This document shows positions 1 to 44,514 of a stretch of DNA of 44,514 nucleotides, piece after piece (position 1 is the stretch's first letter; the number at the start of each line of letters is the position of its first letter). The notes beneath the pieces are model-generated. The model was given only the letters and a program-made list of their open reading frames with translations, had not been told where the DNA came from and did no database searches. Source of the DNA: a virus. The stretch lies in IMG/VR virus record IMGVR_UViG_3300022538_000610; one strand, written 5' to 3'. A program made the translations under genes and the position numbers.

Positions 1-141
1 CCACCGTCTCGCCTTCGAGATGGTCTAAATTGATGAACGTATTCTCTACTTTTCGGACGGTTCCACCACCGGTATACTCATCAAAAACAGAAGTATCTAC
101 TTCCTCGCCGGATATACTCGGTGAAGCTGATGGTGTTGCAG
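1..141. repeat. Terminal direct repeat, copy 1 (identical to 44374..44514); the contig closes into a circle of 44,373 bp
   Basis: Read directly: the first 141 nt (ccaccgtctcgccttcgagatgg...gctgatggtgttgcag) recur exactly as the last 141 nt. The repeat lies inside an open minus-strand reading frame. Confidence 0.95.
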
Positions 142-1585
142 AAGGGCTTCCTGTGGGCGTGGCCGAAGGGCTTACTGAAGGCGAAGCGCTTCTTGAGGGA
201 CTTGCAGAAAGACTGGCTGAAGGCGATGCAGATGGCGTAACACTTGGTGAGGCGGATATGCTTGCTGATAGCGAAGCGGAAGGTGATGCCGAAATACTTG
301 CACTCAGCGAGGCTGATATACTGGCTGAGATTGAGGCCGAGGGTGTACCAGATGGCGAAGCCGATATAGAGGCCGAGGGAGACGCCGAAACGCTTGCAGA
401 CGGTGACGCTGAAGGACTTGCAGACACACTTGCCGACGGTGATGCTGAGACTGTCCTTGATGGACTCGCCGAAATTGACTCTGACGGTGATGCGGAAACG
501 CTTGCTGAAGGCGACGCGCTTGGCGAGGCTGAAGGCGAAGCTGATACAGACGCAGAGAGACTGGCAGAGATACTCGCTGAAGGACTTGCCGAGATTGAAA
601 CGGATATTGTACCAGATGGTGAAGCTGATACAGAAGCCGAAGGCGAAGCTGATACACTGGCAGATGGCGAAGCTGATACACTGGCACTGGGCGATGCGCT
701 TCTTGATGGACTTGCTGATAATGAGGCTGAGGGCGTTCTCGATGGGCTGGCCGATATACTTGCTGAAGGAGAAACTGAAGGGCTTGCCGATATTGAGGCG
801 GAAGGAGTAACTGAAGGCGAGACCGATATAGAAGCCGAAGGGCTTGCGCTTATAGAGGCCGATGGGGATGCCGAGGGCGAGGCCGAGGGGCTTGCAGAAG
901 GACTGGCCGATATACTTACAGATGGACTGACTGAAGGAGATGCGCTTACAGCACCCTCTGCTTGAATGGCTATTGTTATGGTTGTCCATGGTTGAGAGGC
1001 CGTCATATCAAAGGATGCCGTGCCAGTTGCGCCTGCTGTCGCCAAAGACTGATAAGCAGCGCCGCCGCAACAACTACCATAAGTAGAACCACTTTTATCT
1101 ACAGTAATTCCGGTATGACTTGAGGGGTAGCCGGAATCAACTGTTATTGCGTAACTGGCGGCTGCAAACATACGCAGAACTAAACAGTCATCTTTTGTTG
1201 TAGTAGCAGATGGGCAAGCTGGCGTGGCGTCCCAGAATGTGTCATATGTACCTACATTTATAGGATTATCGGCATCGTGGCCGGTAATTCGTAGAATAAA
1301 ACCATAAAATTGTTTGAGGTAAGAATATGTGCTCGTAAAGGTATAACTTGCTGGTTCTGACGAACCTGCGATTTTATAAAAACTATATAAAGTTTGATAT
1401 ATATTAGGCAGTGCAACGTAACGAGTCCAACCAGCAGGAGTATTTATAGGATTAGACCCTTCGGATATTATTACCGCAATAAGTAGATTGTCTTCTGCCA
1501 CTCCAGTTGGTTTGGCTATTGTAATACTTGTTGCAGCGGTTGCTACTTTTGCTTCTGCAAAACTATGATATACTGGTACTGTCAT
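1..1585 (-). CDS. Junction-spanning tail protein, 5' portion (674 aa in the circular molecule): ~212-aa beta-rich N-terminal domain followed by a 280-aa (Ser/Thr-X)140 repeat; continues at 44373..43934
   Basis: ATG at 1585..1583 ([38 protein letters not shown]...). I checked every codon of the third minus frame (plus positions 3m+2..3m+4) from 1585 down to 2 and found no stop. It is missing from the ORF track only because its stop lies beyond the left edge. The frame is continuous with 44377..43934 through the terminal repeat. Confidence 0.8.
107..946 (-). repeat. Coding dipeptide repeat: 140 consecutive (Ser/Thr)-X units (131 Ser, 9 Thr; X = A, P, V, I, L, G, R, E)
   Basis: Codon-by-codon reading. 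Every minus-strand codon whose lowest plus coordinate is congruent to 2 mod 6, from 944 down to 110, is Ser or Thr (e.g. ...[29 protein letters not shown]...). All six Ser codons are used, so the DNA is only a degenerate 6-nt periodic repeat. Confidence 0.9.
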
Positions 1586-1588
1586 TTT

Positions 1589-3805
1589 TTAATCGCTTGG
1601 ACTTGCAGAGGGACTTGAACTTGTCTCCACAAAAGACCTTAGCTCAAAAGTGTTTGTAGTTACATTGCCTATGGTATAATAATTGCCGTTAAGGTCTTCC
1701 ATCCCTTCAACGCCGTCTATATAAACCTGGTCGCCATCGCTAAACCCGTGGTCAGGGGCGGTTACTACGCCAGGGTCGGCGAATGTTATTCCTGTAATAT
1801 CAACAGGGTCGCCACCGTCAAATACCAAGCCGGAATCCACAAAGAAGGAATCCTCTAAATCAACCGATACTCTCGGTTGTAACTGCTCGATACTTCTTAC
1901 GGGAGAGCCATCTACCGTCCTTGCCACGGTAATCCATACTTCGTCTTCTGTATCGCCCGATACTACCGCCACGGATTCGGCATCACCATCACCGCCTAAT
2001 GGGTGTTTTGACCACGCCACCACATCCTGGTCTCTTTCGTAGGTCATTGACAATAAGGAACCATCGGCTAAAGTAGACCATAAAATAGCATCAGGATTTC
2101 TCTGGTAGGCAAAACTTGTAATACCCGTTAAGGTAATATGTTCCGCCAATGCCGACAGGTCTGGCGCTACGAACTTTTGTTTCTCATCGCTGAAAGTCAA
2201 CTCCCTGACTTTGCGGCCTACGTAATCTACAAAAAGCACTGCAGTCCCTACGGGTATGGGTTGAATCTTCTTACTGCCATAAGTGGATTGCTGCCTTACG
2301 TTGAAATTAGTGGGAGTAAGCTCCTCGTCAAGAGAGGTGGCCCTTATCCGCCATTCGCCACCAATAGTGCCCAGAACCAGCGCTTCCAACGCAGACAACC
2401 AACGGATAGCGTTCATTTCGTCGGATGACATTGTAAGCGTAAACGCATCGTCGTCATTAGTTCCCCCCTCGAAATTTTCGAAATCGCCGGAGGCGCTTAA
2501 CCATACCGTCTGGGGTTGATATGTAGTGCCTGCATATACCGCCCTTTCCTCAAAGAACGTAAAGGCGGCGGGATAGCCCCTGTGTGCCGACCACGCACCC
2601 TCATACCATCTTTTAGAGGCAAGGGTAGAGGCAAAGTCGGTCAAGACAGTTGCAGTAACTTGTGTTGGGCTGATATAAGTATCTATACGGACGATACCAT
2701 CCTGCGTGGGATTGTTTACGGTAAGGTCGTGGTGAACCGTTCCGCTTGTTGCAGAAGTTACATTTATTCTATACTGGACATTATCCGCATTCTCTGTGCC
2801 GGTAAATTGAATGTTCCTATCGCTATGTGAAACGAAAGTTCGGTATGTTTCCCAACCCTCTTCGTTTTCGTTTCTTTGCAGTTTGATTGTCATTGCCCAC
2901 GTTCCGTGGGTATTATAGGTGAATGTGCCTTTAACATCTATCGACGAACTTACGCCTGTGGCTGGGGCTATTGAAGTGCCGATTATCTCAGTATTTATTC
3001 TCGGTTGGGTTATTTTGAATAAAGCGCCGGGCAAAGATATATGGCTTGGGTCAAATACGGCAGCCGAGGCGGTGAGGGTTATACTGCCCGTCGTAGCGCT
3101 TGGAGTTATGGTTATATCATCGTCGTTCTCCAAGTCGTTTCTTGGAAGGAATGGCCCTTTGTTAAAGGGTATCGTTGATAAATCAAATGAAGTTGTTGTG
3201 GTTCTCGTTAATTTACGGGGTGCATATTCGGGATGGACAATCCACATTACGTCGGCGGACTGCCGGGATTGCAACTCGAATAAATCCGACTCTATATAAG
3301 GACTTGGGGTCTCTGCTATCGGCTCGTTATTATCGGTAAGGTCGGCCACTACCCAGTCGGTAAAGTTAATAATTGGTTTTTCGTGGTCGCCTGTCTCGGC
3401 ATCATTTGCATCGGACGTATGGGCAACGAGACATCTGTAAATAACACTGGAGTATGTAACGAACTGCCCTATGATATAAGTGGTATCGTCTGCCCAGTTG
3501 GTAGGTGTTGTTGAATCTATCACTCTACCACCATCGTAAAATGCCCTTATATATTGTGGGCCGAACTCTGAAATATAAGCGATAGTATCTGAATACTGGA
3601 AAGATACCAAACGGCTCTTTTCAGAGGCGTTCTTAACATCACCGATATACTTAGTGCCAGGCCGCCTTTCGACGCTGCCGTATATTCTCGGAATGAAATC
3701 CAGCAAGGTTCGGCAGCCCGAAGAATACTTGCCCACGTCGGAACGGGCATCTATCTGGGGACTTAATACACCTGCATTAAAGGATATTAAGGGGATGTTT
3801 GCCAT
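1589..3805 (-). CDS. Tail tubular protein B (T7 gp12)-like nozzle protein, N-terminal and central part
   Basis: 738-aa ORF. The N-terminus FNAGVLSPQIDARSDVGKYSSGCRTLLDFIPRIYGSVERRPGTKY parallels the T7 gp12 N-terminal pattern (GGISQQPD.R...G....N......G..KRP). The C-terminal small barrel VVTAPDHGFSDGDQVYIDGVEGMEDLNGNYYTIGNVTTNTFEL is the E1-FCCH-like insert seen in podovirus tail proteins. The protein ends ...SSSPSASPSD followed by TAA. Confidence 0.65.
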   Translation of the reverse strand: MANIPLISFNAGVLSPQIDARSDVGKYSSGCRTLLDFIPRIYGSVERRPGTKYIGDVKNASEKSRLVSFQYSDTIAYISEFGPQYIRAFYDGGRVIDSTTPTNWADDTTYIIGQFVTYSSVIYRCLVAHTSDANDAETGDHEKPIINFTDWVVADLTDNNEPIAETPSPYIESDLFELQSRQSADVMWIVHPEYAPRKLTRTTTTSFDLSTIPFNKGPFLPRNDLENDDDITITPSATTGSITLTASAAVFDPSHISLPGALFKITQPRINTEIIGTSIAPATGVSSSIDVKGTFTYNTHGTWAMTIKLQRNENEEGWETYRTFVSHSDRNIQFTGTENADNVQYRINVTSATSGTVHHDLTVNNPTQDGIVRIDTYISPTQVTATVLTDFASTLASKRWYEGAWSAHRGYPAAFTFFEERAVYAGTTYQPQTVWLSASGDFENFEGGTNDDDAFTLTMSSDEMNAIRWLSALEALVLGTIGGEWRIRATSLDEELTPTNFNVRQQSTYGSKKIQPIPVGTAVLFVDYVGRKVRELTFSDEKQKFVAPDLSALAEHITLTGITSFAYQRNPDAILWSTLADGSLLSMTYERDQDVVAWSKHPLGGDGDAESVAVVSGDTEDEVWITVARTVDGSPVRSIEQLQPRVSVDLEDSFFVDSGLVFDGGDPVDITGITFADPGVVTAPDHGFSDGDQVYIDGVEGMEDLNGNYYTIGNVTTNTFELRSFVETSSSPSASPSD

Positions 3806-4107
3806 TATGTCTCGTCATATACATTAAGCACCATTGTTTGGTTTGCGATTACAATATCTACTTCTGCTATTATGTCGCTATCGTCGATTTGCGGCTTATA
3901 TTCCCCCCAGCCGACAACGGCCGTACCTTCTTTTATAATTACCAAATCACTCGTTGTGATTGTCGTGGGCGTGCCAAGATACAATCCTGAACCCGCAGGG
4001 GTTTCGGTTAGAGCCGTTCCCGACTCCCTTTCAGTACCAGCAGAAGTATATACTCCAAATGTTAATGTTTTGCCTGTCGGGTAGCCGAAGGTAACTTCGT
4101 TAGCCAT
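3805..4107 (-). CDS. Hypothetical small virion-module protein (100 aa)
   Basis: ORF track. TAATG stop-start overlap with the downstream nozzle gene and an 8-nt overlap with the upstream gene, which suggests translational coupling. Confidence 0.6.
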   Translation of the reverse strand: MANEVTFGYPTGKTLTFGVYTSAGTERESGTALTETPAGSGLYLGTPTTITTSDLVIIKEGTAVVGWGEYKPQIDDSDIIAEVDIVIANQTMVLNVYDET

Positions 4108-4291
4108 TTAGGGACTCCATCTGCGTTGCTATCTGGTTACATCTGGCGGCGATTTGATTTAACTGCTCAACAAGTTTGGCTCGCCTGAGAGTCAACTCGC
4201 CAAGCTGGGCGGCAAGTTCTTTGCGTTTCTGTTTTGTTTCTACGTTTTTGGCCTTGTTTTCGCTGGCTTGTGGTTTCTTATTTTTTGCCAT
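4100..4291 (-). CDS. Small basic coiled-coil protein (63 aa)
   Basis: ORF track. AAGGAGAG Shine-Dalgarno sequence 5 nt upstream of the ATG. Heptad-like sequence KELAAQLGELTLRRAKLVEQLNQIAARCNQIATQMESL. Confidence 0.6.
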   Translation of the reverse strand: MAKNKKPQASENKAKNVETKQKRKELAAQLGELTLRRAKLVEQLNQIAARCNQIATQMESLNG

Positions 4292-4302
4292 TTTCTCTCC
4301 TT

Positions 4303-5526
4303 TTAAGGTGCAAGGTCGGCAATAACAACACCATCGGCGTCATCATCTGTCGGATATGCAGTATGCCCCCTTAATTCGCCGCCCGAATCCACCCATAAAT
4401 AGTAAGGATTACCACCATCGTCATACAATACCAATGCACCAGGTTTGTTATCAGCGCCACCATCAAGAATATGTACTATATTCTCTGTGTCATCTGATGT
4501 GTTTCCGAATAAATAGTCGTGTCCCGTCGCCTCTATATGCAAATCGCCGTCGCCATCGGTGTAAAAATCAGTTTCATCATCAGTATCAGTATGTGTAAGT
4601 CTTAACTGCGGGTCGGTGGTGCTTACTATCTCAACAAAAGTGTTGAATCTATGTCCCGTCGTAGCCCCATAATCCATATAACCATCGGCGAGGGAATCTA
4701 TGTATTCATTTCTATCGTCCTGAGTAAAACAGAGTTTGTCTTTTACAAGGATTTTGCCATTGACTTCGAGTTTATCCTGGGGAGCAACTTCGTTGATACC
4801 GACATTGCCTCCAAAAAAGGCGTTGCCGCCTACGGAATAAATTGCATAGTTGGTTGTGCCAGCGTCTATGTTTGCAATGTAAATACCGTAGTTGGTAGTT
4901 ACGGTGCCGCCATAGGCATCTCCGATATAAAGGCCATAAGCATTGGTTGCAATCATACCAGTCTCTACCTCGGCACGACCGAACATTGCATAAATATTAC
5001 TATTGGTTTTGCCAAGCGAAGGGGTGAAAACCATACCATAAGCATCAGTGTCAACTTCTGGATTTAAAGAACCATCAACGTCCATCAATCGGTCGTCTGT
5101 TATTGCGCTATCATCACCTATTGCTAATTGGTCGCAGGTTATATCGCCTGTTACATTAACATCGCCCGTAGCTGTTATATCAACCCAGGACGGGCTGGCG
5201 GTAGTAGCAAGGGTCTGGTCGAGTGTGCAGTCTGCTGTAACTGTAAGGTCAGCGTGAAGGGCAAGGGTTCTATTTGCGCCGTCAACAGTCAAATTAAATG
5301 TTCTGTTTGCTGCATCATCTTCGTTCCAGAGGATACTTAAATAATGTGATACATCAGTATCATATAAACCAAGACCCGGCGTAAAAACAGCGGAGGTAGC
5401 AACTAATGTGACAGCGGTAACTATACCACTTGTGGTTAAATCTCTTGTGGTGTCTGTCCAATCTATATGCTCGTTGGATTCGTAGCCAGGCAGTAAATCG
5501 TGGGGGATTATAGGGAAAATTTGCAT
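4303..5526 (-). CDS. Tail fibre protein
   Basis: Start moved to the internal ATG at 5526 (MQIFPIIPHD...), which forms a TAATG overlap with the upstream stop and has AAAGGA upstream. Contains the fibre-typical motif GNVGINEVAPQDKLEVNGKI and long Thr/Asp/Gly-rich beta-like stretches. Confidence 0.7.
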   Translation of the reverse strand: MQIFPIIPHDLLPGYESNEHIDWTDTTRDLTTSGIVTAVTLVATSAVFTPGLGLYDTDVSHYLSILWNEDDAANRTFNLTVDGANRTLALHADLTVTADCTLDQTLATTASPSWVDITATGDVNVTGDITCDQLAIGDDSAITDDRLMDVDGSLNPEVDTDAYGMVFTPSLGKTNSNIYAMFGRAEVETGMIATNAYGLYIGDAYGGTVTTNYGIYIANIDAGTTNYAIYSVGGNAFFGGNVGINEVAPQDKLEVNGKILVKDKLCFTQDDRNEYIDSLADGYMDYGATTGHRFNTFVEIVSTTDPQLRLTHTDTDDETDFYTDGDGDLHIEATGHDYLFGNTSDDTENIVHILDGGADNKPGALVLYDDGGNPYYLWVDSGGELRGHTAYPTDDDADGVVIADLAP

Positions 5527-8500
5527 TATTTCATATCCTTTTGTATAAAACAAATGTTAGGATAAAATGCTACAGAACTTACTTTCTCCGTTAGGCAAAT
5601 ATCGTCTATTAGAGTGTGTATTTTATCTATAATTATAGGCTTATAACCTGGTTGTTTTCTGTTATGGCCTATGTCTTCTAAAACGTATATTCCGTTTTTT
5701 GCAAGGTGAGGCCATAAAGTTTCCAAACTTATCACCATAGATTCAGGGTCGTGGCAACCGTCGTCTATAATCAAATCAAATGGCCCGTGCCTGGCAACTG
5801 ATTTAAGAAATTTAACATCGGCCTGGTCACCTACAAACAATTTCAAGTCCTTATTCCTGCGAAGAATCCTTTCCTGAGATACGTCCCTTATGTCTATGCC
5901 GAAAATCTTCGCTTTCGGAAATGCCTTTTTCCACACTAATAAAGAGGCGCCTCGCTGGACGCCTATTTCCAATATCTTGATACGCTCATTGTATAAACCG
6001 TTTAAGTGCCGGTCATACAAATGGGTATAGTTATGATGCCAGTATTTATTGGTAGCCCTGAAACTCATTTTTATAAATTGCTGCACGGCGGCATTTTCTA
6101 TTCTGCCGTTGCTTCTGGCGTCTATTAAGTATCGCCTTTGCTTAAAGTCGGCAAGAGTACTAAATATGCGCACGGGAACTTTTTTATAACCAAGATGTTT
6201 TGCGATAACCAACCTGCGATAACCCCTTATTATTACCCGCTCCTTTTTGTTCTTGTAAGCATCCAGCGGGGTTTTTAGTCCATTGTCCCGTATATCTTCA
6301 TATAACGATATTGCATCCCGCATTTTTTCTTGGACTCGCATTGCGCCTTTGGGGGTCAAGGGGTCTCTTGTGGCAGGGTGGAGATGCTTGACGAGATAAT
6401 TGTAATAAGGCAAATCCTTTAATTCTTCGTCTGTGTATGTTTTACCAGCCACAAGACTCTCAATGAACGGCGAAAAAGTTTTAAGAAATTCATACCCGCC
6501 CCTGGGATTGTCCGGTTGCCTTTTATTAATGTTGTAGTGCTTAATAAAATTGTCATCACGGAAGGTTTTATTTATATCGAACTCCCGAAGTTTGAATTTA
6601 TACAAATACCTGTAGTCAACGCCGTTTTTATAGGTTAAAGTATTTGTTTTTTGCGACAGGATGCTTGCCTGACCCCAATACGGTATAGTAGATACCCGCT
6701 TTCCAGTTGTGCCAGTCCATCCTTTGTGCATATTCTTGTTGTGCCGAATATTTACAATTGGCTGTTCGGTACTAAAAGTCTCCCACTTTCCCCTCTTGAA
6801 AGTTAAAGGACGATTTTTGCCGTGTTCCACACCGTCTTTCCACTCCGGTTTTCCTGCCAATCTATTCCTTAACTCCTTCAGTAAAAACTGGCGCTCTCCT
6901 ATCAAAGAACATTGCGAAGCAGAACTCTTGCGCAGAAAGGACGGTTTTTTCGTATCAAAAATCCAAATATTAGAATTAAAATATGCCCTATCGTCTTTCG
7001 GTGGGATGTAATCGAAATGTTCCGGCGGATATAAACAATCCGATTCGGCAATTGCTACATAAGGAGAGGTTGCTTTTTCTATACCAAGCAGCATTTGCCT
7101 TAATATGTTATGCCCCGAACAACCAACTTTGCCGACACAAATATTTTCGCCGAAATCCAATGGTTCTTGAGAAACAGAAATCAATTCCGCCCCTTTTATA
7201 GACCGTATAAGCTCCTGCCTCGTATATTCGGCGAGCGATTCTTTTTCCTTATTGGCCGTTATATAAACTACCGATATTTTTGACCAGCCGGGCACGGGGG
7301 CGAATTTGTCTATTAGCCATTGGAACTTTTTCTTTGCGTGCGGCCACTTATCGCCTATCCACAATTCTATCGACCGTGCCATAGACTTCGGTTTTTCCCT
7401 GGCACCTAAACTGTAACTCGACTTACCCCGATTCCAGTGGGCATACCAGGTATTCTTATTGACGAGAACCCGACCGCCAGATAGCCACGTCATACAGGAT
7501 ATTTCAACCCCTTCCTGCCCGAATGTTCCGTGTTTTTCATCTAACCCGCCCCAATCCAGGAACTGTTTTCGCCCCATTAACCAATTAGAGCCGGAAATGG
7601 TCATTGTCTCGCCTATATCCTCATCTTTATGTTTTTCGGCGTACTCAGGCCACGCCAGACCCCTTAAACCACCCTTTGGGTCAACGTCCGGGTGCGAAAG
7701 GTAGCGATAAGGGCAGTCTGTCCGTTCCCGACGTTTCCAGTTCTTTGATTCCAGTTCATATCTCATAGCAAGAACGGTATTGCCTGGCCTATAACAGTTG
7801 ATAAGCACCTTATCTATCCCCTCAGCCACTATGCAGTGGGCATCCAGCCTCATCAGATACTTGCCACGAGCCGTTTGCGCCAGCTTGTTAATCATCGGGC
7901 GCATACCAATTCGTTCTTTGCTGTGGCACAAGATAACTCTGGGGTCTTTTTTGAGTTCTGGCGAATAACCGTCTAATCCTACGACAATCTCAAAGTCGGT
8001 CTTTAGTTTGGCAAGGCAGTCGTCAATGGTTCTCTGAAGGTATATTTCATTGCGGGCGGGGATAATCACCGACAATAAAGGATTGGTAGTCTTTGTCTTT
8101 TTTACCTCCCAGGTAGGTACGGGCGCAAACTTCTCTAACAGCCATTTGAAAGACCTTTTCTGCTGCGGCCACTTATCATTCGTCCATAAATCACGAGAGT
8201 ATTTTCTGGCGTTCTCCTGGTCGCTGCCCTTTATCTGGTAGGGGAAAGTAAACTCTTTCGTAGTGCGGAACATATGGGCAAACCATGTCTTCCTATTGAC
8301 TACGTGCCTGCCGCCCGACAGCCACGCCTTACAGCCTACCTCTACGCCAACCTGACCCCAACTGCCGTGCTCTTCGTCCAGGCCACCTAATTCTAAAAAT
8401 CTATCTCTGTGCTGGAACCAGCAGGCGCCAACGCCGTTCATAATATCGACTATATCACCTTTCGCTTCCGGCCTCTTTGTGTACCTGTACCAATATTGAA

Positions 8501-9029
8501 CTTTCAGGTTCTTATCGAAGTACATAAAGTCGGTCTTCTTGTGAAGGCGGGGTTTCCATACATATTCAATTTTCAAAGAGCCTTTGCATTCAGGGCAGAC
8601 GTTTTCTTTGTGCGGGTCGAATTTGTCTTGATAAGACCTACGGCTGCATTTTACGCACACCCAGTCGAAGGCGTGGAGATTGTACATTCTCGGTATTACA
8701 GTCCAGTCGTACTCGCAGTCAGCGGCGAGTTTAATATCGAAGCCCTTATCGAACATTGAATGGCCATCGGTCTTGAGAATATATTTACCTCTGGCCATCT
8801 GGGCGGCTTCGTTTACCGCCCGCCTCTGGCCTACCGGCTCTGTATGATGAATTAGAGTTACTCTCGGGTCGTCTATGATATTGGGGTCAGGCCAGTAGCC
8901 GTCGAGAATAGCGATGATTTCTATATCGCCTTCAGCGGCCTCTAATGTAGATTCTATCGTTTTCTTTAATAGAAACTCATTACGGGCTGGAATAATAATA
9001 CTTATTTTATTATTTGACGTATCACGCAC
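5526..9029 (-). CDS. Multi-domain glycan-building enzyme: two ppGalNAc-T-like GT-A glycosyltransferase domains, a third GT-like domain, a ParB/Srx-like domain and a class I SAM (sugar O-)methyltransferase-like domain
   Basis: 1167-aa ORF with a probable GTG start that overlaps the upstream stop by 8 nt. GT motif pairs: ISIIIPARNE/LSVIIPARNE; DxH in KTDGHSMF/RLDAHCIV; FLELGGLDE/FLDWGGLDE; WGQVGVEVGCKAWLSGGR/FGQEGVEISCMTWLSGGR; TWFAHMFR/TWYAHWNR. ParB-like segment: IIRGYRRLVIAKHLGYKKVPVRIF. Methyltransferase motifs: ILEIGVQRGASLL...IFGIDI...DLIIDDGCHD...IYVLEDI. Confidence 0.8.
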   Translation of the reverse strand: MRDTSNNKISIIIPARNEFLLKKTIESTLEAAEGDIEIIAILDGYWPDPNIIDDPRVTLIHHTEPVGQRRAVNEAAQMARGKYILKTDGHSMFDKGFDIKLAADCEYDWTVIPRMYNLHAFDWVCVKCSRRSYQDKFDPHKENVCPECKGSLKIEYVWKPRLHKKTDFMYFDKNLKVQYWYRYTKRPEAKGDIVDIMNGVGACWFQHRDRFLELGGLDEEHGSWGQVGVEVGCKAWLSGGRHVVNRKTWFAHMFRTTKEFTFPYQIKGSDQENARKYSRDLWTNDKWPQQKRSFKWLLEKFAPVPTWEVKKTKTTNPLLSVIIPARNEIYLQRTIDDCLAKLKTDFEIVVGLDGYSPELKKDPRVILCHSKERIGMRPMINKLAQTARGKYLMRLDAHCIVAEGIDKVLINCYRPGNTVLAMRYELESKNWKRRERTDCPYRYLSHPDVDPKGGLRGLAWPEYAEKHKDEDIGETMTISGSNWLMGRKQFLDWGGLDEKHGTFGQEGVEISCMTWLSGGRVLVNKNTWYAHWNRGKSSYSLGAREKPKSMARSIELWIGDKWPHAKKKFQWLIDKFAPVPGWSKISVVYITANKEKESLAEYTRQELIRSIKGAELISVSQEPLDFGENICVGKVGCSGHNILRQMLLGIEKATSPYVAIAESDCLYPPEHFDYIPPKDDRAYFNSNIWIFDTKKPSFLRKSSASQCSLIGERQFLLKELRNRLAGKPEWKDGVEHGKNRPLTFKRGKWETFSTEQPIVNIRHNKNMHKGWTGTTGKRVSTIPYWGQASILSQKTNTLTYKNGVDYRYLYKFKLREFDINKTFRDDNFIKHYNINKRQPDNPRGGYEFLKTFSPFIESLVAGKTYTDEELKDLPYYNYLVKHLHPATRDPLTPKGAMRVQEKMRDAISLYEDIRDNGLKTPLDAYKNKKERVIIRGYRRLVIAKHLGYKKVPVRIFSTLADFKQRRYLIDARSNGRIENAAVQQFIKMSFRATNKYWHHNYTHLYDRHLNGLYNERIKILEIGVQRGASLLVWKKAFPKAKIFGIDIRDVSQERILRRNKDLKLFVGDQADVKFLKSVARHGPFDLIIDDGCHDPESMVISLETLWPHLAKNGIYVLEDIGHNRKQPGYKPIIIDKIHTLIDDICLTEKVSSVAFYPNICFIQKDMK

Positions 9030-9909
9030 TGCCTAACTGTGAATCTAATCTGCCCCGATTTGACGCCCTTGCCTGATTCCACGTATTAAACGGAATCCGT
9101 CCGGCGTTGCTCTGCTCCTGTCTATCCATTGCCCTGACCTTTGGCATTAGCAACTTGAGGTCGTCTTTAATGGCTTGATATAATTTTAAGTCTTGCGCTA
9201 TTGGCATTACCAGTTTAAGGGCAAGCTGCAAAGTCAGAACCTCTATGAATAGCGGGTCGAAGTCGGTTACGGTAGTTACCTGCTTGGTATACCTTACGTC
9301 TATAGTGCCACCGATTTTACCACTTGCCCCGCTTACACCGCCCACGCCATCATCAGGTGCGCTTGCCAATGTAACTGTGTTCGTATTAGTGTAACCAGTT
9401 ATCTGATACCATCCGATGGTAAGATTCGTACCGGAAGATAAGTAGATGTATTTATCTACCATCGCCTCTGTGAAACCGCCATTGGCCGAAGTCAATATTG
9501 TTATACCAATACCAGCCGTTGCGCCGTCAGTTATACTCAATATAAATTCGGCCTCATCTGAAAGCAGTTCACTGCCTTCAAGGGCATAAGGATAAATAGT
9601 GTTTTGCCTCAATGTGGAGTTGTCTTCATAAACAGACCTGAAGGCAAGAAAATCGGCGGGAAGAATATAACCGTAATTCCATTCAAAGTCGGGTATGCTA
9701 TGCGTTTCAATCTTCGCCCTTGCCCCTGCGAACCGCCACCAGTAAGACCTCAACAGCGCGTCTCTGGTCTGCTCGTAATGCAAGTTGCAAAGGGTAGCGG
9801 TTACATCTGTGCAGGGGTCGGCAGTTATCTGTGCTTCAGTAACTCTCTTTGCGCCAATTCTGCCTAATGCAAGATTGCATATATCAGTTTTGCTATCTGG
9901 AGAAGCCAT
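9022..9909 (-). CDS. Tail tubular protein A (T7 gp11)-like adaptor
   Basis: The N-terminus DICNLALGRIGAKRVTE....LLRSYWWRFA resembles the gp11 pattern VNDILASIGEPPV...IQSRGWTFN. The gene lies downstream of the capsid genes and upstream of the tail genes. Confidence 0.6.
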   Translation of the reverse strand: MASPDSKTDICNLALGRIGAKRVTEAQITADPCTDVTATLCNLHYEQTRDALLRSYWWRFAGARAKIETHSIPDFEWNYGYILPADFLAFRSVYEDNSTLRQNTIYPYALEGSELLSDEAEFILSITDGATAGIGITILTSANGGFTEAMVDKYIYLSSGTNLTIGWYQITGYTNTNTVTLASAPDDGVGGVSGASGKIGGTIDVRYTKQVTTVTDFDPLFIEVLTLQLALKLVMPIAQDLKLYQAIKDDLKLLMPKVRAMDRQEQSNAGRIPFNTWNQARASNRGRLDSQLGSA

Positions 9910-10583
9910 TATATCCCATACCTCCAGCGAGTAATTGCGTGGTCGCTTTTTGCCTCGGCGGCGGAAAACAGTTTGTTGAAAAACATTACATCGTCTATCT
10001 GGCCGTTAAAATAAAGTGAAGGGATATTGGTTGAACCTATATGGAGGTTGTTTGCGTTATCAATATCGTCTACTGCAGCAATGCTCGCTGATGTCGCTTT
10101 GAGAGTTCCATCAATGTAAGTTTTCATTGTATCGCTTCTATCAAAAGTTGCTACAACTCGATGCCATTTGCCATCGTCAAACTCACCTACGGCTACTTTT
10201 GTAACCTCATCTACGCCATCACTTATTTTGAGATAAACATCACCATCAATCAAATAAACCCCATAGCCTTTAGCCGCCCATTTATAAACGAACCATTGGG
10301 TAGCAGCACTTGTTGTCTTGAACGATATGGCGATTGTAAAATCGGTTGTCGTTCCGAAATTCAAAGAGGCGGCACTGGTTACTTGAATATAATCGGCGCT
10401 ACCGTCAAAATCGAAACCCGGATATACCGGCAGGCAAGAAGTTCCAACTACGGTTCCGATATTACCATTCAAACTGTAATCAAAAACCTTGCTTGTGGAC
10501 GTAAACCCTGCCCACAACTTAAAGTGCAGAACGGTATTCGGCCCCGTTCTCGGCTGGGGCTGCAAGTATTTCGCTTTATACAT
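9909..10583 (-). CDS. LamG / concanavalin-A-like lectin-fold protein
   Basis: Typical Laminin_G_3-like pattern: FDFDGSADYIQV...DFTIAISFK...KWHRVVATFD...MKTYIDGTL...LHIGS...YFNGQIDDVMFFNKLFSAAE. AGAGGTGA Shine-Dalgarno sequence. Confidence 0.7.
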   Translation of the reverse strand: MYKAKYLQPQPRTGPNTVLHFKLWAGFTSTSKVFDYSLNGNIGTVVGTSCLPVYPGFDFDGSADYIQVTSAASLNFGTTTDFTIAISFKTTSAATQWFVYKWAAKGYGVYLIDGDVYLKISDGVDEVTKVAVGEFDDGKWHRVVATFDRSDTMKTYIDGTLKATSASIAAVDDIDNANNLHIGSTNIPSLYFNGQIDDVMFFNKLFSAAEAKSDHAITRWRYGI

Positions 10584-10600
10584 TAGAGATTCACCTCTTA

Positions 10601-10957
10601 TTAGATACCCCGCAGAGTTACAGTAACAACCCAGGCGCCGCCAGGGTCGCCACTTGGCAATACGCCAACATCCATAATGCCCGTCAACGGCTCGCTGACA
10701 TTATAGGTGTATGGTGCAGCCGCTACGGCCAGAGCTGCAACAGTCCATATCTCGTTATCGCTATTGTCATCTATTGCCACTGTCGCCGTTACGCCTGCGC
10801 CGGTAACTAAAACAATAATCTTCTGCAGAATGCCGGCAACAGGAATTGCCTGTTTGACTTCCGCATCATCGCCGGAGGCGAAAGTGTATGTTATAACCCG
10901 CTCCCAGACTGGAGCTTCTGTAAATGTTTTTGCAAGTAGTGATGATGTTCCCGCCAT
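10601..10957 (-). CDS. Hypothetical virion-module protein (118 aa, beta-rich)
   Basis: ORF track; AAGGGAG Shine-Dalgarno sequence upstream. Confidence 0.6.
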   Translation of the reverse strand: MAGTSSLLAKTFTEAPVWERVITYTFASGDDAEVKQAIPVAGILQKIIVLVTGAGVTATVAIDDNSDNEIWTVAALAVAAAPYTYNVSEPLTGIMDVGVLPSGDPGGAWVVTVTLRGI

Positions 10958-10959
10958 AA

Positions 10960-11238
10960 TTAACTCCCTTTATGTTTTTCTGGATAGTTCGCTTGGTCTC
11001 TTGCCGCTTCGGTATCAGCAGCAGTAACAGCACCAGGGAACGATAGAGTCCCTGTTTCGGCGGAATCCAAATAAGAGGCAGTTGCGCTAATCTCTGCGTT
11101 TTCAGCAACGAATAAATCAAACATTGCATCGAAATCATCAAACGTCATTCCGCCCCAAGGCTTGTACGGGTTACGCTTTACATACGCCCGCAAAGAATGT
11201 GCTGCGGATGTTGCCCCCGCATTAAAAGTGTTAGCCAT
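10960..11238 (-). CDS. Hypothetical protein (92 aa)
   Basis: ORF track; AAAGGAGAA Shine-Dalgarno sequence upstream. Confidence 0.6.
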   Translation of the reverse strand: MANTFNAGATSAAHSLRAYVKRNPYKPWGGMTFDDFDAMFDLFVAENAEISATASYLDSAETGTLSFPGAVTAADTEAARDQANYPEKHKGS

Positions 11239-11250
11239 TATAATTCTCCT

Positions 11251-11481
11251 TTAATCATCTATTAACTGGCCGTTTTCATCTCTCGGCCATATATTTAGTT
11301 TTGTTTTGCCAAACGGCACGGTAGTCTGTATCTTGGTTGCGTGGGGACACTCCCCGTACTTGGTTGTATATCCCGCCTTGCAAGTCCTTCTGTTGATTTC
11401 TTCCCGAAAGTCTTTTTCGTTGGTATTAAAAGGCACTAATTCGCCATCAGCGGCATCTTTTGCCCGTTCAATTATTTCCAA
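11251..11481 (-). CDS. Hypothetical protein (76 aa), apparent TTG start
   Basis: ORF track. There is no in-frame ATG near the 5' end, and the start overlaps the end of the zinc-ribbon ORF. Confidence 0.45.
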   Translation of the reverse strand: MEIIERAKDAADGELVPFNTNEKDFREEINRRTCKAGYTTKYGECPHATKIQTTVPFGKTKLNIWPRDENGQLIDD

Positions 11482-11651
11482 AACATAAACCTCTGAAAAT
11501 AGACTCTCCAGTTACGTTTTCGCTTTGGCCTTATTTTGTGCCCACAGCTCCTACAAAGATGAAAATATCCCTTATCATCTTGTCGGAGAAAAACCAGATA
11601 CGATTCACATTTTGGGCATTGCGAATTAGGAGCTACTATTTGTCCTTGCAT
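11472..11651 (-). CDS. Small zinc-ribbon protein (59 aa; below the ORF-track cutoff)
   Basis: My translation: MQGQIVAPNSQCPKCESYLVFLRQDDKGYFHLCRSCGHKIRPKRKRNWRVYFQRFMFWK, with CxxC...CxxC. Confidence 0.45.
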   Translation of the reverse strand: MQGQIVAPNSQCPKCESYLVFLRQDDKGYFHLCRSCGHKIRPKRKRNWRVYFQRFMFWK

Positions 11652-11662
11652 TTAGTTCTCCC

Positions 11663-11696
11663 AAAAAGGGATTGAGGGGCCGAAGCCCCCCAATCT
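11663..11696 (-). terminator. Rho-independent terminator after the 259-aa capsid-associated gene
   Basis: On the minus strand: GATTGGGGGGC-TTCG-GCCCCTCAATC (about 11 bp with one mismatch and a GNRA-like/UUCG loop), followed by CCCTTTTTGG. Confidence 0.75.
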
Positions 11697-11704
11697 AAAC
11701 ATCT

Positions 11705-12469
11705 TTAAGCACCAAGTTGCAACATAATCAATGGGCCAGCAACCGCATCGCTGCTTCCTGTCATTATATACCCTGCACGTTGGTAATATGGGTGGCTTGA
11801 TGACATATGCAAACATCCTTGTGAATCAATAACTACATCTTTTTGGTCGGCTGTTACTTGGATTGTCATACCGCCACTAACGTGACACGGACCCCAACTC
11901 TGGAACCAGAATTTTTGGCCTGTAGTCGGGCGTGTAGCAGGAACACCGTGGTAAACGACATAATTATCACCAGGACACATTTCACGATACGGATTCTCAA
12001 ACACATCAACATAATCCGAAGTTGTCAGAGCGTGTTGTAGCGGATAATCAAGGTAGAGTTGCGTATTTGCAGCGCCTGATTTCTCGTTGCCAACTATGCC
12101 TCTCAGAACGCTATTGTTGATAGTCGAATCGTACAAATAAACAAAACCGCCAGCTAAATCATCTTCTGACCGGTCTGCTATCACTATCTCGATAGTACGA
12201 GAGCCAATAACGCCAGCAGTATCATTCGGCGGTGCAGTATAGTTAAGCACCGCTGGTTCTTGGCTTCCACACATATGGTACGATTTTAAGTTGCTAACAG
12301 CATTGCCGTACTTAAATACTCGACCATCCCACATCAAAAAACGAGTACCATAAATAAATCGTTGAGTGGTTTCTACTTGATATGGCCCAAGTTGATAATC
12401 GCCAGCAAAATCCTTCGGTGTTGCGGCCCAATCAAGGGGACGAAATGGGTATTGGAATATCTTACTCAT
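11705..12469 (-). CDS. Capsid-associated protein (possible decoration/cement protein), 254 aa
   Basis: Start moved to the ATG at 12469 (MSKIFQYPF...), preceded by AAAGGA. It lies immediately downstream of the major capsid gene and is followed by a strong terminator. The function is inferred from position only. Confidence 0.4.
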   Translation of the reverse strand: MSKIFQYPFRPLDWAATPKDFAGDYQLGPYQVETTQRFIYGTRFLMWDGRVFKYGNAVSNLKSYHMCGSQEPAVLNYTAPPNDTAGVIGSRTIEIVIADRSEDDLAGGFVYLYDSTINNSVLRGIVGNEKSGAANTQLYLDYPLQHALTTSDYVDVFENPYREMCPGDNYVVYHGVPATRPTTGQKFWFQSWGPCHVSGGMTIQVTADQKDVVIDSQGCLHMSSSHPYYQRAGYIMTGSSDAVAGPLIMLQLGA

Positions 12470-12484
12470 TTTTTTTCCTTTCAA

Positions 12485-13405
12485 TTACACAGTGTCAAGG
12501 GAAATCTCAACCACTGCTGGGCCTTCAACTCTGGTGGCGCCAAGGGACATCTCGACATAAACTTGAGTCGAGTAGTTCTTGTCGTCTCGTTCCGTAATAC
12601 GAACTGTGGGTTCTTCAGAAATTGCGAGGACAATCGCATCCTGTGCAAAAGCGTAACAGGTAGTAGCGTCAGCGTTTTCAGTATCGGCAACAAGTCTTGT
12701 ACTCATAAGAAACTTGAAGCCCATATAAGAATCAATCTGACCCTGTGCTAAAGCCTTTACAGTATTATAATCGGAACTTTTAACCTCTGTGGTATTGAGT
12801 AACTGGTTGATGTTGTACGGGTTAGTTGCAAAATACCTTTGACGTGCGGGGTCAATATCCGCATCGTCAAGTAGTTGCTTACAGGTGAGCAGTTTGGCGA
12901 TAGTCAAGCCTGTCTCTGCACCAGAATCGGTGGTGTTAGAGCCAGCGGCAATGATTGTGCCGTTGTCCTGAACAAGCCGACATTCGCCAACGGCGTAGTT
13001 GTAAATCTCAGTACCTGTGTGCCCACCATAAGCAGAACCGCCCAACGCTGTGATAATCACATCGTCAATCGTACGGTTGAACGCCATTACAGCGTTCTGG
13101 GCGTAAGTTGATTGGGGGTCGATAAGCATTTTGAGCCTATCAACATTGTCAATCAAATCAGCCCAGTTGTAGTCTGCCATCGTCAACTTTCGTCTGGAGT
13201 GCGGAGTGGAGATAAGCGGCGTGTCACCGTGTCGTGCGCCTATCAACTGTGCTTCGGTAGCACCGATGCGCTCAACATACAGAGTATCGCCGGTTACGTC
13301 CTCCATCCTGCAAACCTGACGCAGTACAGACTCCTTCTGCTGGCTTAACAGCAGAATATTGGCCTTGAACTGGTCAACGAAGGCAGTAGTAATCTGAACA
13401 CTCAT
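12485..13405 (-). CDS. Major capsid protein
   Basis: 306 aa. The N-terminal pattern VDQFKANILLLSQQKESVLRQ...YVERIG...RHGDTPLISTPHSRRKLTMADYNWADLIDNVD is the conserved pattern of a widespread podovirus/HK97-fold capsid family. The gene follows the scaffold gene and has a strong AGAAGGAG Shine-Dalgarno sequence. Confidence 0.75.
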   Translation of the reverse strand: MSVQITTAFVDQFKANILLLSQQKESVLRQVCRMEDVTGDTLYVERIGATEAQLIGARHGDTPLISTPHSRRKLTMADYNWADLIDNVDRLKMLIDPQSTYAQNAVMAFNRTIDDVIITALGGSAYGGHTGTEIYNYAVGECRLVQDNGTIIAAGSNTTDSGAETGLTIAKLLTCKQLLDDADIDPARQRYFATNPYNINQLLNTTEVKSSDYNTVKALAQGQIDSYMGFKFLMSTRLVADTENADATTCYAFAQDAIVLAISEEPTVRITERDDKNYSTQVYVEMSLGATRVEGPAVVEISLDTV

Positions 13406-13569
13406 ATCAGACTCCTTCTGCTAAAGTTAAAATGTTTTAACGAGAAGGTTGTCTGATATCAGGCCTACTCTGCATCACGTTGCTAACGAGCGGGTTACCG
13501 CTATTCTTGGGGGCTTCTGTTGAAGAAGTTGTCCCATTACTAATTTAACAAAAAGGGGGTCGGTGAGAC

Positions 13570-14004
13570 TTATCCCTGCTTGTTAAGATACAAAATTGCA
13601 CATTGTAAATTTTCTATATCTTCTTGCAATAAACCAATGCCAGTATTGCAATTGCTACATAGAAGACCACGTATTTTTTCGGTTTTATGGCAATGGTCAA
13701 CGTGCAATGTCTTTTTTAATTCCGTCTGGTGTATACCACAGATAGCGCATTTGCCTTGTTGTTTAGCAAATAATTCGTTATATTCTTCTGTGGTCATACC
13801 ATAACATTGCTTGAGTGCATAATTTCTGGTGCAATGATTGGGATGGGCCTTATTATAAATTTTGCCTTTGGCGTTGATTTTGGCTCGATTTTTTTCTCGA
13901 TACTCCTTATTGTAGGCCTTGACCTTTTTAGAGTTTCTTTTCTTCCACGCCGATACAATCGCTCTATGTTTTTCTGGGTTCTCTTTTCGCCATTTTTCGC
14001 CCAT
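13570..14004 (-). CDS. HNH endonuclease, endonuclease-VII type (free-standing homing-endonuclease-like)
   Basis: CAICGIHQTELKKTLHVDHCHKTEKIRGLLCSNCNTGIGLL matches the Endo VII motif C.iCg....l.vDHcH.tg.vRGlLC..CN.glG. The gene is inserted between the scaffold and capsid genes. Confidence 0.8.
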   Translation of the reverse strand: MGEKWRKENPEKHRAIVSAWKKRNSKKVKAYNKEYREKNRAKINAKGKIYNKAHPNHCTRNYALKQCYGMTTEEYNELFAKQQGKCAICGIHQTELKKTLHVDHCHKTEKIRGLLCSNCNTGIGLLQEDIENLQCAILYLNKQG

Positions 14005-14009
14005 TTCGC

Positions 14010-14849
14010 TTATCCCGTTTTAGTGCTTTTGTTTTTCTCTCGAAATAATCTTGCTACCAAAAGAACCTGATTCTTGTGGTTCGGGTGTTTTGGATTTGTG
14101 TACGAATCTTTCGCCATCTCCTCTTTTATCTTGGCGTCCATCTCTTGAGGAGTTGGGATGCCTGTCACGGCAATATCGCCGTGCTCAGCGAACTTACTGC
14201 CGATATTAGAGGCGAACCTAACAAAGTCGGGATTTTTGCCGAACTTTTCAACTAATCTTGCCTTGAACTCCTCGTCTCCGGCAACGCCTCTTTCTATCGC
14301 CACATTACCAAGATGCTTCTTCTGTTCATAGGCATTGCCCCAATCCCTGTACAGTCCATCCTCTACTTCTTTGAGGTCAAAGTCATCTGCATCATTTTTG
14401 GCTTTTGCTTGCTTTAATACATATCCAAGGTTGTGGGCAAATAATGCAGTTGCCAATTTTTTACTTCCGCCGAACTTGAAAAATATATCCTGCACCTCAT
14501 TTGCGTAATCTTGACTGTATAACTCTTCAGGAAAATCATCGGGTTTGGCAAAGTTATAATCCGCAGCGGTATCGGGTCTGCCACCCGCCTTGTAGTATTC
14601 ACCCCACTCTTCATCGGTGGCGGTTTCGCTGGGAACGGTTATTTTATCCTTTCCCACTGTCCTCAGAGCGTGGACTAAAGACTTCGACATTCCCTGAATA
14701 TCGCCGAAGGTCTGAAGGCACTTCTCCTCCCTGATGTCTTCCGGTAATGTCTCCCGCCAGTTCTCGGTAAACTTGCCGTCTTCACCTATAATTGGGACAG
14801 GAGTTGTCACTGCCTCCGTGGTTCCTGTTTGTCCGTTTTCTTCTGCCAT
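14010..14849 (-). CDS. Scaffolding protein
   Basis: 279 aa, acidic, with a helical-looking composition. Located between the portal and major capsid genes. Confidence 0.6.
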   Translation of the reverse strand: MAEENGQTGTTEAVTTPVPIIGEDGKFTENWRETLPEDIREEKCLQTFGDIQGMSKSLVHALRTVGKDKITVPSETATDEEWGEYYKAGGRPDTAADYNFAKPDDFPEELYSQDYANEVQDIFFKFGGSKKLATALFAHNLGYVLKQAKAKNDADDFDLKEVEDGLYRDWGNAYEQKKHLGNVAIERGVAGDEEFKARLVEKFGKNPDFVRFASNIGSKFAEHGDIAVTGIPTPQEMDAKIKEEMAKDSYTNPKHPNHKNQVLLVARLFREKNKSTKTG

Positions 14850-14852
14850 AAT

Positions 14853-15167
14853 TTAATCCTTTAATTCGTTTAACTCACAATCTCTAAAACTACTATAAAA
14901 TCCATCATATCGTCGAACAGAATACCAGAAATTATTTCTTATTTCTTCGATAACCCCTTCGCCGACACAACGGCCATCCGTACCGTTTATATAATCATAC
15001 AATACACGCTGGCCTGCCTTGAATCTCAAGACAAGTTTATCAATAAGACGACTACACAACGGACATCGCTGCTCTGAAGACAAAGACTCTGTTATCCATT
15101 TGCCATTGTCGCCCAAAGCAAGAGAAACTTTTCCGTTTACAAAATCGTTTATCTCTTTTTTTCTCAT
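14853..15167 (-). CDS. Hypothetical protein (104 aa)
   Basis: ORF track; ATGA-type overlap with the upstream gene. Confidence 0.55.
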   Translation of the reverse strand: MRKKEINDFVNGKVSLALGDNGKWITESLSSEQRCPLCSRLIDKLVLRFKAGQRVLYDYINGTDGRCVGEGVIEEIRNNFWYSVRRYDGFYSSFRDCELNELKD

Positions 15168-15421
15168 TTTGCCACTTTCTGTTTCTTTTCGTTTGGGTCT
15201 TGCTTTAGCTTCCTGTATATATGAACAAGGACGCTGCGCTGCCCCTCGTTGCGCATAACGGCCATTGGGTCTATTCTGCCCTGCTGGTCGAGCGGAACAA
15301 TACTAAGATTGAATTTGGCTAATCGCTCTATATCTGCCAGAACCCGCTTACCCTCATCAGAACCAAAGGTAAACCTGTAATCCATGATTAACTGTTTGGC
15401 TTCTTGGTCTCGGTCTTTCAT
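15164..15421 (-). CDS. Hypothetical protein (85 aa)
   Basis: ORF track; 4-nt overlaps on both sides. Confidence 0.55.
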   Translation of the reverse strand: MKDRDQEAKQLIMDYRFTFGSDEGKRVLADIERLAKFNLSIVPLDQQGRIDPMAVMRNEGQRSVLVHIYRKLKQDPNEKKQKVAK

Positions 15422-15642
15422 TTCTTCTTTCTTCTCGCTCTTGCTGGCAATTTCTTACCTTTAGCGCCGTGAAGATGGCTTTCTAATTCCGCGGTAGTCA
15501 TTTTTTTAAAACGAATTATTTTTCTTCTCTTTGCCACTTTTACTTTCCTTTTTTCCGCCGCCGACGGCGAAGTTCTGCGCCCATTGCCCCTCGTTGTGCT
15601 TTTGAAGTTATTGGTGTATGCTTGCGACCGCTTTTTTTGCAT
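15418..15642 (-). CDS. Very basic small protein (74 aa; Lys/Arg-rich, ends RARRKKK)
   Basis: ORF track and composition read directly. Confidence 0.5.
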   Translation of the reverse strand: MQKKRSQAYTNNFKSTTRGNGRRTSPSAAEKRKVKVAKRRKIIRFKKMTTAELESHLHGAKGKKLPARARRKKK

Positions 15643-15657
15643 CCTTTTCCTGGCATT

Positions 15658-17289
15658 TTATGCTCCTGCAACTGTTTCCGTTAATGCTTCCGCCGGACTA
15701 CCACCTTCCGGAGCCTTAGTGGTCTGGCCGTAACCTTGGGCGGCCAGTTGTGCCATCTCCATCGCCTTTTGTTCAGCCGCCTGCCTCGCTCTTTCTTCCC
15801 TTATAGCGTCCCTTGCCTCAATCGGATTCATATGTTTAACTTTCACGCCGAGACTTCTGCCTAAGTCCCTGAACCCTTCGTCCACGTTTATATTGTCCTT
15901 CGTGCCTGGGTATGTTTCTTCCATTTCCACGCCAATTGCTGCCCATTGTTGAAAACCCTTTGCCTGGCCGGAACTCAAGGCATTTGCCATCAGACCAAGA
16001 TACTCTATATCATAGGATTCAAGGCCAACTGGCGGTGGTTCGAGCTCGCCATTCCTGATTAAAAGATTCAACGGCCTTATTATTGTATATTTGAGTAACT
16101 CGCTTTGGATTCTATAGGTGGGTTGGCCAACCCTTCGCAGACCTTCGATTATTCTTTCACGAATCTCAAGTGTAGTTCTTCTATCGCCTTTCAGGTCTGC
16201 GAGTTGAACAAAGACGTCCTTGTAAAAAGCCTTATCAATGACATCCCGTTGCATTTCAAGAATTTCTTTAGTTATAGGGAAATTACCTCTTATGCCCTCG
16301 TCTATCGCCTTAATGGAAGGGATTTCCTGAACGAAATTAGTGGCACCTGGTACTACGCTGACTTCGCCATCAAAAGTATCAAGGACTTCTCTCGGCGGGT
16401 TATTCCATTTATTGCCGCACTCTATAAAGTCGCACATCTGCTGATTCAATACTCTGACCTGTGGCAGTATCTCGGTTCCAACGCCCCTGCCGTTGATTTC
16501 ACTGGAGGTCTTCATCCATCGGGGAACGTGATATGGAAATTCCTCGAAGCCGCCCTCATCTATTATTGTTTTGTCTTTGACCGCTACATATATGGATTCA
16601 AACGGCATATTAAGACTGTCTTCAAGGCGGATATTCCTCTTCTCACGGGGACGGACTATGTGAATGAAATAAAAGAGTTTTTCTCTGTTCTTCTCGTCGG
16701 CCATCGCCTCAATAACTGATTTACCAGGGTTCTCGAACTCCTGAGTTGCCTGCCTCGCAGTCAACGGGAACTTTAATATCATCGTATCGACAAGACCTTT
16801 GGTATTCTCAAGTATTTGATATAACCCTATGTCCCAATCCCTGAAATTCAGTCCCGTTCCAGGCGCCCATTCGGAATACAGATTGCCAGTGCCGAAGACA
16901 ATAAGAGACCTAACGGTCTCGGCTATTTGGAGCAGAAAATTAGACTCAAAGAGTGCTATATGTAGTTTTTCGGCCGCCCATCCCAGATAGTTGGTGTATT
17001 CTTCTGATTGCCCGCCTATATTATCAACGGATACATTCAATTTGAAAAATGGTTCGCCTGCCGGTATGATGGCGGACAGCAAACCATCGGCCATTATCTT
17101 GGAATCAGTTACGGCGGTGGGGTCGTAAATAGTTACGGTTTTTGCCGTACCCCTGGCCATAGTAATAGTTATATTATTCTCTCTGGGGAATATTAAATCC
17201 GCCGTATCCTGCCACAGGGTTCTGAAGTTGGCCTGATTGGACTCTTCCCTTTCTTGCAGGGCGATAATATCTTCCGCTCTTTTGTCCAT
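15658..17289 (-). CDS. Portal (head-to-tail connector) protein, podovirus type
   Basis: 543 aa. The N-terminus NFRTLWQDTADLIFPRENNIT...IYDPTAVTDSKIMADGLLSAIIPAGEPFFKL is typical of T7-like connectors. The gene lies between the terminase and scaffold genes. Confidence 0.75.
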   Translation of the reverse strand: MDKRAEDIIALQEREESNQANFRTLWQDTADLIFPRENNITITMARGTAKTVTIYDPTAVTDSKIMADGLLSAIIPAGEPFFKLNVSVDNIGGQSEEYTNYLGWAAEKLHIALFESNFLLQIAETVRSLIVFGTGNLYSEWAPGTGLNFRDWDIGLYQILENTKGLVDTMILKFPLTARQATQEFENPGKSVIEAMADEKNREKLFYFIHIVRPREKRNIRLEDSLNMPFESIYVAVKDKTIIDEGGFEEFPYHVPRWMKTSSEINGRGVGTEILPQVRVLNQQMCDFIECGNKWNNPPREVLDTFDGEVSVVPGATNFVQEIPSIKAIDEGIRGNFPITKEILEMQRDVIDKAFYKDVFVQLADLKGDRRTTLEIRERIIEGLRRVGQPTYRIQSELLKYTIIRPLNLLIRNGELEPPPVGLESYDIEYLGLMANALSSGQAKGFQQWAAIGVEMEETYPGTKDNINVDEGFRDLGRSLGVKVKHMNPIEARDAIREERARQAAEQKAMEMAQLAAQGYGQTTKAPEGGSPAEALTETVAGA

Positions 17290-17291
17290 AG

Positions 17292-17489
17292 TTATCCCAG
17301 AAGAGTTTTCTTACCAACTGTTTCAGGTTCCAATGCACCTGTTATAATGGTCTTGCGCCTGCCGCCACGCCCACGTCTGCGCCTCGCTACCTCTTCTTTT
17401 GCTTCTTCCGGCATTAGTTCCGGCACGGGTTCCGGCTCCGGCACGGGAGGTGGTGTTACTCTTTTTGGTTTACTGAATAATCCGCCCAT
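17292..17489 (-). CDS. Small Pro-rich/basic protein (MGGLFSKPK...)
   Basis: ORF track; immediately upstream of the portal gene. Confidence 0.55.
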   Translation of the reverse strand: MGGLFSKPKRVTPPPVPEPEPVPELMPEEAKEEVARRRRGRGGRRKTIITGALEPETVGKKTLLG

Positions 17490-17716
17490 TATTTATCTTC
17501 CTTATTAAAGCCTAAACGATTATTTGATTTAAGGGACGTTATTTCAACCTCGTCAAGCATAGCATTTTTAGGGTTGCCATCACTGTCGATATAGCTATAT
17601 TCATAAGTCCTGTTTTTGCCACGAACAAAAATACCTGTTACGAGACCTTCGGAACCGCCCTTATAAACGGGTGCAACTTTCGTTCCTATTGGATATTTAA
17701 TATTTATTCTTGGCAT
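17489..17716 (-). CDS. Hypothetical protein (75 aa)
   Basis: ORF track. Confidence 0.55.
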   Translation of the reverse strand: MPRINIKYPIGTKVAPVYKGGSEGLVTGIFVRGKNRTYEYSYIDSDGNPKNAMLDEVEITSLKSNNRLGFNKEDK

Positions 17717-17717
17717 T

Positions 17718-17897
17718 TTATTCCTTAATCAAACTTCCGCTTGGGTCTTTTTCCTCTAAATCCCATATATTGAATGGTTTGTCGCCAAATATTCTTATGT
17801 GATTCTCATCGTATTTCTTTTTGTTTACGGACCTGTACCTATCGCCCTTGCCTGCGCCGTTTTTCTTTCGGTCAGGTTGTTCATTTGCCGTGGTCAT
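17718..17897 (-). CDS. Hypothetical basic protein (59 aa; below the ORF-track cutoff)
   Basis: My translation: MTTANEQPDRKKNGAGKGDRYRSVNKKKYDENHIRIFGDKPFNIWDLEEKDPSGSLIKE. ATGA overlap with the upstream gene. Confidence 0.45.
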   Translation of the reverse strand: MTTANEQPDRKKNGAGKGDRYRSVNKKKYDENHIRIFGDKPFNIWDLEEKDPSGSLIKE

Positions 17898-18124
17898 ATT
17901 TTATTTATCCATTCGCTGACTACTTTGTACCACTTCGGATATTTAACTTTTGCACGACCAATGGCCACATAACAGGCCTCTATTTCCGTTATATTCATAC
18001 CGCCGCCAAACACAACCTTGACGGGATTGTGGCCCATTAACTCAAGCTCTTTCATCACAGGAAGAAATGCGAGTATGTGGTTCTTGTCTTTTTGTATGCA
18101 ATCATGTGTTCGGGGAATACTCAT
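17894..18124 (-). CDS. Hypothetical protein (76 aa)
   Basis: ORF track. Confidence 0.5.
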   Translation of the reverse strand: MSIPRTHDCIQKDKNHILAFLPVMKELELMGHNPVKVVFGGGMNITEIEACYVAIGRAKVKYPKWYKVVSEWINKI

Positions 18125-18350
18125 CTGGATACTTTGCTTTCAACTTTTGCCAGAGTTTCTCATTTTTCTCAAAATCACAGTGCTTTGGATATTTGCCTTC
18201 CTGTCCAAGATTACATCTATGTTTAGGCCATCTTCGATACTTAGCCAATTCGCCTGAAACATTCTTCTGGCCAGTGGTAATCAAATACGACTTCTGGCAA
18301 TAGTGTATACATATCCAGCAACCAGTCCCCTTATACTCTTGCGTAATCAT
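18102..18350 (-). CDS. Hypothetical Cys-rich protein (82 aa)
   Basis: ORF track. Confidence 0.5.
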   Translation of the reverse strand: MITQEYKGTGCWICIHYCQKSYLITTGQKNVSGELAKYRRWPKHRCNLGQEGKYPKHCDFEKNEKLWQKLKAKYPDEYSPNT

Positions 18351-19929
18351 TTTTCGCTACCGTCTGGCGGCGAGTGGTTCGTTTAGCGCTTGCAATCTTA
18401 CCGCCGGAAGCGGCTATGTAAAAGTAGTTCAAAGCATTTCTAAAATGCTCCTGACCCAACTTCTTGTATCTGTAAATCTGGGAGCCGGTTCTCTTATTAG
18501 TTTCCAGAATCTTCGCCGTTGCGCAGACCTGCTTGGCGAACTCTTTTATCTCAGGGCATCGCCGGGGGATTATCAGCATACCGTCCGTGCTTATCAGTCG
18601 GTGAGTGGCGTCGAATGCTTCGGTTCTATTGACTTTTACTATTCCGGTCTTATCGTTGTATGCCGTACCCATAGGTGTAGTCTCGGAATACTCACACAGC
18701 CATATCTTGTATTTCTCGGATTTCTGGAACTGGCGGGCGCTGTCCTCGTAGGGTCGAATATCTATTACGGCACTTCTTACATTGAACCGCTGGGCTATAT
18801 CGTGTATATCGTTCCAGTCGGAAAGTTGGGCGGTCTTGTAAATCTCGTATCTTTTACCGACTCGTCCTCCTATAACCACGTGCTTGAGCTTGCCGACGTC
18901 AACTCCCATAGCACACGGGCCTTTATGAGAGTAGGCCGGCATATTAGACCCGCAGCAAGCAAAGACTTCGGCCTGAGTAAGTTGGTCTTCCGCCGCAATA
19001 TAGGGTAGACCCAATCTGAGTCTATAAACATCGGCTCGATTGTCTTCTGGCGGATTGTTAAAATCTTCAAGTATATCGGCAGGGTCGCAAACAGCACTTG
19101 TTAATTGCGACCATCTGTAGCCTCTCATATAATTTGAGTTTTCTTTTATCTCCGGTTGCCATTGGCCATCTCTGATAAAAACCTCTTTGCCGCATTTATT
19201 ACAGCCGATATAACCAGTGCCGTCTGGTCTTATCTTAACACATTCGGGAAAAGATAGTTCCGCACAGGTATATGTGCCACAATGATTACATTTGCGCCAC
19301 CAGTGGCGCTGGTCTGACAATTGCCATTGCTTGTCAATACCGAAACTTGGGATAATCGGATTGCCAATAAAAACTTCCTCTTGCCAGGGAGAATCATAGT
19401 AACGACCACGGGCCTTCGCAATTACCTCTTCATCCATATGGTCAACTTCATCGAAAACTATCTTATCAACACCAATGCTCTTCATCTTGGAAGATTCGGA
19501 CTCGTCGCCACGTTTCTCGCTTAGACGAGCACCTCTTAAATAAAGAAAGGCATTATGAATCTTCTTCAAAGAGGTGGTATCGGTCTTTCTAACATATCTG
19601 CCTATGGCCTGCCTGTTGGCAAGAATCAACGGGTTAAAGCGGGATTTACTGAACTCGCCAACATCATCGGTGGTAGGGAACAAATACAGCACGCCCTCTT
19701 TGTAGCGACCGTATATCATTCCGTGAAGGCTCTTGAGTATTTCTATTTCGCTGAAACCCCCACGAGTGCCCTTCATATAACACACCCGCTTGCAAGTGTT
19801 CTGCATGGGCTCCAGTTGGTACTCGTGGTCAGTAAAAGTATATATAGTCCGCTGAAGCTGGATTTCGTAAAATGACGCCCAATATGCGGCGTCTGCACTT
19901 GCTATATCCTGTGGGGTTAACTCTGCCAC
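18331..19929 (-). CDS. terL: Terminase large subunit (GpA-like)
   Basis: 532 aa with an apparent GTG start. Walker-B-like IVFDEVDHMDEE and an internal Cys4 finger CNHCGTYTC...CNKCGKEV, as found in lambda GpA-family terminases. The C-terminal nuclease-like half contains VIDIRP. Confidence 0.75.
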   Translation of the reverse strand: MAELTPQDIASADAAYWASFYEIQLQRTIYTFTDHEYQLEPMQNTCKRVCYMKGTRGGFSEIEILKSLHGMIYGRYKEGVLYLFPTTDDVGEFSKSRFNPLILANRQAIGRYVRKTDTTSLKKIHNAFLYLRGARLSEKRGDESESSKMKSIGVDKIVFDEVDHMDEEVIAKARGRYYDSPWQEEVFIGNPIIPSFGIDKQWQLSDQRHWWRKCNHCGTYTCAELSFPECVKIRPDGTGYIGCNKCGKEVFIRDGQWQPEIKENSNYMRGYRWSQLTSAVCDPADILEDFNNPPEDNRADVYRLRLGLPYIAAEDQLTQAEVFACCGSNMPAYSHKGPCAMGVDVGKLKHVVIGGRVGKRYEIYKTAQLSDWNDIHDIAQRFNVRSAVIDIRPYEDSARQFQKSEKYKIWLCEYSETTPMGTAYNDKTGIVKVNRTEAFDATHRLISTDGMLIIPRRCPEIKEFAKQVCATAKILETNKRTGSQIYRYKKLGQEHFRNALNYFYIAASGGKIASAKRTTRRQTVAKNDYARV

Positions 19930-20114
19930 AACGTTTCCAATTCGCGCCCTAACTTTACATAACGAATGCCGTGCTTGCCGTTATTTTTCAGGAAGCCGCC
20001 CCGTTTAGCTCGTTTCCACCAAAAGTTATTCAAAAAAATAATATAATTAGGGTCTTTGCTTTCTGCTTCAGAATTAGCGATTGCTTGTCGTAAGTGTTCA
20101 GTTGTTAAATCCAT
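19917..20114 (-). CDS. Hypothetical protein (65 aa)
   Basis: ORF track; overlaps the terL start by 13 nt. Confidence 0.5.
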   Translation of the reverse strand: MDLTTEHLRQAIANSEAESKDPNYIIFLNNFWWKRAKRGGFLKNNGKHGIRYVKLGRELETLWQS

Positions 20115-20144
20115 TATTTTTAACCAGCAACCTTATAGATTACC

Positions 20145-20314
20145 GGCGAATATATCTGGCTGGCGGCTCCCTTTTGGCTCAGTTGCCTTGCAGGTCTACC
20201 TGCCGCTTCACTTCCTGATTATCCCAGGTTTGCTTGTTGGCCTATAGGTTCAAGCCGCACGGTTGATAATCAGAACACACCTCAGTGTTTCGCACCCGCC
20301 ACCAGCCAAAATCC
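20145..20314 (-). repeat. Intergenic element copy A (170 nt), paralogous to 20476..20623
   Basis: Shares the boundary motifs GGCGAATATATCTG and CGCC(A/G)CCAGCCAAA(A/G)TCC (plus-strand reading) in the same order as copy B. On the minus strand, GGCTGGTGGC (5') can pair with GCCGCCAGCC (3'). There is also an internal perfect 9-bp helix CTGATTATC/GATAATCAG. No ORF is present. Confidence 0.6.
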
Positions 20315-20321
20315 TGCATAA

Positions 20322-20444
20322 CTATTCAGAACCCGTGATTTTTCGCTTTAGCCAACCAAACAAGCTGCAAAGCCAAAAAACGCAAAACCAAAAAACAAGA
20401 TAAAACCCGTGAACCGGTATTAAGATAAATCGCAAAATAGACAT
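20322..20444 (-). CDS. Small membrane protein (40 aa)
   Basis: Internal ATG preceded by AAAGGAAACAA: MSILRFILIPVHGFYLVFWFCVFWLCSLFGWLKRKITGSE, a single hydrophobic helix. The longer tracked ORF (85 aa) would run into element B. Confidence 0.4.
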   Translation of the reverse strand: MSILRFILIPVHGFYLVFWFCVFWLCSLFGWLKRKITGSE

Positions 20445-20475
20445 TTGTTTCCTTTCAAAAACAAGGCCGTTGATT

Positions 20476-20623
20476 GGCGAATATATCTGTCCAGCGGGCA
20501 GGATTCCCCACCCTGCATCCGTATCTAAAGTCAGGCAGTGGCACAAACCGTGCAGTAGTCTTGGCTGTGCTTGCCTCAATAGAACTTACCCCGACGCTAC
20601 CACGTCGCCGCCAGCCAAAGTCC
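20476..20623 (-). repeat. Intergenic element copy B (148 nt), paralogous to 20145..20314
   Basis: It has the same two boundary motifs as copy A. Internal hairpins sit at equivalent places but with different sequences (CGACG/CGTCG, GCAGG/CCTGC). Confidence 0.6.
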
Positions 20624-20671
20624 AGTAGGATAGTGGAGTATCAATATGAAAGCCATAATAACAAAACCAGC

Positions 20672-20902
20672 CTATAGCTTTAAGGTTGCCGTATTGCCGC
20701 TGGTATATATTATCCAAGGAGAAGAAGGATACCAAGGATACGGATCGATTGGCCAAGGGGTAACTGGCCAAGGCTCGCTTTCCCTGATAATCTTGCCAAA
20801 CAACTCATTTAGGGCTTCTTTAAGCTTTCTGGCCTGCTCTGGCGTGAGCGATATGCTCTGGCCGTCCAAATCCAACTCGATTTTCTTTATGATATTAGGC
20901 AT
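20672..20902 (-). CDS. Hypothetical protein (76 aa; Trp/Pro-rich C-terminus)
   Basis: ORF track. Confidence 0.5.
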   Translation of the reverse strand: MPNIIKKIELDLDGQSISLTPEQARKLKEALNELFGKIIRESEPWPVTPWPIDPYPWYPSSPWIIYTSGNTATLKL

Positions 20903-21152
20903 TATTCTGTTTCTCTGCCAACCGTTTGTTCTCAGCTTGAAGTTGCAGGGCTATAATTACAGCTTTAGCATAATCAGCTTTTAACTCCGGTGGTTCATAT
21001 TGTGGATGGCCCAAATCCCTGTTTGCCGCTTTCAGAAACTCAGCAATCTCTTGTGGTGTATAAACTGCCATTATTCTATCCTGCTTATGTCCACAATTCT
21101 TAAAGCTATAAAAATGTCGGTGAGCATTACTATCTTGCCAGCCCCCGGCCAC
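20895..21152 (-). CDS. Hypothetical protein (start uncertain; an internal ATG at ~21071 gives MAVYTPQEIAEF...)
   Basis: ORF track. The tracked start is non-ATG and overlaps the upstream small ORF. Confidence 0.45.
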   Translation of the reverse strand: MAGGWQDSNAHRHFYSFKNCGHKQDRIMAVYTPQEIAEFLKAANRDLGHPQYEPPELKADYAKAVIIALQLQAENKRLAEKQNNA

Positions 21153-21297
21153 TTGGGGGGTTATGGCCTCTATTTGCCCCCCCTAATGCTTTAATCAGGG
21201 CATTATCAAGGCATTCCCTGGCTTCGGCCTTCATTTGCTCCTTCTGCCTCTCTGTTGCCGGAGTGTGCCAAGGGTCAAGTAATGCCTTTTTGTCCAT
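21130..21297 (-). CDS. Hypothetical protein (55 aa; below the ORF-track cutoff)
   Basis: My translation: MDKKALLDPWHTPATERQKEQMKAEARECLDNALIKALGGANRGHNPPSGRGLAR. TGATG stop-start overlap with terS. Confidence 0.4.
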   Translation of the reverse strand: MDKKALLDPWHTPATERQKEQMKAEARECLDNALIKALGGANRGHNPPSGRGLAR

Positions 21298-21797
21298 CAG
21301 CCTGCCCTGGCCTCTGCAGCATCCTGCTGCCTCCGCTTGCTGATTAGGCTGCTATAATGTGGCTTGGCCTGCCCAGCGGCCTGCTGTAGCCGTATAGAGG
21401 CTATCCTGCGGGCCTCTGCTGTTTCCTTATCCGTTAGCTGCTTCTGCTTTACAAGGTCGGTAGTATTGAGGTTGTCGGTGAACATAGCCTTCCACCTACC
21501 CAATAACTCACTGAAGCGTGCCATTGCCACTAAGTCCTGCTTCTGTTCTGCTATTTGCAGGCCAAGTAGGAGTTTGGAGACGATGTAAGTAACTGTAACC
21601 TCAATATTCTTACTAATATCAGCCTTCTTAGCAGCCACAGCCTGCTTTATGCTATCCTTTGTTAACAGCCGTGCAGCTTGTTCGTGGTCTGTATGGACAG
21701 AGTAGCCTGCCAATCTACAAGCCTTTGCGCCATTATAGTTAGCATCTCCGCAGTAATGCTCAACAAATGCCTGTTGTTTGCCTGTTAGTTTTGGCAT
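21297..21797 (-). CDS. terS: Terminase small subunit
   Basis: MPKLTGKQQAFVEHYCGDANYNGAKACRLAGYSVHTDHEQAARLLTKDSIKQAV matches the Terminase_2-type N-terminal HTH pattern (LT.kq..F..eY......na..Aa..AGYs...a...a..ll....v). Confidence 0.75.
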   Translation of the reverse strand: MPKLTGKQQAFVEHYCGDANYNGAKACRLAGYSVHTDHEQAARLLTKDSIKQAVAAKKADISKNIEVTVTYIVSKLLLGLQIAEQKQDLVAMARFSELLGRWKAMFTDNLNTTDLVKQKQLTDKETAEARRIASIRLQQAAGQAKPHYSSLISKRRQQDAAEARAG

Positions 21798-21958
21798 AGT
21801 TTCCTTAGCTTTGGTATGTCTGTATCCTGTATTTCTGCAATTGCCTCGCCTGCTTTGCGCCTGACCTCTACGTCGTCAATATGTACACAGTAGCCGGCCA
21901 GCAAGACCAACAGGCGATTGATGTTCTTAACTGTATAATCTATCGTACCATCAGGCAT
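21785..21958 (-). CDS. Hypothetical protein (57 aa; below the ORF-track cutoff)
   Basis: My codon-by-codon translation: MPDGTIDYTVKNINRLLVLLAGYCVHIDDVEVRRKAGEAIAEIQDTDIPKLRKLCQN. TAATG overlap with the upstream gene. Confidence 0.45.
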   Translation of the reverse strand: MPDGTIDYTVKNINRLLVLLAGYCVHIDDVEVRRKAGEAIAEIQDTDIPKLRKLCQN

Positions 21959-22233
21959 TAAAATTTTCCCTTTATATGCTCATCCATCCACGGTTCGTAT
22001 CTAACTGTTTTATAGCCGCCTGGGTGCTTTTCTGCAAAGTTCTCTATTTCCAGTCGTGATGGATAGTGCTTGCGTTCTTTTTTCATCCATTTAGCAAGCT
22101 CTGTGATTACATTTTTCTTTGCTAAGTAAGCAACCCAGGCTTCTTGTTTAGCGTCTTCCCAAAGACATTTTGGTATTTTCAGGGTTTGTATAGCTAATCG
22201 AGTTAGCTTTTTGACCCGCTCGAAATCATCCAT
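21958..22233 (-). CDS. First gene of the minus-strand operon; hypothetical protein (91 aa)
   Basis: ORF track; borders the divergent AT-rich control region. Confidence 0.55.
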   Translation of the reverse strand: MDDFERVKKLTRLAIQTLKIPKCLWEDAKQEAWVAYLAKKNVITELAKWMKKERKHYPSRLEIENFAEKHPGGYKTVRYEPWMDEHIKGKF

Positions 22234-22252
22234 AATTTCAATTATCTTCCCC

Positions 22253-22280
22253 TATATATATATTACCTTTGCCCTAACAA
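22253..22280 (-). promoter_or_regulatory. Candidate sigma70-like promoter for the minus-strand operon
   Basis: Minus-strand reading: TTGTTA, 16-nt spacer, TATATA, about 20 nt upstream of the ATG at 22233. Confidence 0.3.
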
Positions 22281-22388
22281 AATGAGGATTTTTTTGAAGT
22301 TTTTTTTAATATTTTCCTAATTACCAAGTGTCCAATAAAACTATTTTCTTCGTTTTTAGCTAAATAGCAACAATTTTACAGAATTTAC

Positions 22389-22415
22389 TTGACTTTTGCC
22401 CCTTTTTCCTATAAT
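22389..22415 (+). promoter_or_regulatory. Candidate sigma70-like early promoter
   Basis: TTGACT (22389..22394), a short 15-nt spacer, then a perfect TATAAT (22410..22415). It sits in the AT-rich divergent intergenic region. Confidence 0.45.
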
Positions 22416-22432
22416 ATAGGTAGAGGCGAAAA

Positions 22433-22521
22433 GCCCTGCTAAGACAATCAGTTTGAAACTAACTTTGGTACGAGGCCTGTAGCGTTTCCAATCTTCTTAG
22501 CAGGGCGGAGCGTTGCAGGCC
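22433..22521 (+). other. Structured 5' leader of the early operon: perfect 12-bp long-range helix crossed by a second 6-bp pairing
   Basis: GCCCTGCTAAGA (22433..22444) pairs with TCTTAGCAGGGC (22495..22506). GGCCTG (22474..22479) pairs with CAGGCC (22516..22521). The order a-b-a'-b' is pseudoknot-like or represents alternative pairings. Confidence 0.5.
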
Positions 22522-22578
22522 GCTTTAATGTAGTTCTTTGATAAGTAAATAGAGTGGCAGAAAGGGCAAGGAAGGATT

Positions 22579-22860
22579 ATGAGTTATACAAAAGGCAAAT
22601 GGGAAATTGGGACTGAGCCAGGTGGACACTTTAGTATATTGCCTGACAAATCTATTACGGTTTGGAGAAGCCCTAATGCTGCTGCCAACGCCCGCCTGAT
22701 AGCCGCCGCACCTGATTTGCTGGTGGCATGCGGGAAACTAACAAATATCGCCGAAGTTGTCGGGCATTGTGTTGGAAAGTGGACGCCAGAACATCAGGCA
22801 CTTGCCCAAAAATATGCGGCAGAAGGCAGAATTGCCATTGCCAAAGCAAAAAGGAAGTGA
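22579..22860 (+). CDS. Hypothetical early protein (93 aa)
   Basis: ORF track; AGGAAGGA Shine-Dalgarno sequence. Confidence 0.6.
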   Translation: MSYTKGKWEIGTEPGGHFSILPDKSITVWRSPNAAANARLIAAAPDLLVACGKLTNIAEVVGHCVGKWTPEHQALAQKYAAEGRIAIAKAKRK

Positions 22861-22865
22861 TAATT

Positions 22866-23153
22866 ATGGAAACGAAAGAATTACAAAGCGATTTAGATTG
22901 TTACAAAAGGTTAGCGGCTAAGTATCTTAAAGAAAGAGACTACTTTAAGGGTTTGTATGAGGCAACAAAAACCGAAGCAGAGGGTCTTTGGCAATGCTTG
23001 GAGGAGGAACGAAAGAAAATTAAAGACCTACGCCAACAGCGAGATAATTTGCGGAAAATAGGCAAAGAGATAATAGAAAACGAGCCCTTTGGAATTACGC
23101 CCTATTGGGACGAAGCATTAAGAAAACTCGAAACCGAAATTGCTGATGCCTAA
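22866..23153 (+). CDS. Hypothetical coiled-coil protein (95 aa)
   Basis: Internal ATG (METKELQSD...) preceded by AAAAGGAAG. The tracked longer start overlaps the previous gene. Confidence 0.55.
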   Translation: METKELQSDLDCYKRLAAKYLKERDYFKGLYEATKTEAEGLWQCLEEERKKIKDLRQQRDNLRKIGKEIIENEPFGITPYWDEALRKLETEIADA

Positions 23154-23256
23154 AAAGAAAAAAAACAAAGACAAGGCCATTGAGAAGATAATGGCTAAAA
23201 GGCGAGAAGCACAACGCAAAATGGGCGTACCAGGAAGAATACCAAAGGGAATATAG
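23146..23256 (+). CDS. Possible Lys-rich micro-ORF (36 aa)
   Basis: My translation: MPKKKKNKDKAIEKIMAKRREAQRKMGVPGRIPKGI. The start overlaps the preceding stop (ATGCCTAA). Confidence 0.25.
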   Translation: MPKKKKNKDKAIEKIMAKRREAQRKMGVPGRIPKGI

Positions 23257-23261
23257 CAATC

Positions 23262-23308
23262 GCCTGCCGCCTGCCCCTCAGCCCTTTCAAGGCGGGCGGT
23301 GGGCTTTT
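23262..23308 (+). terminator. Intrinsic-terminator-like hairpin
   Basis: GCCTGCCGCCTGCC (23262..23275) pairs with GGCGGGCGGTGGGC (23291..23304): 14 bp including 3 G-U pairs, followed by TTTT. Confidence 0.5.
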
Positions 23309-23319
23309 GAAAGGATATT

Positions 23320-23466
23320 ATGAAAACAAAAAAACGATTAAGTTGTCCTAAATGTGGTGGTAAACTTTACTGGATTTCTGCAATTTGTCGTAAGTGCGAG
23401 AAGTGTGGCAAAGAGCTTCGGCTTTCAGAAGACACCCTTGAAGACATTTATGACGTAAAAGGATAA
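23320..23466 (+). CDS. Zinc-ribbon micro-protein (48 aa)
   Basis: My translation: MKTKKRLSCPKCGGKLYWISAICRKCEKCGKELRLSEDTLEDIYDVKG. AAAGGA Shine-Dalgarno sequence. Confidence 0.5.
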   Translation: MKTKKRLSCPKCGGKLYWISAICRKCEKCGKELRLSEDTLEDIYDVKG

Positions 23467-23470
23467 AAAA

Positions 23471-23644
23471 ATGAGTTGTAAAACTTGCGAGCATTATAAA
23501 GAACCGCCCCGATTAGGTAATGACAGGGTAGTAGGCGAAAAAGGACACTGCCATTTTATGTCTATCCAAGGAGACCATAGAGAAGTAAGCCCTAACGAAA
23601 GTTGCCGTTTCGATACCACAATAAAGGCGGATAAAGAATTTTGA
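23471..23644 (+). CDS. Cys/His-rich micro-protein (57 aa)
   Basis: My translation: MSCKTCEHYKEPPRLGNDRVVGEKGHCHFMSIQGDHREVSPNESCRFDTTIKADKEF. Confidence 0.45.
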   Translation: MSCKTCEHYKEPPRLGNDRVVGEKGHCHFMSIQGDHREVSPNESCRFDTTIKADKEF

Positions 23645-23733
23645 AAAAAACTTTATTTTTTCTCATTTTTTGTTAGACAAGAGCCGATAGATATGATAAG
23701 TTGTAATTAAAGTGAATAATAAAAGGATTTAAT

Positions 23734-23822
23734 GTGCGATACTGTGCTAATAATCAAGGTTTTGAGCCCATCGACACTTTTACGCATTTCGTGTACAAGT
23801 ATCGCACTCGATGGGCTTTTTT
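23734..23822 (+). terminator. Terminator-like structure with crossing helices
   Basis: GAGCCCATCGA (23764..23774) pairs with TCGATGGGCT (23808..23817), followed by a run of T's. GTGCGATACT (23734..23743) pairs with AGTATCGCAC (23798..23807). The order is a-b-a'-b'. Confidence 0.5.
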
Positions 23823-23883
23823 AATTTTACTTATACTATGACAAAAAGTCCGATAAGAGAAAAGCGCTGTTTAAGAGCTTAAA

Positions 23884-24141
23884 ATGATGACTGAATGTAA
23901 CATAACATATAGAAAAAGACTAAAATACTCCTCTTTTATAAGAACAACTAATAAGATAACTACGAAGATTTTGCTTTATTTTGTGTTAATTCTCTTATTT
24001 GTGGCAAGTTGTAAGCCGGCAGACAACCGAATAAGAGTAAAACCCCGCCTGCCCCAAGTTGACCGAACCACGCCCGAATACAAAGAAGGTGTCAGGCAAA
24101 TGGTCTATCGACTTTATTGGATGGATGCAGAAAAACAATAA
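23884..24141 (+). CDS. Small lipoprotein, paralogue 1 (start uncertain)
   Basis: Hydrophobic stretch followed by the lipobox LLFVAS-C. The mature part CKPADNRIRVKPRLPQVDRTTPEYKEGVRQMVYRLYWMDAEKQ is nearly identical to the 37801..37983 product. Confidence 0.65.
   Translation: MMTECNITYRKRLKYSSFIRTTNKITTKILLYFVLILLFVASCKPADNRIRVKPRLPQVDRTTPEYKEGVRQMVYRLYWMDAEKQ
24003..24128 (+). repeat. Dispersed direct repeat, copy 1 (126 nt; 61-nt perfectly identical core 24049..24109)
   Basis: Aligned by eye with 37845..37970. The core ctgccccaagttgaccgaaccacgcccgaatacaaagaaggtgtcaggcaaatggtctatc is identical in both. Confidence 0.9.
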
Positions 24142-24153
24142 GGAGATTTTGCA

Positions 24154-24519
24154 ATGTGTTTAGCCATTACATACTCAAAAGAAAAGAAAAAGGCCATTTT
24201 GGCCAAGAAGCCCAAAAAGTTTGTGGTCTGGAGGGTGGTATACAGAAAAAAAGGTGGGTTCAGTGCTCTTTATCACCTTTTCGATTTCATTGCGGGCAAA
24301 AATGTCTCCTTAACTGGCCCTGGTTTTTTTTCTTTTCTACATTGGAAAGACGCTAAAGCGTGGGCGTGGGATAATAAAATTTGTCGAGCCATTATTAAAA
24401 AAACGACAATTAAAAACATAGGAATACAAAAATTTGTGGCGCCGGGCGGCAAAATATTCGCTGAAACCATAGTCTCTTCTGAAATTATAATGCCAAAATA
24501 CATCGGGGGCAAGAAATGA
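24154..24519 (+). CDS. Hypothetical protein (121 aa)
   Basis: ORF track; strong AAGGAG Shine-Dalgarno sequence. Confidence 0.6.
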   Translation: MCLAITYSKEKKKAILAKKPKKFVVWRVVYRKKGGFSALYHLFDFIAGKNVSLTGPGFFSFLHWKDAKAWAWDNKICRAIIKKTTIKNIGIQKFVAPGGKIFAETIVSSEIIMPKYIGGKK

Positions 24520-24731
24520 CTACCAAAGAACTCTGGAAAAAATACGGCAGCGACGACTGGGACAGATGCGCCGATGGCCTGACAAAGGCCAGCCTGGTTG
24601 GCGAATTGGATTTAAGTAATGAAGTAGGCGTTTTTACGGCCATCGCCGTGACCTTTCAGATTGGCTTCAACGCAGGCGTGGCGGCGGCAGAAAAGGAATT
24701 GAAATCATTGGCTTTGAGTAATGCAAATTAA
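24516..24731 (+). CDS. Hypothetical protein (71 aa)
   Basis: ORF track; ATGA overlap. Confidence 0.55.
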   Translation: MTTKELWKKYGSDDWDRCADGLTKASLVGELDLSNEVGVFTAIAVTFQIGFNAGVAAAEKELKSLALSNAN

Positions 24732-24767
24732 CTCTCTTAAAAGTAAATAGCAATTCTCCCTCCTCCT

Positions 24768-24797
24768 AAGCCAGAGCTTATGTTTTGGCTCTGGCTT
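24768..24797 (+). terminator. Perfect 10-bp hairpin after the 24516..24731 gene
   Basis: AAGCCAGAGC (24768..24777), 10-nt loop, GCTCTGGCTT (24788..24797), then a short T-run. Confidence 0.45.
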
Positions 24798-24808
24798 TAG
24801 AAAGCCAT

Positions 24809-24960
24809 GCGAGGCGGCGGTGTGAGTATCGTGGCAACGATATGTGCCGTGAGAACTGAAAACATCGGCAGGTAGAGACTGCTTCAAGCGGACAATTAAC
24901 TCTCGATAAGTAATTGCCTGCCATCGAAGGGTAAACTGATAAAACTGCCCGCCTCGCTTT
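24809..24960 (+). ncRNA. Candidate structured RNA (~150 nt) closed by a long-range helix and a U-tail
   Basis: GCGAGGCGG (24809..24817) pairs with CCGCCTCGC (24948..24956), followed by TTTT. Internal hairpins include TATCGT-GGCA-ACGATA and GGCAGG...CCTGCC. There is no plus-strand ORF in the 259-nt gap 24732..24990. Confidence 0.4.
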
Positions 24961-24990
24961 TGAAAACGCTCTTTATGAAAGGAAAAGAAA

Positions 24991-25275
24991 ATGTTTACAC
25001 AATGGTATTTATTAAGAGATAGCGGAACAAGCACTATTTATGCTTATCCCGCAGAATTAACAGGCATTAAGAAAGTTCACGGTTGCGTTGCTTACTGGCC
25101 CTTAAATGATAGTGGGGCTCGGTGGTCGCCCGATAAGTGGGGTTTAATACTTGGTATAACGTGTTGCAAAAAGATATTTGGCCGCTGCCCCGAAAAGGGC
25201 GAGCTTCTCTATGTCAAGCAGCAAAAGAACGGCAAATGGAAATCAGAAAGTATCGACCTGGAATTTTCAGATTAA
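24991..25275 (+). CDS. Hypothetical protein (94 aa)
   Basis: ORF track; GAAAGGAAAAGAAA upstream. Confidence 0.55.
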   Translation: MFTQWYLLRDSGTSTIYAYPAELTGIKKVHGCVAYWPLNDSGARWSPDKWGLILGITCCKKIFGRCPEKGELLYVKQQKNGKWKSESIDLEFSD

Positions 25276-25291
25276 CGGGCGGCAAAAGCAA

Positions 25292-25462
25292 ATGAAATGC
25301 CCAAAATGCGGTAGTGAAGAAGTTGAATATATTGATGCGTTTCCAACATTGGATTATGCCGAGCACGGCGAATTTTATGCAAAATACAAATGTTCTAAAT
25401 GTGGTTTTGAATTTCAAGAACTTAGTTGTGCTGAGGAACCAATGTTCGGCGAAGAAGTTTAA
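25292..25462 (+). CDS. Zinc-ribbon micro-protein (56 aa)
   Basis: Internal ATG: MKCPKCGSEEVEYIDAF...YKCSKCGFEFQEL. The tracked longer ORF overlaps the previous gene. Confidence 0.55.
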   Translation: MKCPKCGSEEVEYIDAFPTLDYAEHGEFYAKYKCSKCGFEFQELSCAEEPMFGEEV

Positions 25463-25573
25463 CTAACGGGCGGCACAATAACAGAAGACGACACTAAAAG
25501 AGCTTGGCTAAACGCTATAAACCAGCCCGCTGGCTTGTGGCTGGCGGGCAGGCCGCCCAGAAAGGATAGGAAA

Positions 25574-25774
25574 ATGCCTAAATGCGAAAATACAGACTGT
25601 GGTTATAGTGGCGATGCAGATACATTTAAGCCAATGATGTCTCCATATCACGATTTGCGATGTCCTAAATGTGGCACGACTAAGATAGATACTTCGGATA
25701 TAAATAAAGAATGGGCAGAGCGAGGTGACGCATATGGATACGGCGATGATAATTTTCTAAAGACAACCCAATGA
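25574..25774 (+). CDS. Zinc-ribbon micro-protein (66 aa)
   Basis: Internal ATG after AAAGGATAGGAAA: MPKCENTDCGYSGDADTFKP...LRCPKCGTTKID. Confidence 0.55.
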   Translation: MPKCENTDCGYSGDADTFKPMMSPYHDLRCPKCGTTKIDTSDINKEWAERGDAYGYGDDNFLKTTQ

Positions 25775-25802
25775 AAACCGCCCAGAAAGGATAGGAAAGC
25801 AA

Positions 25803-25934
25803 ATGAAACGCTGCAAAGATTGTATATGGAATAAAGTAAAATACAATACTCAATGTTATGAAGAAGCTAAAGAGTGGGGACTTTCTTGTTGTAATTATGT
25901 CCGCAAATGGTGGAAATTCTGGAGGCCGAAATGA
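25803..25934 (+). CDS. Cys-rich micro-protein (43 aa)
   Basis: My translation: MKRCKDCIWNKVKYNTQCYEEAKEWGLSCCNYVRKWWKFWRPK. It is preceded by the same 21-nt upstream motif as the previous gene. Confidence 0.45.
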   Translation: MKRCKDCIWNKVKYNTQCYEEAKEWGLSCCNYVRKWWKFWRPK

Positions 25935-26026
25935 TAACTGCAATCATACTACTTAACATTTTGCTTTTAAGCACGCCGTTGCTTGCTTTGCTCTGGCTAC
26001 TCAAGAGCGACTTCGGAGAGAAGTAA
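25931..26026 (+). CDS. Possible single-helix membrane micro-protein (31 aa)
   Basis: My translation: MITAIILLNILLLSTPLLALLWLLKSDFGEK. ATGA overlap. Confidence 0.3.
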   Translation: MITAIILLNILLLSTPLLALLWLLKSDFGEK

Positions 26027-26040
26027 AGGAGAAATAAAAA

Positions 26041-26295
26041 ATGCTTTTACGTGAAAGATTAAATCAATTGCCTGAACAATTAGGAATCGTTAATGAACCC
26101 ACAGCCAAACTTATCAATCAATTCCTCATAACGACCGTAACGGTTTTAGAAATGTTACAACACGATTTACAAGAAAACGAACCACACGCCAGAAATACGA
26201 TTGACGATTTGGCCGAAGTAATCGGTTACGTTCCAATGGATTGTGGTGAGGTTGCAGAAATTGACGAAGGAAGAGCAAAAGAAGAGGAGAAATAA
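26041..26295 (+). CDS. Hypothetical protein (84 aa)
   Basis: ORF track; AAGGAGAAA Shine-Dalgarno sequence. Confidence 0.55.
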   Translation: MLLRERLNQLPEQLGIVNEPTAKLINQFLITTVTVLEMLQHDLQENEPHARNTIDDLAEVIGYVPMDCGEVAEIDEGRAKEEEK

Positions 26296-26546
26296 TGTCA
26301 TTGAGAACAAGAGAAAGAATTAAAAGGCTTGAGCCAGACCATCAAATTATAAACGGTGAATTTATTGACCAGTTTACGTCATTTGCACTTACGCCGCAGC
26401 GGCTGCTCGAACTGGCCGAAGAATCCTTGAACCGCCTGCCGAAATGCTGCCGGAGACTGGCCAGAAGAAGGGCAAAGCAGGCAGCGGCTATGGCCAAAGA
26501 AGAGTTAGGAGAAGAAAATGAAATCAAGAGCACACATCCGCTATAA
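26295..26546 (+). CDS. Hypothetical protein (83 aa)
   Basis: ORF track; TAATG overlap. Confidence 0.55.
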   Translation: MSLRTRERIKRLEPDHQIINGEFIDQFTSFALTPQRLLELAEESLNRLPKCCRRLARRRAKQAAAMAKEELGEENEIKSTHPL

Positions 26547-27147
26547 GAACGCCGAAGGCAAGTTAGTTCCCGGCACTACTACTGTTACTGGTTTACTTGC
26601 CAAACCACAGCTAATTGTTTGGGCTAATCGGCTCGGCCTTAACGGCATAGATAGCACCCGTTTCGTAGACGACAAAGCCGACATCGGCACACTGGCACAT
26701 CAGCTAATTACCGACCGTTTGCTTGGCAGCAAAACAGACACGGATGATTACAGCAAGAAACAGATTGATGCCGCCGAGAACGCCGTAATTAGCTATTACG
26801 AATGGGAAAAGAACCACGAAATCGAACCGATTATTATTGAGCAGCCATTGGTTTCGGAGAAATATCAATACGGTGGAACGCCAGATATTTATGCCGTTGT
26901 TGATAAAGAATTTGAATTACTTGATTTGAAAACCGGTGGAGGAATTTATGAGGAGATGGTTATACAACTTGCAGCCTACAAGCATCTTCACGAAGAGCAA
27001 GGCCATACAATTAAAAGGACAAGAATAATCCGCATAGGCAGGGACGAGGACGAAGGCTTTGAGATTAGAACATATACGGATTTAGAGAAATATTGGCAGA
27101 TTTTTGAGCATTTACTCGCCGTATATTACTTGAGAAAGAAAAAGTGA
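26518..27147 (+). CDS. PD-(D/E)XK (Cas4/RecB-like) exonuclease
   Basis: The motifs GGTPDIYAV...ELLDLKTGGG...QLAAYKHL correspond to D...ExK plus QxxxY. Confidence 0.7.
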   Translation: MKSRAHIRYKNAEGKLVPGTTTVTGLLAKPQLIVWANRLGLNGIDSTRFVDDKADIGTLAHQLITDRLLGSKTDTDDYSKKQIDAAENAVISYYEWEKNHEIEPIIIEQPLVSEKYQYGGTPDIYAVVDKEFELLDLKTGGGIYEEMVIQLAAYKHLHEEQGHTIKRTRIIRIGRDEDEGFEIRTYTDLEKYWQIFEHLLAVYYLRKKK

Positions 27148-27368
27148 AATATCCCAAAGACAGGCCGTTGAAGGAAAGGCAGCAGTTTGACTGCTTCGTC
27201 AAACAAGCCCTCGCCGAGTTTGAGAAGCTGGAATTTACAGAAGAGCAATTATTCGAAGCGGCACGCCAAGCAATAGGTGAATATGACATCAATGCACCGC
27301 CTTTGACAAAGAACAAATTCGCCAATGAATTTCTTAAAATCCTAAAAGAAAGAGAGGTATTCAAATGA
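27144..27368 (+). CDS. Hypothetical protein (74 aa)
   Basis: ORF track; 4-nt overlaps on both sides. Confidence 0.55.
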   Translation: MKYPKDRPLKERQQFDCFVKQALAEFEKLEFTEEQLFEAARQAIGEYDINAPPLTKNKFANEFLKILKEREVFK

Positions 27369-27925
27369 ATTTCGGAACAGTAAGAAATGCTAACGGTCAG
27401 CTAATTGAGATGTTTGCCACTGCTTTAGAGGTCGGGCCGTCAAAGTTAAGCAGTAATAAGAAACCGTACCAAGCAGTCAAGTTAAGGGACGATACGGGCG
27501 AAGAGCACCAACTAACAATAATGCAGGGACAAGGGAAACTGTTGGACGCCGCCTGCCTGAACCAGCGATTGGCTTTTAATCTGGAAACCTACCAAGGTCG
27601 TTCAGGAGTAGCTTATTCCGGCTTCTGGCGAGATACCGTTAAGGTAAACCAGGCGCCTGCTCAATATCAACAAGGACCGCCACAAATAGGCCAGGCGGAA
27701 GTGCCGCCAAAAGAAGAAGTTGACTGGGACGCCAAAGACCTGCGAAACGCAAAAATGAACGGTCTCAATAACGCCACCTCATTTCTAATAGCCCTGGCCA
27801 CAATAACGTCAAGTGCCGAATTTTTGCAGGAGGAAAAAGCTAAAAGTTTAGCCAAAAGTTTTGTTGATTGGATTTACGAAAAAGACAACGAGCCAGAAGA
27901 GTCATCTGATGAGCCACCATTTTAA
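27365..27925 (+). CDS. Single-stranded-DNA-binding-like protein
   Basis: 186 aa. An OB-like N-terminal half, a Gln/Pro-rich linker, and an acidic tail ending EPEESSDEPPF, which is the canonical SSB C-terminal tip type (D-x-P-F). Confidence 0.55.
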   Translation: MNFGTVRNANGQLIEMFATALEVGPSKLSSNKKPYQAVKLRDDTGEEHQLTIMQGQGKLLDAACLNQRLAFNLETYQGRSGVAYSGFWRDTVKVNQAPAQYQQGPPQIGQAEVPPKEEVDWDAKDLRNAKMNGLNNATSFLIALATITSSAEFLQEEKAKSLAKSFVDWIYEKDNEPEESSDEPPF

Positions 27926-27939
27926 TAAGGAGTCCAAGG

Positions 27940-28305
27940 ATGGGACTTATAAAAATCCAGCATCGAATTGAGGCAAACAGAAAGCTCTTAGCAGATAAGC
28001 ATACACAGCTTGAAGAGTTTGCCCAGAAGCGAGCCGAAGCGGAAGCCGATTATGAACGACAACTTGCCGTTACGCTCATCAAGTTGCGAAACAAGAAGGC
28101 CTTCGAGCTTGACGGTGAGTTAATCAAAGACCCACCAGCCACTTACGCCAAAGACATCGCCAAGGGTATCTGCTGGGAGGCAAAACTAAAGCAAGAGGCA
28201 ACGGCTGGCAAATACAAGGCAACGCTTGAGAGAATACAAAGCCTGCGCACGGCCATCAACGCCGACCAGAGCATACTAAAGTATATGGAAGAGGCGGAAA
28301 CATAA
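27940..28305 (+). CDS. Hypothetical coiled-coil protein (121 aa)
   Basis: ORF track; AAGGAG Shine-Dalgarno sequence. Confidence 0.55.
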   Translation: MGLIKIQHRIEANRKLLADKHTQLEEFAQKRAEAEADYERQLAVTLIKLRNKKAFELDGELIKDPPATYAKDIAKGICWEAKLKQEATAGKYKATLERIQSLRTAINADQSILKYMEEAET

Positions 28306-28317
28306 GGAGACCTGAAA

Positions 28318-29211
28318 ATGAAGTTACATAGTTACCCAAAAGTTTACGCATTGGGACACGCAGCAATAAAAGAATTATTCTTTGACCCCGTTAGTGTTGA
28401 AGAAAAAATAGATGGCAGTCAATTCAGTTTTGGCCTTGTAGATGGCAATCTTAAATGCCGAAGCCACCATCAAGAAATAGACATAGACTGTCCGCCCCAA
28501 ATGTTTGCTGGGGTTGTGGGAACTGTTATTGATTTAATGCCAGACCTACAAGAAGGTTGGGTTTATCGGGGAGAATGCTTAAACAAGCCCCACCATAACA
28601 CGCTTTGCTACGATAGAACCCCCAAAAACAACATTATCATTTTTGATATAGATGTTGGGATAGAAGATTATCTTATCCCGAGAATACGAAGAATCACAGC
28701 AGAAGCCCTCGGCTTTGAATCTGTACCTATATTTTATGAAGGACAGATTGAAAATTATGAAGAAATGAAAAAGTTTCTGGACGAGAAAAGCTGTTTGGGT
28801 GGTACGCAGGTTGAGGGATTAGTTTTTAAGAACCCCCACCGCTTTGCCAGAGACGGCCACGCACTAATGGGCAAATACGTTAGGGAAGATTTCAAAGAAG
28901 TCAACCAAGCAAATTGGCGACAACAAGGTGGTAAGTATATTATCCAGCAAATAGGGGAATCGTACAAGACAACCGCCCGATGGAACAAAGCTATACAACA
29001 TCTCAAAGACAAAGGCGAATTACTAAACGAACCCAAAGACATAGGGGCGCTGTTGAAAGAAATAAACAAGGATGTTTTCGAGGAATGCGCTGAGGAAATT
29101 TCACAAAAACTGTTTAAGTGGGCCTGGAAAGACATTTCTCGAATTATCACAAGGGGATTTCCTGAATGGTATAAGGAAGAATTAGCAAAGAAGCAATTCA
29201 AGGAGGTTTGA
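28318..29211 (+). CDS. ATP-dependent ligase (RNA-ligase-family nucleotidyltransferase)
   Basis: Motif I EEKIDGSQFSF (KxDG), motif III-like WVYRGECL, motif IV EGLVFKN, motif V GKYVRE. There is no OB domain. AAGGAGA Shine-Dalgarno sequence. Confidence 0.7.
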   Translation: MKLHSYPKVYALGHAAIKELFFDPVSVEEKIDGSQFSFGLVDGNLKCRSHHQEIDIDCPPQMFAGVVGTVIDLMPDLQEGWVYRGECLNKPHHNTLCYDRTPKNNIIIFDIDVGIEDYLIPRIRRITAEALGFESVPIFYEGQIENYEEMKKFLDEKSCLGGTQVEGLVFKNPHRFARDGHALMGKYVREDFKEVNQANWRQQGGKYIIQQIGESYKTTARWNKAIQHLKDKGELLNEPKDIGALLKEINKDVFEECAEEISQKLFKWAWKDISRIITRGFPEWYKEELAKKQFKEV

Positions 29212-29212
29212 A

Positions 29213-29524
29213 ATGGCAAAGAAAACTCAAATCGTAGAACTATATCGTTTTTACAATACCACTGACTGTCGTTTAACTTATGGAAGCGGCAATTATCGGG
29301 AGTTTTGTTGGGAAGAATTCAAGGTTGAAAACCCAGCACTCTGTAAGGGTATGTGGCCAGGCCGAACCCGCAAGCTAATCCGCACGCAGCTTCCTAAAGG
29401 CTTTAAGCTGGAAAAAGAAAATAAGGAGATTGACTATGAAATGGCAAACGGAAAAAGAAGTAAGAGAGGCCGCCAGCAAAGGCGAACTGGCAGCCCTGCA
29501 ATCAGCTATACGACATCACTTTGA
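29213..29524 (+). CDS. Hypothetical protein (103 aa); the 3' end overlaps the next gene
   Basis: ORF track; AAGGAGG Shine-Dalgarno sequence. Confidence 0.5.
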   Translation: MAKKTQIVELYRFYNTTDCRLTYGSGNYREFCWEEFKVENPALCKGMWPGRTRKLIRTQLPKGFKLEKENKEIDYEMANGKRSKRGRQQRRTGSPAISYTTSL

Positions 29525-30062
29525 ATTGAGCTATTGCACGGCAGAGCAGTTAAGAGAGGCACTAAAAGAAAACGAAACCCATTTAGGGGAAAGCTTTTGT
29601 GCGCTTTGTCAAAGGCATCTCTTCGGCAAATGCCGAAATTGTTGCCTGAAAGCAAAAGATACAGACGAAACAGAAACATGTTGCTCTGAATACAGAAACA
29701 CAAACAGAATATTTATGAAATGGCAATGCGGAAACCCAACCCCTGAAAATTTCGCTGCCTTTCAGCAAGCCGAGCGAATACTTTTAGATAGGCTCTGCGA
29801 CGAGTTCGACAAAATGACAAAAGAGCCAGAAAAAGAAAAGATTATCCACAAAACAGGTAATCGGTATCAGATTGAATCTGGTGAAAAATATATACTGGCA
29901 CAAGCAGGTATAGATGAGGTAGCCCTTCTTGATTTAAGGAATGGAAATCGTTGGCGGCCTCCGGTCAGGGTCCAGGAGGCATATCATTTATCAGAGACAG
30001 AGTGGTCTGCGGTTCACGGCAGAGAGTTTGTGTTTGAACTTATCCCAAAGGCAGAAAAATGA
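29436..30062 (+). CDS. Hypothetical Cys-rich protein (208 aa)
   Basis: ATG at 29436 (MKWQTEKE...), 8 nt after AAGGAG. Contains CALCQRHLFGKCRNCC...CC. Confidence 0.55.
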   Translation: MKWQTEKEVREAASKGELAALQSAIRHHFELSYCTAEQLREALKENETHLGESFCALCQRHLFGKCRNCCLKAKDTDETETCCSEYRNTNRIFMKWQCGNPTPENFAAFQQAERILLDRLCDEFDKMTKEPEKEKIIHKTGNRYQIESGEKYILAQAGIDEVALLDLRNGNRWRPPVRVQEAYHLSETEWSAVHGREFVFELIPKAEK

Positions 30063-30256
30063 CGGATAACTGTTATAACGAACTCAAAGAGCTTTTTGGC
30101 AAAGACTATGCAGATGCCAACAAGCAACTTGTCCACAGCGGCAGCCAGGCCGCCCTGCATAAGTTTCTGCAAGTAAGACGAGAACTGCATAAGCAGATAG
30201 AAAAGGAAGGGAATCTAAATTATGGACATACAAATATCACAAGAAACTTGCTGTAG
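30059..30256 (+). CDS. Hypothetical protein (65 aa)
   Basis: ORF track; ATGA overlap. Confidence 0.5.
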   Translation: MTDNCYNELKELFGKDYADANKQLVHSGSQAALHKFLQVRRELHKQIEKEGNLNYGHTNITRNLL

Positions 30257-30503
30257 ATGTAGTGTGGTTTTTTGGATTACATCAGAACATCAACGGCGAC
30301 TTCAAAAGTGTAAAAACCTATTCTATTGCCCTAATGGTCATTCGCAATCTTACAAAGGGGAATCCAGTACCCAAAAAGTTGCAAGGCTTGAAGAAAAGCT
30401 GCGGCGTGAAGAACGCTGTTCTGAAAGACTTGCCCGTAGTAATGCGGCGCTCCGAGGAGTGATAACAAGGAACAAGGCGGCTGGCCTGGCAGAAAGGCGG
30501 TAA
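30222..30503 (+). CDS. Hypothetical zinc-finger/coiled-coil protein (93 aa)
   Basis: ORF track; CCRC...CPNGH followed by a heptad-like C-terminus. Confidence 0.5.
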   Translation: MDIQISQETCCRCSVVFWITSEHQRRLQKCKNLFYCPNGHSQSYKGESSTQKVARLEEKLRREERCSERLARSNAALRGVITRNKAAGLAERR

Positions 30504-30707
30504 ATGATGGAAATTGAAATAATCTTTCATACAACGTCAACTCCCAAAGTATGCAAAGACGTTGAGGCTGTTTATACAAAAGGTCAACTATTGTGTGTGC
30601 AATACAGGGACAGGTTGATAGTAAAATATCCTCTTTGTAATGTGTTCAGCATTGCACACTACCACGGTAGCCATTTAGGAAGTACCAAGCAGAAAGGCGG
30701 CGAGTAG
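30504..30707 (+). CDS. Hypothetical protein (67 aa)
   Basis: ORF track. Confidence 0.5.
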   Translation: MMEIEIIFHTTSTPKVCKDVEAVYTKGQLLCVQYRDRLIVKYPLCNVFSIAHYHGSHLGSTKQKGGE

Positions 30708-30709
30708 AG

Positions 30710-31036
30710 ATGAATGAAGAAAAAGCGATTACTAATCAAAAAGCATTTGATTTTGTGGTTATGCTGCTCAACAGCGGCTTCATTTCGTTGGCAGTTTTCG
30801 CAGATGCAACTGGATTGTCTTATGAAGAGGCTGGAACATATCTAAAAGAGGATGCAGATATAATAAGCCGCGCCGAGCTTGAGAAGCCAGAGCCAACATC
30901 GGACATTTATGATGGCTTGCTTTCAACGCCTAATGCAATCGTAGCAGGCGAAGAGCAAATAATTATTGACCGACAAGCCATCAAAATCAAGCGGCTTCAG
31001 AAGCCAGAGCCGACAAGCGATGCAGTGAAGATATAA
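30710..31036 (+). CDS. Hypothetical protein (108 aa) with an internal KPEPTSD duplication
   Basis: ORF track; LEKPEPTSDIYDG and LQKPEPTSDAVKI. Confidence 0.5.
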   Translation: MNEEKAITNQKAFDFVVMLLNSGFISLAVFADATGLSYEEAGTYLKEDADIISRAELEKPEPTSDIYDGLLSTPNAIVAGEEQIIIDRQAIKIKRLQKPEPTSDAVKI

Positions 31037-31215
31037 TGAATGAGCGTGCATTACAACTTCTTATTGTAAAGGATGATACTATCCTTACACAAAAGCTTTT
31101 TACACGCAAAAGAAAGGTTGAAAAAGTTAGGTATGAATTCACTAACGGCACAGTCAAGGCTCTTGTAATCAGTTATATTCCCAAGGAAAACGCAATTGTG
31201 CTGTTTGTTGAATGA
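31036..31215 (+). CDS. Hypothetical protein (59 aa; below the ORF-track cutoff)
   Basis: My translation: MNERALQLLIVKDDTILTQKLFTRKRKVEKVRYEFTNGTVKALVISYIPKENAIVLFVE. TAATG overlap. It fills a gap otherwise covered only by an antisense ORF. Confidence 0.5.
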   Translation: MNERALQLLIVKDDTILTQKLFTRKRKVEKVRYEFTNGTVKALVISYIPKENAIVLFVE

Positions 31216-31222
31216 AAGGCGA

Positions 31223-31447
31223 ATGATGAGTAAAGCAAAACTTAAAACAATCGACCTCAAACAAAAACGGGAATACCGAGTGGGGCTTCCTGCAAACTGT
31301 CCATTTCGGCAAATAAACGAAGAAACACTGGAAGTATGGTGCGACTTACTTGATATCGAAAATCACGAACACTATTGCGAAGACAGGAAGTTTTTCCCTA
31401 CTGATTGTCCCTTGCTTGATGGAGCTATTATAGTTTCCTGTGTTTGA
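31223..31447 (+). CDS. Hypothetical Cys-containing protein (74 aa)
   Basis: Internal ATG-ATG after AAAGG: MMSKAKLKTIDLKQ... Confidence 0.5.
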   Translation: MMSKAKLKTIDLKQKREYRVGLPANCPFRQINEETLEVWCDLLDIENHEHYCEDRKFFPTDCPLLDGAIIVSCV

Positions 31448-31456
31448 GAAAAGCAA

Positions 31457-31699
31457 ATGAAAACCCGAAAAGGAACAAGAAGATTTAGCCAGTCCAATAA
31501 GCGGCTGCCACCCGAAGCGGACGATGGCAGGCGGCTTGCGCTGGATATAAATACCCAGCGTATTCAAGAGATAGAGAAATTACTCCGCAAGGCGGGAGTT
31601 AAGCCCTCTACAGACGGCTCAGCAGCCCTGGCAGATAGCATAGAACAAAGCAAGGAAGCGAAAAATGGTAGCGATAAAATATGTCCAATTGGAATCTGA
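31457..31699 (+). CDS. Hypothetical protein (80 aa)
   Basis: ORF track. Confidence 0.5.
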   Translation: MKTRKGTRRFSQSNKRLPPEADDGRRLALDINTQRIQEIEKLLRKAGVKPSTDGSAALADSIEQSKEAKNGSDKICPIGI

Positions 31700-32504
31700 T
31701 GCTTTTTTATCTGATATAGATTTTCAACTAATGACAGCCGAACAGCGGGGCGTTTACTGGACTATTATTTTGTATCTATATCGCAACGGGGGCAAAATGA
31801 GATTTGATAAAAACAGCCTAACCAAGTTGTGTAATGTTAGTAACGATTTCGGTTTCCAAACCGTGTTAAGCAAGTTCCAAGTTCGGCGGGGTTTCATTTA
31901 TCACAAAAGAGTAACCAAAGAACTACAAAGAGCACAACTCAAGCGAGAGCAAGCAGTTATGGCTGCCCAAAAACGATGGGGAAGCAATGCGAACGGTGAT
32001 GCGGACGCAATGCCAAGTGAAGTGAAGGGAAGTGAAGTGAAGGGAAGTGAAGATATTAACTATGTAGAAGGAAAAATCATTGGTTTGACGAATGAACAAC
32101 TTTTGGAATGGCAGAATACTTTTCCTTTGGTGGATGTTTATCAAGAAACAAAATCAGCCACCCAATGGTTGCGAGACAATCCAGATAAAAGCAGTAAGAA
32201 AAATTACAAAAGGTATTTTGGGAATTGGTTGCGAAAAGAGCAGGGAAAACAACAAGACAAAGCGAAACTTGCTGTCGGCCCGCCAAAATGTAAGCGTTGT
32301 GGGCGTTTGGGTTATGTTTGGGGTGTAGATGATGCTGGTCAAAAATACTGGATGTGTAAAGAACATACTCCTTCCGCCCAATTACCCACAAACATACTTA
32401 ATTCTATTTTGAATAAAATACCAACAACAAGAGGAATTACTAAAAAAGATGCAGAACTCGAATTTAGCGACAAACAACAAAGAGCGCTATCGTCGCTATC
32501 GTGA
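31665..32504 (+). CDS. DUF1376-like replication/primosome-associated protein
   Basis: The N-terminus YVQLESDAFLSDIDFQLMTAEQRGVYWTIILYLYRNGGKMRFDKNSLTKL matches the DUF1376 pattern (y.gDfl.dt..Ls.ee.G.Y..Ll...w..gg.lp.d...l). Confidence 0.55.
   Translation: MVAIKYVQLESDAFLSDIDFQLMTAEQRGVYWTIILYLYRNGGKMRFDKNSLTKLCNVSNDFGFQTVLSKFQVRRGFIYHKRVTKELQRAQLKREQAVMAAQKRWGSNANGDADAMPSEVKGSEVKGSEDINYVEGKIIGLTNEQLLEWQNTFPLVDVYQETKSATQWLRDNPDKSSKKNYKRYFGNWLRKEQGKQQDKAKLAVGPPKCKRCGRLGYVWGVDDAGQKYWMCKEHTPSAQLPTNILNSILNKIPTTRGITKKDAELEFSDKQQRALSSLS
32016..32052 (+). repeat. 15-nt tandem repeat x2.5 (agtgaagtgaaggga) encoding SEVKG-SEVKG-SE
   Basis: Read directly inside the DUF1376-like gene. Confidence 0.9.
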
Positions 32505-32838
32505 ATCGGTAGCCTGGAAAGCAAAAAGAAAAGACAAAATAAAAACCGCCAATGGCAAGTGCCAAATATGCGGCAGTGAATACGATTTACACATTCATCA
32601 TTTAACGTATGAAAATATATTTAATGAGAAACCAAACGATTTAATTGTTTTGTGTGAACCTTGCCACATAAAGTATCACGACAAGTTTTGCTCAAAGAAA
32701 TTCCGTTTGCTATATACCCAATGCCCAAAGGAATGTTCACGATGCGGAGAGCCAGCAGTGGCTTATGCGCTTGATAATACGGATTTGAAATATTACAGAT
32801 GCCAGCAGCACAGGCATAAGGGAATGATAGATTTATAA
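32449..32838 (+). CDS. HNH endonuclease
   Basis: CQICGSEYDLHIHHLTYENIF...LIVLCEPCHIKYH, plus a C-terminal CxxC zinc ribbon. Confidence 0.75.
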   Translation: MQNSNLATNNKERYRRYRESVAWKAKRKDKIKTANGKCQICGSEYDLHIHHLTYENIFNEKPNDLIVLCEPCHIKYHDKFCSKKFRLLYTQCPKECSRCGEPAVAYALDNTDLKYYRCQQHRHKGMIDL

Positions 32839-32855
32839 TGGCAAGGAAGCCCTAA

Positions 32856-33167
32856 ATGACAAGCAGGTCAACTTGGAAAAGATTTGAAAGAACTGTGGCG
32901 GAGTTCTTCGGTACGCACCGCACGCCGCTGTCGGGCAGTTCGGCCTACCTGACAAGGGCGGACACAATGCACTTGCGACTGTTTATTGAGTGCAAGCTGC
33001 GGAAAAGGTCGTCGGTATGGAACTTGTTTCAGAAAGTCAAGGGCAAAGCGGCTATGGAGCGTAAGACACCAGTGCTTGCCTTAAAACAAAAGGGTTGTGA
33101 GGGCTGGCTGATAGTGCTGGATATTGAAGATTTGGAAGTATTGAAAAGAGAATTGAGAGGCGAATGA
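32856..33167 (+). CDS. PD-(D/E)XK Holliday-junction-resolvase-like nuclease
   Basis: KRFERTVAEFFG..RTPLSGSS....ADTMH..LFIECKLRK follows the Hjc-like pattern (G..fEr.v...l...g....R.p.SG......D......iE.K). Confidence 0.5.
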   Translation: MTSRSTWKRFERTVAEFFGTHRTPLSGSSAYLTRADTMHLRLFIECKLRKRSSVWNLFQKVKGKAAMERKTPVLALKQKGCEGWLIVLDIEDLEVLKRELRGE

Positions 33168-33168
33168 G

Positions 33169-33450
33169 ATGGAAGAAATAGAAAAAGCTGTCTTTGCAAA
33201 ATACCGCCATATTTTGTTGGCATTAGCAGGTTTATTTGAAGTTGAAATATTCGATGATATTTTTATAGCCGCCGAGCAACTCCAGGCCGAGAACGAGCAG
33301 ATTAAAAAGTTGCTTGAAGCCAAAGGGTCAATAGACCTTTATCAACGGGGCTTTGAAGATGGCAAGAAAACGGCAGTGGAAATATGTAAACGAGTAATTC
33401 AACAAGAATTTGAACAAGGAAAGAAAGGCGGTGATGAGCCAATGGATTAA
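33169..33450 (+). CDS. Hypothetical protein (93 aa)
   Basis: ORF track. Confidence 0.5.
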   Translation: MEEIEKAVFAKYRHILLALAGLFEVEIFDDIFIAAEQLQAENEQIKKLLEAKGSIDLYQRGFEDGKKTAVEICKRVIQQEFEQGKKGGDEPMD

Positions 33451-33543
33451 GTAGTTTGTGGTACGGCAGAGTTATTTCTTCAAGGATGGTTGGTTTGGGC
33501 GACGGAGCGCCCTTTGTAATTAAGTAAAGAAAGGAGTTAAGGT

Positions 33544-34026
33544 ATGATTTGGTTTGGATTGGCAATTTTGCTTATGGTGATAGGTTGTGTGTTGGTAGAG
33601 ATGGGCGGCAACAGTAAAGATGGAGGTGCTAGTGTTGCCAGTGTTGGCACAGTAGTATTTTTCATAGTACTGGTGACGACTATGTTTACAACATTTGGTT
33701 GTCTGGGCGCTATTCACGGCATTGATGAATGCGACCGCAACATAGAGATAGCCACAAAGCAATATGAGCAGCAGATGGCGGTCATTAAAAACGCCATCAA
33801 GGACTATCCCTTGGAAAGCGAGTTACTCAAAGACCTTGACCCTGTGATTTTACTCAAGTTGCCTGAAATAAAGAGCAATGAGGTTTTGGTAGCCACTGTG
33901 AAGTTGGCCACGGAGTATCGCAACAAGATATTTGAATTTGAATATCGAAAGAGCAAGTATCTTAAAAGGGTGGCTATTTACCAGCACTGGCTAATTATAC
34001 CCAAGTTTTGTAGAGCAAAAATTTAG
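33544..34026 (+). CDS. Membrane protein (two N-terminal TM helices plus a helical tail); possible lysis-cassette member
   Basis: MIWFGLAILLMVIGCVLV... and VGTVVFFIVLVTTMFTTFGCLGAI. AAAGGAG Shine-Dalgarno sequence. The function is inferred only. Confidence 0.5.
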   Translation: MIWFGLAILLMVIGCVLVEMGGNSKDGGASVASVGTVVFFIVLVTTMFTTFGCLGAIHGIDECDRNIEIATKQYEQQMAVIKNAIKDYPLESELLKDLDPVILLKLPEIKSNEVLVATVKLATEYRNKIFEFEYRKSKYLKRVAIYQHWLIIPKFCRAKI

Positions 34027-34041
34027 AAAGGAGTTAGTAAA

Positions 34042-34563
34042 ATGAAACGGATTTTAATAACAGTAATGATTGCGTTGGCAGGACTATACCTGCTATCTGT
34101 ATGCGGTTGCGAGCTGGAAAAAGCGCAGGAGTTTATTCAGGACGTCAATGCACAGATAACAGACCCCAACAGTGCCTTGCAGCAAACAGCCGAGATTGCC
34201 GGGCAGACGGCGGAGCAAGTAAAGATAGTAATAACGTTATTCCCCGCCATTCCGGGTAAGGTTGTTATCGGTGGCATTGCTACTCTTGTTATTCTGGCCG
34301 CTGGTTTGATTAAGAGCCTGCGTAAAAAGCAAGCAGTAACAACAACCCTGAAGGCGGTTGTACAAGCAATTGAGAATGAAAAAGGATGCCTTGTTCAAGT
34401 ACCAGACTACACGAAACCTCTGTCTTCTAAAGGCAACACAGCGCCGCTAAAAGAAATAACAATAGGCGAGATACTCAAACCTGTGATTGCACGGCAGATG
34501 CGACAAAAGAGTATTTATGCCGAAGGCAAGCAACTTGTAGACAAAGCAAAAAACGTAACATAA
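34042..34563 (+). CDS. Signal-peptide/lipobox-like membrane protein; possible lysis-cassette member
   Basis: MKRILITVMIALAGLYLLSVCGC... plus a second hydrophobic helix VVIGGIATLVILAAGLI. AAAGGAG Shine-Dalgarno sequence. Confidence 0.5.
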   Translation: MKRILITVMIALAGLYLLSVCGCELEKAQEFIQDVNAQITDPNSALQQTAEIAGQTAEQVKIVITLFPAIPGKVVIGGIATLVILAAGLIKSLRKKQAVTTTLKAVVQAIENEKGCLVQVPDYTKPLSSKGNTAPLKEITIGEILKPVIARQMRQKSIYAEGKQLVDKAKNVT

Positions 34564-34564
34564 A

Positions 34565-34648
34565 AGACCCCCGCCTTGCTGACGCCGTGTTGAAGGGACT
34601 CGCCACAGCAGGCAGGACGCCTATACCAGTAAGGCGGGGTCTGTTTTT
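34565..34648 (+). terminator. Terminator-like long-range helix enclosing a 53-nt branched insert
   Basis: AGACCCCCGCCTT (34565..34577) pairs with AAGGCGGGGTCT (34631..34642), giving 12 bp with a one-nt bulge, followed by GTTTTT. Inner helices: GCTG/CAGC and AGGC/GCCT. Confidence 0.55.
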
Positions 34649-34660
34649 AGGAATAGAATA

Positions 34661-35050
34661 ATGGAAATCAAAGATAGTGGCAAGAGAGAAAAATTCGAGA
34701 CAGGTTCTCAAAGGGATATTCGCACTGGCAAGGGTAGGTTTGATTTAATAAGCCCGTTTGCCCTTAAAAGGCTTGCCAAGTGGTATGAACTCGGTTCTCA
34801 AAAGTATGGCGACCGTAATTGGGAGAAAGGCCAACCGTTAAGCCGGTTTTTGGATTCGGCATTACGCCATCTCAATGACTATCACCAAGGCCTTGAAGAC
34901 GAAGACCACTTGATGGCTGCAGCCTGGAATATATTTGCCATTGTACACGGCGAAGAAATGATAACCAGAAGTGCTTGGCCGAAAGAGTTAGATGATTTAC
35001 CTAAATATCCTTGTCGCTTAAAAAACAAAAACCGAAAGGATAAACAATGA
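34661..35050 (+). CDS. dATP/dGTP pyrophosphohydrolase-N-terminal-like (DUF5664-type) protein
   Basis: GKGRFDLISPFALKRLAKWYELGSQKYGDRNWEKG...FLDSALRHLNDY..GLEDEDHLMAAAWNIFAI matches my recollection of that family's pattern (KyD.gK.r..l.p....l..va.v...G..KY....W..g.......A..RH......g..D.e.g..hl.a...n..f). Confidence 0.5.
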   Translation: MEIKDSGKREKFETGSQRDIRTGKGRFDLISPFALKRLAKWYELGSQKYGDRNWEKGQPLSRFLDSALRHLNDYHQGLEDEDHLMAAAWNIFAIVHGEEMITRSAWPKELDDLPKYPCRLKNKNRKDKQ

Positions 35051-35526
35051 ACGATTCAAGTGTAGCACTGAATATCAAAGAGAACACTGAAACAAAAGTT
35101 AACGAGGCGAAGGGGGTTGTTGAGTGGAAAGATATTGATAATGAGTTGTTTTATTTTGCCCACCCTTACACGCGCCTGAATAAGTGGGCGCAAGAGGCGA
35201 ATTTTAAGTTGTGTTGTGTGAGAACGGCAAAACTAATTAGTCTTGGTTTCTGGGTTTACTCACCGGTTGTACATACGCATCCAATTCATTTTGTCTGGCC
35301 CGATTTTCTTGATTTTGATAATGATGAATGGGGACGGTGGATGCAATTGAATAGAATTATTATCAAGCGCACCAACTTTACCGGCCTTATCCTCGCACCT
35401 GGCTGGAAAAAATCAAGAGGATGCCAGGAGGAAAAGGACTACTTTGAGCAACTACAAAAACCAATATTCCTTTACGATGATATTGTCAATGCGGAGCGAA
35501 ACAATGCCAAGAAAAAAACGACATAA
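35047..35526 (+). CDS. DUF1937-like (nucleoside 2-deoxyribosyltransferase-fold) protein
   Basis: LFYFAHPYT....ANF.....TAKLISLGFWVYSPVVHTHPI...W..WM.....II.....GLILAPGWKKSRGCQEEKDYF....PIFLY. Confidence 0.5.
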   Translation: MNDSSVALNIKENTETKVNEAKGVVEWKDIDNELFYFAHPYTRLNKWAQEANFKLCCVRTAKLISLGFWVYSPVVHTHPIHFVWPDFLDFDNDEWGRWMQLNRIIIKRTNFTGLILAPGWKKSRGCQEEKDYFEQLQKPIFLYDDIVNAERNNAKKKTT

Positions 35527-35833
35527 CTGGACATTTGAGCCGAAGCGGGGCGACTTCATTATGGTCTACTGGGGCGATGCCGCCTCGAAGTCTGGCTGGG
35601 TTGATAGTGACACAAGGAAGGCATTACTCGATGCCGCCTTCCAGACGGCTGGCTTCTTCTGGGGTTACGACTATATAGACGCCGAAACCAAGAAAGGCGA
35701 CTTCCGCAGCAAGCGGGTTGTATTACTGGTGAGCACTACGAATATCAACGCTTTCGAGGAAAAAGGCGACTCGCACCAGATTATAGAGGACACGATTTTT
35801 GACGTAAGAAAAGCAGAAGTCTTAGGAGACTGA
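35504..35833 (+). CDS. Hypothetical protein (109 aa)
   Basis: Internal ATG (MPRKKRHNWTF...) after GGAG. Confidence 0.5.
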   Translation: MPRKKRHNWTFEPKRGDFIMVYWGDAASKSGWVDSDTRKALLDAAFQTAGFFWGYDYIDAETKKGDFRSKRVVLLVSTTNINAFEEKGDSHQIIEDTIFDVRKAEVLGD

Positions 35834-35835
35834 AA

Positions 35836-36030
35836 ATGTATTGGAAATATTTTTTTGGAATTTTGGCTATTGCTTGGGCGGTTATGGCTATTGTTTGGGC
35901 GGTTGTGGTTTTTTGGATGGCCGTTACAAACCATCAATTAAGCAATTCAGCATTGGGAATAACGTTAGCGTGTATATGTATGCTAATTTGTATAGTTGGC
36001 TGGAGATTAGAAAGCAAAAATGGCTGGTAA
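35836..36030 (+). CDS. Small two-TM membrane protein (64 aa; holin-like size and topology)
   Basis: FFGILAIAWAVMAIVWAVVVFWMAV and LGITLACICMLICIVGW. The function is inferred only. Confidence 0.45.
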   Translation: MYWKYFFGILAIAWAVMAIVWAVVVFWMAVTNHQLSNSALGITLACICMLICIVGWRLESKNGW

Positions 36031-36238
36031 CTGGGGCTACAAATGCGCCTGCGGTCAAGATGGCTGGGTCAAGGTAGACGATAAGTTTCTCTGCTATTGC
36101 TGCTATCAGGACTTGCGAGCCGAGAGAGGAGATATTTCTGAATGGCGGGCAGAGTTAAATAAAAGGGAATACAAGAAATGCTTTGAAAGGAGCCATAATG
36201 GCAACGAGAAAATTCAAGAGACTGGTAGTAATATCTGA
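36020..36238 (+). CDS. Hypothetical Cys-rich protein (72 aa)
   Basis: ORF track. Confidence 0.45.
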   Translation: MAGNWGYKCACGQDGWVKVDDKFLCYCCYQDLRAERGDISEWRAELNKREYKKCFERSHNGNEKIQETGSNI

Positions 36239-37010
36239 CTTGCATTGTGGACATAGAATAGGTCTTACTCCACCCGATTGGTGGTATGACGATAGGGTAG
36301 CAACGGGACGTAATGCCAAAATAGCCAAATATCAGAGGGAGTTGTGGAATTGGTATGCGGCAGTAATACAAACATTACAGCCCGTTGATTATCTTGTTGT
36401 GAATGGAGACGCTATTGATGGCAAGGGGGGCAAGTCAGGTAGTTCTGAACAAGCACAGGCAGACAGAAATGAACAATGTAAAATGGCAGTCAAATGTATA
36501 GACATAGTTAAAGCGAAAGAAGTTGGGATAATCTACGGCACACCATATCACGCTGGCACAGAAGAAGACTGGGAATTTACAATAAGCGAGATGGTTAAAA
36601 CGCCAGTGATGTTTGTGTCAGGCCAAGAGTTTTTTAAGCTCAACGGTGTTATCTTCGACTTCAAGCATAAGATTAGTAGTAGCACAATCCCGCACGGGCG
36701 CTTTACGGCGATAGCCAGAGAAAAATTGTGGAATATAATCTGGAGTAGTCGAGACCAGCAACCGAAAGCGGATTTTATTATCCGCAGCCACGTTCATTAT
36801 CATATCATAGATACAGACCCCGCCGGCGGATGGGTGGGGATAATAACACCTGGTCTACAAGGATTTGGTTCAAACTACGGCGTTAGGCAAGTTTCGTTTA
36901 CGATTGATATAGGGTTGATTTATTTTGACGTTAAGGAGAACGGACAATGCGACCAAAAAACAAAACTCGCCACCCTCTCACAACAGAAAGCATTGATTAC
37001 ATCCCGCTAA
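36198..37010 (+). CDS. Metallophosphoesterase (calcineurin-like)
   Basis: ATG after AAAGGAG. Motifs VVISDLHCGH, VVNGDAIDGKG and IRSHVHYH. Confidence 0.65.
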   Translation: MATRKFKRLVVISDLHCGHRIGLTPPDWWYDDRVATGRNAKIAKYQRELWNWYAAVIQTLQPVDYLVVNGDAIDGKGGKSGSSEQAQADRNEQCKMAVKCIDIVKAKEVGIIYGTPYHAGTEEDWEFTISEMVKTPVMFVSGQEFFKLNGVIFDFKHKISSSTIPHGRFTAIAREKLWNIIWSSRDQQPKADFIIRSHVHYHIIDTDPAGGWVGIITPGLQGFGSNYGVRQVSFTIDIGLIYFDVKENGQCDQKTKLATLSQQKALITSR

Positions 37011-37492
37011 ATGTTCCGGTTCTAACAAAAGCAGACCTACAACGAGAGCCAGCCAAACCGCCAATTGGCCTTTTGCCTTGTGGTGTTTATTGGCAGTTGG
37101 GGCACAGTAGGAAATATAAAGCAGAGGCAAGACATAATCACAAAAGGTATTACTTGGGTTCTTTTTATACCGCCGAAGAAGCAGAAAAGGCCGTCAAAAA
37201 GTTTAGAGAAACACATCCGCTTCCTAATAGGTTGGTATATAGTGCTGCGCAAAGGCCAGCCTTGGGCGGTTCATCTAAATACAAAGGGGTGTCTTTTAAT
37301 AAGTTTAATAAGAAAGATTCAAAATGGGTGGCGAAAATAAGGCCTTGTGGGAAAACCAAATGTTTAGGAAACTTTCCTGAAACAAAAAAGGGCGAAAAGC
37401 AAGCCGCTCTTGCCTATGACAAAGCGGCAGAAGAGCAATGGGGTGAACACGCCAAACATAACCAATACTGGTTTCCAGAGGATTTCAAATAA
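36947..37492 (+). CDS. AP2-domain DNA-binding protein (two AP2-like repeats)
   Basis: YKAEARHNHKRYYLGSFYTAEEAEKAV and YKGVSFNKFNKKDSKWVAKIRPCGKTKCLGNFPETKKGEKQAALAYDKAAEEQWGEHA. AAGGAGAA Shine-Dalgarno sequence. Confidence 0.65.
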   Translation: MRPKNKTRHPLTTESIDYIPLNVPVLTKADLQREPAKPPIGLLPCGVYWQLGHSRKYKAEARHNHKRYYLGSFYTAEEAEKAVKKFRETHPLPNRLVYSAAQRPALGGSSKYKGVSFNKFNKKDSKWVAKIRPCGKTKCLGNFPETKKGEKQAALAYDKAAEEQWGEHAKHNQYWFPEDFK

Positions 37493-37551
37493 GCCCGCCA
37501 CACTGCTTCTAAAACGCACCAGGATGGCCTACAATCGATTATCTTCGGCAA

Positions 37552-37587
37552 TGCAGTAAATTATACCCTATTTGCAGTAAATTATAC
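37552..37587 (+). repeat. Two 15-nt direct repeats (tgcagtaaattatac) spaced 21 nt start to start
   Basis: Read directly: 37552..37566 and 37573..37587. The spacing equals two helical turns. They lie at the end of the early arm, abutting the stop of the minus-strand small TM ORF. Confidence 0.85.
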
Positions 37588-37758
37588 TTAATCTCTGTAT
37601 TCGTGCCGTATTTTCGTAAAGACAAAGCCAGCAATTGCCCCTGCCGTAATCAGAATGTATCCTATATGAGCTTCCATTCCTATTTCGATTCCAAGCCCGA
37701 CAGCACCCATTACGGCGGCGCCCCACTGGCCGATAATGCTAAATAATTTAATATTCAT
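37588..37758 (-). CDS. Small two-TM membrane protein (56 aa; below the ORF-track cutoff)
   Basis: My translation: MNIKLFSIIGQWGAAVMGAVGLGIEIGMEAHIGYILITAGAIAGFVFTKIRHEYRD. AAGGGGAAA Shine-Dalgarno sequence. Confidence 0.45.
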   Translation of the reverse strand: MNIKLFSIIGQWGAAVMGAVGLGIEIGMEAHIGYILITAGAIAGFVFTKIRHEYRD

Positions 37759-37765
37759 TTTCCCC

Positions 37766-37794
37766 TTGACAATCCTGTTGAAATAGGTTAGTTT
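37766..37794 (+). promoter_or_regulatory. Sigma70-like promoter driving lipoprotein paralogue 2, possibly leaderless
   Basis: TTGACA (37766..37771), 17-nt spacer, TAGTTT (37789..37794). The ATG at 37801 is only 6 nt past the -10 element, and there is no Shine-Dalgarno sequence. Confidence 0.55.
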
Positions 37795-37800
37795 GTAATT

Positions 37801-37983
37801 ATGAAAAAGTTAATTGTCTATTCCGTATTGGTTCTTCTGTTCATGGCAAGTTGCAAGCCAGCCGACAATCGGATAAGAGTAAGTCCTCGTCTGCCCCAAG
37901 TTGACCGAACCACGCCCGAATACAAAGAAGGTGTCAGGCAAATGGTCTATCAACTCTATTGGATGGATGCGCCAAAGCAATAA
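37801..37983 (+). CDS. Small lipoprotein, paralogue 2
   Basis: MKKLIVYSVLVLLFMAS-C lipoprotein signal. The mature part is nearly identical to that of 23884..24141. Confidence 0.7.
   Translation: MKKLIVYSVLVLLFMASCKPADNRIRVSPRLPQVDRTTPEYKEGVRQMVYQLYWMDAPKQ
37845..37970 (+). repeat. Dispersed direct repeat, copy 2 (61-nt identical core 37891..37951)
   Basis: Aligned by eye with 24003..24128. Confidence 0.9.
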
Positions 37984-38009
37984 TTAGCATTCTCCATTAT
38001 CACCCCAAT

Positions 38010-38039
38010 GGGGCAGGGATTATAGTTGTCCCCTGCCCC
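38010..38039 (+). other. GC-rich 9-bp hairpin between the lipoprotein and membrane-protein genes
   Basis: GGGGCAGGG (38010..38018), 12-nt loop, CCCTGCCCC (38031..38039). There is no T-run; a GGAGGG Shine-Dalgarno sequence follows. Confidence 0.6.
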
Positions 38040-38060
38040 GGAGGGCAAAAGAATTAAAAT

Positions 38061-38276
38061 ATGAATATTGCTTTATATATATTAACAGTATATTGGCATT
38101 TCGTGCTTGGCGTTGCGCTTTTGGCTGGGCAAATAGCCGAAATGCTTGCAACGTCAATGATTGCAGTGCTTCTAATTGTTGGCCCTATAGCTTTGGTTAT
38201 TGTTTGCATTCAAGAACTATATGATAAATGGGTTGTATATCAACTTCGTAAACATTTCTCTTCCAATAAAAACTAA
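38061..38276 (+). CDS. Two-TM membrane protein (71 aa)
   Basis: ORF track; hydrophobic helices LYILTVYWHFVLGVALLAG and MIAVLLIVGPIALVIVCI. Confidence 0.55.
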   Translation: MNIALYILTVYWHFVLGVALLAGQIAEMLATSMIAVLLIVGPIALVIVCIQELYDKWVVYQLRKHFSSNKN

Positions 38277-38281
38277 CAATT

Positions 38282-41158
38282 TTATCTTTGGGCTTCTATA
38301 TGTATAAGAGTTCTGGCTCTTTTCTTGGCTATTGCTATTGCGTTTTCAATAAACAGTGTTTGCTCTTCTTTTGACCTTTCCTTCCACTCCGGCTTTTCGA
38401 GGACGGGGGACAGTATTTCCTGCAATTCTTTTGTTATATGGTCTTTGTATTTTGCATAGCGCTCGTCGTTCAATGTCCACTTCCCGAAGGTTCGGGGCAA
38501 ACTGCCGATGCGTATTTTGAGTCGCTGCATTTCTTTTTGTGTTGGCTTGGGCAGTCTGCCTTCCACGTCCATTCCTGCAATTAATTGTTCCTGCTTGATT
38601 TCTTCCAGAAAAGGGAAAACCGTGCGGTCGTATTCGGCTTCTCGTTTCAAGTTGGCCAATAATTTATTATCCCGCTCCAAAAGTTCCTGCTCGATTTCAT
38701 TGAGACTATCCCATTCTTTCCCGTAGATTGTCATTGCCAGTTCGTCTTGTGCCCTTGTTAGAAGAGTCCATTTTGAAGGCTCCCACGTCCCCACGCCGAC
38801 ACCGAAGAAGGCGGTAGTGGAAGTTATGGGTAATGCACCATCCAGCCCTTGATAACGAATAGCGTCGGCAATATCCTGTATAGCCATTGGAACAACTCGT
38901 TTAGGTATATCTTCGGCAAGAAAAGTAGGCTCAAGTTTCATCTCCTCGCCTATAAAAGTCTGGCCGGTAAGAACATCCCAGGTAAGACCGGCGGGTGGAG
39001 AGAGTTTTGTGCGAACATAACGAGTTATAATATCCGCCCTGTTTATATCATATAAGCGACCCGTACCCGTCGCCGTTTGCTGGCCTGATGCTACTTGTGC
39101 AATTAACCTTGCGATTTGAGAATATCCCGCCCAGAAATCGTATCGAGTATTTCCATATCTTACTTTTCCGAAATCAGAAGAACGTGGGTCGGTTTCAACT
39201 TCTACGCCTTCTATTTGATTAAGCAGCCATAAGGCAGCCGTTCCCGTTCCCACAAATTTAACTGTATCCCCTATAATGACTTTTCTTGCGGCGGGATTTT
39301 TAAGGCTAACGAAAGCATCATAAACAAGTTGGGGTCGTGAAATCTGATAACGGGGCGAGAAGAAAGCAACGTTAAGTTCTGGAGTGATGCCCGCATATCT
39401 TTTAGGGATAGTTCCTCTGCCCGTGGCGTGATTAAGAAAAGCTGCCAATCTTGTGTATTCTTCTGGATGAGAACTCCACGACATACCTGCGCTTTCCCAG
39501 TTGCGGGCAATATCATCGAATACATTGATTCGCAGTTGGTTACTCATTGTTGTAAAAGTTCGCTCTGCCCATTTCACTCCAGGGATTATTTCCGCCCAAG
39601 ATGACAAAAACGGTTCTTCACGGGCTGCTATATGGGTTAAGCCCCATTCTGTAATGTCCAGACCAGCACTTCTTCGCAAGGTAGCATATCGACTATTTTC
39701 CGCCAAGTCCTCTAAGTATCTGGCGTATTCCTTTCCCCTTTTTCCAGGCACTGCGGCTTTAATCATCTGCCCGAAGGATATTGCCCATTGTTTTGGATGG
39801 CCTGGCAGAAGGATAATACCCTGCCGCAGCGGGAAAGATAAATCGTACGAAGCCAATGTAGCTCGTGGAATATTTATCACATCCAGAGTAGTTTGCCACG
39901 CTTTTGTGCCAGCAGGTCTTTTTTGACGAATGATTTTTGCCAACCCCCTGCCGAAATGCCTTTCCAGAAAAGCGGTTTCGCCTGGTGTTAGCATTTCGGC
40001 ACGAAGCAATTTAATTAGTGCATCAGCAGTATTTCTATAGCGGAAATGAGCCATCTTGGAAACTCGTAAGGACTCAAATAGATAGTATCGGTCGGCGGAC
40101 GAAATCTCTGGTGCGGTAAAGGCCGGAACTGGGTATTCGCCTTTCAGGGGGCCACGGGATGCCCAAGCAGCGGACTCTCCAGTTTTTGCCCTGCGGACTT
40201 GCTCGGCTATTGCTACCCTTCTTGCCTTTTCCAGCCGGATTAGTTTTTCTTTTTTGGGATGAAGTTTCTTTGCCCTTTTTATTCCAGCCGTGAGCCGGTC
40301 AACTGCCACTCTGGTTGCCGAGGCAAGGTTTTTGTTTGCTAATTCTGCTGCGGGAATATCAGCAAGTATCTGGTGGGCATCTAATGGTGTCATTCTTTGT
40401 ATTTGTGCTGGTTTATATCCCCTCTTCAATAGTTGGGCTTTTTCTGCTTTACTTAAAGCAATAACAGCAGATTCTTTGACTAATGTGGCTCTTACCTGTG
40501 CAGGTTGCATTTTTGCAAGTTGCCTGTGGGAGAAAATTCTTTTAGCTGCCTTGATTTCTGTGGAAGTTAGTTTTGCGTTACCAAATTTGGGAGCACCTCT
40601 TATCCTGCTTGCCCGTTGCGCTGCCGCTCCTGAAAACAAAAGAGTTTCAAAAGCAACATCCATAGCGGGAACATACCACCAGGGAGGTTCTTCGCCGGTT
40701 AATGGTATATACCAATCTTGTTTTAATGCTTCACCCATAGTTTTTAGTTCATCTGCTGAGCTGGGGATGGGATAAAAAACCCTTCTTGCCCTCCATATCG
40801 AGGGGAAAATATCTTTCAGAGCGTTGGGATTTAATGTGGTTGTTGTTTTCATTGCTTCGGGGGCGGGGGATACTTCTGTTAAAAATTGATTAGCTCTTCT
40901 AACAACAGAACCAATCATTTTGAATCCGGTTACAACAGGCCATTTGGTGATATTATGGAATTTTTCGTATCTTGTAGGCCCCATCCAGCGCCCTCGGTCT
41001 GGCGGGAAAAAGTATTCCTTCCATTTTCGGCCAAACGTGCGTTCCGGGGCGGGGCCAATGAACATTTCCCGATATGTGGGAACCTTTGTCCCAAATATTT
41101 CTTCGGTTGTTTTTACTTCACCAAAGATTTCTTCAGTTGTTCTTATCTCTTCCGCCAT
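38282..41158 (-). CDS. Large internal virion / ejection protein (T7 gp16-like by size and position)
   Basis: 958 aa; last and largest gene of the minus-strand operon. N-terminal duplicated TTEEIFG. No lysozyme or transglycosylase motif recognised. The assignment rests on position only. Confidence 0.45.
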   Translation of the reverse strand: MAEEIRTTEEIFGEVKTTEEIFGTKVPTYREMFIGPAPERTFGRKWKEYFFPPDRGRWMGPTRYEKFHNITKWPVVTGFKMIGSVVRRANQFLTEVSPAPEAMKTTTTLNPNALKDIFPSIWRARRVFYPIPSSADELKTMGEALKQDWYIPLTGEEPPWWYVPAMDVAFETLLFSGAAAQRASRIRGAPKFGNAKLTSTEIKAAKRIFSHRQLAKMQPAQVRATLVKESAVIALSKAEKAQLLKRGYKPAQIQRMTPLDAHQILADIPAAELANKNLASATRVAVDRLTAGIKRAKKLHPKKEKLIRLEKARRVAIAEQVRRAKTGESAAWASRGPLKGEYPVPAFTAPEISSADRYYLFESLRVSKMAHFRYRNTADALIKLLRAEMLTPGETAFLERHFGRGLAKIIRQKRPAGTKAWQTTLDVINIPRATLASYDLSFPLRQGIILLPGHPKQWAISFGQMIKAAVPGKRGKEYARYLEDLAENSRYATLRRSAGLDITEWGLTHIAAREEPFLSSWAEIIPGVKWAERTFTTMSNQLRINVFDDIARNWESAGMSWSSHPEEYTRLAAFLNHATGRGTIPKRYAGITPELNVAFFSPRYQISRPQLVYDAFVSLKNPAARKVIIGDTVKFVGTGTAALWLLNQIEGVEVETDPRSSDFGKVRYGNTRYDFWAGYSQIARLIAQVASGQQTATGTGRLYDINRADIITRYVRTKLSPPAGLTWDVLTGQTFIGEEMKLEPTFLAEDIPKRVVPMAIQDIADAIRYQGLDGALPITSTTAFFGVGVGTWEPSKWTLLTRAQDELAMTIYGKEWDSLNEIEQELLERDNKLLANLKREAEYDRTVFPFLEEIKQEQLIAGMDVEGRLPKPTQKEMQRLKIRIGSLPRTFGKWTLNDERYAKYKDHITKELQEILSPVLEKPEWKERSKEEQTLFIENAIAIAKKRARTLIHIEAQR

Positions 41159-42654
41159 TTATTATCTCCTATATATTCCCACAATTGGCCGCTTGCGTCC
41201 GTGCGGGTTTCTCCGACCGTGTATGGTTCCGGCTCTTCCTCCGCCTTTGGGACGATTTCTTCTTTTTCAATCTTTTCAACTTCCTCCGGCTCGCCCAAAG
41301 CCAGCTCCACCATTCGGGGAATATCTTCATCGTAAGGCATTATCTTTTTCAGGCGTTCAATGAAGTATGGTCTTACAATGGTTCGGCCAAGCTCTATGAT
41401 TTCTTCACCTTTGCTCTCTTGCTCTTTTGTTTGCTCCTGCCATTCTCTTAATACCTTCTCGTAAAGAAAAGCGGCAAAATTATCATCACCGAAACCAAGT
41501 TCGGGCGACCAACCGAATATTCTCTTGAATAACTGCTCTGTCTCTTTGTACCAATGCTGCCGCCATATTTCCCTGTCTTTTATTATTGATTCCGCTGTGT
41601 TCGGACTCAATCCCTTGCCAACGGTATCTCTGATTTGCTCATCGGTAATTGTATTCGCTTCGACTCGTTCATATATATCGGCCAGCACCGCCCCCTTGTC
41701 CTGGAAGGCTTCTTCCAATTCCCCTTCGGAATAATTATCGAAAACCCGCACTCTTGTTCTCATTTTTTCTTTGGCGGCTTCCGACATTGGGGATGCATCA
41801 ATTTCTGAAAAAGCGGGTGTCTCGCCCTGGTCTGGCTCTAAAAAGAATCGCAACCGTGCTGAAAACTTGCCTGTCCATTCATCATCTATTTTTTGTTGTT
41901 TAATGTTTGTCCTTACCTGTTGTGCATTTGCTTGTGCTGCGGCAATCCCTGAAAGCGAACTAACAATCTTAGGGTCTATATCTTTTATGTTCTCTTTCAC
42001 GCTGAACCATTTAACCGCCGCCGCCCAATTAACCTCGCCGTCCTCGGGCCGCACGACTATTGTCGCCTTGTTCCATATCTCTCGTATGGCCGCCTCTCTA
42101 CGGGTTTCGCTCAGCATTCTGACAGCTTTGCTTTTATCTATTCTGCCTTCGGCCACGCCTGCCGCCAGGTATGCAGGGAAGTCGCCCACTTTGCCCGTCA
42201 GTTTTGCCTCGGCCTGTTTCTCAAATAACTCTGCAAGCCAGTTGTCGTTTGCCCTTGCAAGTTTAGATTCTTCCACGCCCAGTTCCCAGGAAGGCATTCT
42301 GTTATTCAACCATAAGTTGGCGCCTTCGGCGGCTCTTTTGTTCTTCGGCATAAGGGAACGTATCTCCCCCAGAGTTTTTTTGTATTCATCCTGATAGGTT
42401 TCGGGGTCGAGATTGCCTTCAAACGATAGACTAAGTTGGTTTATCCTTCTTTTCGATTCCCGCTGAAATTCGCTTAACTGGGTTTCCGCCTGCGCAATAT
42501 CATACTTGTCGGCTATATCTTGTATTACCTTGCCCAAACCAGCAATGGCTTGTCCTATCGCTCGTCCGCCGGTTCTTACATCTATGGCCGCCCGCACACT
42601 TGGCCCGACCGCCGGTGGTAATCTTTTCGCTCTTTCTATTGGAAACTTTGCCAT
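41143..42654 (-). CDS. Internal virion protein (gp15-like by position)
   Basis: 503 aa, helical and charged. 16-nt overlap with the downstream gene. Confidence 0.4.
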   Translation of the reverse strand: MAKFPIERAKRLPPAVGPSVRAAIDVRTGGRAIGQAIAGLGKVIQDIADKYDIAQAETQLSEFQRESKRRINQLSLSFEGNLDPETYQDEYKKTLGEIRSLMPKNKRAAEGANLWLNNRMPSWELGVEESKLARANDNWLAELFEKQAEAKLTGKVGDFPAYLAAGVAEGRIDKSKAVRMLSETRREAAIREIWNKATIVVRPEDGEVNWAAAVKWFSVKENIKDIDPKIVSSLSGIAAAQANAQQVRTNIKQQKIDDEWTGKFSARLRFFLEPDQGETPAFSEIDASPMSEAAKEKMRTRVRVFDNYSEGELEEAFQDKGAVLADIYERVEANTITDEQIRDTVGKGLSPNTAESIIKDREIWRQHWYKETEQLFKRIFGWSPELGFGDDNFAAFLYEKVLREWQEQTKEQESKGEEIIELGRTIVRPYFIERLKKIMPYDEDIPRMVELALGEPEEVEKIEKEEIVPKAEEEPEPYTVGETRTDASGQLWEYIGDNKWRKR

Positions 42655-43157
42655 TATGTTTTTGCCTTTTTCTTGAACATTCCAGCTTCGCTAAATCCCG
42701 TTAGTAAAGTGGCACCAGCACCAATATATCCCGCACGCTTTTCGACCTTGCCTCTTTCTTTGTATAATTTCCCTTGTGCTATATCAATGGCCGCTTGCGA
42801 CCTTTTTCTCGCTGCCATTATTCTTGCTTCATATCCTATTATTGCTTGTCCCAGGTCAAGTTCGGCGGCCTGCTCTTCCTCTAACAGTAGGGGCGTTCCA
42901 ACGCCAAGTTGGACACCAGCGCCCGCCAGTCTTGCCCGCAGCGCCCCTTTAATCCTTTCGGCGACCTCTGCCTGCCTGATAGATTCAAACTTGGCTTTTT
43001 GCTCAATGGCCTTGGCTTGCTGTTCCTGAACGGCGGCGTTGTAGTTTGCTATCGCCTGAGCGGATTTGCTTTCAACTTCCGCCGCTCTGGCTGCCTGTAT
43101 CTCGCCAGCGGCTTTAAGTCCTGCGCCCGCAATTATCAATCCTGCTACCATACCCAT
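42654..43157 (-). CDS. Internal virion protein (gp14-like by position): N-terminal hydrophobic helix plus Ala/Gln-rich coiled coil
   Basis: 167 aa; MGMVAGLIIAGAGLKAAG... and a C-terminal GYIGAGATLLTGF. Confidence 0.4.
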   Translation of the reverse strand: MGMVAGLIIAGAGLKAAGEIQAARAAEVESKSAQAIANYNAAVQEQQAKAIEQKAKFESIRQAEVAERIKGALRARLAGAGVQLGVGTPLLLEEEQAAELDLGQAIIGYEARIMAARKRSQAAIDIAQGKLYKERGKVEKRAGYIGAGATLLTGFSEAGMFKKKAKT

Positions 43158-43567
43158 TATGTTATCCTTGAATATAAATAAGCATCGCCATCTGGCAAAA
43201 AGTTTTTCATTGTGCTTTCGTAGCGAAAACCAAGATGTTTAATCATTCTGAGCGCTTCGGGGAAATCGGGTTCGATATACGCCTGAAGGCGCTTAATCCC
43301 TTTTTCCTCTACGAGTTTGTTTAACCATTCCTTGATAGTTCGATAGCCGACTATTATATGACCTTTGGCGCAATCGCTTATATCTACCCAGCACCAGGCG
43401 GTGGTAAGCGTTATCAAGCGTATCCCGCCTATACCAAGCACCTTACCTTCGTGCTCCAATGTATAGCAAAAGTCGGTGATTTTGGGTTGCTTGTTCAAGA
43501 TGCCCCTGCTGGCCGAATGGTCTTTCATAAACTCAACGTCTTTTTTAGTCATTTCTCTGAATATCAT
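43157..43567 (-). CDS. GNAT-like acetyltransferase-fold protein (at the internal virion protein A position)
   Basis: 136 aa. Layout ...EHEGKVLGIGGIRL...AWCWVD....GYRTIKEWLNKLVEEKGIKRLQAYIEPDFPEALRMIKHLGFRYE resembles the GNAT beta4-alpha3 and C-terminal elements. Confidence 0.45.
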   Translation of the reverse strand: MIFREMTKKDVEFMKDHSASRGILNKQPKITDFCYTLEHEGKVLGIGGIRLITLTTAWCWVDISDCAKGHIIVGYRTIKEWLNKLVEEKGIKRLQAYIEPDFPEALRMIKHLGFRYESTMKNFLPDGDAYLYSRIT

Positions 43568-43584
43568 ATTTTTTTATTTTTTAC

Positions 43585-43613
43585 TTGATTTTCGCTTTTA
43601 AATTTACTATAAT
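43585..43613 (+). promoter_or_regulatory. Near-consensus sigma70 promoter for the antisense moron
   Basis: TTGATT (43585..43590), exactly 17-nt spacer, TATAAT (43608..43613). An AAAGGA Shine-Dalgarno sequence and the ATG at 43650 follow. Confidence 0.65.
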
Positions 43614-43649
43614 AACTCTATGAAAATTTTTTAATAGAAAGGATTGATT

Positions 43650-43928
43650 ATGCACAGAAGAGATTTCTTTAGTGTCGTCTTGGGGGCTTGCATAGCCCTG
43701 TTCGTGCCAAAGAAGGTCAAGGCAATTGATGACAATAAGCCCCAAGTAGAAATCAAAAAGCGAAAAGGTTTCAAATTTATTGAGGGCACTGAAAAGATGG
43801 CTCCGATTGTAGCAATGATTGAGTTTAAGGGCGGAATTTGGATTGCTACAACCAAGCGTGTGTACGAAATAAAAGATAACAAAGCAAACCAGGCAATAGC
43901 GAAACCAGTTAAATTTATTTATCAATAA
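43650..43928 (+). CDS. Small exported protein with a twin-arginine (Tat) signal peptide; moron on the opposite strand to the tail operon
   Basis: MHRRDFFSVVLGACIALFVPKKVKA-: an RR-x-F-F motif, a hydrophobic core and an AxA-like cleavage region (VKA). It has its own promoter and Shine-Dalgarno sequence. Confidence 0.65.
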   Translation: MHRRDFFSVVLGACIALFVPKKVKAIDDNKPQVEIKKRKGFKFIEGTEKMAPIVAMIEFKGGIWIATTKRVYEIKDNKANQAIAKPVKFIYQ

Positions 43929-43933
43929 TTCTA

Positions 43934-44514
43934 TCATCTTCCTGTTTTGTCAACTCTTGGTATTATCGCCCTTACCGTGCAGGGGAAGGGACTGTCGTTT
44001 GTGATAACAAAGTCGTCTTCAACATTAAATCCGCCGTCGGCGATAACTAATTTCTCTCCTGTGAATAAACCATCGCCCCAATCCGGTATCGTATGCAGAT
44101 TGTCGGTATCGTGGCCGTATTTGGCATTTTTCGTATTCAGAAAACTTATCGTAACCTCTGAAAACTTCTTGATACTGCCGAGCGTAGTTCCCGTTGCCGT
44201 ATCAATATCCAGTCGCATTGGTTTTAATACAGACATATACCGCAACCCCACTACGGCTTTTCTAACAAAGTTATGTGCATGGGGGTCTAATTCCATTAAA
44301 GTAATAGCCCCACCCGAAACGACTTCATCATCATATTCTCTGGTAACATCGTCAACGTCAGTGCCTTGAATAACCACCGTCTCGCCTTCGAGATGGTCTA
44401 AATTGATGAACGTATTCTCTACTTTTCGGACGGTTCCACCACCGGTATACTCATCAAAAACAGAAGTATCTACTTCCTCGCCGGATATACTCGGTGAAGC
44501 TGATGGTGTTGCAG
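43934..44514 (-). CDS. Junction-spanning tail protein, 3' portion: C-terminal ~180-aa domain resembling the C-terminus of gp12-like nozzle proteins (44374..44514 duplicates 1..141)
   Basis: The frame is open from the right edge to the TGA at 43934: ...[48 protein letters not shown]...LFTGEKLVIADGGFNVEDDFVITNDSPFPCTVRAIIPRVDKTGR. The tracked start (GTG at 44377) is only the first start-like codon inside a longer open frame. Confidence 0.8.
   Translation of the reverse strand, partial: ATPSASPSISGEEVDTSVFDEYTGGGTVRKVENTFINLDHLEGETVVIQGTDVDDVTREYDDEVVSGGAITLMELDPHAHNFVRKAVVGLRYMSVLKPMRLDIDTATGTTLGSIKKFSEVTISFLNTKNAKYGHDTDNLHTIPDWGDGLFTGEKLVIADGGFNVEDDFVITNDSPFPCTVRAIIPRVDKTGR
44374..44514. repeat. 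Terminal direct repeat, copy 2 (identical to 1..141)
   Basis: Exact 141-nt identity with the window start, counted base by base. Confidence 0.95.

Follow-up and report, generated by a model that had tools for sequence, protein, structure and literature searches.

Mucin-like (Ser-X)n tethers and a GalNAc-transferase-like enzyme in uncultured phages: a proposed O-glycosylation system seen through a split tail nozzle gene

Introduction

The serine-rich repeat glycoproteins (SRRPs) of Gram-positive bacteria, among them GspB, Fap1, PsrP and SraP, are modified by dedicated glycosyltransferases. The phage locus considered here resembles them in having hundreds of residues with serine at each second position (SRRP units are of the SASESAST type), and it would also share with them cytoplasmic glycosylation by enzymes encoded nearby and a stalk-like role for the repeat, which holds out a binding region. 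SRRPs, however, are cell-wall adhesins of bacteria that have an accessory-Sec signal peptide as well as an LPXTG anchor, and GtfA/GtfB, enzymes of the GT-B fold (GT4), prime their glycosylation. Here, by contrast, the repeat belongs to a phage tail protein and the candidate enzyme is of the GT-A, GalNAc-transferase-like type.

A second point of reference is mucin-type O-glycosylation, in which long Ser/Pro-rich tandem repeats serve as substrates, as we suggest that they may in this phage. The polypeptide GalNAc-transferases (GalNAc-Ts; CAZy GT27) of animals and protists are the nearest solved relatives of the phage enzyme by both profile and fold, and the DxH and Gal/GalNAc-T-like motifs can be aligned between the two. 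Features of GalNAc-Ts that the phage enzyme lacks are the ricin-type lectin domain, the membrane anchor and the Golgi context.

Viral precedents are fewer. In chlorovirus PBCV-1, the A064R polypeptide builds the capsid glycan with a glycosyltransferase-glycosyltransferase-methyltransferase arrangement. The phage enzyme likewise combines two glycosyltransferase domains and a methyltransferase in one viral polypeptide and may act on a virion protein, but the likeness is one of analogy only, as A064R comes from a eukaryotic virus, is concerned with N-linked glycans and is built of unrelated domains. To our knowledge, glycosylation of phage virion proteins, at a few sites, has so far been shown only in mycobacteriophages. 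There, the glycans are found at the C-termini of capsid and tail-tube subunits (Freeman et al., 2023, Cell Host Microbe; described in PMC12619734). The structural proteins are modified there by the phage's own glycosyltransferases, as we propose here, but long dipeptide-repeat tethers like that of the present phage are not known in them. A long and strict dipeptide repeat with Ser at each second position is found in the staphylococcal SD repeat proteins, where glycosylation by SdgA/SdgB shields the stalk from proteases (PMC3794999). In these bacterial surface proteins, unlike in the phage, X is Asp and the enzymes are unrelated. Our literature search on phage S-X repeats, mucin-like virion proteins and GT27-like phage enzymes returned nothing relevant, and neither did a search on the tail nozzle structure 8CK1.

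Results

Gene B wraps the origin of a circular genome

The window, by which we mean the whole 44,514-nt stretch of DNA that was analysed, ends in an exact copy of its own first 141 bp. This terminal overlap closes the contig into a circle of 44,373 bp, a podovirus-like genome. Because the contig is circular, the ORF that carries the repeat, which we call gene B, wraps the origin: it leaves the left end of the window, resumes at the right end and reaches its stop at 43934, for a total of 674 aa. Its exit through the left end of the window had been overlooked in the earlier note on this DNA. The genes neighbouring the repeat ORF all lie on the minus strand. The features on which the analysis turns are as follows.

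1..106, minus strand: first part of the nozzle C-terminal domain, gene B residues 494-528 (translation, circular closure)
107..946, minus strand: (Ser/Thr)-X repeat of 140 units, gene B residues 214-493 (codon count)
947..1585, minus strand: N-terminal all-beta sandwich of gene B, ~213 aa, from the start ATG at 1585 (AF2)
1583..1591, minus strand: A/B junction, TAA-AAA-ATG, with genes A and B in the same frame
1589..3805, minus strand: gene A, 738 aa, the N-terminal ~85% of a tail nozzle (PHROG 376, PDB, Pfam)
5526..9029, minus strand: multidomain enzyme of 1167 aa (Pfam, PHROGs, PDB profile search, AF2, Foldseek)
43934..44373, minus strand: remainder of the nozzle C-terminal domain, gene B to residue 674 plus the stop codon
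44374..44514, no strand: exact 141-bp copy of 1..141, an assembler overlap that includes the last ~11 repeat units

Gene B is therefore laid out as a 213-aa beta-sandwich, the (S-X)140 repeat and a 181-aa nozzle C-terminal domain. An independent Logan assembly, of run SRR7716471, matches the window at 100% identity over 6,491 nt; its contig spans repeat positions 946..315 (632 nt, 75% of the repeat) and terminates within the repeat.

The (Ser/Thr)-X repeat

Counted codon by codon, the minus frame from 946 to 107 encodes 140 consecutive (Ser/Thr)-X units, 131 with Ser and 9 with Thr. The earlier note had described a strict phase, mixed Ser codons and open overlapping frames, and all three descriptions hold. 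A recount from the ATG at 1585 finds Ser or Thr at all codons with a lowest plus-strand coordinate of 2 mod 6 from 944 to 110, with the phase ending at an A at 950 and an E at 104. Ser is encoded by all six of its codons (TCA 37, TCG 32, AGT 21, TCT 20, AGC 14 and TCC 7), and overlapping ORFs are present in the four other frames reported (30..965 and 394..810 on the plus strand, 81..989 and 304..687 on the minus strand). The further suggestion that the DNA has been selected to avoid repeats fails on simulation. Exact repeats in the region reach 21 nt, where random synonymous back-translations of the same protein average 15-16 for the longest one, and 38 duplicated 12-mers are observed against 10-18 (p about 0.02). 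The repeat DNA is thus slightly more repetitive than such back-translations, not less. Its degenerate repeats have periods of 12, 24 and 36 nt at 65-90% matches.

The X positions are occupied by A (54), P (41), V (16-17), I (15), L (5), R (4), G (4) and E (1). Over its 280 residues the repeat is 50% Ser/Thr and 15% Pro, a mucin-like, Pro/Ser/Thr-rich composition. Pro stands at +1 or +3 of 82 of the 140 Ser/Thr sites, and Pro at these positions is a context favoured by GalNAc-Ts. With respect to the acceptor residue itself, the phage repeats are 96% Ser, in contrast to the Thr-rich substrates of the mucin-type system; animal GalNAc-Ts generally favour Thr, and the Ser content counts against a GalNAc-T-like modification.

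The 140 units make this a long Ser-X dipeptide repeat of the kind that marks SRRPs, but the other hallmarks of that system are absent. We found no accessory-Sec signal peptide in gene B, where the N-terminus (MTVPVYHSF...) begins the globular beta-sandwich, and no LPXTG motif, the C-terminus being the nozzle domain and ending in ...RVDKTGR. Among the 31 larger ORFs of the window, searched with Pfam and PHROG, there was no GtfA/GtfB and no SecA2/SecY2, and only the GT-A enzyme was found.

A GalNAc-transferase-like enzyme

The enzyme gene lies 4 kb from that of the repeat protein. Its product has two GT-A (Glycos_transf_2) domains, at residues ~9-310 and ~318-590, and a C-terminal half made up of a segment without assignment, a ParB-like domain (~897-970) and a Methyltransf_24 domain (~1017-1127). 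When a profile of the enzyme family was compared with the PDB, the best 14 matches were all polypeptide GalNAc-transferases (best E=8.5e-13). An AF2 model based on an alignment of database homologues has a pLDDT of 93, and the best 50 of its 529 significant Foldseek matches were again all GalNAc-Ts (E=2.7e-15, TMq 0.66).

The resemblance extends to individual residues. The columns of the metal-binding DxH motif and of a downstream His are invariant in both GT-A domains; D88-x-H90 aligns with LDAHCE of GalNAc-T1, in keeping with a GT-A catalytic fold, and the downstream His is H252. The Gal/GalNAc-T motif is likewise recognizable, with sWGqqGvEvacktWlsGG...ahlfR aligned to iWGGENLEISFRIWQCGG...GHVFR. 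Overall identity to GalNAc-Ts is nevertheless only 15-20%, the phage enzyme carries a 4-Cys insertion, and Pfam detects no ricin-type lectin domain in it, reporting Glycos_transf_2, Glyco_tranf_2_3 and methyltransferase only. GT-A enzymes of this fold could use other acceptors.

A tblastn search of 50,697 GenBank phage records gave no match to the enzyme, and there is no cultured model for it. In metagenomes, the family comprises about 3,300 protein clusters.

The enzyme and S-X runs occur together

We considered loci encoding homologues of the enzyme at 35-79% identity and scored as positive those with an S-X run of at least 15 units. Runs were present in 51 of 61 viral loci with the enzyme, in 84 ORFs with 11,525 units and a longest single run of 242, although many of these loci are near-duplicates and the counts therefore overstate independence. 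The long runs are all on the enzyme's strand, and the nearest one is within 3 kb of the enzyme in 42 of the 51 positive loci and within 100 bp in 11 of them. In each of the other 10 loci, the sequence is cut off close to the gene for the enzyme. Relatives of the present phage account for only 8 of the 61, and the proteins that carry the runs are non-homologous, ConA-like lectin and DUF2341 domains being among those found in them.

As a matched control we used 35 nozzle-related loci from an alignment-based nozzle search. No S-X run of at least 20 units was found in the 31 of these that are free of the enzyme (476 kb), whereas three of the four with the enzyme have such a run, the remaining one being truncated (Fisher p = 6e-4). 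This search replaced a control anchored on tail tubular protein A, which had yielded six loci only, mostly contigs of the enzyme set. In an independent collection, 14 of 26 enzyme-bearing MAG contigs have S-X runs, on the same strand as the enzyme. A shared host group or habitat could also produce co-occurrence of enzyme and repeat.

The earlier note had called such a repeat unusual for a phage structural protein. For deposited phages this is so, but among uncultured phages that carry the enzyme such repeats are the rule. The same note had read the repeat as an O-glycosylation scaffold, an idea that now gains strong indirect support from the similarity of the enzyme to GalNAc-Ts and from the co-occurrence; the glycosylation itself is what we infer from the two together. 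It is the co-occurrence with S-X repeats that suggests protein as the acceptor of the enzyme, and we propose that the enzyme modifies the S-X repeat.

A model for the tether

We regard it as probable that the repeat is O-glycosylated and serves, in the manner of a mucin, as a tether on which a binding domain stands out from the nozzle. In the cytoplasm of the host, before assembly, the soluble enzyme of the phage would O-glycosylate the Ser/Thr hydroxyls of the tether, and the fused methyltransferase would methylate the sugar. So modified, the 280-residue (Ser-X)140 segment, extended between the probable binding module and the nozzle anchor, would form a stiff, hydrated and protease-resistant 'bottle brush' like that of a mucin. 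One binding domain per nozzle subunit may in this way be held tens of nanometres off the tail tip, where the displayed domain would make the first contact with the host envelope or the surrounding matrix.

We also lean, if narrowly, towards a broader proposal, that many uncultured phages possess a hitherto undescribed mucin-type system of protein O-glycosylation in which a soluble GalNAc-T-like enzyme decorates (Ser-X)n tethers. The enzyme of this system would often be fused to a sugar methyltransferase, and the tethers, with 50 to nearly 500 units per protein, would be carried by nozzle fragments, lectin-like fibres and small proteins encoded beside the enzyme.

The alternative that fares best against these proposals takes the repeat for a spacer, flexible or disordered, that carries no modification, and supposes that the glycosyltransferase targets a host surface polysaccharide, a lipid carrier, DNA or another virion protein. 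Low-complexity linkers rich in Ser, Pro and Ala are common and function without modification, and the ParB-like domain of the enzyme is of a type usually associated with DNA. As summarised in PMC12619734, moreover, DNA glucosylation and serotype conversion are the roles for which phage glycosyltransferases are best known. We consider this alternative unlikely, because it leaves unexplained why runs should be present in essentially all adequately flanked enzyme loci and in none of the 31 related enzyme-free ones, why their carriers should be non-homologous and often abut the enzyme gene, and why the nearest relatives of the enzyme should all be protein O-glycosyltransferases. Nor would a spacer need Ser strictly at each second position across 140 units.

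A different structural reading takes the repeat to be an ordered fibre, for example one of silk-like stacked beta-strands in which one face is Ser and the other hydrophobic. The strict alternation of Ser with A, V, I or L is indeed the pattern of an amphipathic beta-strand. Pro, however, fills 29% of the X positions and recurs every 4 or 8 residues (the top tetrads are SASP, SPSA and SISA), which is incompatible with long regular beta-sheets, and the length of the repeat is free to vary among orthologues, from 85 to 140 units. We think an ordered fibre quite improbable and retain the glycosylated tether as the preferred model.

Gene B as part of a split nozzle

The nature of the two ends of the tether follows from a comparison of genes A and B with the podovirus tail nozzle (PDB 8ck1, PHROG 376). 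Gene A, upstream of gene B, aligns with positions 7-571 of the 712 in the PHROG 376 profile (E=4.6e-163) and with PDB 8ck1_A, 'Tail Nozzle' (E=1.4e-75); Pfam places a CBM_5_12 insertion at residues 103-134 and a C-terminal E1_FCCH-like domain at 678-724. The last 181-182 aa of gene B match positions 557-710 of the same profile, annotated 'tail protein' (E=1.6e-20), residues 984-1141 of an unsplit nozzle homologue of 1141 aa at locus L003 (46% identity, E=8e-37) and, weakly, residues 672-827 of 8ck1_A. Since the two proteins jointly cover the family profile, the nozzle gene is, on this comparison, split into genes A and B. Whereas the nozzle of the family is a single polypeptide, here a TAA lies between the parts, and the probable binding domain and the 280-aa tether are found at the break.

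We suggest that gene A forms the body of the nozzle and that the last 181 aa of gene B, as its missing C-terminal domain, would assemble with gene A, as homology to unsplit nozzles suggests. Because gene B supplies this domain, it would be anchored in the tail tip. What had been described as a tail protein with a stalk is thus a tail protein, but more precisely the C-terminal part of a nozzle gene broken in two, with the repeat as a genuine coding segment of its 674 aa. The accompanying idea, that the repeat tethers an N-terminal domain of ~212 aa to the nozzle, is borne out.

The AF2 model of the N-terminal domain (pLDDT 85, pTM 0.86) is all beta. Its family is very large, with 33,485 representative proteins at E of at most 1e-3, and the domain is often present in multiple copies in large proteins. 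Among BFVD models the fold has 81 matches at E of at most 1e-3, with TM up to 0.83, and these include minor tail proteins of mycobacteriophages, in keeping with a module that appears to be common in such proteins. Searches with the domain gave no match in Pfam or among PDB sequences and nothing significant among PDB folds (best E=5.6e-3, TM 0.2). As it matches neither PDB nor Pfam, we describe its function as that of a probable binding module and go no further. An assignment to PHROG 13624, 'hydrolase' (E=6.6e-4), was rejected, the match being too weak and without support from the fold search.

The same split is seen in three related contig lineages with 85-96 repeat units. Proteins that join the N-terminal domain, an S-X repeat and the nozzle C-terminus have 96 units at locus L010, 85 at L013/L014 and 89 at L047, and the S-X pattern is kept in orthologues whose flanks are only 50-60% identical. 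The unsplit nozzle homologues at L003 and L004 are without both the inserted domain and the tether. We examined the junction in two relatives. At L001, which is the same contig as L010, an ORF of 69 aa separates the counterparts of A and B, which are in different frames; at L077, on the contig of L013, the ORF between A and B has 79 aa. The A/B junction of the present phage probably works by coupled termination and restart of translation, and would be what remained after loss of a small intervening ORF.

The immediate succession of A and B might also be taken to mean that they are one polypeptide, produced by read-through of the TAA or hidden by a sequencing error, in which the beta-sandwich would be an internal loop insertion between a short and a long S-X linker. 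The two are in the same frame with TAA-AAA as their sole separation, and gene A closes with a short S-X stretch of its own (...ETSSSPSASPSD before the stop, including SSSPSASPS). Such a fusion is nonetheless very improbable: the same TAA is present in the independent assembly, the relatives have an intervening ORF at this point, in L001 together with a change of frame, stand-alone homologues of the N-terminal domain start at the equivalent residue, and TAA is known as the least leaky stop codon. Reassignment of the stop codon at the junction was set aside since a whole ORF lies between A and B in the relatives.

That the repeat should be an artefact, through misassembly of low-complexity DNA or choice of the wrong frame (the D/E/A/G-rich plus-strand ORF 30..965 being real, for example), is scarcely credible, for although one independent contig ends inside it and four other frames are open, a longest exact repeat of 21 nt is too short to mislead a k=141 assembly, two assemblies are identical across 632 nt of it, the neighbouring genes share its strand, and the minus frame, as the earlier note had supposed, is the genuine one, running without a frameshift into N- and C-terminal domains that both have homologues, in an architecture that recurs in relatives with the S-X pattern retained.

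Implications

If the proposals made here are correct, tailed phages of many lineages represented only in metagenomes build long mucin-like glycoprotein tethers with GalNAc-T-like enzymes of their own, and their particles carry sugar-coated 'fishing lines' that would add a layer to host finding, matrix adhesion and protease resistance. The enzymes that initiate mucin synthesis in eukaryotes would then gain relatives in viruses of prokaryotes, which bears on their origin, and O-glycosylation enzymes that are compact, soluble and cytoplasmic and that accept a simple repeat would be attractive for bacterial glycoengineering. The split nozzle, for its part, offers an example of a core tail protein broken into two genes so as to present an extra module on one long tether. 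The same proposals would account for a class of puzzling low-complexity ORFs that are mis-framed by gene callers; here, a gene caller had placed one such ORF on the wrong strand.

A serine-repeat segment in one half of a split tail nozzle

When the minus strand is translated from ATG 1585, alternate codons between 944 and 110 encode Ser (131 times) or Thr (9 times). This recount by codon bears out the 140 (Ser/Thr)-X dipeptide units of unbroken phase described in the earlier note; the phase ends at either side. The X residues are A (54), P (41), V (16-17), I (15), L (5), R (4), G (4) and E (1). Each of the six Ser codons occurs, as had been claimed, and the other frames reported as open over the repeat are present in the ORF listing. 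The first 141 bases of the window recur exactly at its right end; the contig is therefore circular, with a length of 44,373 bp, and the repeat ORF overruns the left end and resumes at the right end. The features considered here are as follows.

Main features of the tail-gene block
From ATG 1585 through the contig end to a stop at 43934, minus strand: gene B, 674 aa; residues 1-213 globular domain, 214-493 repeat, 494-674 C-terminal domain
1589..3805, minus strand: gene A, 738 aa, directly upstream of gene B
5526..9029, minus strand: 1167-aa enzyme, four kilobases upstream, within the same block of tail genes

Over 6,491 nt, a stretch that takes in repeat positions 946..315, the window agrees base for base with an independent Logan assembly of run SRR7716471, which breaks off within the repeat. 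Tandem Repeats Finder detects only degenerate 12/24/36-nt units with 65-90% matches in the repeat DNA. The longest exact repeat is 21 nt and 38 12-mers are duplicated; when the peptide is back-translated 500 times with randomly chosen synonymous codons, the figures are 15-16 nt on average and 10-18 12-mers. The DNA is thus slightly more repetitive than chance, with no sign of the active avoidance of DNA repeats that had been proposed. This excess is consistent with old duplications that have since drifted, and the result argues against an assembly collapse of the repeat. On the independent contig L109, the public gene call at 5841..6491 (window ~965..315), a 216-aa minus-strand gene inside the repeat and opposite the nozzle gene of that contig, is in the wrong frame because the 6-nt periodicity leaves several frames open, and it exemplifies how such regions become mis-annotated.

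Gene A matches positions 7-571 of the 712 in PHROG 376, 'tail protein' (E=4.6e-163), and PDB 8ck1, 'Tail Nozzle' (E=1.4e-75). The last 182 residues of gene B match PHROG 376 positions 557-710 (E=1.6e-20), share 46% identity with the extreme C-terminus of L003, a homologue of 1141 aa that is not split, and align weakly with residues 672-827 of 8ck1. Since A and the C-terminus of B cover successive parts of one profile, we conclude that the nozzle gene is split, at a point after an E1_FCCH-like domain; gene B then opens with an extra beta-sandwich domain, followed by the repeat of 280 residues, and only after these does the nozzle sequence resume. The earlier description of a tail protein with a stalk thus needs correction as to identity: the protein is half of a split nozzle, and the genome is circular.

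Gene A ends ...FELRSFVETSSSPSASPSD-TAA and gene B starts three bases on, in the same frame, with only TAA-AAA-ATG at 1583..1591. Read-through from A into B is disfavoured despite the shared frame, because in a 76% identical relative (L001) A and B lie in different frames, and a small ORF lies between them there and in L077. This ORF extends over both the A stop and the B start, and is gone in the window.

Small ORFs between A and B, sharing 'KWLALAP.IKKH'
L001 8287..8496: 69 aa
L077 12667..12906: 79 aa, homologous to the L001 ORF

With A and B separate in relatives, two genes, probably translationally coupled, are the better reading, and the small ORF might be left over from whatever divided the nozzle gene. 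Proteins with the same N-terminal domain, repeat and nozzle C-terminus occur in L010 (the contig of L001; 96 units), L013/L014 (85) and L047 (89), so that the pattern is conserved while its length drifts; nozzle homologues at greater distance lack both the split and the repeat. The nozzle homologue of L007 is broken elsewhere, into a 392-aa ORF (5395..6570) and an 861-aa ORF (6574..9156) starting GNIMSFFEHTRLWEHF..., which suggests that insertions or splits strike nozzle genes repeatedly. Gene A itself carries an inserted CBM_5_12 carbohydrate-binding module at residues ~96-160 (E=2.5e-8), absent from the L004 homologue; the L003 nozzle has another large insertion instead.

The N-terminal domain of gene B has no Pfam match and no PDB sequence match, and a profile search with it retrieved 33,485 representative proteins at E<=1e-3; the large proteins among them often contain 2-8 copies. 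Its AF2 model (pLDDT 85) is an all-beta sandwich without significant neighbours among PDB folds, and has 81 matches among predicted viral structures (TM up to 0.83), mycobacteriophage 'minor tail proteins' among them. We consider it a probable binding module.

A GalNAc-transferase-like enzyme

The 1167-aa enzyme comprises two Glycos_transf_2 domains, a ParB-like segment and a Methyltransf_24 domain, and its L001 orthologue is 79% identical. A profile of 21 glycosyltransferase-domain sequences searched against the PDB gave polypeptide GalNAc-transferases as all of its top 14 matches (best E=8.5e-13), and both the DxH and the Gal/GalNAc-T-like motifs align with these enzymes. With the AF2 model of domain 1 (pLDDT 93.2), the best 50 of 529 significant Foldseek matches are all GalNAc-transferases (E=2.7e-15, TMq about 0.66), namely GalNAc-T1, T2, T4, T7, T10, T12, PGANT9 and Toxoplasma GalNAc-T3. 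The enzyme lacks a ricin-type lectin domain, and its family has a conserved 4-Cys insertion between the halves of the GT-A fold (near C125..C148 in domain 1 of the window enzyme); we therefore call it GalNAc-T-like and do not place it in GT27. The insertion resembles a zinc ribbon and is missing from the second domain of the window enzyme and from animal GalNAc-Ts. The ParB-like segment, of nuclease type, spans residues ~897-970, and a ~215-aa stretch (residues ~590-806) has no family match and is missing from the L001 orthologue.

The family forms 3,312 metagenome clusters at E<=1e-5, often fused to CmcI/Methyltransf_24 methyltransferases. It was not found in 50,697 deposited phage genomes, and among species-representative genomes it occurs on MAG contigs only, with scattered taxonomy. 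Homologues lie on very long MAG contigs of Saccharibacteria (L123, 568 kb) and Gammaproteobacteria (L134 and L135, 100 and 190 kb), with repeat runs adjoining the enzyme gene in L123 but not in L134 or L135; given these lengths, some copies may reside in prophages or cellular genomes.

Co-occurrence of enzyme and repeat

We scanned all six frames of 61 viral loci with relatives of the enzyme (35-79% identity) for (Ser/Thr)-X runs. Runs of at least 15 units occur in 51 of them (84 ORFs, 11,525 units; longest single run 242 units, most in one ORF 490), and the long runs are all on the strand of the enzyme. Of the 51 loci, 42 have their nearest carrier no more than 3 kb from the enzyme gene, and 11 have it within 100 bp; the ten loci without a run all terminate at most a few kilobases away from the enzyme gene. 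Just 8 of the 61 share other genes with this phage, and the carriers are non-homologous, including ConA-like lectin (Laminin_G_3) and DUF2341 proteins. One recurrent carrier has a ~120-aa N-terminal domain, with no Pfam or PHROG match, followed by a repeat tail to the C-terminus. Fewer than 100 bp separate the end of its ORF from the glycosyltransferase gene downstream, in what looks like a substrate-enzyme gene pair.

Examples of the recurrent carrier
L053 8001..9113
L057 3061..4209
L058 8277..9800
L064 7467..8780

As a matched control, 35 loci were found by nozzle alignment. Runs of at least 20 units are absent from all 31 loci without the enzyme (476 kb) and present in three of the four with it, the fourth being cut at the nozzle (Fisher p=6e-4). 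In an independent MAG set, same-strand runs occur in 14 of 26 enzyme loci. With all carriers pooled, Ser takes up 96.5% of the hydroxyl positions, and the X positions hold P (31%), A (17%), I (10%), V (9.5%), L (9%) and E (8%); in the window repeat, Pro follows at +1 or +3 in 82 of the 140 sites.

Proposed mechanism and known systems

On this comparative evidence, the glycosylated spacer proposed in the earlier note is the best-supported reading, with glycosylation itself the presumptive part. No signal peptide or membrane segment is evident in the enzyme sequence, and we therefore propose that it acts in the cytoplasm. We infer from homology and co-occurrence that it would O-glycosylate the Ser and Thr residues of gene B ahead of tail assembly, that the fused methyltransferase would cap the sugar, and that the outcome would be an extended, protease-resistant tether, anchored at one end by the nozzle domain of B and bearing the beta-sandwich module at the other.

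Serine-rich repeat adhesins have Ser in every second position and dedicated glycosyltransferases. These adhesins of Gram-positive bacteria (PMC6973325, PMC7948813) and the staphylococcal SD-repeat proteins, which share both traits (PMC3794999), are the closest functional analogues, but they differ from the phage system in enzymes, export route and anchoring; the closest enzymatic relatives of the phage enzyme are the mucin-initiating GalNAc-transferases. Within the openly accessible literature, we found no description of phage repeats of this kind paired with a GalNAc-T-like enzyme, and the only phage precedent found cited is the glycosylation of mycobacteriophage capsid and tail-tube proteins at their C-termini (as summarised in PMC12619734). 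The pairing of a dedicated glycosyltransferase with a serine-repeat stalk would thus be a known principle in an unexpected place, and apparently a widespread one.

No integrase is present among the window ORFs scanned. The plus-strand early-region genes (36947..37492, 28318..29211, 35047..35526 and 31665..32504) include those for an AP2-domain protein, an RNA ligase, a DUF1937 protein and a DUF1376 protein.

Follow-up and report, generated by a model that had tools for sequence, protein, structure and literature searches.

The window, that is, the whole stretch of DNA analysed here (44,514 nucleotides; IMG/VR record IMGVR_UViG_3300022538_000610), begins and ends with the same bases (1..141 identical to 44374..44514) and represents a circular contig with a unique length of 44,373 bp. 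Two adjacent genes on the minus strand, gene 1 and gene 2, meet at 1583..1591, and gene 2 runs on across the contig ends. The following features are located in this region:

1..141, strand not applicable: terminal direct overlap, a circular-assembly signature, which joins both halves of gene 2
1589..3805, minus strand: nozzle gene 1, 738 aa plus TAA; PHROG 376, E 4.6e-163, profile positions 7-571 of 712
3404..3499, minus strand: CBM_5_12 carbohydrate-binding module insert, aa 103-134 of gene 1; Pfam PF02839, E 2.5e-8, exceeding the curated cut-off
1634..1774, minus strand: FCCH-like small beta-barrel, aa 678-724 of gene 1; Pfam PF16190, E 3e-8
1592..1624, minus strand: Ser/Pro-rich C-terminal tail of gene 1, TSSSPSASPSD, read from the sequence
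1583..1591, minus strand: junction; GAT 1594..1592, TAA 1591..1589, AAA 1588..1586, ATG 1585..1583
953..1585, minus strand: N-terminal all-beta domain of gene 2, about 211 aa; AF2 pLDDT 83.7, pTM 0.85, 12 strands
113..952, minus strand: low-complexity linker of gene 2, 280 aa, with 46% Ser, 20% Ala and 15% Pro; read as a flexible tether
43934..44485, minus strand: C-terminal 183 aa of gene 2 (C-part) plus TGA; PHROG 376, E 1.6e-20, positions 556-710 of 712

Bases 44374..44485 repeat 1..112 of the window, and on the circle the C-part occupies 112..1 and then 43934..44373 of the minus strand.

The product of gene 1 ends with VETSSSPSASPSD, and the minus strand at the junction reads AGT CCA AGC GAT TAA AAA ATG ACA GTA. 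The TAA of gene 1 and the ATG of gene 2 are separated by a 3-nt gap, and no ORF lies between the two genes in the window. Gene 2 extends over 1585..1 and then 44373..43937, and stops at TGA (43936..43934), encoding 674 aa. Both the in-frame GAT-TAA-AAA-ATG arrangement (1594..1583) and the passage of gene 2 across the contig junction, as described in the first-pass annotation, are confirmed by this reading of the minus strand and of the circular contig. In principle, one real gene could have been broken here by an error in sequencing or assembly, or by a recent nonsense mutation in a genome that is defective: a point error would give a single in-frame stop, the neighbouring Ser-rich repeat is hard to assemble, and lone in-frame stops are also present at two other loci of the family (L099 and L007). 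However, the window agrees base for base over 1,386 nt across the junction with an independent Logan assembly (SRR7716471), although the contig of that assembly ends inside this repeat. Moreover, the break after the FCCH-like barrel recurs with differing junction sequences in many samples, and the 211-aa domain was found in no one-piece relative. Artefact or recent damage is extremely improbable.

Of a nozzle of the T7-gp12/Carin-1 type (tail tubular B), gene 1 encodes the N-terminal strands, beta-propeller core, and tip; its product matches the 'Tail Nozzle' of PDB 8ck1_A with an E value of 1.4e-75. Its N-terminal ~55 residues, which complete the platform in T7, are kept and conserved. The CBM_5_12 insert is modelled with low pLDDT, which is not surprising since most of the aligned sequences do not contain it. 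The FCCH-like barrel sits just before the break, at the insertion hot spot of the family. The tail following the barrel varies among relatives, being longer and S-rich, absent ('...TFTLESI*'), or YG-rich. No C-part-like segment was found in the gene 1 product or in its 56 close homologue clusters.

Together, the two ORFs make up one nozzle of this type, each supplying the half that the other lacks. On the PHROG 376 profile, the C-part of gene 2 takes over where gene 1 ends (556-710 after 7-571), and on phrog_15566 the N-part and the C-part occupy positions 20-305 and 396-548, respectively. A profile of the chimera (N-part plus C-part) and its homologues aligns colinearly with the Carin-1 nozzle 8ck1_A (E 1.1e-137), with segments 16-210 and 288-588 matched by the N-part and 670-826 by the C-part. 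The AF2 model of the chimera has a pLDDT of 75, with a core above 90, and adopts the nozzle fold, matching 8ck1_A with an E value of 2.8e-50 and a TM of 0.72; the TM to the nozzles of LME-1, P-SCSP1u, and T7 (gp12) is about 0.5-0.58 (about 0.51 for T7 gp12). The pLDDT is below 50 in the FCCH region and over the initial ~75 residues of the C-part, and 79-90 in its last ~108 residues. Homology over the whole length of the nozzle family (PHROG 376; 8ck1) is reached only by both ORFs together. These results bear out the earlier suggestion that gene 1 is devoid of the family C-terminus and that the last ~180 aa of gene 2 supply it, since alignment to full-length gp12-like proteins assigns 8ck1 residues 16-588 to gene 1 and 670-826 to gene 2. 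As the TAA at 1591..1589 parts the N-terminal strands from the C-terminal platform, and this split is kept in 57 clusters, we file the pair as a split nozzle variant rather than a typical member of the family.

The Carin-1 nozzle (Cobetia marina phage; 8ck1 chain A, 830 aa) is homologous over its whole solved chain to both ORFs combined. The wider T7 gp12/'tail tubular protein B'/PHROG 376 family includes nozzles of HTVC010P-type pelagiphages, epsilon15, phiV10, LME-1, and P-SCSP1u. In addition to the fold (TM 0.72 to 8ck1, about 0.5 to T7 gp12), the family shares the gene position between the tubular-A-like gene and the internal virion protein genes. In the window, the nozzle genes are likewise placed between a tail tubular-like gene (phrog_394/9239, 9022..9909) and two internal virion protein genes (phrog_308, 43157..43567; phrog_418, 42654..43157), with a glycosyltransferase gene block inserted between the tubular-like gene and the nozzle genes. 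Glycosyltransferase, methyltransferase, and sulfotransferase genes lie just upstream in the tail module in this clade. No homologue of the fibre-like genes located 3' of the nozzle in the one-piece relatives L003 and L004 was found in this genome. The Carin-1 nozzle has an insert of its own (589-669, about 80 aa) where the propeller joins the C-terminal domain, the site at which the FCCH break is found here. Known nozzles, however, are single polypeptides, while here the first protein ends after the FCCH insert and the C-terminal ~180 aa reside on a second protein together with a head domain and a 280-aa linker.

The head domain of gene 2 has no match in the PDB (best E 1.4e-3, TM 0.2) and no Pfam model, whereas BFVD yielded 84 matches (highest TM 0.83), some of them to mycobacteriophage 'minor tail proteins', and a library of 1.84 billion contained 33,712 representatives. 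Its homologues are often separate proteins of about 205-235 aa, or one domain of far larger proteins. Judging from this context, the ~211-aa beta-sandwich is probably a binder of host-surface glycans. The DNA encoding the linker contains imperfect tandem repeats of 24 and 36 nt, and a Ser-rich linker is found in all relatives, though its length varies. The C-part, which in phage records lies inside one-piece 'tail tubular B' genes, is present in the genome as a single copy, on the 674-aa protein. This single copy speaks against the earlier idea that only some of the nozzle subunits carry the appendage.

Alternatively, the 674-aa protein might be a fibre-like protein in its own right. Its C-part would then attach to the exterior of a 738-aa nozzle that functions without it, or would act at some other place, and the platform would be dispensable or replaced by another protein. 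The clade is without a solved structure, the N-terminal portion of the C-part is poorly modelled, and in some lineages (L177) other genes intervene between the N-part and C-part genes, so the genetic linkage can be loose. Nevertheless, homology of the C-part to solved one-piece nozzles extends over its entire length and covers their last ~155 residues, and the equivalent residues contact the adaptor in T7-like tails. The 738-aa protein contains no equivalent part, the genome holds no second copy, and the platform-completing N-terminal ~55 residues persist in gene 1. We consider an independent fibre unlikely.

The split is a fixed feature of a large clade of uncultured viruses. The 57 database clusters whose members are 58-100% identical to the gene 1 product all end right after the FCCH-like barrel and lack the C-part, while the matches below 57% identity that carry the C-part all have it fused to the N-part. 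Among viral-contig loci, the C-part and the adjoining end of the N-part lie in one ORF in 78 of 80. The downstream ORFs of nine relatives, read or mapped on their own contigs, contain the ~211-aa domain, the S-rich linker, and the C-part. The nozzle gene has also been split independently near the same boundary in other lineages (L177, L069, and L178), and L069 has two alternative C-part genes. The first-pass annotation had derived the split from a single ancestral gene by insertion. The ancestral one-piece gene is consistent with the one-piece form being the rule outside the clade and with the inserted module present between the halves (FCCH, Ser-rich tail, new domain, and Ser-rich repeat); the split is not peculiar to this genome, as the same break occurs in the 57 clusters and at all relatives' loci examined.

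In contrast to the split, the junction itself is variable. Among 17 relatives, 14 have a spacer of 179-282 nt, which encodes a small ORF wherever read, two have an ATGA overlap, and a gap of 2 nt is seen in the remaining one. Of the 17 junctions, just two are in frame, with spacers of 216 and 282 nt that both contain further in-frame stops; this is no more than chance, and the original caution was that an in-frame relation arises by accident once in three. Because the split is common to the whole virus group, the in-frame stop in the window can be understood as a coincidence. The start of gene 2 and its N-terminal MT(V/A)P, on the other hand, are kept in all seven aligned clade members (ATG in six, GTG in L001).

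These comparisons bear directly on read-through of the TAA, programmed or leaky, which would yield a fusion of about 1,413 aa as a functional, or minor functional, nozzle subunit and would imply selection for the in-frame arrangement. The two ORFs are indeed in frame and one codon apart, and such a fusion is topologically possible, with the inserted parts flanked by flexible Ser-rich segments. However, in most relatives a further ORF separates the two genes, their junctions are in other frames and 179-282 nt apart or of ATGA type, and the conserved ATG and MT(V/A)P are not needed by a fusion. Moreover, UAA is the least leaky stop codon in bacteria. The gene pair was also considered as a programmed read-through extension and rejected, as the in-frame relation is not conserved (15 of 17 out of frame) and the downstream region keeps a start codon of its own. 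With the two ORFs in different frames or far apart in relatives, which had been named earlier as a refuting observation, the read-through scenario loses its ground. As judged from the sequences, a role of the in-frame TAA as a recoding signal is not supported, and low-level read-through in this genome is kept as a rival reading that we regard as very unlikely. Phage extension proteins made by read-through or frameshift, such as the Qbeta A1 coat read-through protein and lambda gpG/gpGT, are superficially alike in having an in-frame stop between coding regions of a virion protein, but they rely on a conserved frame and leaky signals, whereas here the start is conserved and the frame is not.

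The small, variable ORFs at the junctions of relatives raise another reading, in which the halves are joined by trans-splicing of a split intein, or the break is due to a persisting mobile element (homing endonuclease or intron). Split inteins and phage genes split by mobile elements are known. Yet the window has no intervening ORF, searches with Pfam and PHROG for Hint/intein, HNH, GIY-YIG, and LAGLIDADG domains gave no match to the 211-aa domain, to the region of FCCH and tail, or to the small ORFs of relatives, and homologues of the 211-aa domain often stand alone or belong to much larger proteins. The probability of this reading is close to nil. In T4-like phages, the genes for DNA polymerase and ribonucleotide reductase are reportedly interrupted by mobile endonuclease genes, with products that reassemble. 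The likeness consists in one ancestral ORF being now two, which in some cases flank a small ORF, and in fragments that presumably associate to restore function. The differences are that no endonuclease is found here and that the protein is a structural component of the virion; furthermore, the downstream fragment has gained a large N-terminal module here, so that the split would add function and not just be tolerated.

The junction at 1583..1591 is proposed to be a site of termination-reinitiation. No Shine-Dalgarno-like match of at least 4 nt was found in the 20 nt 5' of the gene 2 ATG (CAAGTCCAAGCGATTAAAAA), while such a match precedes 45 of the 73 long ORFs of the genome. The absence of this signal had been pointed out earlier as special; the absence is real, but it is ordinary for stop-adjacent starts in this genome, since the same is true of other genes that begin at the stop of the preceding gene, including nozzle gene 1 itself (TAATG overlap). 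The remaining stop-adjacent starts without the signal in the operon are TAATG/ATGA-type overlaps, and coupled gene arrangements are common in the nozzle operon. The close spacing of stop and start is seen in the window (3 nt), in L140 and L147 (ATGA), and in L151 (2-nt gap). Many relatives carry a Shine-Dalgarno sequence for gene 2 inside the small ORF, unlike the start in the window, and no excess of promoter or terminator signals was detected at the junction. The arrangement thus resembles that of coupled gene pairs, with stop and start 3 nt apart, no Shine-Dalgarno sequence, and ATGA at the same junction in relatives. The mechanism would be ordinary, and the unusual point is that a protein which is a single chain elsewhere is here encoded in portions by the two cistrons.

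Taken as a whole, a model in which the products of the two adjacent genes assemble non-covalently into one nozzle subunit is likely to be correct. Gene 1 would supply the N-terminal strands, the beta-propeller, and the tip, together with the CBM5/12 and FCCH inserts, and gene 2 would supply the C-terminal ~150-180 aa, the jelly-roll 'platform' seated on the adaptor ring. In one-piece nozzles, the platform is completed by the N-terminal strands of the same protein. The C-terminal domain of T7 gp12 forms the platform with three strands from the N-terminal 45 aa, and is preceded by the fibre dock (PMC6702177). In the P-SCSP1u nozzle protein, with a chain of 806 residues, the platform residues D737 and R766 bind the adaptor (PMC10575957). 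The platform role of the C-part is suggested by the linear domain order in these two structural relatives (TM about 0.5). In gene 2, the platform would be preceded by the ~211-aa beta-sandwich head and the 280-aa Ser-rich tether, so that each of the six nozzle subunits, which would form a hexamer beneath the dodecameric adaptor as is typical of the family, might bear one tethered head, emerging near the T7 fibre-docking site and probably binding host-surface glycans. Gene 2 would be translated from its own conserved ATG, most likely by ribosomes that reinitiate 3 nt past the TAA of gene 1, giving roughly 1:1 amounts. The in-frame spacing would be accidental, arising where the window is without the small ORF found between the genes in most relatives. 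Two of the scenarios proposed earlier, polypeptides that reassemble and termination-reinitiation, are therefore both favoured and would work together.

A further, rather doubtful extension of this assembly model would have this podovirus clade abandon conventional fibres and make the nozzle itself the receptor-binding organ. A protein projecting six long Ser-rich stalks with adhesin tips would contribute the platform domain in trans, and the upstream glycosyltransferase, methyltransferase, and sulfotransferase genes could serve to produce mucin-like, O-glycosylated stalks. The repeated independent fissions would then mark the joint between propeller and platform as a plug-in socket for host-range modules. 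T7-like tail fibres and Gram-positive Ser-rich-repeat adhesins (PMC6973325, PMC7948813) similarly hold a binding module distal from an anchor. As here, the anchor of T7-like fibres lies near the fibre-dock region of nozzle and adaptor, and the adhesins use a Ser-rich repeat as a stalk and have adjoining glycosyltransferase genes. The polarity, however, is reversed, with a C-terminal anchor and an N-terminal head in gene 2. In contrast to the docking domain of T7-like fibres, the anchor would be an integral domain of the nozzle, and no sign of a trimeric shaft is seen; glycosylation of the stalk is hypothetical.

Nozzle (gp12-like) proteins have been treated as single-chain hubs of podovirus tails. 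Our analysis suggests that, in many related viruses, the adaptor-binding part of this hub has been moved, stably, onto a second protein that bears a binding domain on a tether. This would represent, if confirmed, natural fragment complementation in a virion hub, and a new way of attaching a host-range module, in which the anchor is a piece of the hub. In addition, a long spurious ORF arises on the strand opposite the Ser-rich repeat, because of which gene callers truncate or miss gene 2; many '150-180-aa hypothetical proteins' in databases are therefore the ends of tail proteins of about 600 aa.

At the junction between the two nozzle genes, the minus strand of the window reads ...CCA AGC GAT TAA AAA ATG ACA GTA.... 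The two genes are laid out as follows:

1591..1589, minus strand: TAA stop of gene 1, closing the 738-aa ORF 1589..3805, whose product ends ...VETSSSPSASPSD
1585..1583, minus strand: ATG start of gene 2, whose ORF leaves the window at its low end
From 44373 down to the TGA at 43936..43934, minus strand: remainder of gene 2, giving a total of 674 aa

The first 141 bases of the window are identical to its last 141 bases, and the contig is therefore a 44,373-bp circle. The gene 2 product is composed of an N-terminal region of ~211 aa (the head), a 280-aa stretch containing 46% Ser, 20% Ala and 15% Pro (the tether), and a C-terminal region of 183 aa (the C-part). No Shine-Dalgarno-like match precedes the ATG of gene 2, while such a match is present before 45 of the 73 long ORFs of the genome. 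The site is also absent where a gene start touches the upstream stop, including the start of nozzle gene 1 (TAATG). An independent Logan assembly is identical across the junction over 1,386 nt. Sequence and assembly thus confirm the first-pass description of an in-frame GAT-TAA-AAA-ATG junction that lacks a Shine-Dalgarno sequence and is followed by an ORF running across the contig ends.

The two ORFs cover complementary portions of one nozzle. PHROG 376, a 'tail protein' profile of 712 positions, is matched by gene 1 over positions 7-571 (E 4.6e-163) and by the 183-aa C-part over positions 556-710 (E 1.6e-20); phrog_15566 gives the same complementary pattern. In GenBank phages, the C-part always lies within genes annotated as tail tubular B or 'phage stabilization protein'. 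For example, a single gene of HTVC010P contains the nozzle portion found in gene 1 (the N-part) at 8101..9666 and the C-part at 10180..10632. A profile of the joined N-part and C-part with their homologues matches the nozzle structure solved for Cobetia phage Carin-1 (8ck1_A, 830 aa) with an E of 1.1e-137. The match is colinear, the N-part corresponding to residues 16-210 and 288-588 and the C-part to 670-826, and the Carin-1 nozzle has an insert of its own, ~80 aa long, precisely at the break site. The AlphaFold2 model of N-part plus C-part (pLDDT 75; core >90; last ~108 residues 79-90) has a TM of 0.72 to 8ck1_A and ~0.51 to T7 gp12. No second copy of the C-part was found in the genome, including a plain C-part gene of the kind present in the relative L069. 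Given the complementary homology and the single C-part copy, the gene 1 product is not a complete nozzle subunit and gene 2 supplies the missing portion, as had been proposed from the sequence; alignment to full-length nozzles (8ck1_A 16-588 versus 670-826) and structure prediction agree on this point. Sequence, fold and gene position place the gene pair in the gp12/tubular-B nozzle family. Known nozzles of this family are one polypeptide, whereas that of the window is encoded by two ORFs, and the pair is therefore a split variant.

The split is a conserved trait rather than a chance event in one genome. Every one of the 57 clusters with 58-100% identity to the 738-aa protein ends directly after the FCCH domain and lacks the C-part; the clusters come from many metagenomes (contigs up to 49.9 kb). 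The tail after FCCH is Ser-rich in some and YG-rich in others, and further clusters close with '...TFTLESI' or '...EKHT'. Of the 63 matches with less than 57% identity, 56 are proteins in one piece (710-1,257 aa) in which FCCH is missing from that position, and the remaining seven lack the C-part. Among the viral-contig loci found with the C-part, 78 of 80 hold it in the same ORF as the adjoining N-part end. In relatives with enough sequence for the build of gene 2 to be compared (L001, L057, L058, L140, L141, L142 and several metagenome contigs), the next large ORF consists of head, Ser-rich linker and C-part. The split is thus ancient and clade-wide; the idea of a split nozzle carrying an inserted module stands, and its reading as a peculiarity of one genome does not.

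The junctions of 17 relatives vary considerably. In 14 of them, a spacer of 179-282 nt separates the two nozzle genes, two others (L140, L147) have an ATGA overlap, and the last (L151) reads TAATTATG. Every spacer that was read holds a small ORF (63-100 aa). Two kinds exist, related to each other, and stop and start codons overlap. The small ORFs between the two nozzle genes are located at:

L001, 8286..8494
L057, 4508..4699
L058, 4457..4654
L141, 7183..7485
L142, 7685..7951

One kind starts with MTFLFGQ... and the other opens with a hydrophobic helix; both finish in a similar basic tail, and neither has a Pfam match. The small ORF is also absent from L140. No copy exists anywhere in the window, so that TAA-AAA-ATG is what remains there.

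Gene 2 is in frame with gene 1 at only two of the 17 junctions, and both of these spacers hold in-frame stops. The start codon of gene 2 and the N-terminus MT(V/A)P are kept in all seven aligned members (ATG in six, GTG in L001). A scan of the junction revealed no excess of promoter-like or terminator-like signals over shuffles. The earlier suggestion that TAA read-through yields a fusion of 1,413 aa (~1413 aa) is at odds with the variable frames and spacers and the conserved start, and the survey rules out such a fusion as a conserved feature. Nothing specific supports it in this genome either, where read-through is very improbable. Independent initiation of gene 2 is the supported route, and in the simplest case ribosomes would reinitiate 3 nt after the gene 1 stop, a mode that other stop-adjacent genes of the operon appear to use. 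Of the scenarios first put forward, two reassembling polypeptides coupled by termination and reinitiation are the best supported by the variable junctions and conserved N-terminus, and we regard this mechanism as likely. In operation, the pair resembles ordinary translationally coupled cistrons, and lacks the defining features of read-through extensions, inteins and endonuclease-interrupted genes. An intein or homing-endonuclease origin of the break was rejected, as no matches were found in the regions beside the break or in the small ORFs. No description of split genes for tubular-B or nozzle proteins turned up in a literature search of incomplete coverage.

Standalone C-part genes of 150-186 aa in the protein database were considered and rejected; in L057 and L058, they are caller truncations of ORFs of 590-603 aa. 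The Ser-rich repeat produces long spurious ORFs on the opposite strand, which callers accept, so that only the final 150-180 aa of the real gene are called. These spurious ORFs are:

L057, 5316..5705, minus strand
L058, 5259..5906, minus strand
Window, 30..965, plus strand

Public gene calls consequently leave the head domain uncalled, and the truncated second nozzle gene is a systematic annotation error for the split clade.

[quoted passage not shown] In the nozzle of P-SCSP1u (chain of 806 residues), platform residues D737 and R766 bind the adaptor (PMC10575957). Because fold and domain order are common to T7 gp12-type nozzles, the C-part is a putative platform, which would have to pair, in trans, with strands at the conserved N-terminus of the gene 1 product. 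The T7 fibre dock would then correspond in position to the break and its FCCH insert. The conserved N-terminal ~54 nozzle residues, corresponding to the platform-completing strands of T7, are present in two copies in L064, L066 and L067; L063, L065 and L074 have them once, outside the ORF ending in the C-part. This represents another kind of fragmentation.

Fissions near the same boundary are found in other lineages:

L177, 3501..6924: N-part (702 aa, YG-rich tail), unrelated genes of 69 aa and 136 aa, then a 227-aa gene with FCCH and C-part
L069, 2467..7213: N-part, then two tandem alternative C-part genes

The split in L177 is independent and lies on the other side of FCCH. In L069, one C-part gene is plain (~178 aa) and the other (~580 aa) has an insert of ~430 aa without Pfam match; both begin MNRE[DN]AYFVDCG, and with these twin genes the virus may be able to combine plain subunits with decorated ones. 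In addition, L178 encodes a 230-aa protein consisting of the last propeller blade and the C-part. This recurrent fission near one boundary argues that the platform is able to work as a separate chain. Two further interruptions differ in kind. The nozzle ORF of L007 is stopped by a TAA inside the propeller (6571..6585), with an in-frame ATG 9 nt on and homology running through the break, and L099 has a lone in-frame TGA (4953..4955) with no start nearby. These stops may be errors, nonsense mutations or recoding.

The head yields a confident 12-strand beta model (pLDDT 83.7). Its sequence gives no Pfam result, no PDB sequence match and only a weak 'hydrolase' hit in PHROG (E 4.7e-4), and Foldseek of the model against PDB found nothing significant and no solved relative. 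Its fold is shared by 84 predicted viral proteins (TM up to 0.83), mycobacteriophage 'minor tail proteins' among them. No Pfam model covers the sequence family, of which 33,712 representatives were counted at E <= 1e-3. Large proteins with 2-7 copies in tandem are frequent among its members, and some bear type IX secretion sorting signals or domains. In L032, the domain also occurs on its own, ~1.1 kb upstream of a nozzle gene. A catalytic triad was dropped, since the Cys, His and Asp conserved in the close clade are not conserved across the wider family. In the one-piece relatives L003 and L004, the nozzle is followed by fibre-like genes, homologues of which are absent from this genome and from the split-clade loci. 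Each nozzle subunit would carry one head on a long flexible Ser-rich tether, and the tethered head probably serves host-surface binding. Moreover, the nozzle protein has a CBM_5_12 domain (chitin/cellulose-binding type; 3404..3499, minus strand) inserted close to its N-terminus, which most split-clade members share and which is a possible second glycan-binding site on the nozzle.

A glycosyltransferase gene is located within the tail module, with the tubular-A-like gene on one side and the nozzle on the other:

5526..9029, minus strand: 1,167-aa protein with two GT2 glycosyltransferase domains, a ParB-like segment and a Methyltransf_24 domain

By tblastn, its homologues occur in split-clade loci only (L001, L058, L140, L141, L142), and L141 additionally has a sulfotransferase. 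Within the proteome of the window, Ser-rich stretches are confined to the two nozzle pieces. These observations suggest a possible O-glycosylation of the tether. Elsewhere in the window, the scaffold-like gene and the gene of the major head protein flank an endonuclease VII-like gene (13570..14004, minus strand). Two relatives have proteins (P0034, P0162) whose database entries carry Planctomycetota MAG names (Sedimentisphaerales; 'Planctomycetes bacterium'), which weakly hints at the host group.

Follow-up and report, generated by a model that had tools for sequence, protein, structure and literature searches.

IMG/VR virus record IMGVR_UViG_3300022538_000610 was analyzed over its whole length of 44,514 nucleotides, referred to here as the window. 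A direct terminal repeat is present at both ends, and the window is therefore a complete genome of 44,373 bp. The source phage is an uncultured podovirus with a complete 44.4-kb genome. Lysogeny genes were not seen in the phage genome, and a recognizable sugar-nucleotide pathway was not found among the annotated window ORFs. The terminal repeat and the features of the tail module are as follows.

44374..44514, no strand: direct terminal repeat, 141 bp, identical to 1-141
9022..9909, minus strand: gp11-like tail tubular/adaptor protein (phrog_394, 5e-35; phrog_9239)
5526..9029, minus strand: whole multi-enzyme ORF, 1167 aa, GTG start (ORF translation)
4303..5553, minus strand: 416-aa ORF, inserted together with the enzyme
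1589..3805, minus strand: nozzle-type tail protein (phrog_376, 4.6e-163)
1592-1621, minus strand: coding region of the short Ser-x tail of the nozzle, SSSPSASPSD (translation)
1..1585, minus strand: 5' part of the gene for the Ser-x repeat protein (674 aa), encoding a 213-aa N-terminal domain and then the repeat
107..946, minus strand: coding region of 140 (S/T)-x dipeptides, aa 214-493 (translation)
43934..44373, minus strand: 3' part of the gene for the Ser-x repeat protein, completing a 182-aa C-terminal domain

The GTG start of the enzyme ORF overlaps the stop of the gp11-like gene by 8 nt, and its TAA stop is shared with the ATG of the next ORF (TAATG overlap). The likelier start of this 416-aa ORF is the ATG at 5526, which shortens the product to 407 aa. 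A sequence-only reading of this DNA had correctly described a single ORF of 1167 aa at 5526-9029. It omitted the minus strand, and it called the neighboring 416-aa ORF a tail fibre, a label to be read as putative, as family searches gave no match. In relatives that lack the enzyme, the nozzle gene directly follows the gp11-like gene or is separated from it by one small ORF.

The Ser-x repeat ORF runs on across the terminal repeat into 43934-44373. The 182-aa C-terminal domain of its product corresponds to the nozzle C-terminal domain (phrog_376 positions 557-710), and the nozzle ORF itself covers only the N-terminal 80% of the family (phrog_376 positions 7-571 of 712). By its sequence, the Ser-x protein carries at its end the C-terminal domain that is detached from the nozzle. 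The earlier description of a 140-unit Ser/Thr-X repeat is exact, and the repeat is uninterrupted; its location four genes downstream becomes the fifth ORF when a 63-aa ORF is counted. The SSSPSASPS tail ascribed to the nozzle protein is present as the SSSPSASPSD end. All six Ser codons are used in the repeat (TCA 37, TCG 32, AGT 21, TCT 20, AGC 14, and TCC 7), and tandem repetition of the DNA is only patchy. These data indicate that the Ser periodicity is selected at the protein level.

The enzyme ORF was divided into six domains, and its translation contains all of the motif pairs quoted in the sequence-only reading.

8094..9029, minus strand: Domain 1 (aa 1-312), ppGalNAc-T-like GT-A with KTDGH (DxH), WGQVGVEVGCKAWLSGG, and FAHMFR
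aa ~121-153, minus strand: zinc ribbon CxxC...CxxC inserted in Domain 1 (Pfam)
7260..8093, minus strand: Domain 2 (aa 313-590), paralogous ppGalNAc-T-like GT-A with RLDAH (DxH), FGQEGVEISCMTWLSGG, and YAHWNR
6690..7259, minus strand: Domain 3 (aa 591-780), divergent GT-A/nucleotide-sugar-transferase fold with the E-x-D motif AESDCLY
6345..6689, minus strand: Domain 4 (aa 781-895), mostly helical module
6105..6344, minus strand: Domain 5 (aa 896-975), ParB/Srx-like module with an R-G-x-R-R box (G936, R938, R939)
5529..6104, minus strand: Domain 6 (aa 976-1167), MycE/SpnK-type SAM-/Mg-dependent sugar O-methyltransferase with conserved D1090, H1093, E1118, and D1119

Pfam detects two Glycos_transf_2 stretches (2.3e-28) and Methyltransf_24 at residues 1020-1120 (1.1e-9) in the ORF, and PHROGs detects a methyltransferase at 992-1120 (2.9e-21). 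The enzyme has no transmembrane segment or signal peptide (hydropathy maximum KD19 = 1.16), and the best reading of its sequence is a predicted soluble, cytoplasmic protein that is expressed late. The fusion has six modules and is not unique: the enzyme family comprises about 390 clusters at 50% identity, with architectures that are shuffled and split. The occurrence of the same modules in fused, split, and shuffled form across homologues is the pattern expected of the enzymes of one pathway. A description of the enzyme system was not found in the searchable literature.

Domains 1 and 2 have about 40% identity and share 32 invariant columns among 20 diverse family members, including S..PAR.E, D.H, D..HG, Q.G.E, WL.GG, and W..H..R. 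Only part of the Domain 1 lineage carries the inserted CxxC...CxxC ribbon. When the Domain 1/2 profile was compared to all PDB sequences, the best 14 matches were all polypeptide GalNAc-transferases (1.5e-15 to 4e-12). These matches span the whole catalytic domain, whereas with generic GT2 structures the match is confined to the N-terminal half. The LDaHC of Domains 1 and 2 aligns to LDSHC of GalNAc-T9, and its D and H are invariant in the 20 sequences. The Gal/GalNAc-T-like motif GQEGvEiacKtWLsGG aligns to WGGENLELSFKTWMCGG, and WyaHxnR, with the third metal-binding His, aligns to hvGHiFR. The Q, G, E, W, L, G, G, W, H, and R of these C-terminal-half motifs are invariant in the same 20 sequences. 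These results agree with the earlier assignment of the N-terminal domains as paralogous GT-A domains of the GT2/GT27 clan. A fold other than GT-A or a degenerate DxH had been named as evidence against that assignment; the fold is GT-A, and the DxH and the third His are invariant.

The best solved relatives of Domains 1 and 2 are the polypeptide GalNAc-transferases of CAZy GT27 (human GalNAc-T1/T2/T10, Drosophila PGANT9, and Toxoplasma GalNAc-T3). The two groups have in common the GT-A fold, the DxH, the Gal/GalNAc-T-like motif (G-x-E-G/N-x-E...W..GG), and the third His in H-x-x-R. The natural acceptors of GT27 enzymes are dense Ser/Thr repeats (mucins). GT27 enzymes are type II membrane proteins of the secretory compartment with a ricin-type lectin domain, whereas the phage enzyme is without these features and is predicted to be cytoplasmic. 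It also differs in having two paralogues in tandem that are fused to other enzymes, and the profile E value is only about 1e-15. Ricin_B had no Pfam match in the ORF at E<=1, and Domains 1 and 2 instead precede another GT-A domain. The lack of a lectin domain or anchor, together with Pfam matches to generic GT2 only, means that homology alone is insufficient to assign peptide-acceptor specificity.

The third nucleotide-sugar-transferase-like domain proposed earlier agrees with the predicted fold of Domain 3. The model (pLDDT 86) has a GT-A/NDP-sugar-transferase fold with Foldseek matches to KdsB, SpsA, and ppGalNAc-T, and residues E72/D74 of the domain are conserved. Domain 3 is an optional module within the enzyme family. 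Domain 4 packs with Domains 5 and 6 in the predicted model. Within Domain 5, ParB_N is a weak Pfam match at 908-955 (E 0.12), a ParB-like PHROG match covers 901-966 (9e-7), and the PDB profile matches to ParB (1.2e-3) and Srx (0.024) are weak. The R-G-x-R-R box is invariant among homologues. The model that best explains the data gives this invariant ParB/Srx-like module no role.

Domain 6 matches MycE (3ssm) at 6.6e-22 with a single sequence and at 2.8e-37 with a profile, and the profile matches an SpnK-type structure (8ia9) at 7e-29. Foldseek ranks 1-13 are MycE/SpnK (best at 4.5e-15). In MycE, Asp275 and Asp304 are the Mg ligands and His278 is the catalytic base (PMC9275233). Asp275/His278/Asp304 align to D1090/H1093/D1119 of Domain 6, and these residues are invariant in 21 homologues. 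The C-terminus is thus a class I SAM sugar O-methyltransferase, as had been proposed, and is of the MycE/SpnK type. MycE, TylE, and SpnK carry an N-terminal auxiliary domain peculiar to their family, and their substrates are the deoxysugars of small-molecule antibiotics. The Domain 6 profile match begins only at the methyltransferase core; the MycE-type auxiliary domain is absent, the helical and ParB/Srx-like domains come before the core, and the alignment shows that the MycE Tyr208 loop is deleted.

The ParB-like domain raises the idea that the enzyme hypermodifies phage DNA or a nucleotide-containing substrate, with the ParB-like domain binding, the glycosyltransferases glycosylating a modified base, and the methyltransferase finishing the product. 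ParB-N is often fused to phage DNA methyltransferases (PHROG matches phrog_498 and phrog_6218), and DNA-glycosylating phage glycosyltransferases are known. However, Domain 6 is a metal-dependent MycE/SpnK-type sugar O-methyltransferase rather than a DNA N6/C5 methyltransferase, the glycosyltransferase domains are nearest to peptide O-GalNAc transferases, and no HTH/DNA-binding domain follows the ParB-like box. The gene also belongs to the tail module rather than to the replication module, and a DNA substrate would leave the tight Ser-x association described below unexplained. We consider a DNA substrate very improbable.

Loci of homologues that extend for 5 kb or more on both sides (full flank) were searched for Ser-x proteins, defined by a strict same-strand run of 30 or more units. 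A long Ser-x protein was present in 21/21 of these loci, as raw counts that ignore shared ancestry, with a median run of 116 units and a median distance of 484 nt. The Ser-x-negative homologue loci all lack the full flank on at least one side (13/13). A second comparison was anchored on gp11-like genes of relatives with at least 6 kb downstream. Enzyme and Ser-x were both present in 5 loci, both absent in 33, and discordant in none (raw counts, kinship ignored); the 5 enzyme-positive loci represent about three independent phages. A DNA-pattern scan for Ser-x coding that was blind to the enzyme gave at least 5 bona fide long Ser-x loci among the first 120 stretches listed, and Domain 1/2 sequences lay in the short flank of 4 of these 5. 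The enzyme was not found at the remaining locus, L202, on an 8-kb contig. The association of enzyme and repeat is strong and holds in both directions. The sequence-only reading had suggested this comparative test and would have counted homologues regularly found in phages lacking a Ser-rich structural protein against its proposal; the 21/21 full-flank loci and the 0/33 related enzyme-less phage loci with a long Ser-x run bear the co-occurrence out.

The system also exists in an unfused form. On MAG contigs, one of which is a 916-kb Woesebacteria chromosome, Domain 1-, 2-, and 3-type glycosyltransferases and Domain 6-type methyltransferases are separate adjacent genes followed by Ser-x proteins of up to 295 units. 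At one such locus the flanking genes are cellular and phage genes are absent. Capsid types also vary: among 61 loci, the type found in the window occurs in 8 and a different common type in 16.

These comparisons bear on the possibility that the acceptor is another virion protein (the capsid, a lectin-like protein, or the 416-aa ORF) and that Ser-x merely belongs to the same mobile tail/head accessory cassette. The enzyme and the 416-aa ORF do resemble one insertion between the gp11-like and nozzle genes, and in mycobacteriophages the known acceptors are extensions at the C-termini of capsid and tail-tube subunits (Freeman et al. 2023). This explanation is unlikely because the association persists among loci whose capsid and portal genes are unrelated and in the cellular cluster without phage genes, and the Ser-x partners swap their other domains between loci but keep the repeat every time. 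Alternatively, the target during infection could lie on the host, either a glycan of its envelope or Ser-x glycoproteins of its surface, leading to superinfection exclusion, receptor masking, or progeny release. Alteration of host surface polysaccharides by phage GT2 enzymes is well known (serotype conversion), and the apparently cellular locus with glycosyltransferases, methyltransferases, and a Ser-x protein means that hosts, too, may have Ser-x glycoproteins that could be targeted. Against a host target, the enzyme is without a membrane segment or signal peptide, the gene is translationally coupled inside the late structural operon of a genome with no lysogeny genes seen, and the Ser-x proteins are phage-encoded and fused to virion domains. 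A host target is improbable on this evidence.

The overlap of the enzyme gene with both neighbors in the late structural operon counts for virion glycosylation, and the actinophage and chlorovirus systems described below are precedents. Points against it are the lack of a recognizable sugar-nucleotide pathway among the annotated window ORFs, the Ser-x locus L202 at which the enzyme was not found, the deleted Tyr208 loop, and the missing role for the ParB/Srx-like module. We think it probable that the phage encodes an assembly line for O-glycosylation and methyl-capping of Ser-x stalks in virion proteins; we infer the donor sugar, the linkage, the Ser-x serines as acceptor, the order of action, the capping, and the benefit to the virion. 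The enzyme would act in the cytoplasm of the infected cell. Domain 1 and/or Domain 2 would begin the glycan by transferring a sugar from a host UDP-sugar donor, which may be a HexNAc, to the hydroxyl groups of serines in the (Ser-x)n stretches of virion proteins; the DxH together with the third His would hold the divalent metal used in this step. The sole hint on the donor is the presence of FnlA/B/C-like UDP-HexNAc-modifying genes in the apparently cellular cluster (L271). The second paralogue and/or Domain 3 would lengthen the glycan by one or two residues, and Domain 6 (Mg/SAM) would O-methylate a sugar hydroxyl to cap it. As the main acceptor we propose the 140-unit Ser-x stalk, which joins the 213-aa distal domain to the detached nozzle C-terminal domain, and as the second the short Ser-x tail of the nozzle itself. 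The predicted outcome is a mucin-like tail appendage that is dense in glycans, extended, and protease-resistant.

The enzyme and the Ser-x protein are a candidate enzyme-substrate pair open to direct test, and the enzyme is a candidate prokaryotic relative of those that initiate mucin-type O-glycosylation. The system has two signatures recognizable from sequence, namely the modular ppGalNAc-T-like glycosyltransferase plus sugar-methyltransferase enzyme and the Ser-x repeat substrate. It spans phages whose capsid/portal sets are of two or more non-homologous kinds, and several uncultivated bacterial lineages have the unfused form on their MAG contigs, at least one of these being apparently cellular. 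This distribution suggests that many environmental phages may coat their own tails or heads with mucin-like sugars. It also suggests a reason for the long low-complexity Ser-rich stretches in environmental phage tail and head proteins that annotation pipelines ignore. A wider reading, which we offer tentatively and rate somewhat below even, is that the phage enzyme is the viral face of an unrecognized prokaryotic 'mucin-type' O-glycosylation common to uncultivated bacteria, apparently including CPR/Patescibacteria, and several phage lineages. Cytoplasmic ppGalNAc-T relatives would start dense glycans on (Ser-x)n stalks, GT-A enzymes would extend them, and MycE-like methyltransferases (sometimes carbamoyltransferases) would decorate them; phages would have fused the pathway into a single polypeptide and would use it to coat appendages of their tails and heads. 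Were this correct, eukaryotes would not have invented the GT27-like start of mucin-type glycosylation, and phages other than actinophages would commonly glycosylate their virions. The system may also yield tools for producing, in bacteria, polypeptides with dense O-glycans and methyl caps.

To our knowledge, virion glycosylation by phage-encoded enzymes has so far been shown only for a few mycobacteriophages. Such glycosylation alters how antibodies see phages. Glycosyltransferases of mycobacteriophages Che8, Corndog, and Myrna are reported to modify the phages' own structural proteins (Freeman et al. 2023, Cell Host Microbe 31:1216). The present locus resembles these systems in having a glycosyltransferase/methyltransferase gene among structural genes. 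Actinophage methyltransferases homologous to Domain 6 (about 35% identity) lie directly beside a glycosyltransferase in Omega and McProf. The Omega gene order is major head protein gp15, glycosyltransferase gp16, and methyltransferase gp17, and gp16 is not homologous to Domains 1 and 2. The mycobacteriophage enzymes differ in being separate small genes of phages with Actinobacteria hosts, and their reported acceptors are C-terminal extensions rather than Ser-x repeats of 100-300 units.

The chlorovirus PBCV-1 protein A064R is a soluble GT-GT-methyltransferase that builds the capsid glycan and O-methylates its terminal sugar (PMC9614988). A064R (and A111/114R) resembles the phage enzyme in having at least two glycosyltransferase domains and a C-terminal SAM methyltransferase in one soluble viral polypeptide. 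In contrast, A064R belongs to a eukaryotic virus and builds a glycan that is N-linked to the major capsid protein, and it has 638 aa and three domains compared to 1167 aa and six modules, including the ParB/Srx-like one, in the phage enzyme. No A064R structure was among the PDB matches of the Domain 1/2 profile at E<=0.01, and a separate fold search gave only a fold-level methyltransferase match, at rank 12, to a 638-aa viral protein.

Very long, extended Ser-x stalks (SASESAST-like) are also found in Fap1, GspB, Srr1, and the staphylococcal SD-repeat proteins, which receive dense O-glycosylation in the cytoplasm from dedicated enzymes encoded beside the substrate. Glycosylation in these Gram-positive systems is initiated by the GT-B enzymes GtfA/GtfB or SdgA/SdgB, and the GtfA/B type is exported via accessory Sec. 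The phage locus likewise has long Ser-x dipeptide repeats encoded beside dedicated glycosyltransferases. A GtfA/GtfB pair and accessory Sec genes were not found among the annotated window ORFs. Unlike the GtfA/B type, all three phage glycosyltransferase modules are GT-A and the predicted substrates are virion proteins, in which position x is mostly taken by P/A/V/L/I/E and hardly ever by Asp.

The sequence-only reading had placed a single 1167-aa ORF at 5526..9029. The ORF is present on the minus strand with a GTG start, and all of the motifs quoted for it are found in the enzyme translation. An exact 141-bp direct terminal repeat (window 1-141 = 44374-44514) identifies the window as a complete 44,373-bp genome, terminally redundant or circularly assembled. 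It has no tRNA genes, and megablast (20 kb) detected no DNA-level relatives among GenBank phages. A tblastn search with the enzyme protein matched the methyltransferase part only, in actinophages, cyanophages, and huge phages. The enzyme gene lies within the following operon.

Minus-strand operon, start: small and large terminase; portal (phrog_332); phrog_3742; major head protein; unknown ORF
Minus-strand operon, next: ConA/Laminin-G-like protein; gp11-like tail protein (phrog_394/9239); enzyme; 416-aa ORF
Minus-strand operon, end: two small ORFs; nozzle-type tail protein (phrog_376, 4.6e-163); Ser-x protein; internal virion proteins
4303-5553, minus strand: 416-aa ORF; the likelier start is the ATG at 5526

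The enzyme start codon and the stop of the upstream gene overlap by 8 nt, and the enzyme TAA stop overlaps the ATG of the downstream ORF (TAATG), indicating that the gene is translationally coupled within the operon. We did not detect a hydrophobic segment in the enzyme protein. The enzyme gene sits directly 3' of the gp11-like gene as proposed, but the "tail fibre" label given to the 416-aa ORF has no family support: neither Pfam nor PHROG gives a match for this ORF, and none of 68 related loci (L001-L068) has a homologue. Immediately upstream of the gp11-like gene, a 224-aa ORF (9909-10583, minus strand) encodes a protein with a ConA-like/Laminin_G_3 lectin fold (6.4e-21) that matches the C terminus of a PHROG annotated 'virion structural protein'. 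This protein may be a part of the virion that binds glycans.

The enzyme consists of six modules, D1 to D6. Pfam identified two Glycos_transf_2 stretches (2.3e-28), a zinc ribbon (aa 121-153), a weak ParB_N match (aa 908-955), and Methyltransf_24 (aa 1020-1120, 1.1e-9). PHROGs identified ParB-like families (aa 901-966, 9e-7) and a methyltransferase (aa 992-1120, 2.9e-21). D1 (aa 1-312) and D2 (aa 313-590) are paralogous, as proposed, with ~40% identity. The motifs S..PAR.E, D-x-H, D..HG, Q.G.E, WL.GG, and W..H..R are invariant in D1, D2, and 18 diverse homologues, and the CxxC...CxxC ribbon is an insertion confined to part of the D1 lineage. The best 14 matches of a D1/D2 profile against all PDB sequences are polypeptide GalNAc-transferases (ppGalNAc-Ts; 1.5e-15 to 4e-12). 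They cover the whole catalytic domain, with the DxH, the Gal/GalNAc-T motif, and the third metal-binding His aligned; ordinary GT2 structures align with the N-terminal half of the profile only. Both D1 and D2 also match ppGalNAc-Ts in a single-sequence search (2e-4). The profile search of PDB and the 20-sequence comparison identify a GT-A fold with intact DxH and catalytic residues in the N-terminal domains. The catalytic domains resemble GT27 enzymes. However, true GT27 enzymes have a ricin lectin domain and a membrane anchor, both absent here, and Pfam sees D1/D2 as generic GT2 only; therefore we term D1 and D2 ppGalNAc-T-like and not GT27 members.

Searches of PDB by sequence and profile gave no significant match for D3 (591-780), and its Pfam similarity is a weak one to GT2 around an E-x-D motif in 13/25 members. 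These weak sequence matches made a fold prediction necessary. The D3 AlphaFold model (pLDDT 86) resembles the nucleotide-sugar transferase folds of KdsB, SpsA, a Leptospira glycosyltransferase (GT), and ppGalNAc-T10 (TM ~0.5-0.6). The model supports the suggestion that D3 is a third nucleotide-sugar-transferase-like domain.

D4-D6 (781-1167) were predicted as a single compact unit (pLDDT 89, pTM 0.85). The top structural matches are MycE and SpnK (4.5e-15, Foldseek), which are sugar O-methyltransferases in macrolide pathways, and a profile search with the C-terminal part gave MycE at 2.8e-37 and an SpnK-type entry at 7e-29. The Mg ligands and catalytic base of MycE are Asp275, His278, and Asp304 (PMC9275233). 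These residues align to D1090, H1093, and D1119 of the enzyme and are invariant in 21 homologues; the Tyr208 loop of MycE is deleted in D6. The proposed C-terminal sugar O-methyltransferase is therefore of the MycE/SpnK type by profile and Foldseek, with the metal and base residues kept. DNA modification was weighed as a rival reading; the MycE-type chemistry of the methyltransferase and the likeness of the GT domains to ppGalNAc-Ts speak against it. The remaining C-terminal feature is the ParB/Srx-like segment, for which the resemblance of D5 is weak in Pfam, PHROG, and PDB profile searches.

6105-6344, minus strand (aa 896-975): D5, ParB/Srx-like module with an invariant R-G-x-R-R box

This module always precedes the methyltransferase in the enzyme family, whereas MycE, SpnK, and the actinophage methyltransferases lack it. 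Equating D4-D5 with the MycE N-terminal auxiliary domain was rejected for lack of sequence support, the profile match beginning at the methyltransferase core. Foldseek alignments of D4-D6 with MycE and SpnK run the full length, but with an rmsd of ~17 Å.

Read around the terminal repeat, the Ser-x protein has 674 aa and consists of a 213-aa N-terminal domain, the repeat, and a 182-aa C-terminal domain. The Ser/Thr-X repeat had been counted as 140 units, and it is exactly 140 uninterrupted (S/T)-x dipeptides (aa 214-493), where x is A (54), P (41), V (16), I (15), or, less often, another residue. All six Ser codons are in use and the repeat DNA is tandem only in patches, so the Ser periodicity is kept at the protein level. 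The C-terminal domain matches phrog_376 positions 557-710 (1.6e-20), the part missing from the adjacent nozzle protein.

1589-3805, minus strand: nozzle ORF, 738 aa, phrog_376 positions 7-571 only
1-1585 and 43934-44373, minus strand: Ser-x protein gene, encoding the 213-aa domain, the Ser-x repeat, then the missing nozzle C-domain

The phrog_376 C-domain is the C terminus of one nozzle protein in the enzyme-less relatives L065, L066, L064, and L068. Its detachment onto the Ser-x protein suggests a Ser-x stalk that would be anchored to the nozzle and bear the 213-aa domain distally. The truncated nozzle of the window phage ends in a short Ser-x tail, as had been noted. The nozzle and Ser-x ORFs share a frame and are separated by TAA-AAA-ATG only (window 1586-1591, minus strand; …SPSD-stop-K-M-TVPV…). 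This junction could be chance or could permit read-through to a fused product. The host envelope or host Ser-x proteins were weighed as targets of the enzyme. This idea is weakened by an enzyme without membrane association, by its gene being in a structural operon, and by the fusion of the phage's own Ser-x proteins to virion domains.

The proposed co-occurrence of enzyme homologues with Ser-x proteins was examined in 61 IMG/VR loci with an enzyme homologue, in which we looked for strict Ser-x runs (30 units or more) encoded on the same strand. All 21 enzyme loci having at least 5 kb on both sides carry such a run, and each of the 13 Ser-x-negative enzyme loci is truncated on at least one side. 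The runs in enzyme loci have a median of 116 units (longest 242) and a median distance to the enzyme gene of 484 nt. In many loci the partner is a small protein that ends in a Ser-x tail and is encoded beside the capsid gene. The enzyme loci span at least two non-homologous capsid/portal sets. Lineage independence was judged by gene-family counts; single-linkage clustering on shared neighbours merged 53/61 loci and was uninformative. The enzyme-less comparison was anchored on the gp11-like alignment; the nozzle as a single query gave only 7 loci. Among gp11-related phages with at least 6 kb downstream, 5 have both the enzyme and a Ser-x protein, the 33 enzyme-less phages have no Ser-x protein, and none is discordant. 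The nozzle gene of the enzyme-less relatives follows the gp11-like gene directly or past one small ORF, and some of these relatives have capsid proteins nearer those of the window phage than some enzyme-bearing relatives do. A reverse scan with a DNA pattern (TC/WS) for Ser-x coding returned mostly poly-Ser and simple repeats. Of the first 120 stretches listed, five were long true Ser-x loci, and four of these five have D1/D2 in the short flank. A virion acceptor other than the Ser-x repeat was also considered as the target of the enzyme.

Related contigs show other Ser/Thr-rich patterns. L098 (1139-1909) and L100 (713-1483) encode a 257-aa protein with a period-3 (STS/STA)n tail, a different kind of Ser/Thr-rich extension; no enzyme homologue is in the part of either locus that the contig covers, both contigs ending just downstream of the gp11-like gene. 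In the enzyme-bearing loci L024 (10938-12077) and L026 (6803-8452), (SSTP)n-type Ser/Thr/Pro repeats replace the strict Ser-x alternation, which suggests that the acceptor pattern may differ between lineages.

Separate, neighbouring D1-, D2-, and D3-type GT genes and D6-type methyltransferase (MT) genes were found in MAGs labelled Woesebacteria, Andersenbacteria, Levyibacteria, Patescibacteria, Anaerolineaceae, Sedimentisphaerales, and Gammaproteobacteria. Where the flank is long enough, Ser-x proteins (up to 295 units) come next in most loci.

L270, L271, L272, L273, L276, L277: MAG contigs, mostly CPR/Patescibacteria, with separate GT/MT genes beside Ser-x proteins
L271 (CP066693.1, Candidatus Woesebacteria, 916-kb chromosome), 400-16225: GT/MT/Ser-x cluster

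The L271 cluster also contains FnlA/B/C-like UDP-HexNAc-modifying genes, a carbamoyltransferase gene, and four methyltransferase genes; its flanking genes are TatC and ComM. The 916-kb chromosome and these flanks give the cluster the appearance of a cellular form of the system. The enzyme/Ser-x association is consistent in both directions and in viral and cellular contexts, in counts that ignore shared ancestry.

The best-supported model, drawn from sequence and predicted structure, is an O-glycosylating, methylating multi-enzyme that would act on Ser-x virion proteins. The enzyme would be cytoplasmic and late-expressed, would O-glycosylate serines within the Ser-x stretches, would add one or two more sugars to the glycan, and would O-methylate it. 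The tail would thereby gain a mucin-like stalk, as would head-associated proteins in other phages. The analysis establishes the identities of the domains, the intactness of the catalytic residues, the place of the gene in the operon, and the association with Ser-x proteins; the acceptor, the donor, the order of action, and the biological benefit are what we infer. Within the reach of sequence and structure analysis, the earlier interpretation is supported. There is a realistic chance that the locus belongs to a widespread mucin-type glycosylation system of prokaryotes and viruses that has gone unrecognised.

On this reading the locus would be a form of virus-encoded self-glycosylation. In function, the closest known systems are those that glycosylate mycobacteriophage virions. 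A methyltransferase homologous to D6 adjoins a GT in McProf and in Omega, where it lies after the head protein gene. The Omega gp16 GT was rejected as a D1/D2 homologue (hhalign probability 6%). The putative Ser-x substrate is similar to Gram-positive serine-rich repeat glycoproteins, on which GT-B enzymes initiate glycosylation. Chlorovirus A064R is likewise a soluble GT-GT-methyltransferase in one polypeptide, and it builds capsid N-glycans (PMC9614988). The literature search turned up no paper that describes phage proteins with Ser-x repeats, GT27-like phage enzymes, or their combination.

Enzyme homologues form 356 clusters at 90% identity (E≤1e-5) and 393 representatives at 50% identity (E≤1e-30). 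The architectures are D1-D2, D1-D3, D2-D3, D1-D2-D3, and D1-D3-D2, nearly always followed by (D4-)D5-D6, and close relatives of the window phage carry the modules as separate genes. Such shuffling, fusion, and fission would be expected for enzymes of one pathway. The window has none of the accessory small methyltransferases or the extra GT common in other loci. Of the 61 enzyme-bearing loci, 30 encode a small stand-alone class-I methyltransferase (~200 aa; e.g., L057 6188-6826, L005 11706-12227, L023 2369-3133, and equivalents), 17 a second methyltransferase-like protein (~173 aa), and 9 an extra GT2.
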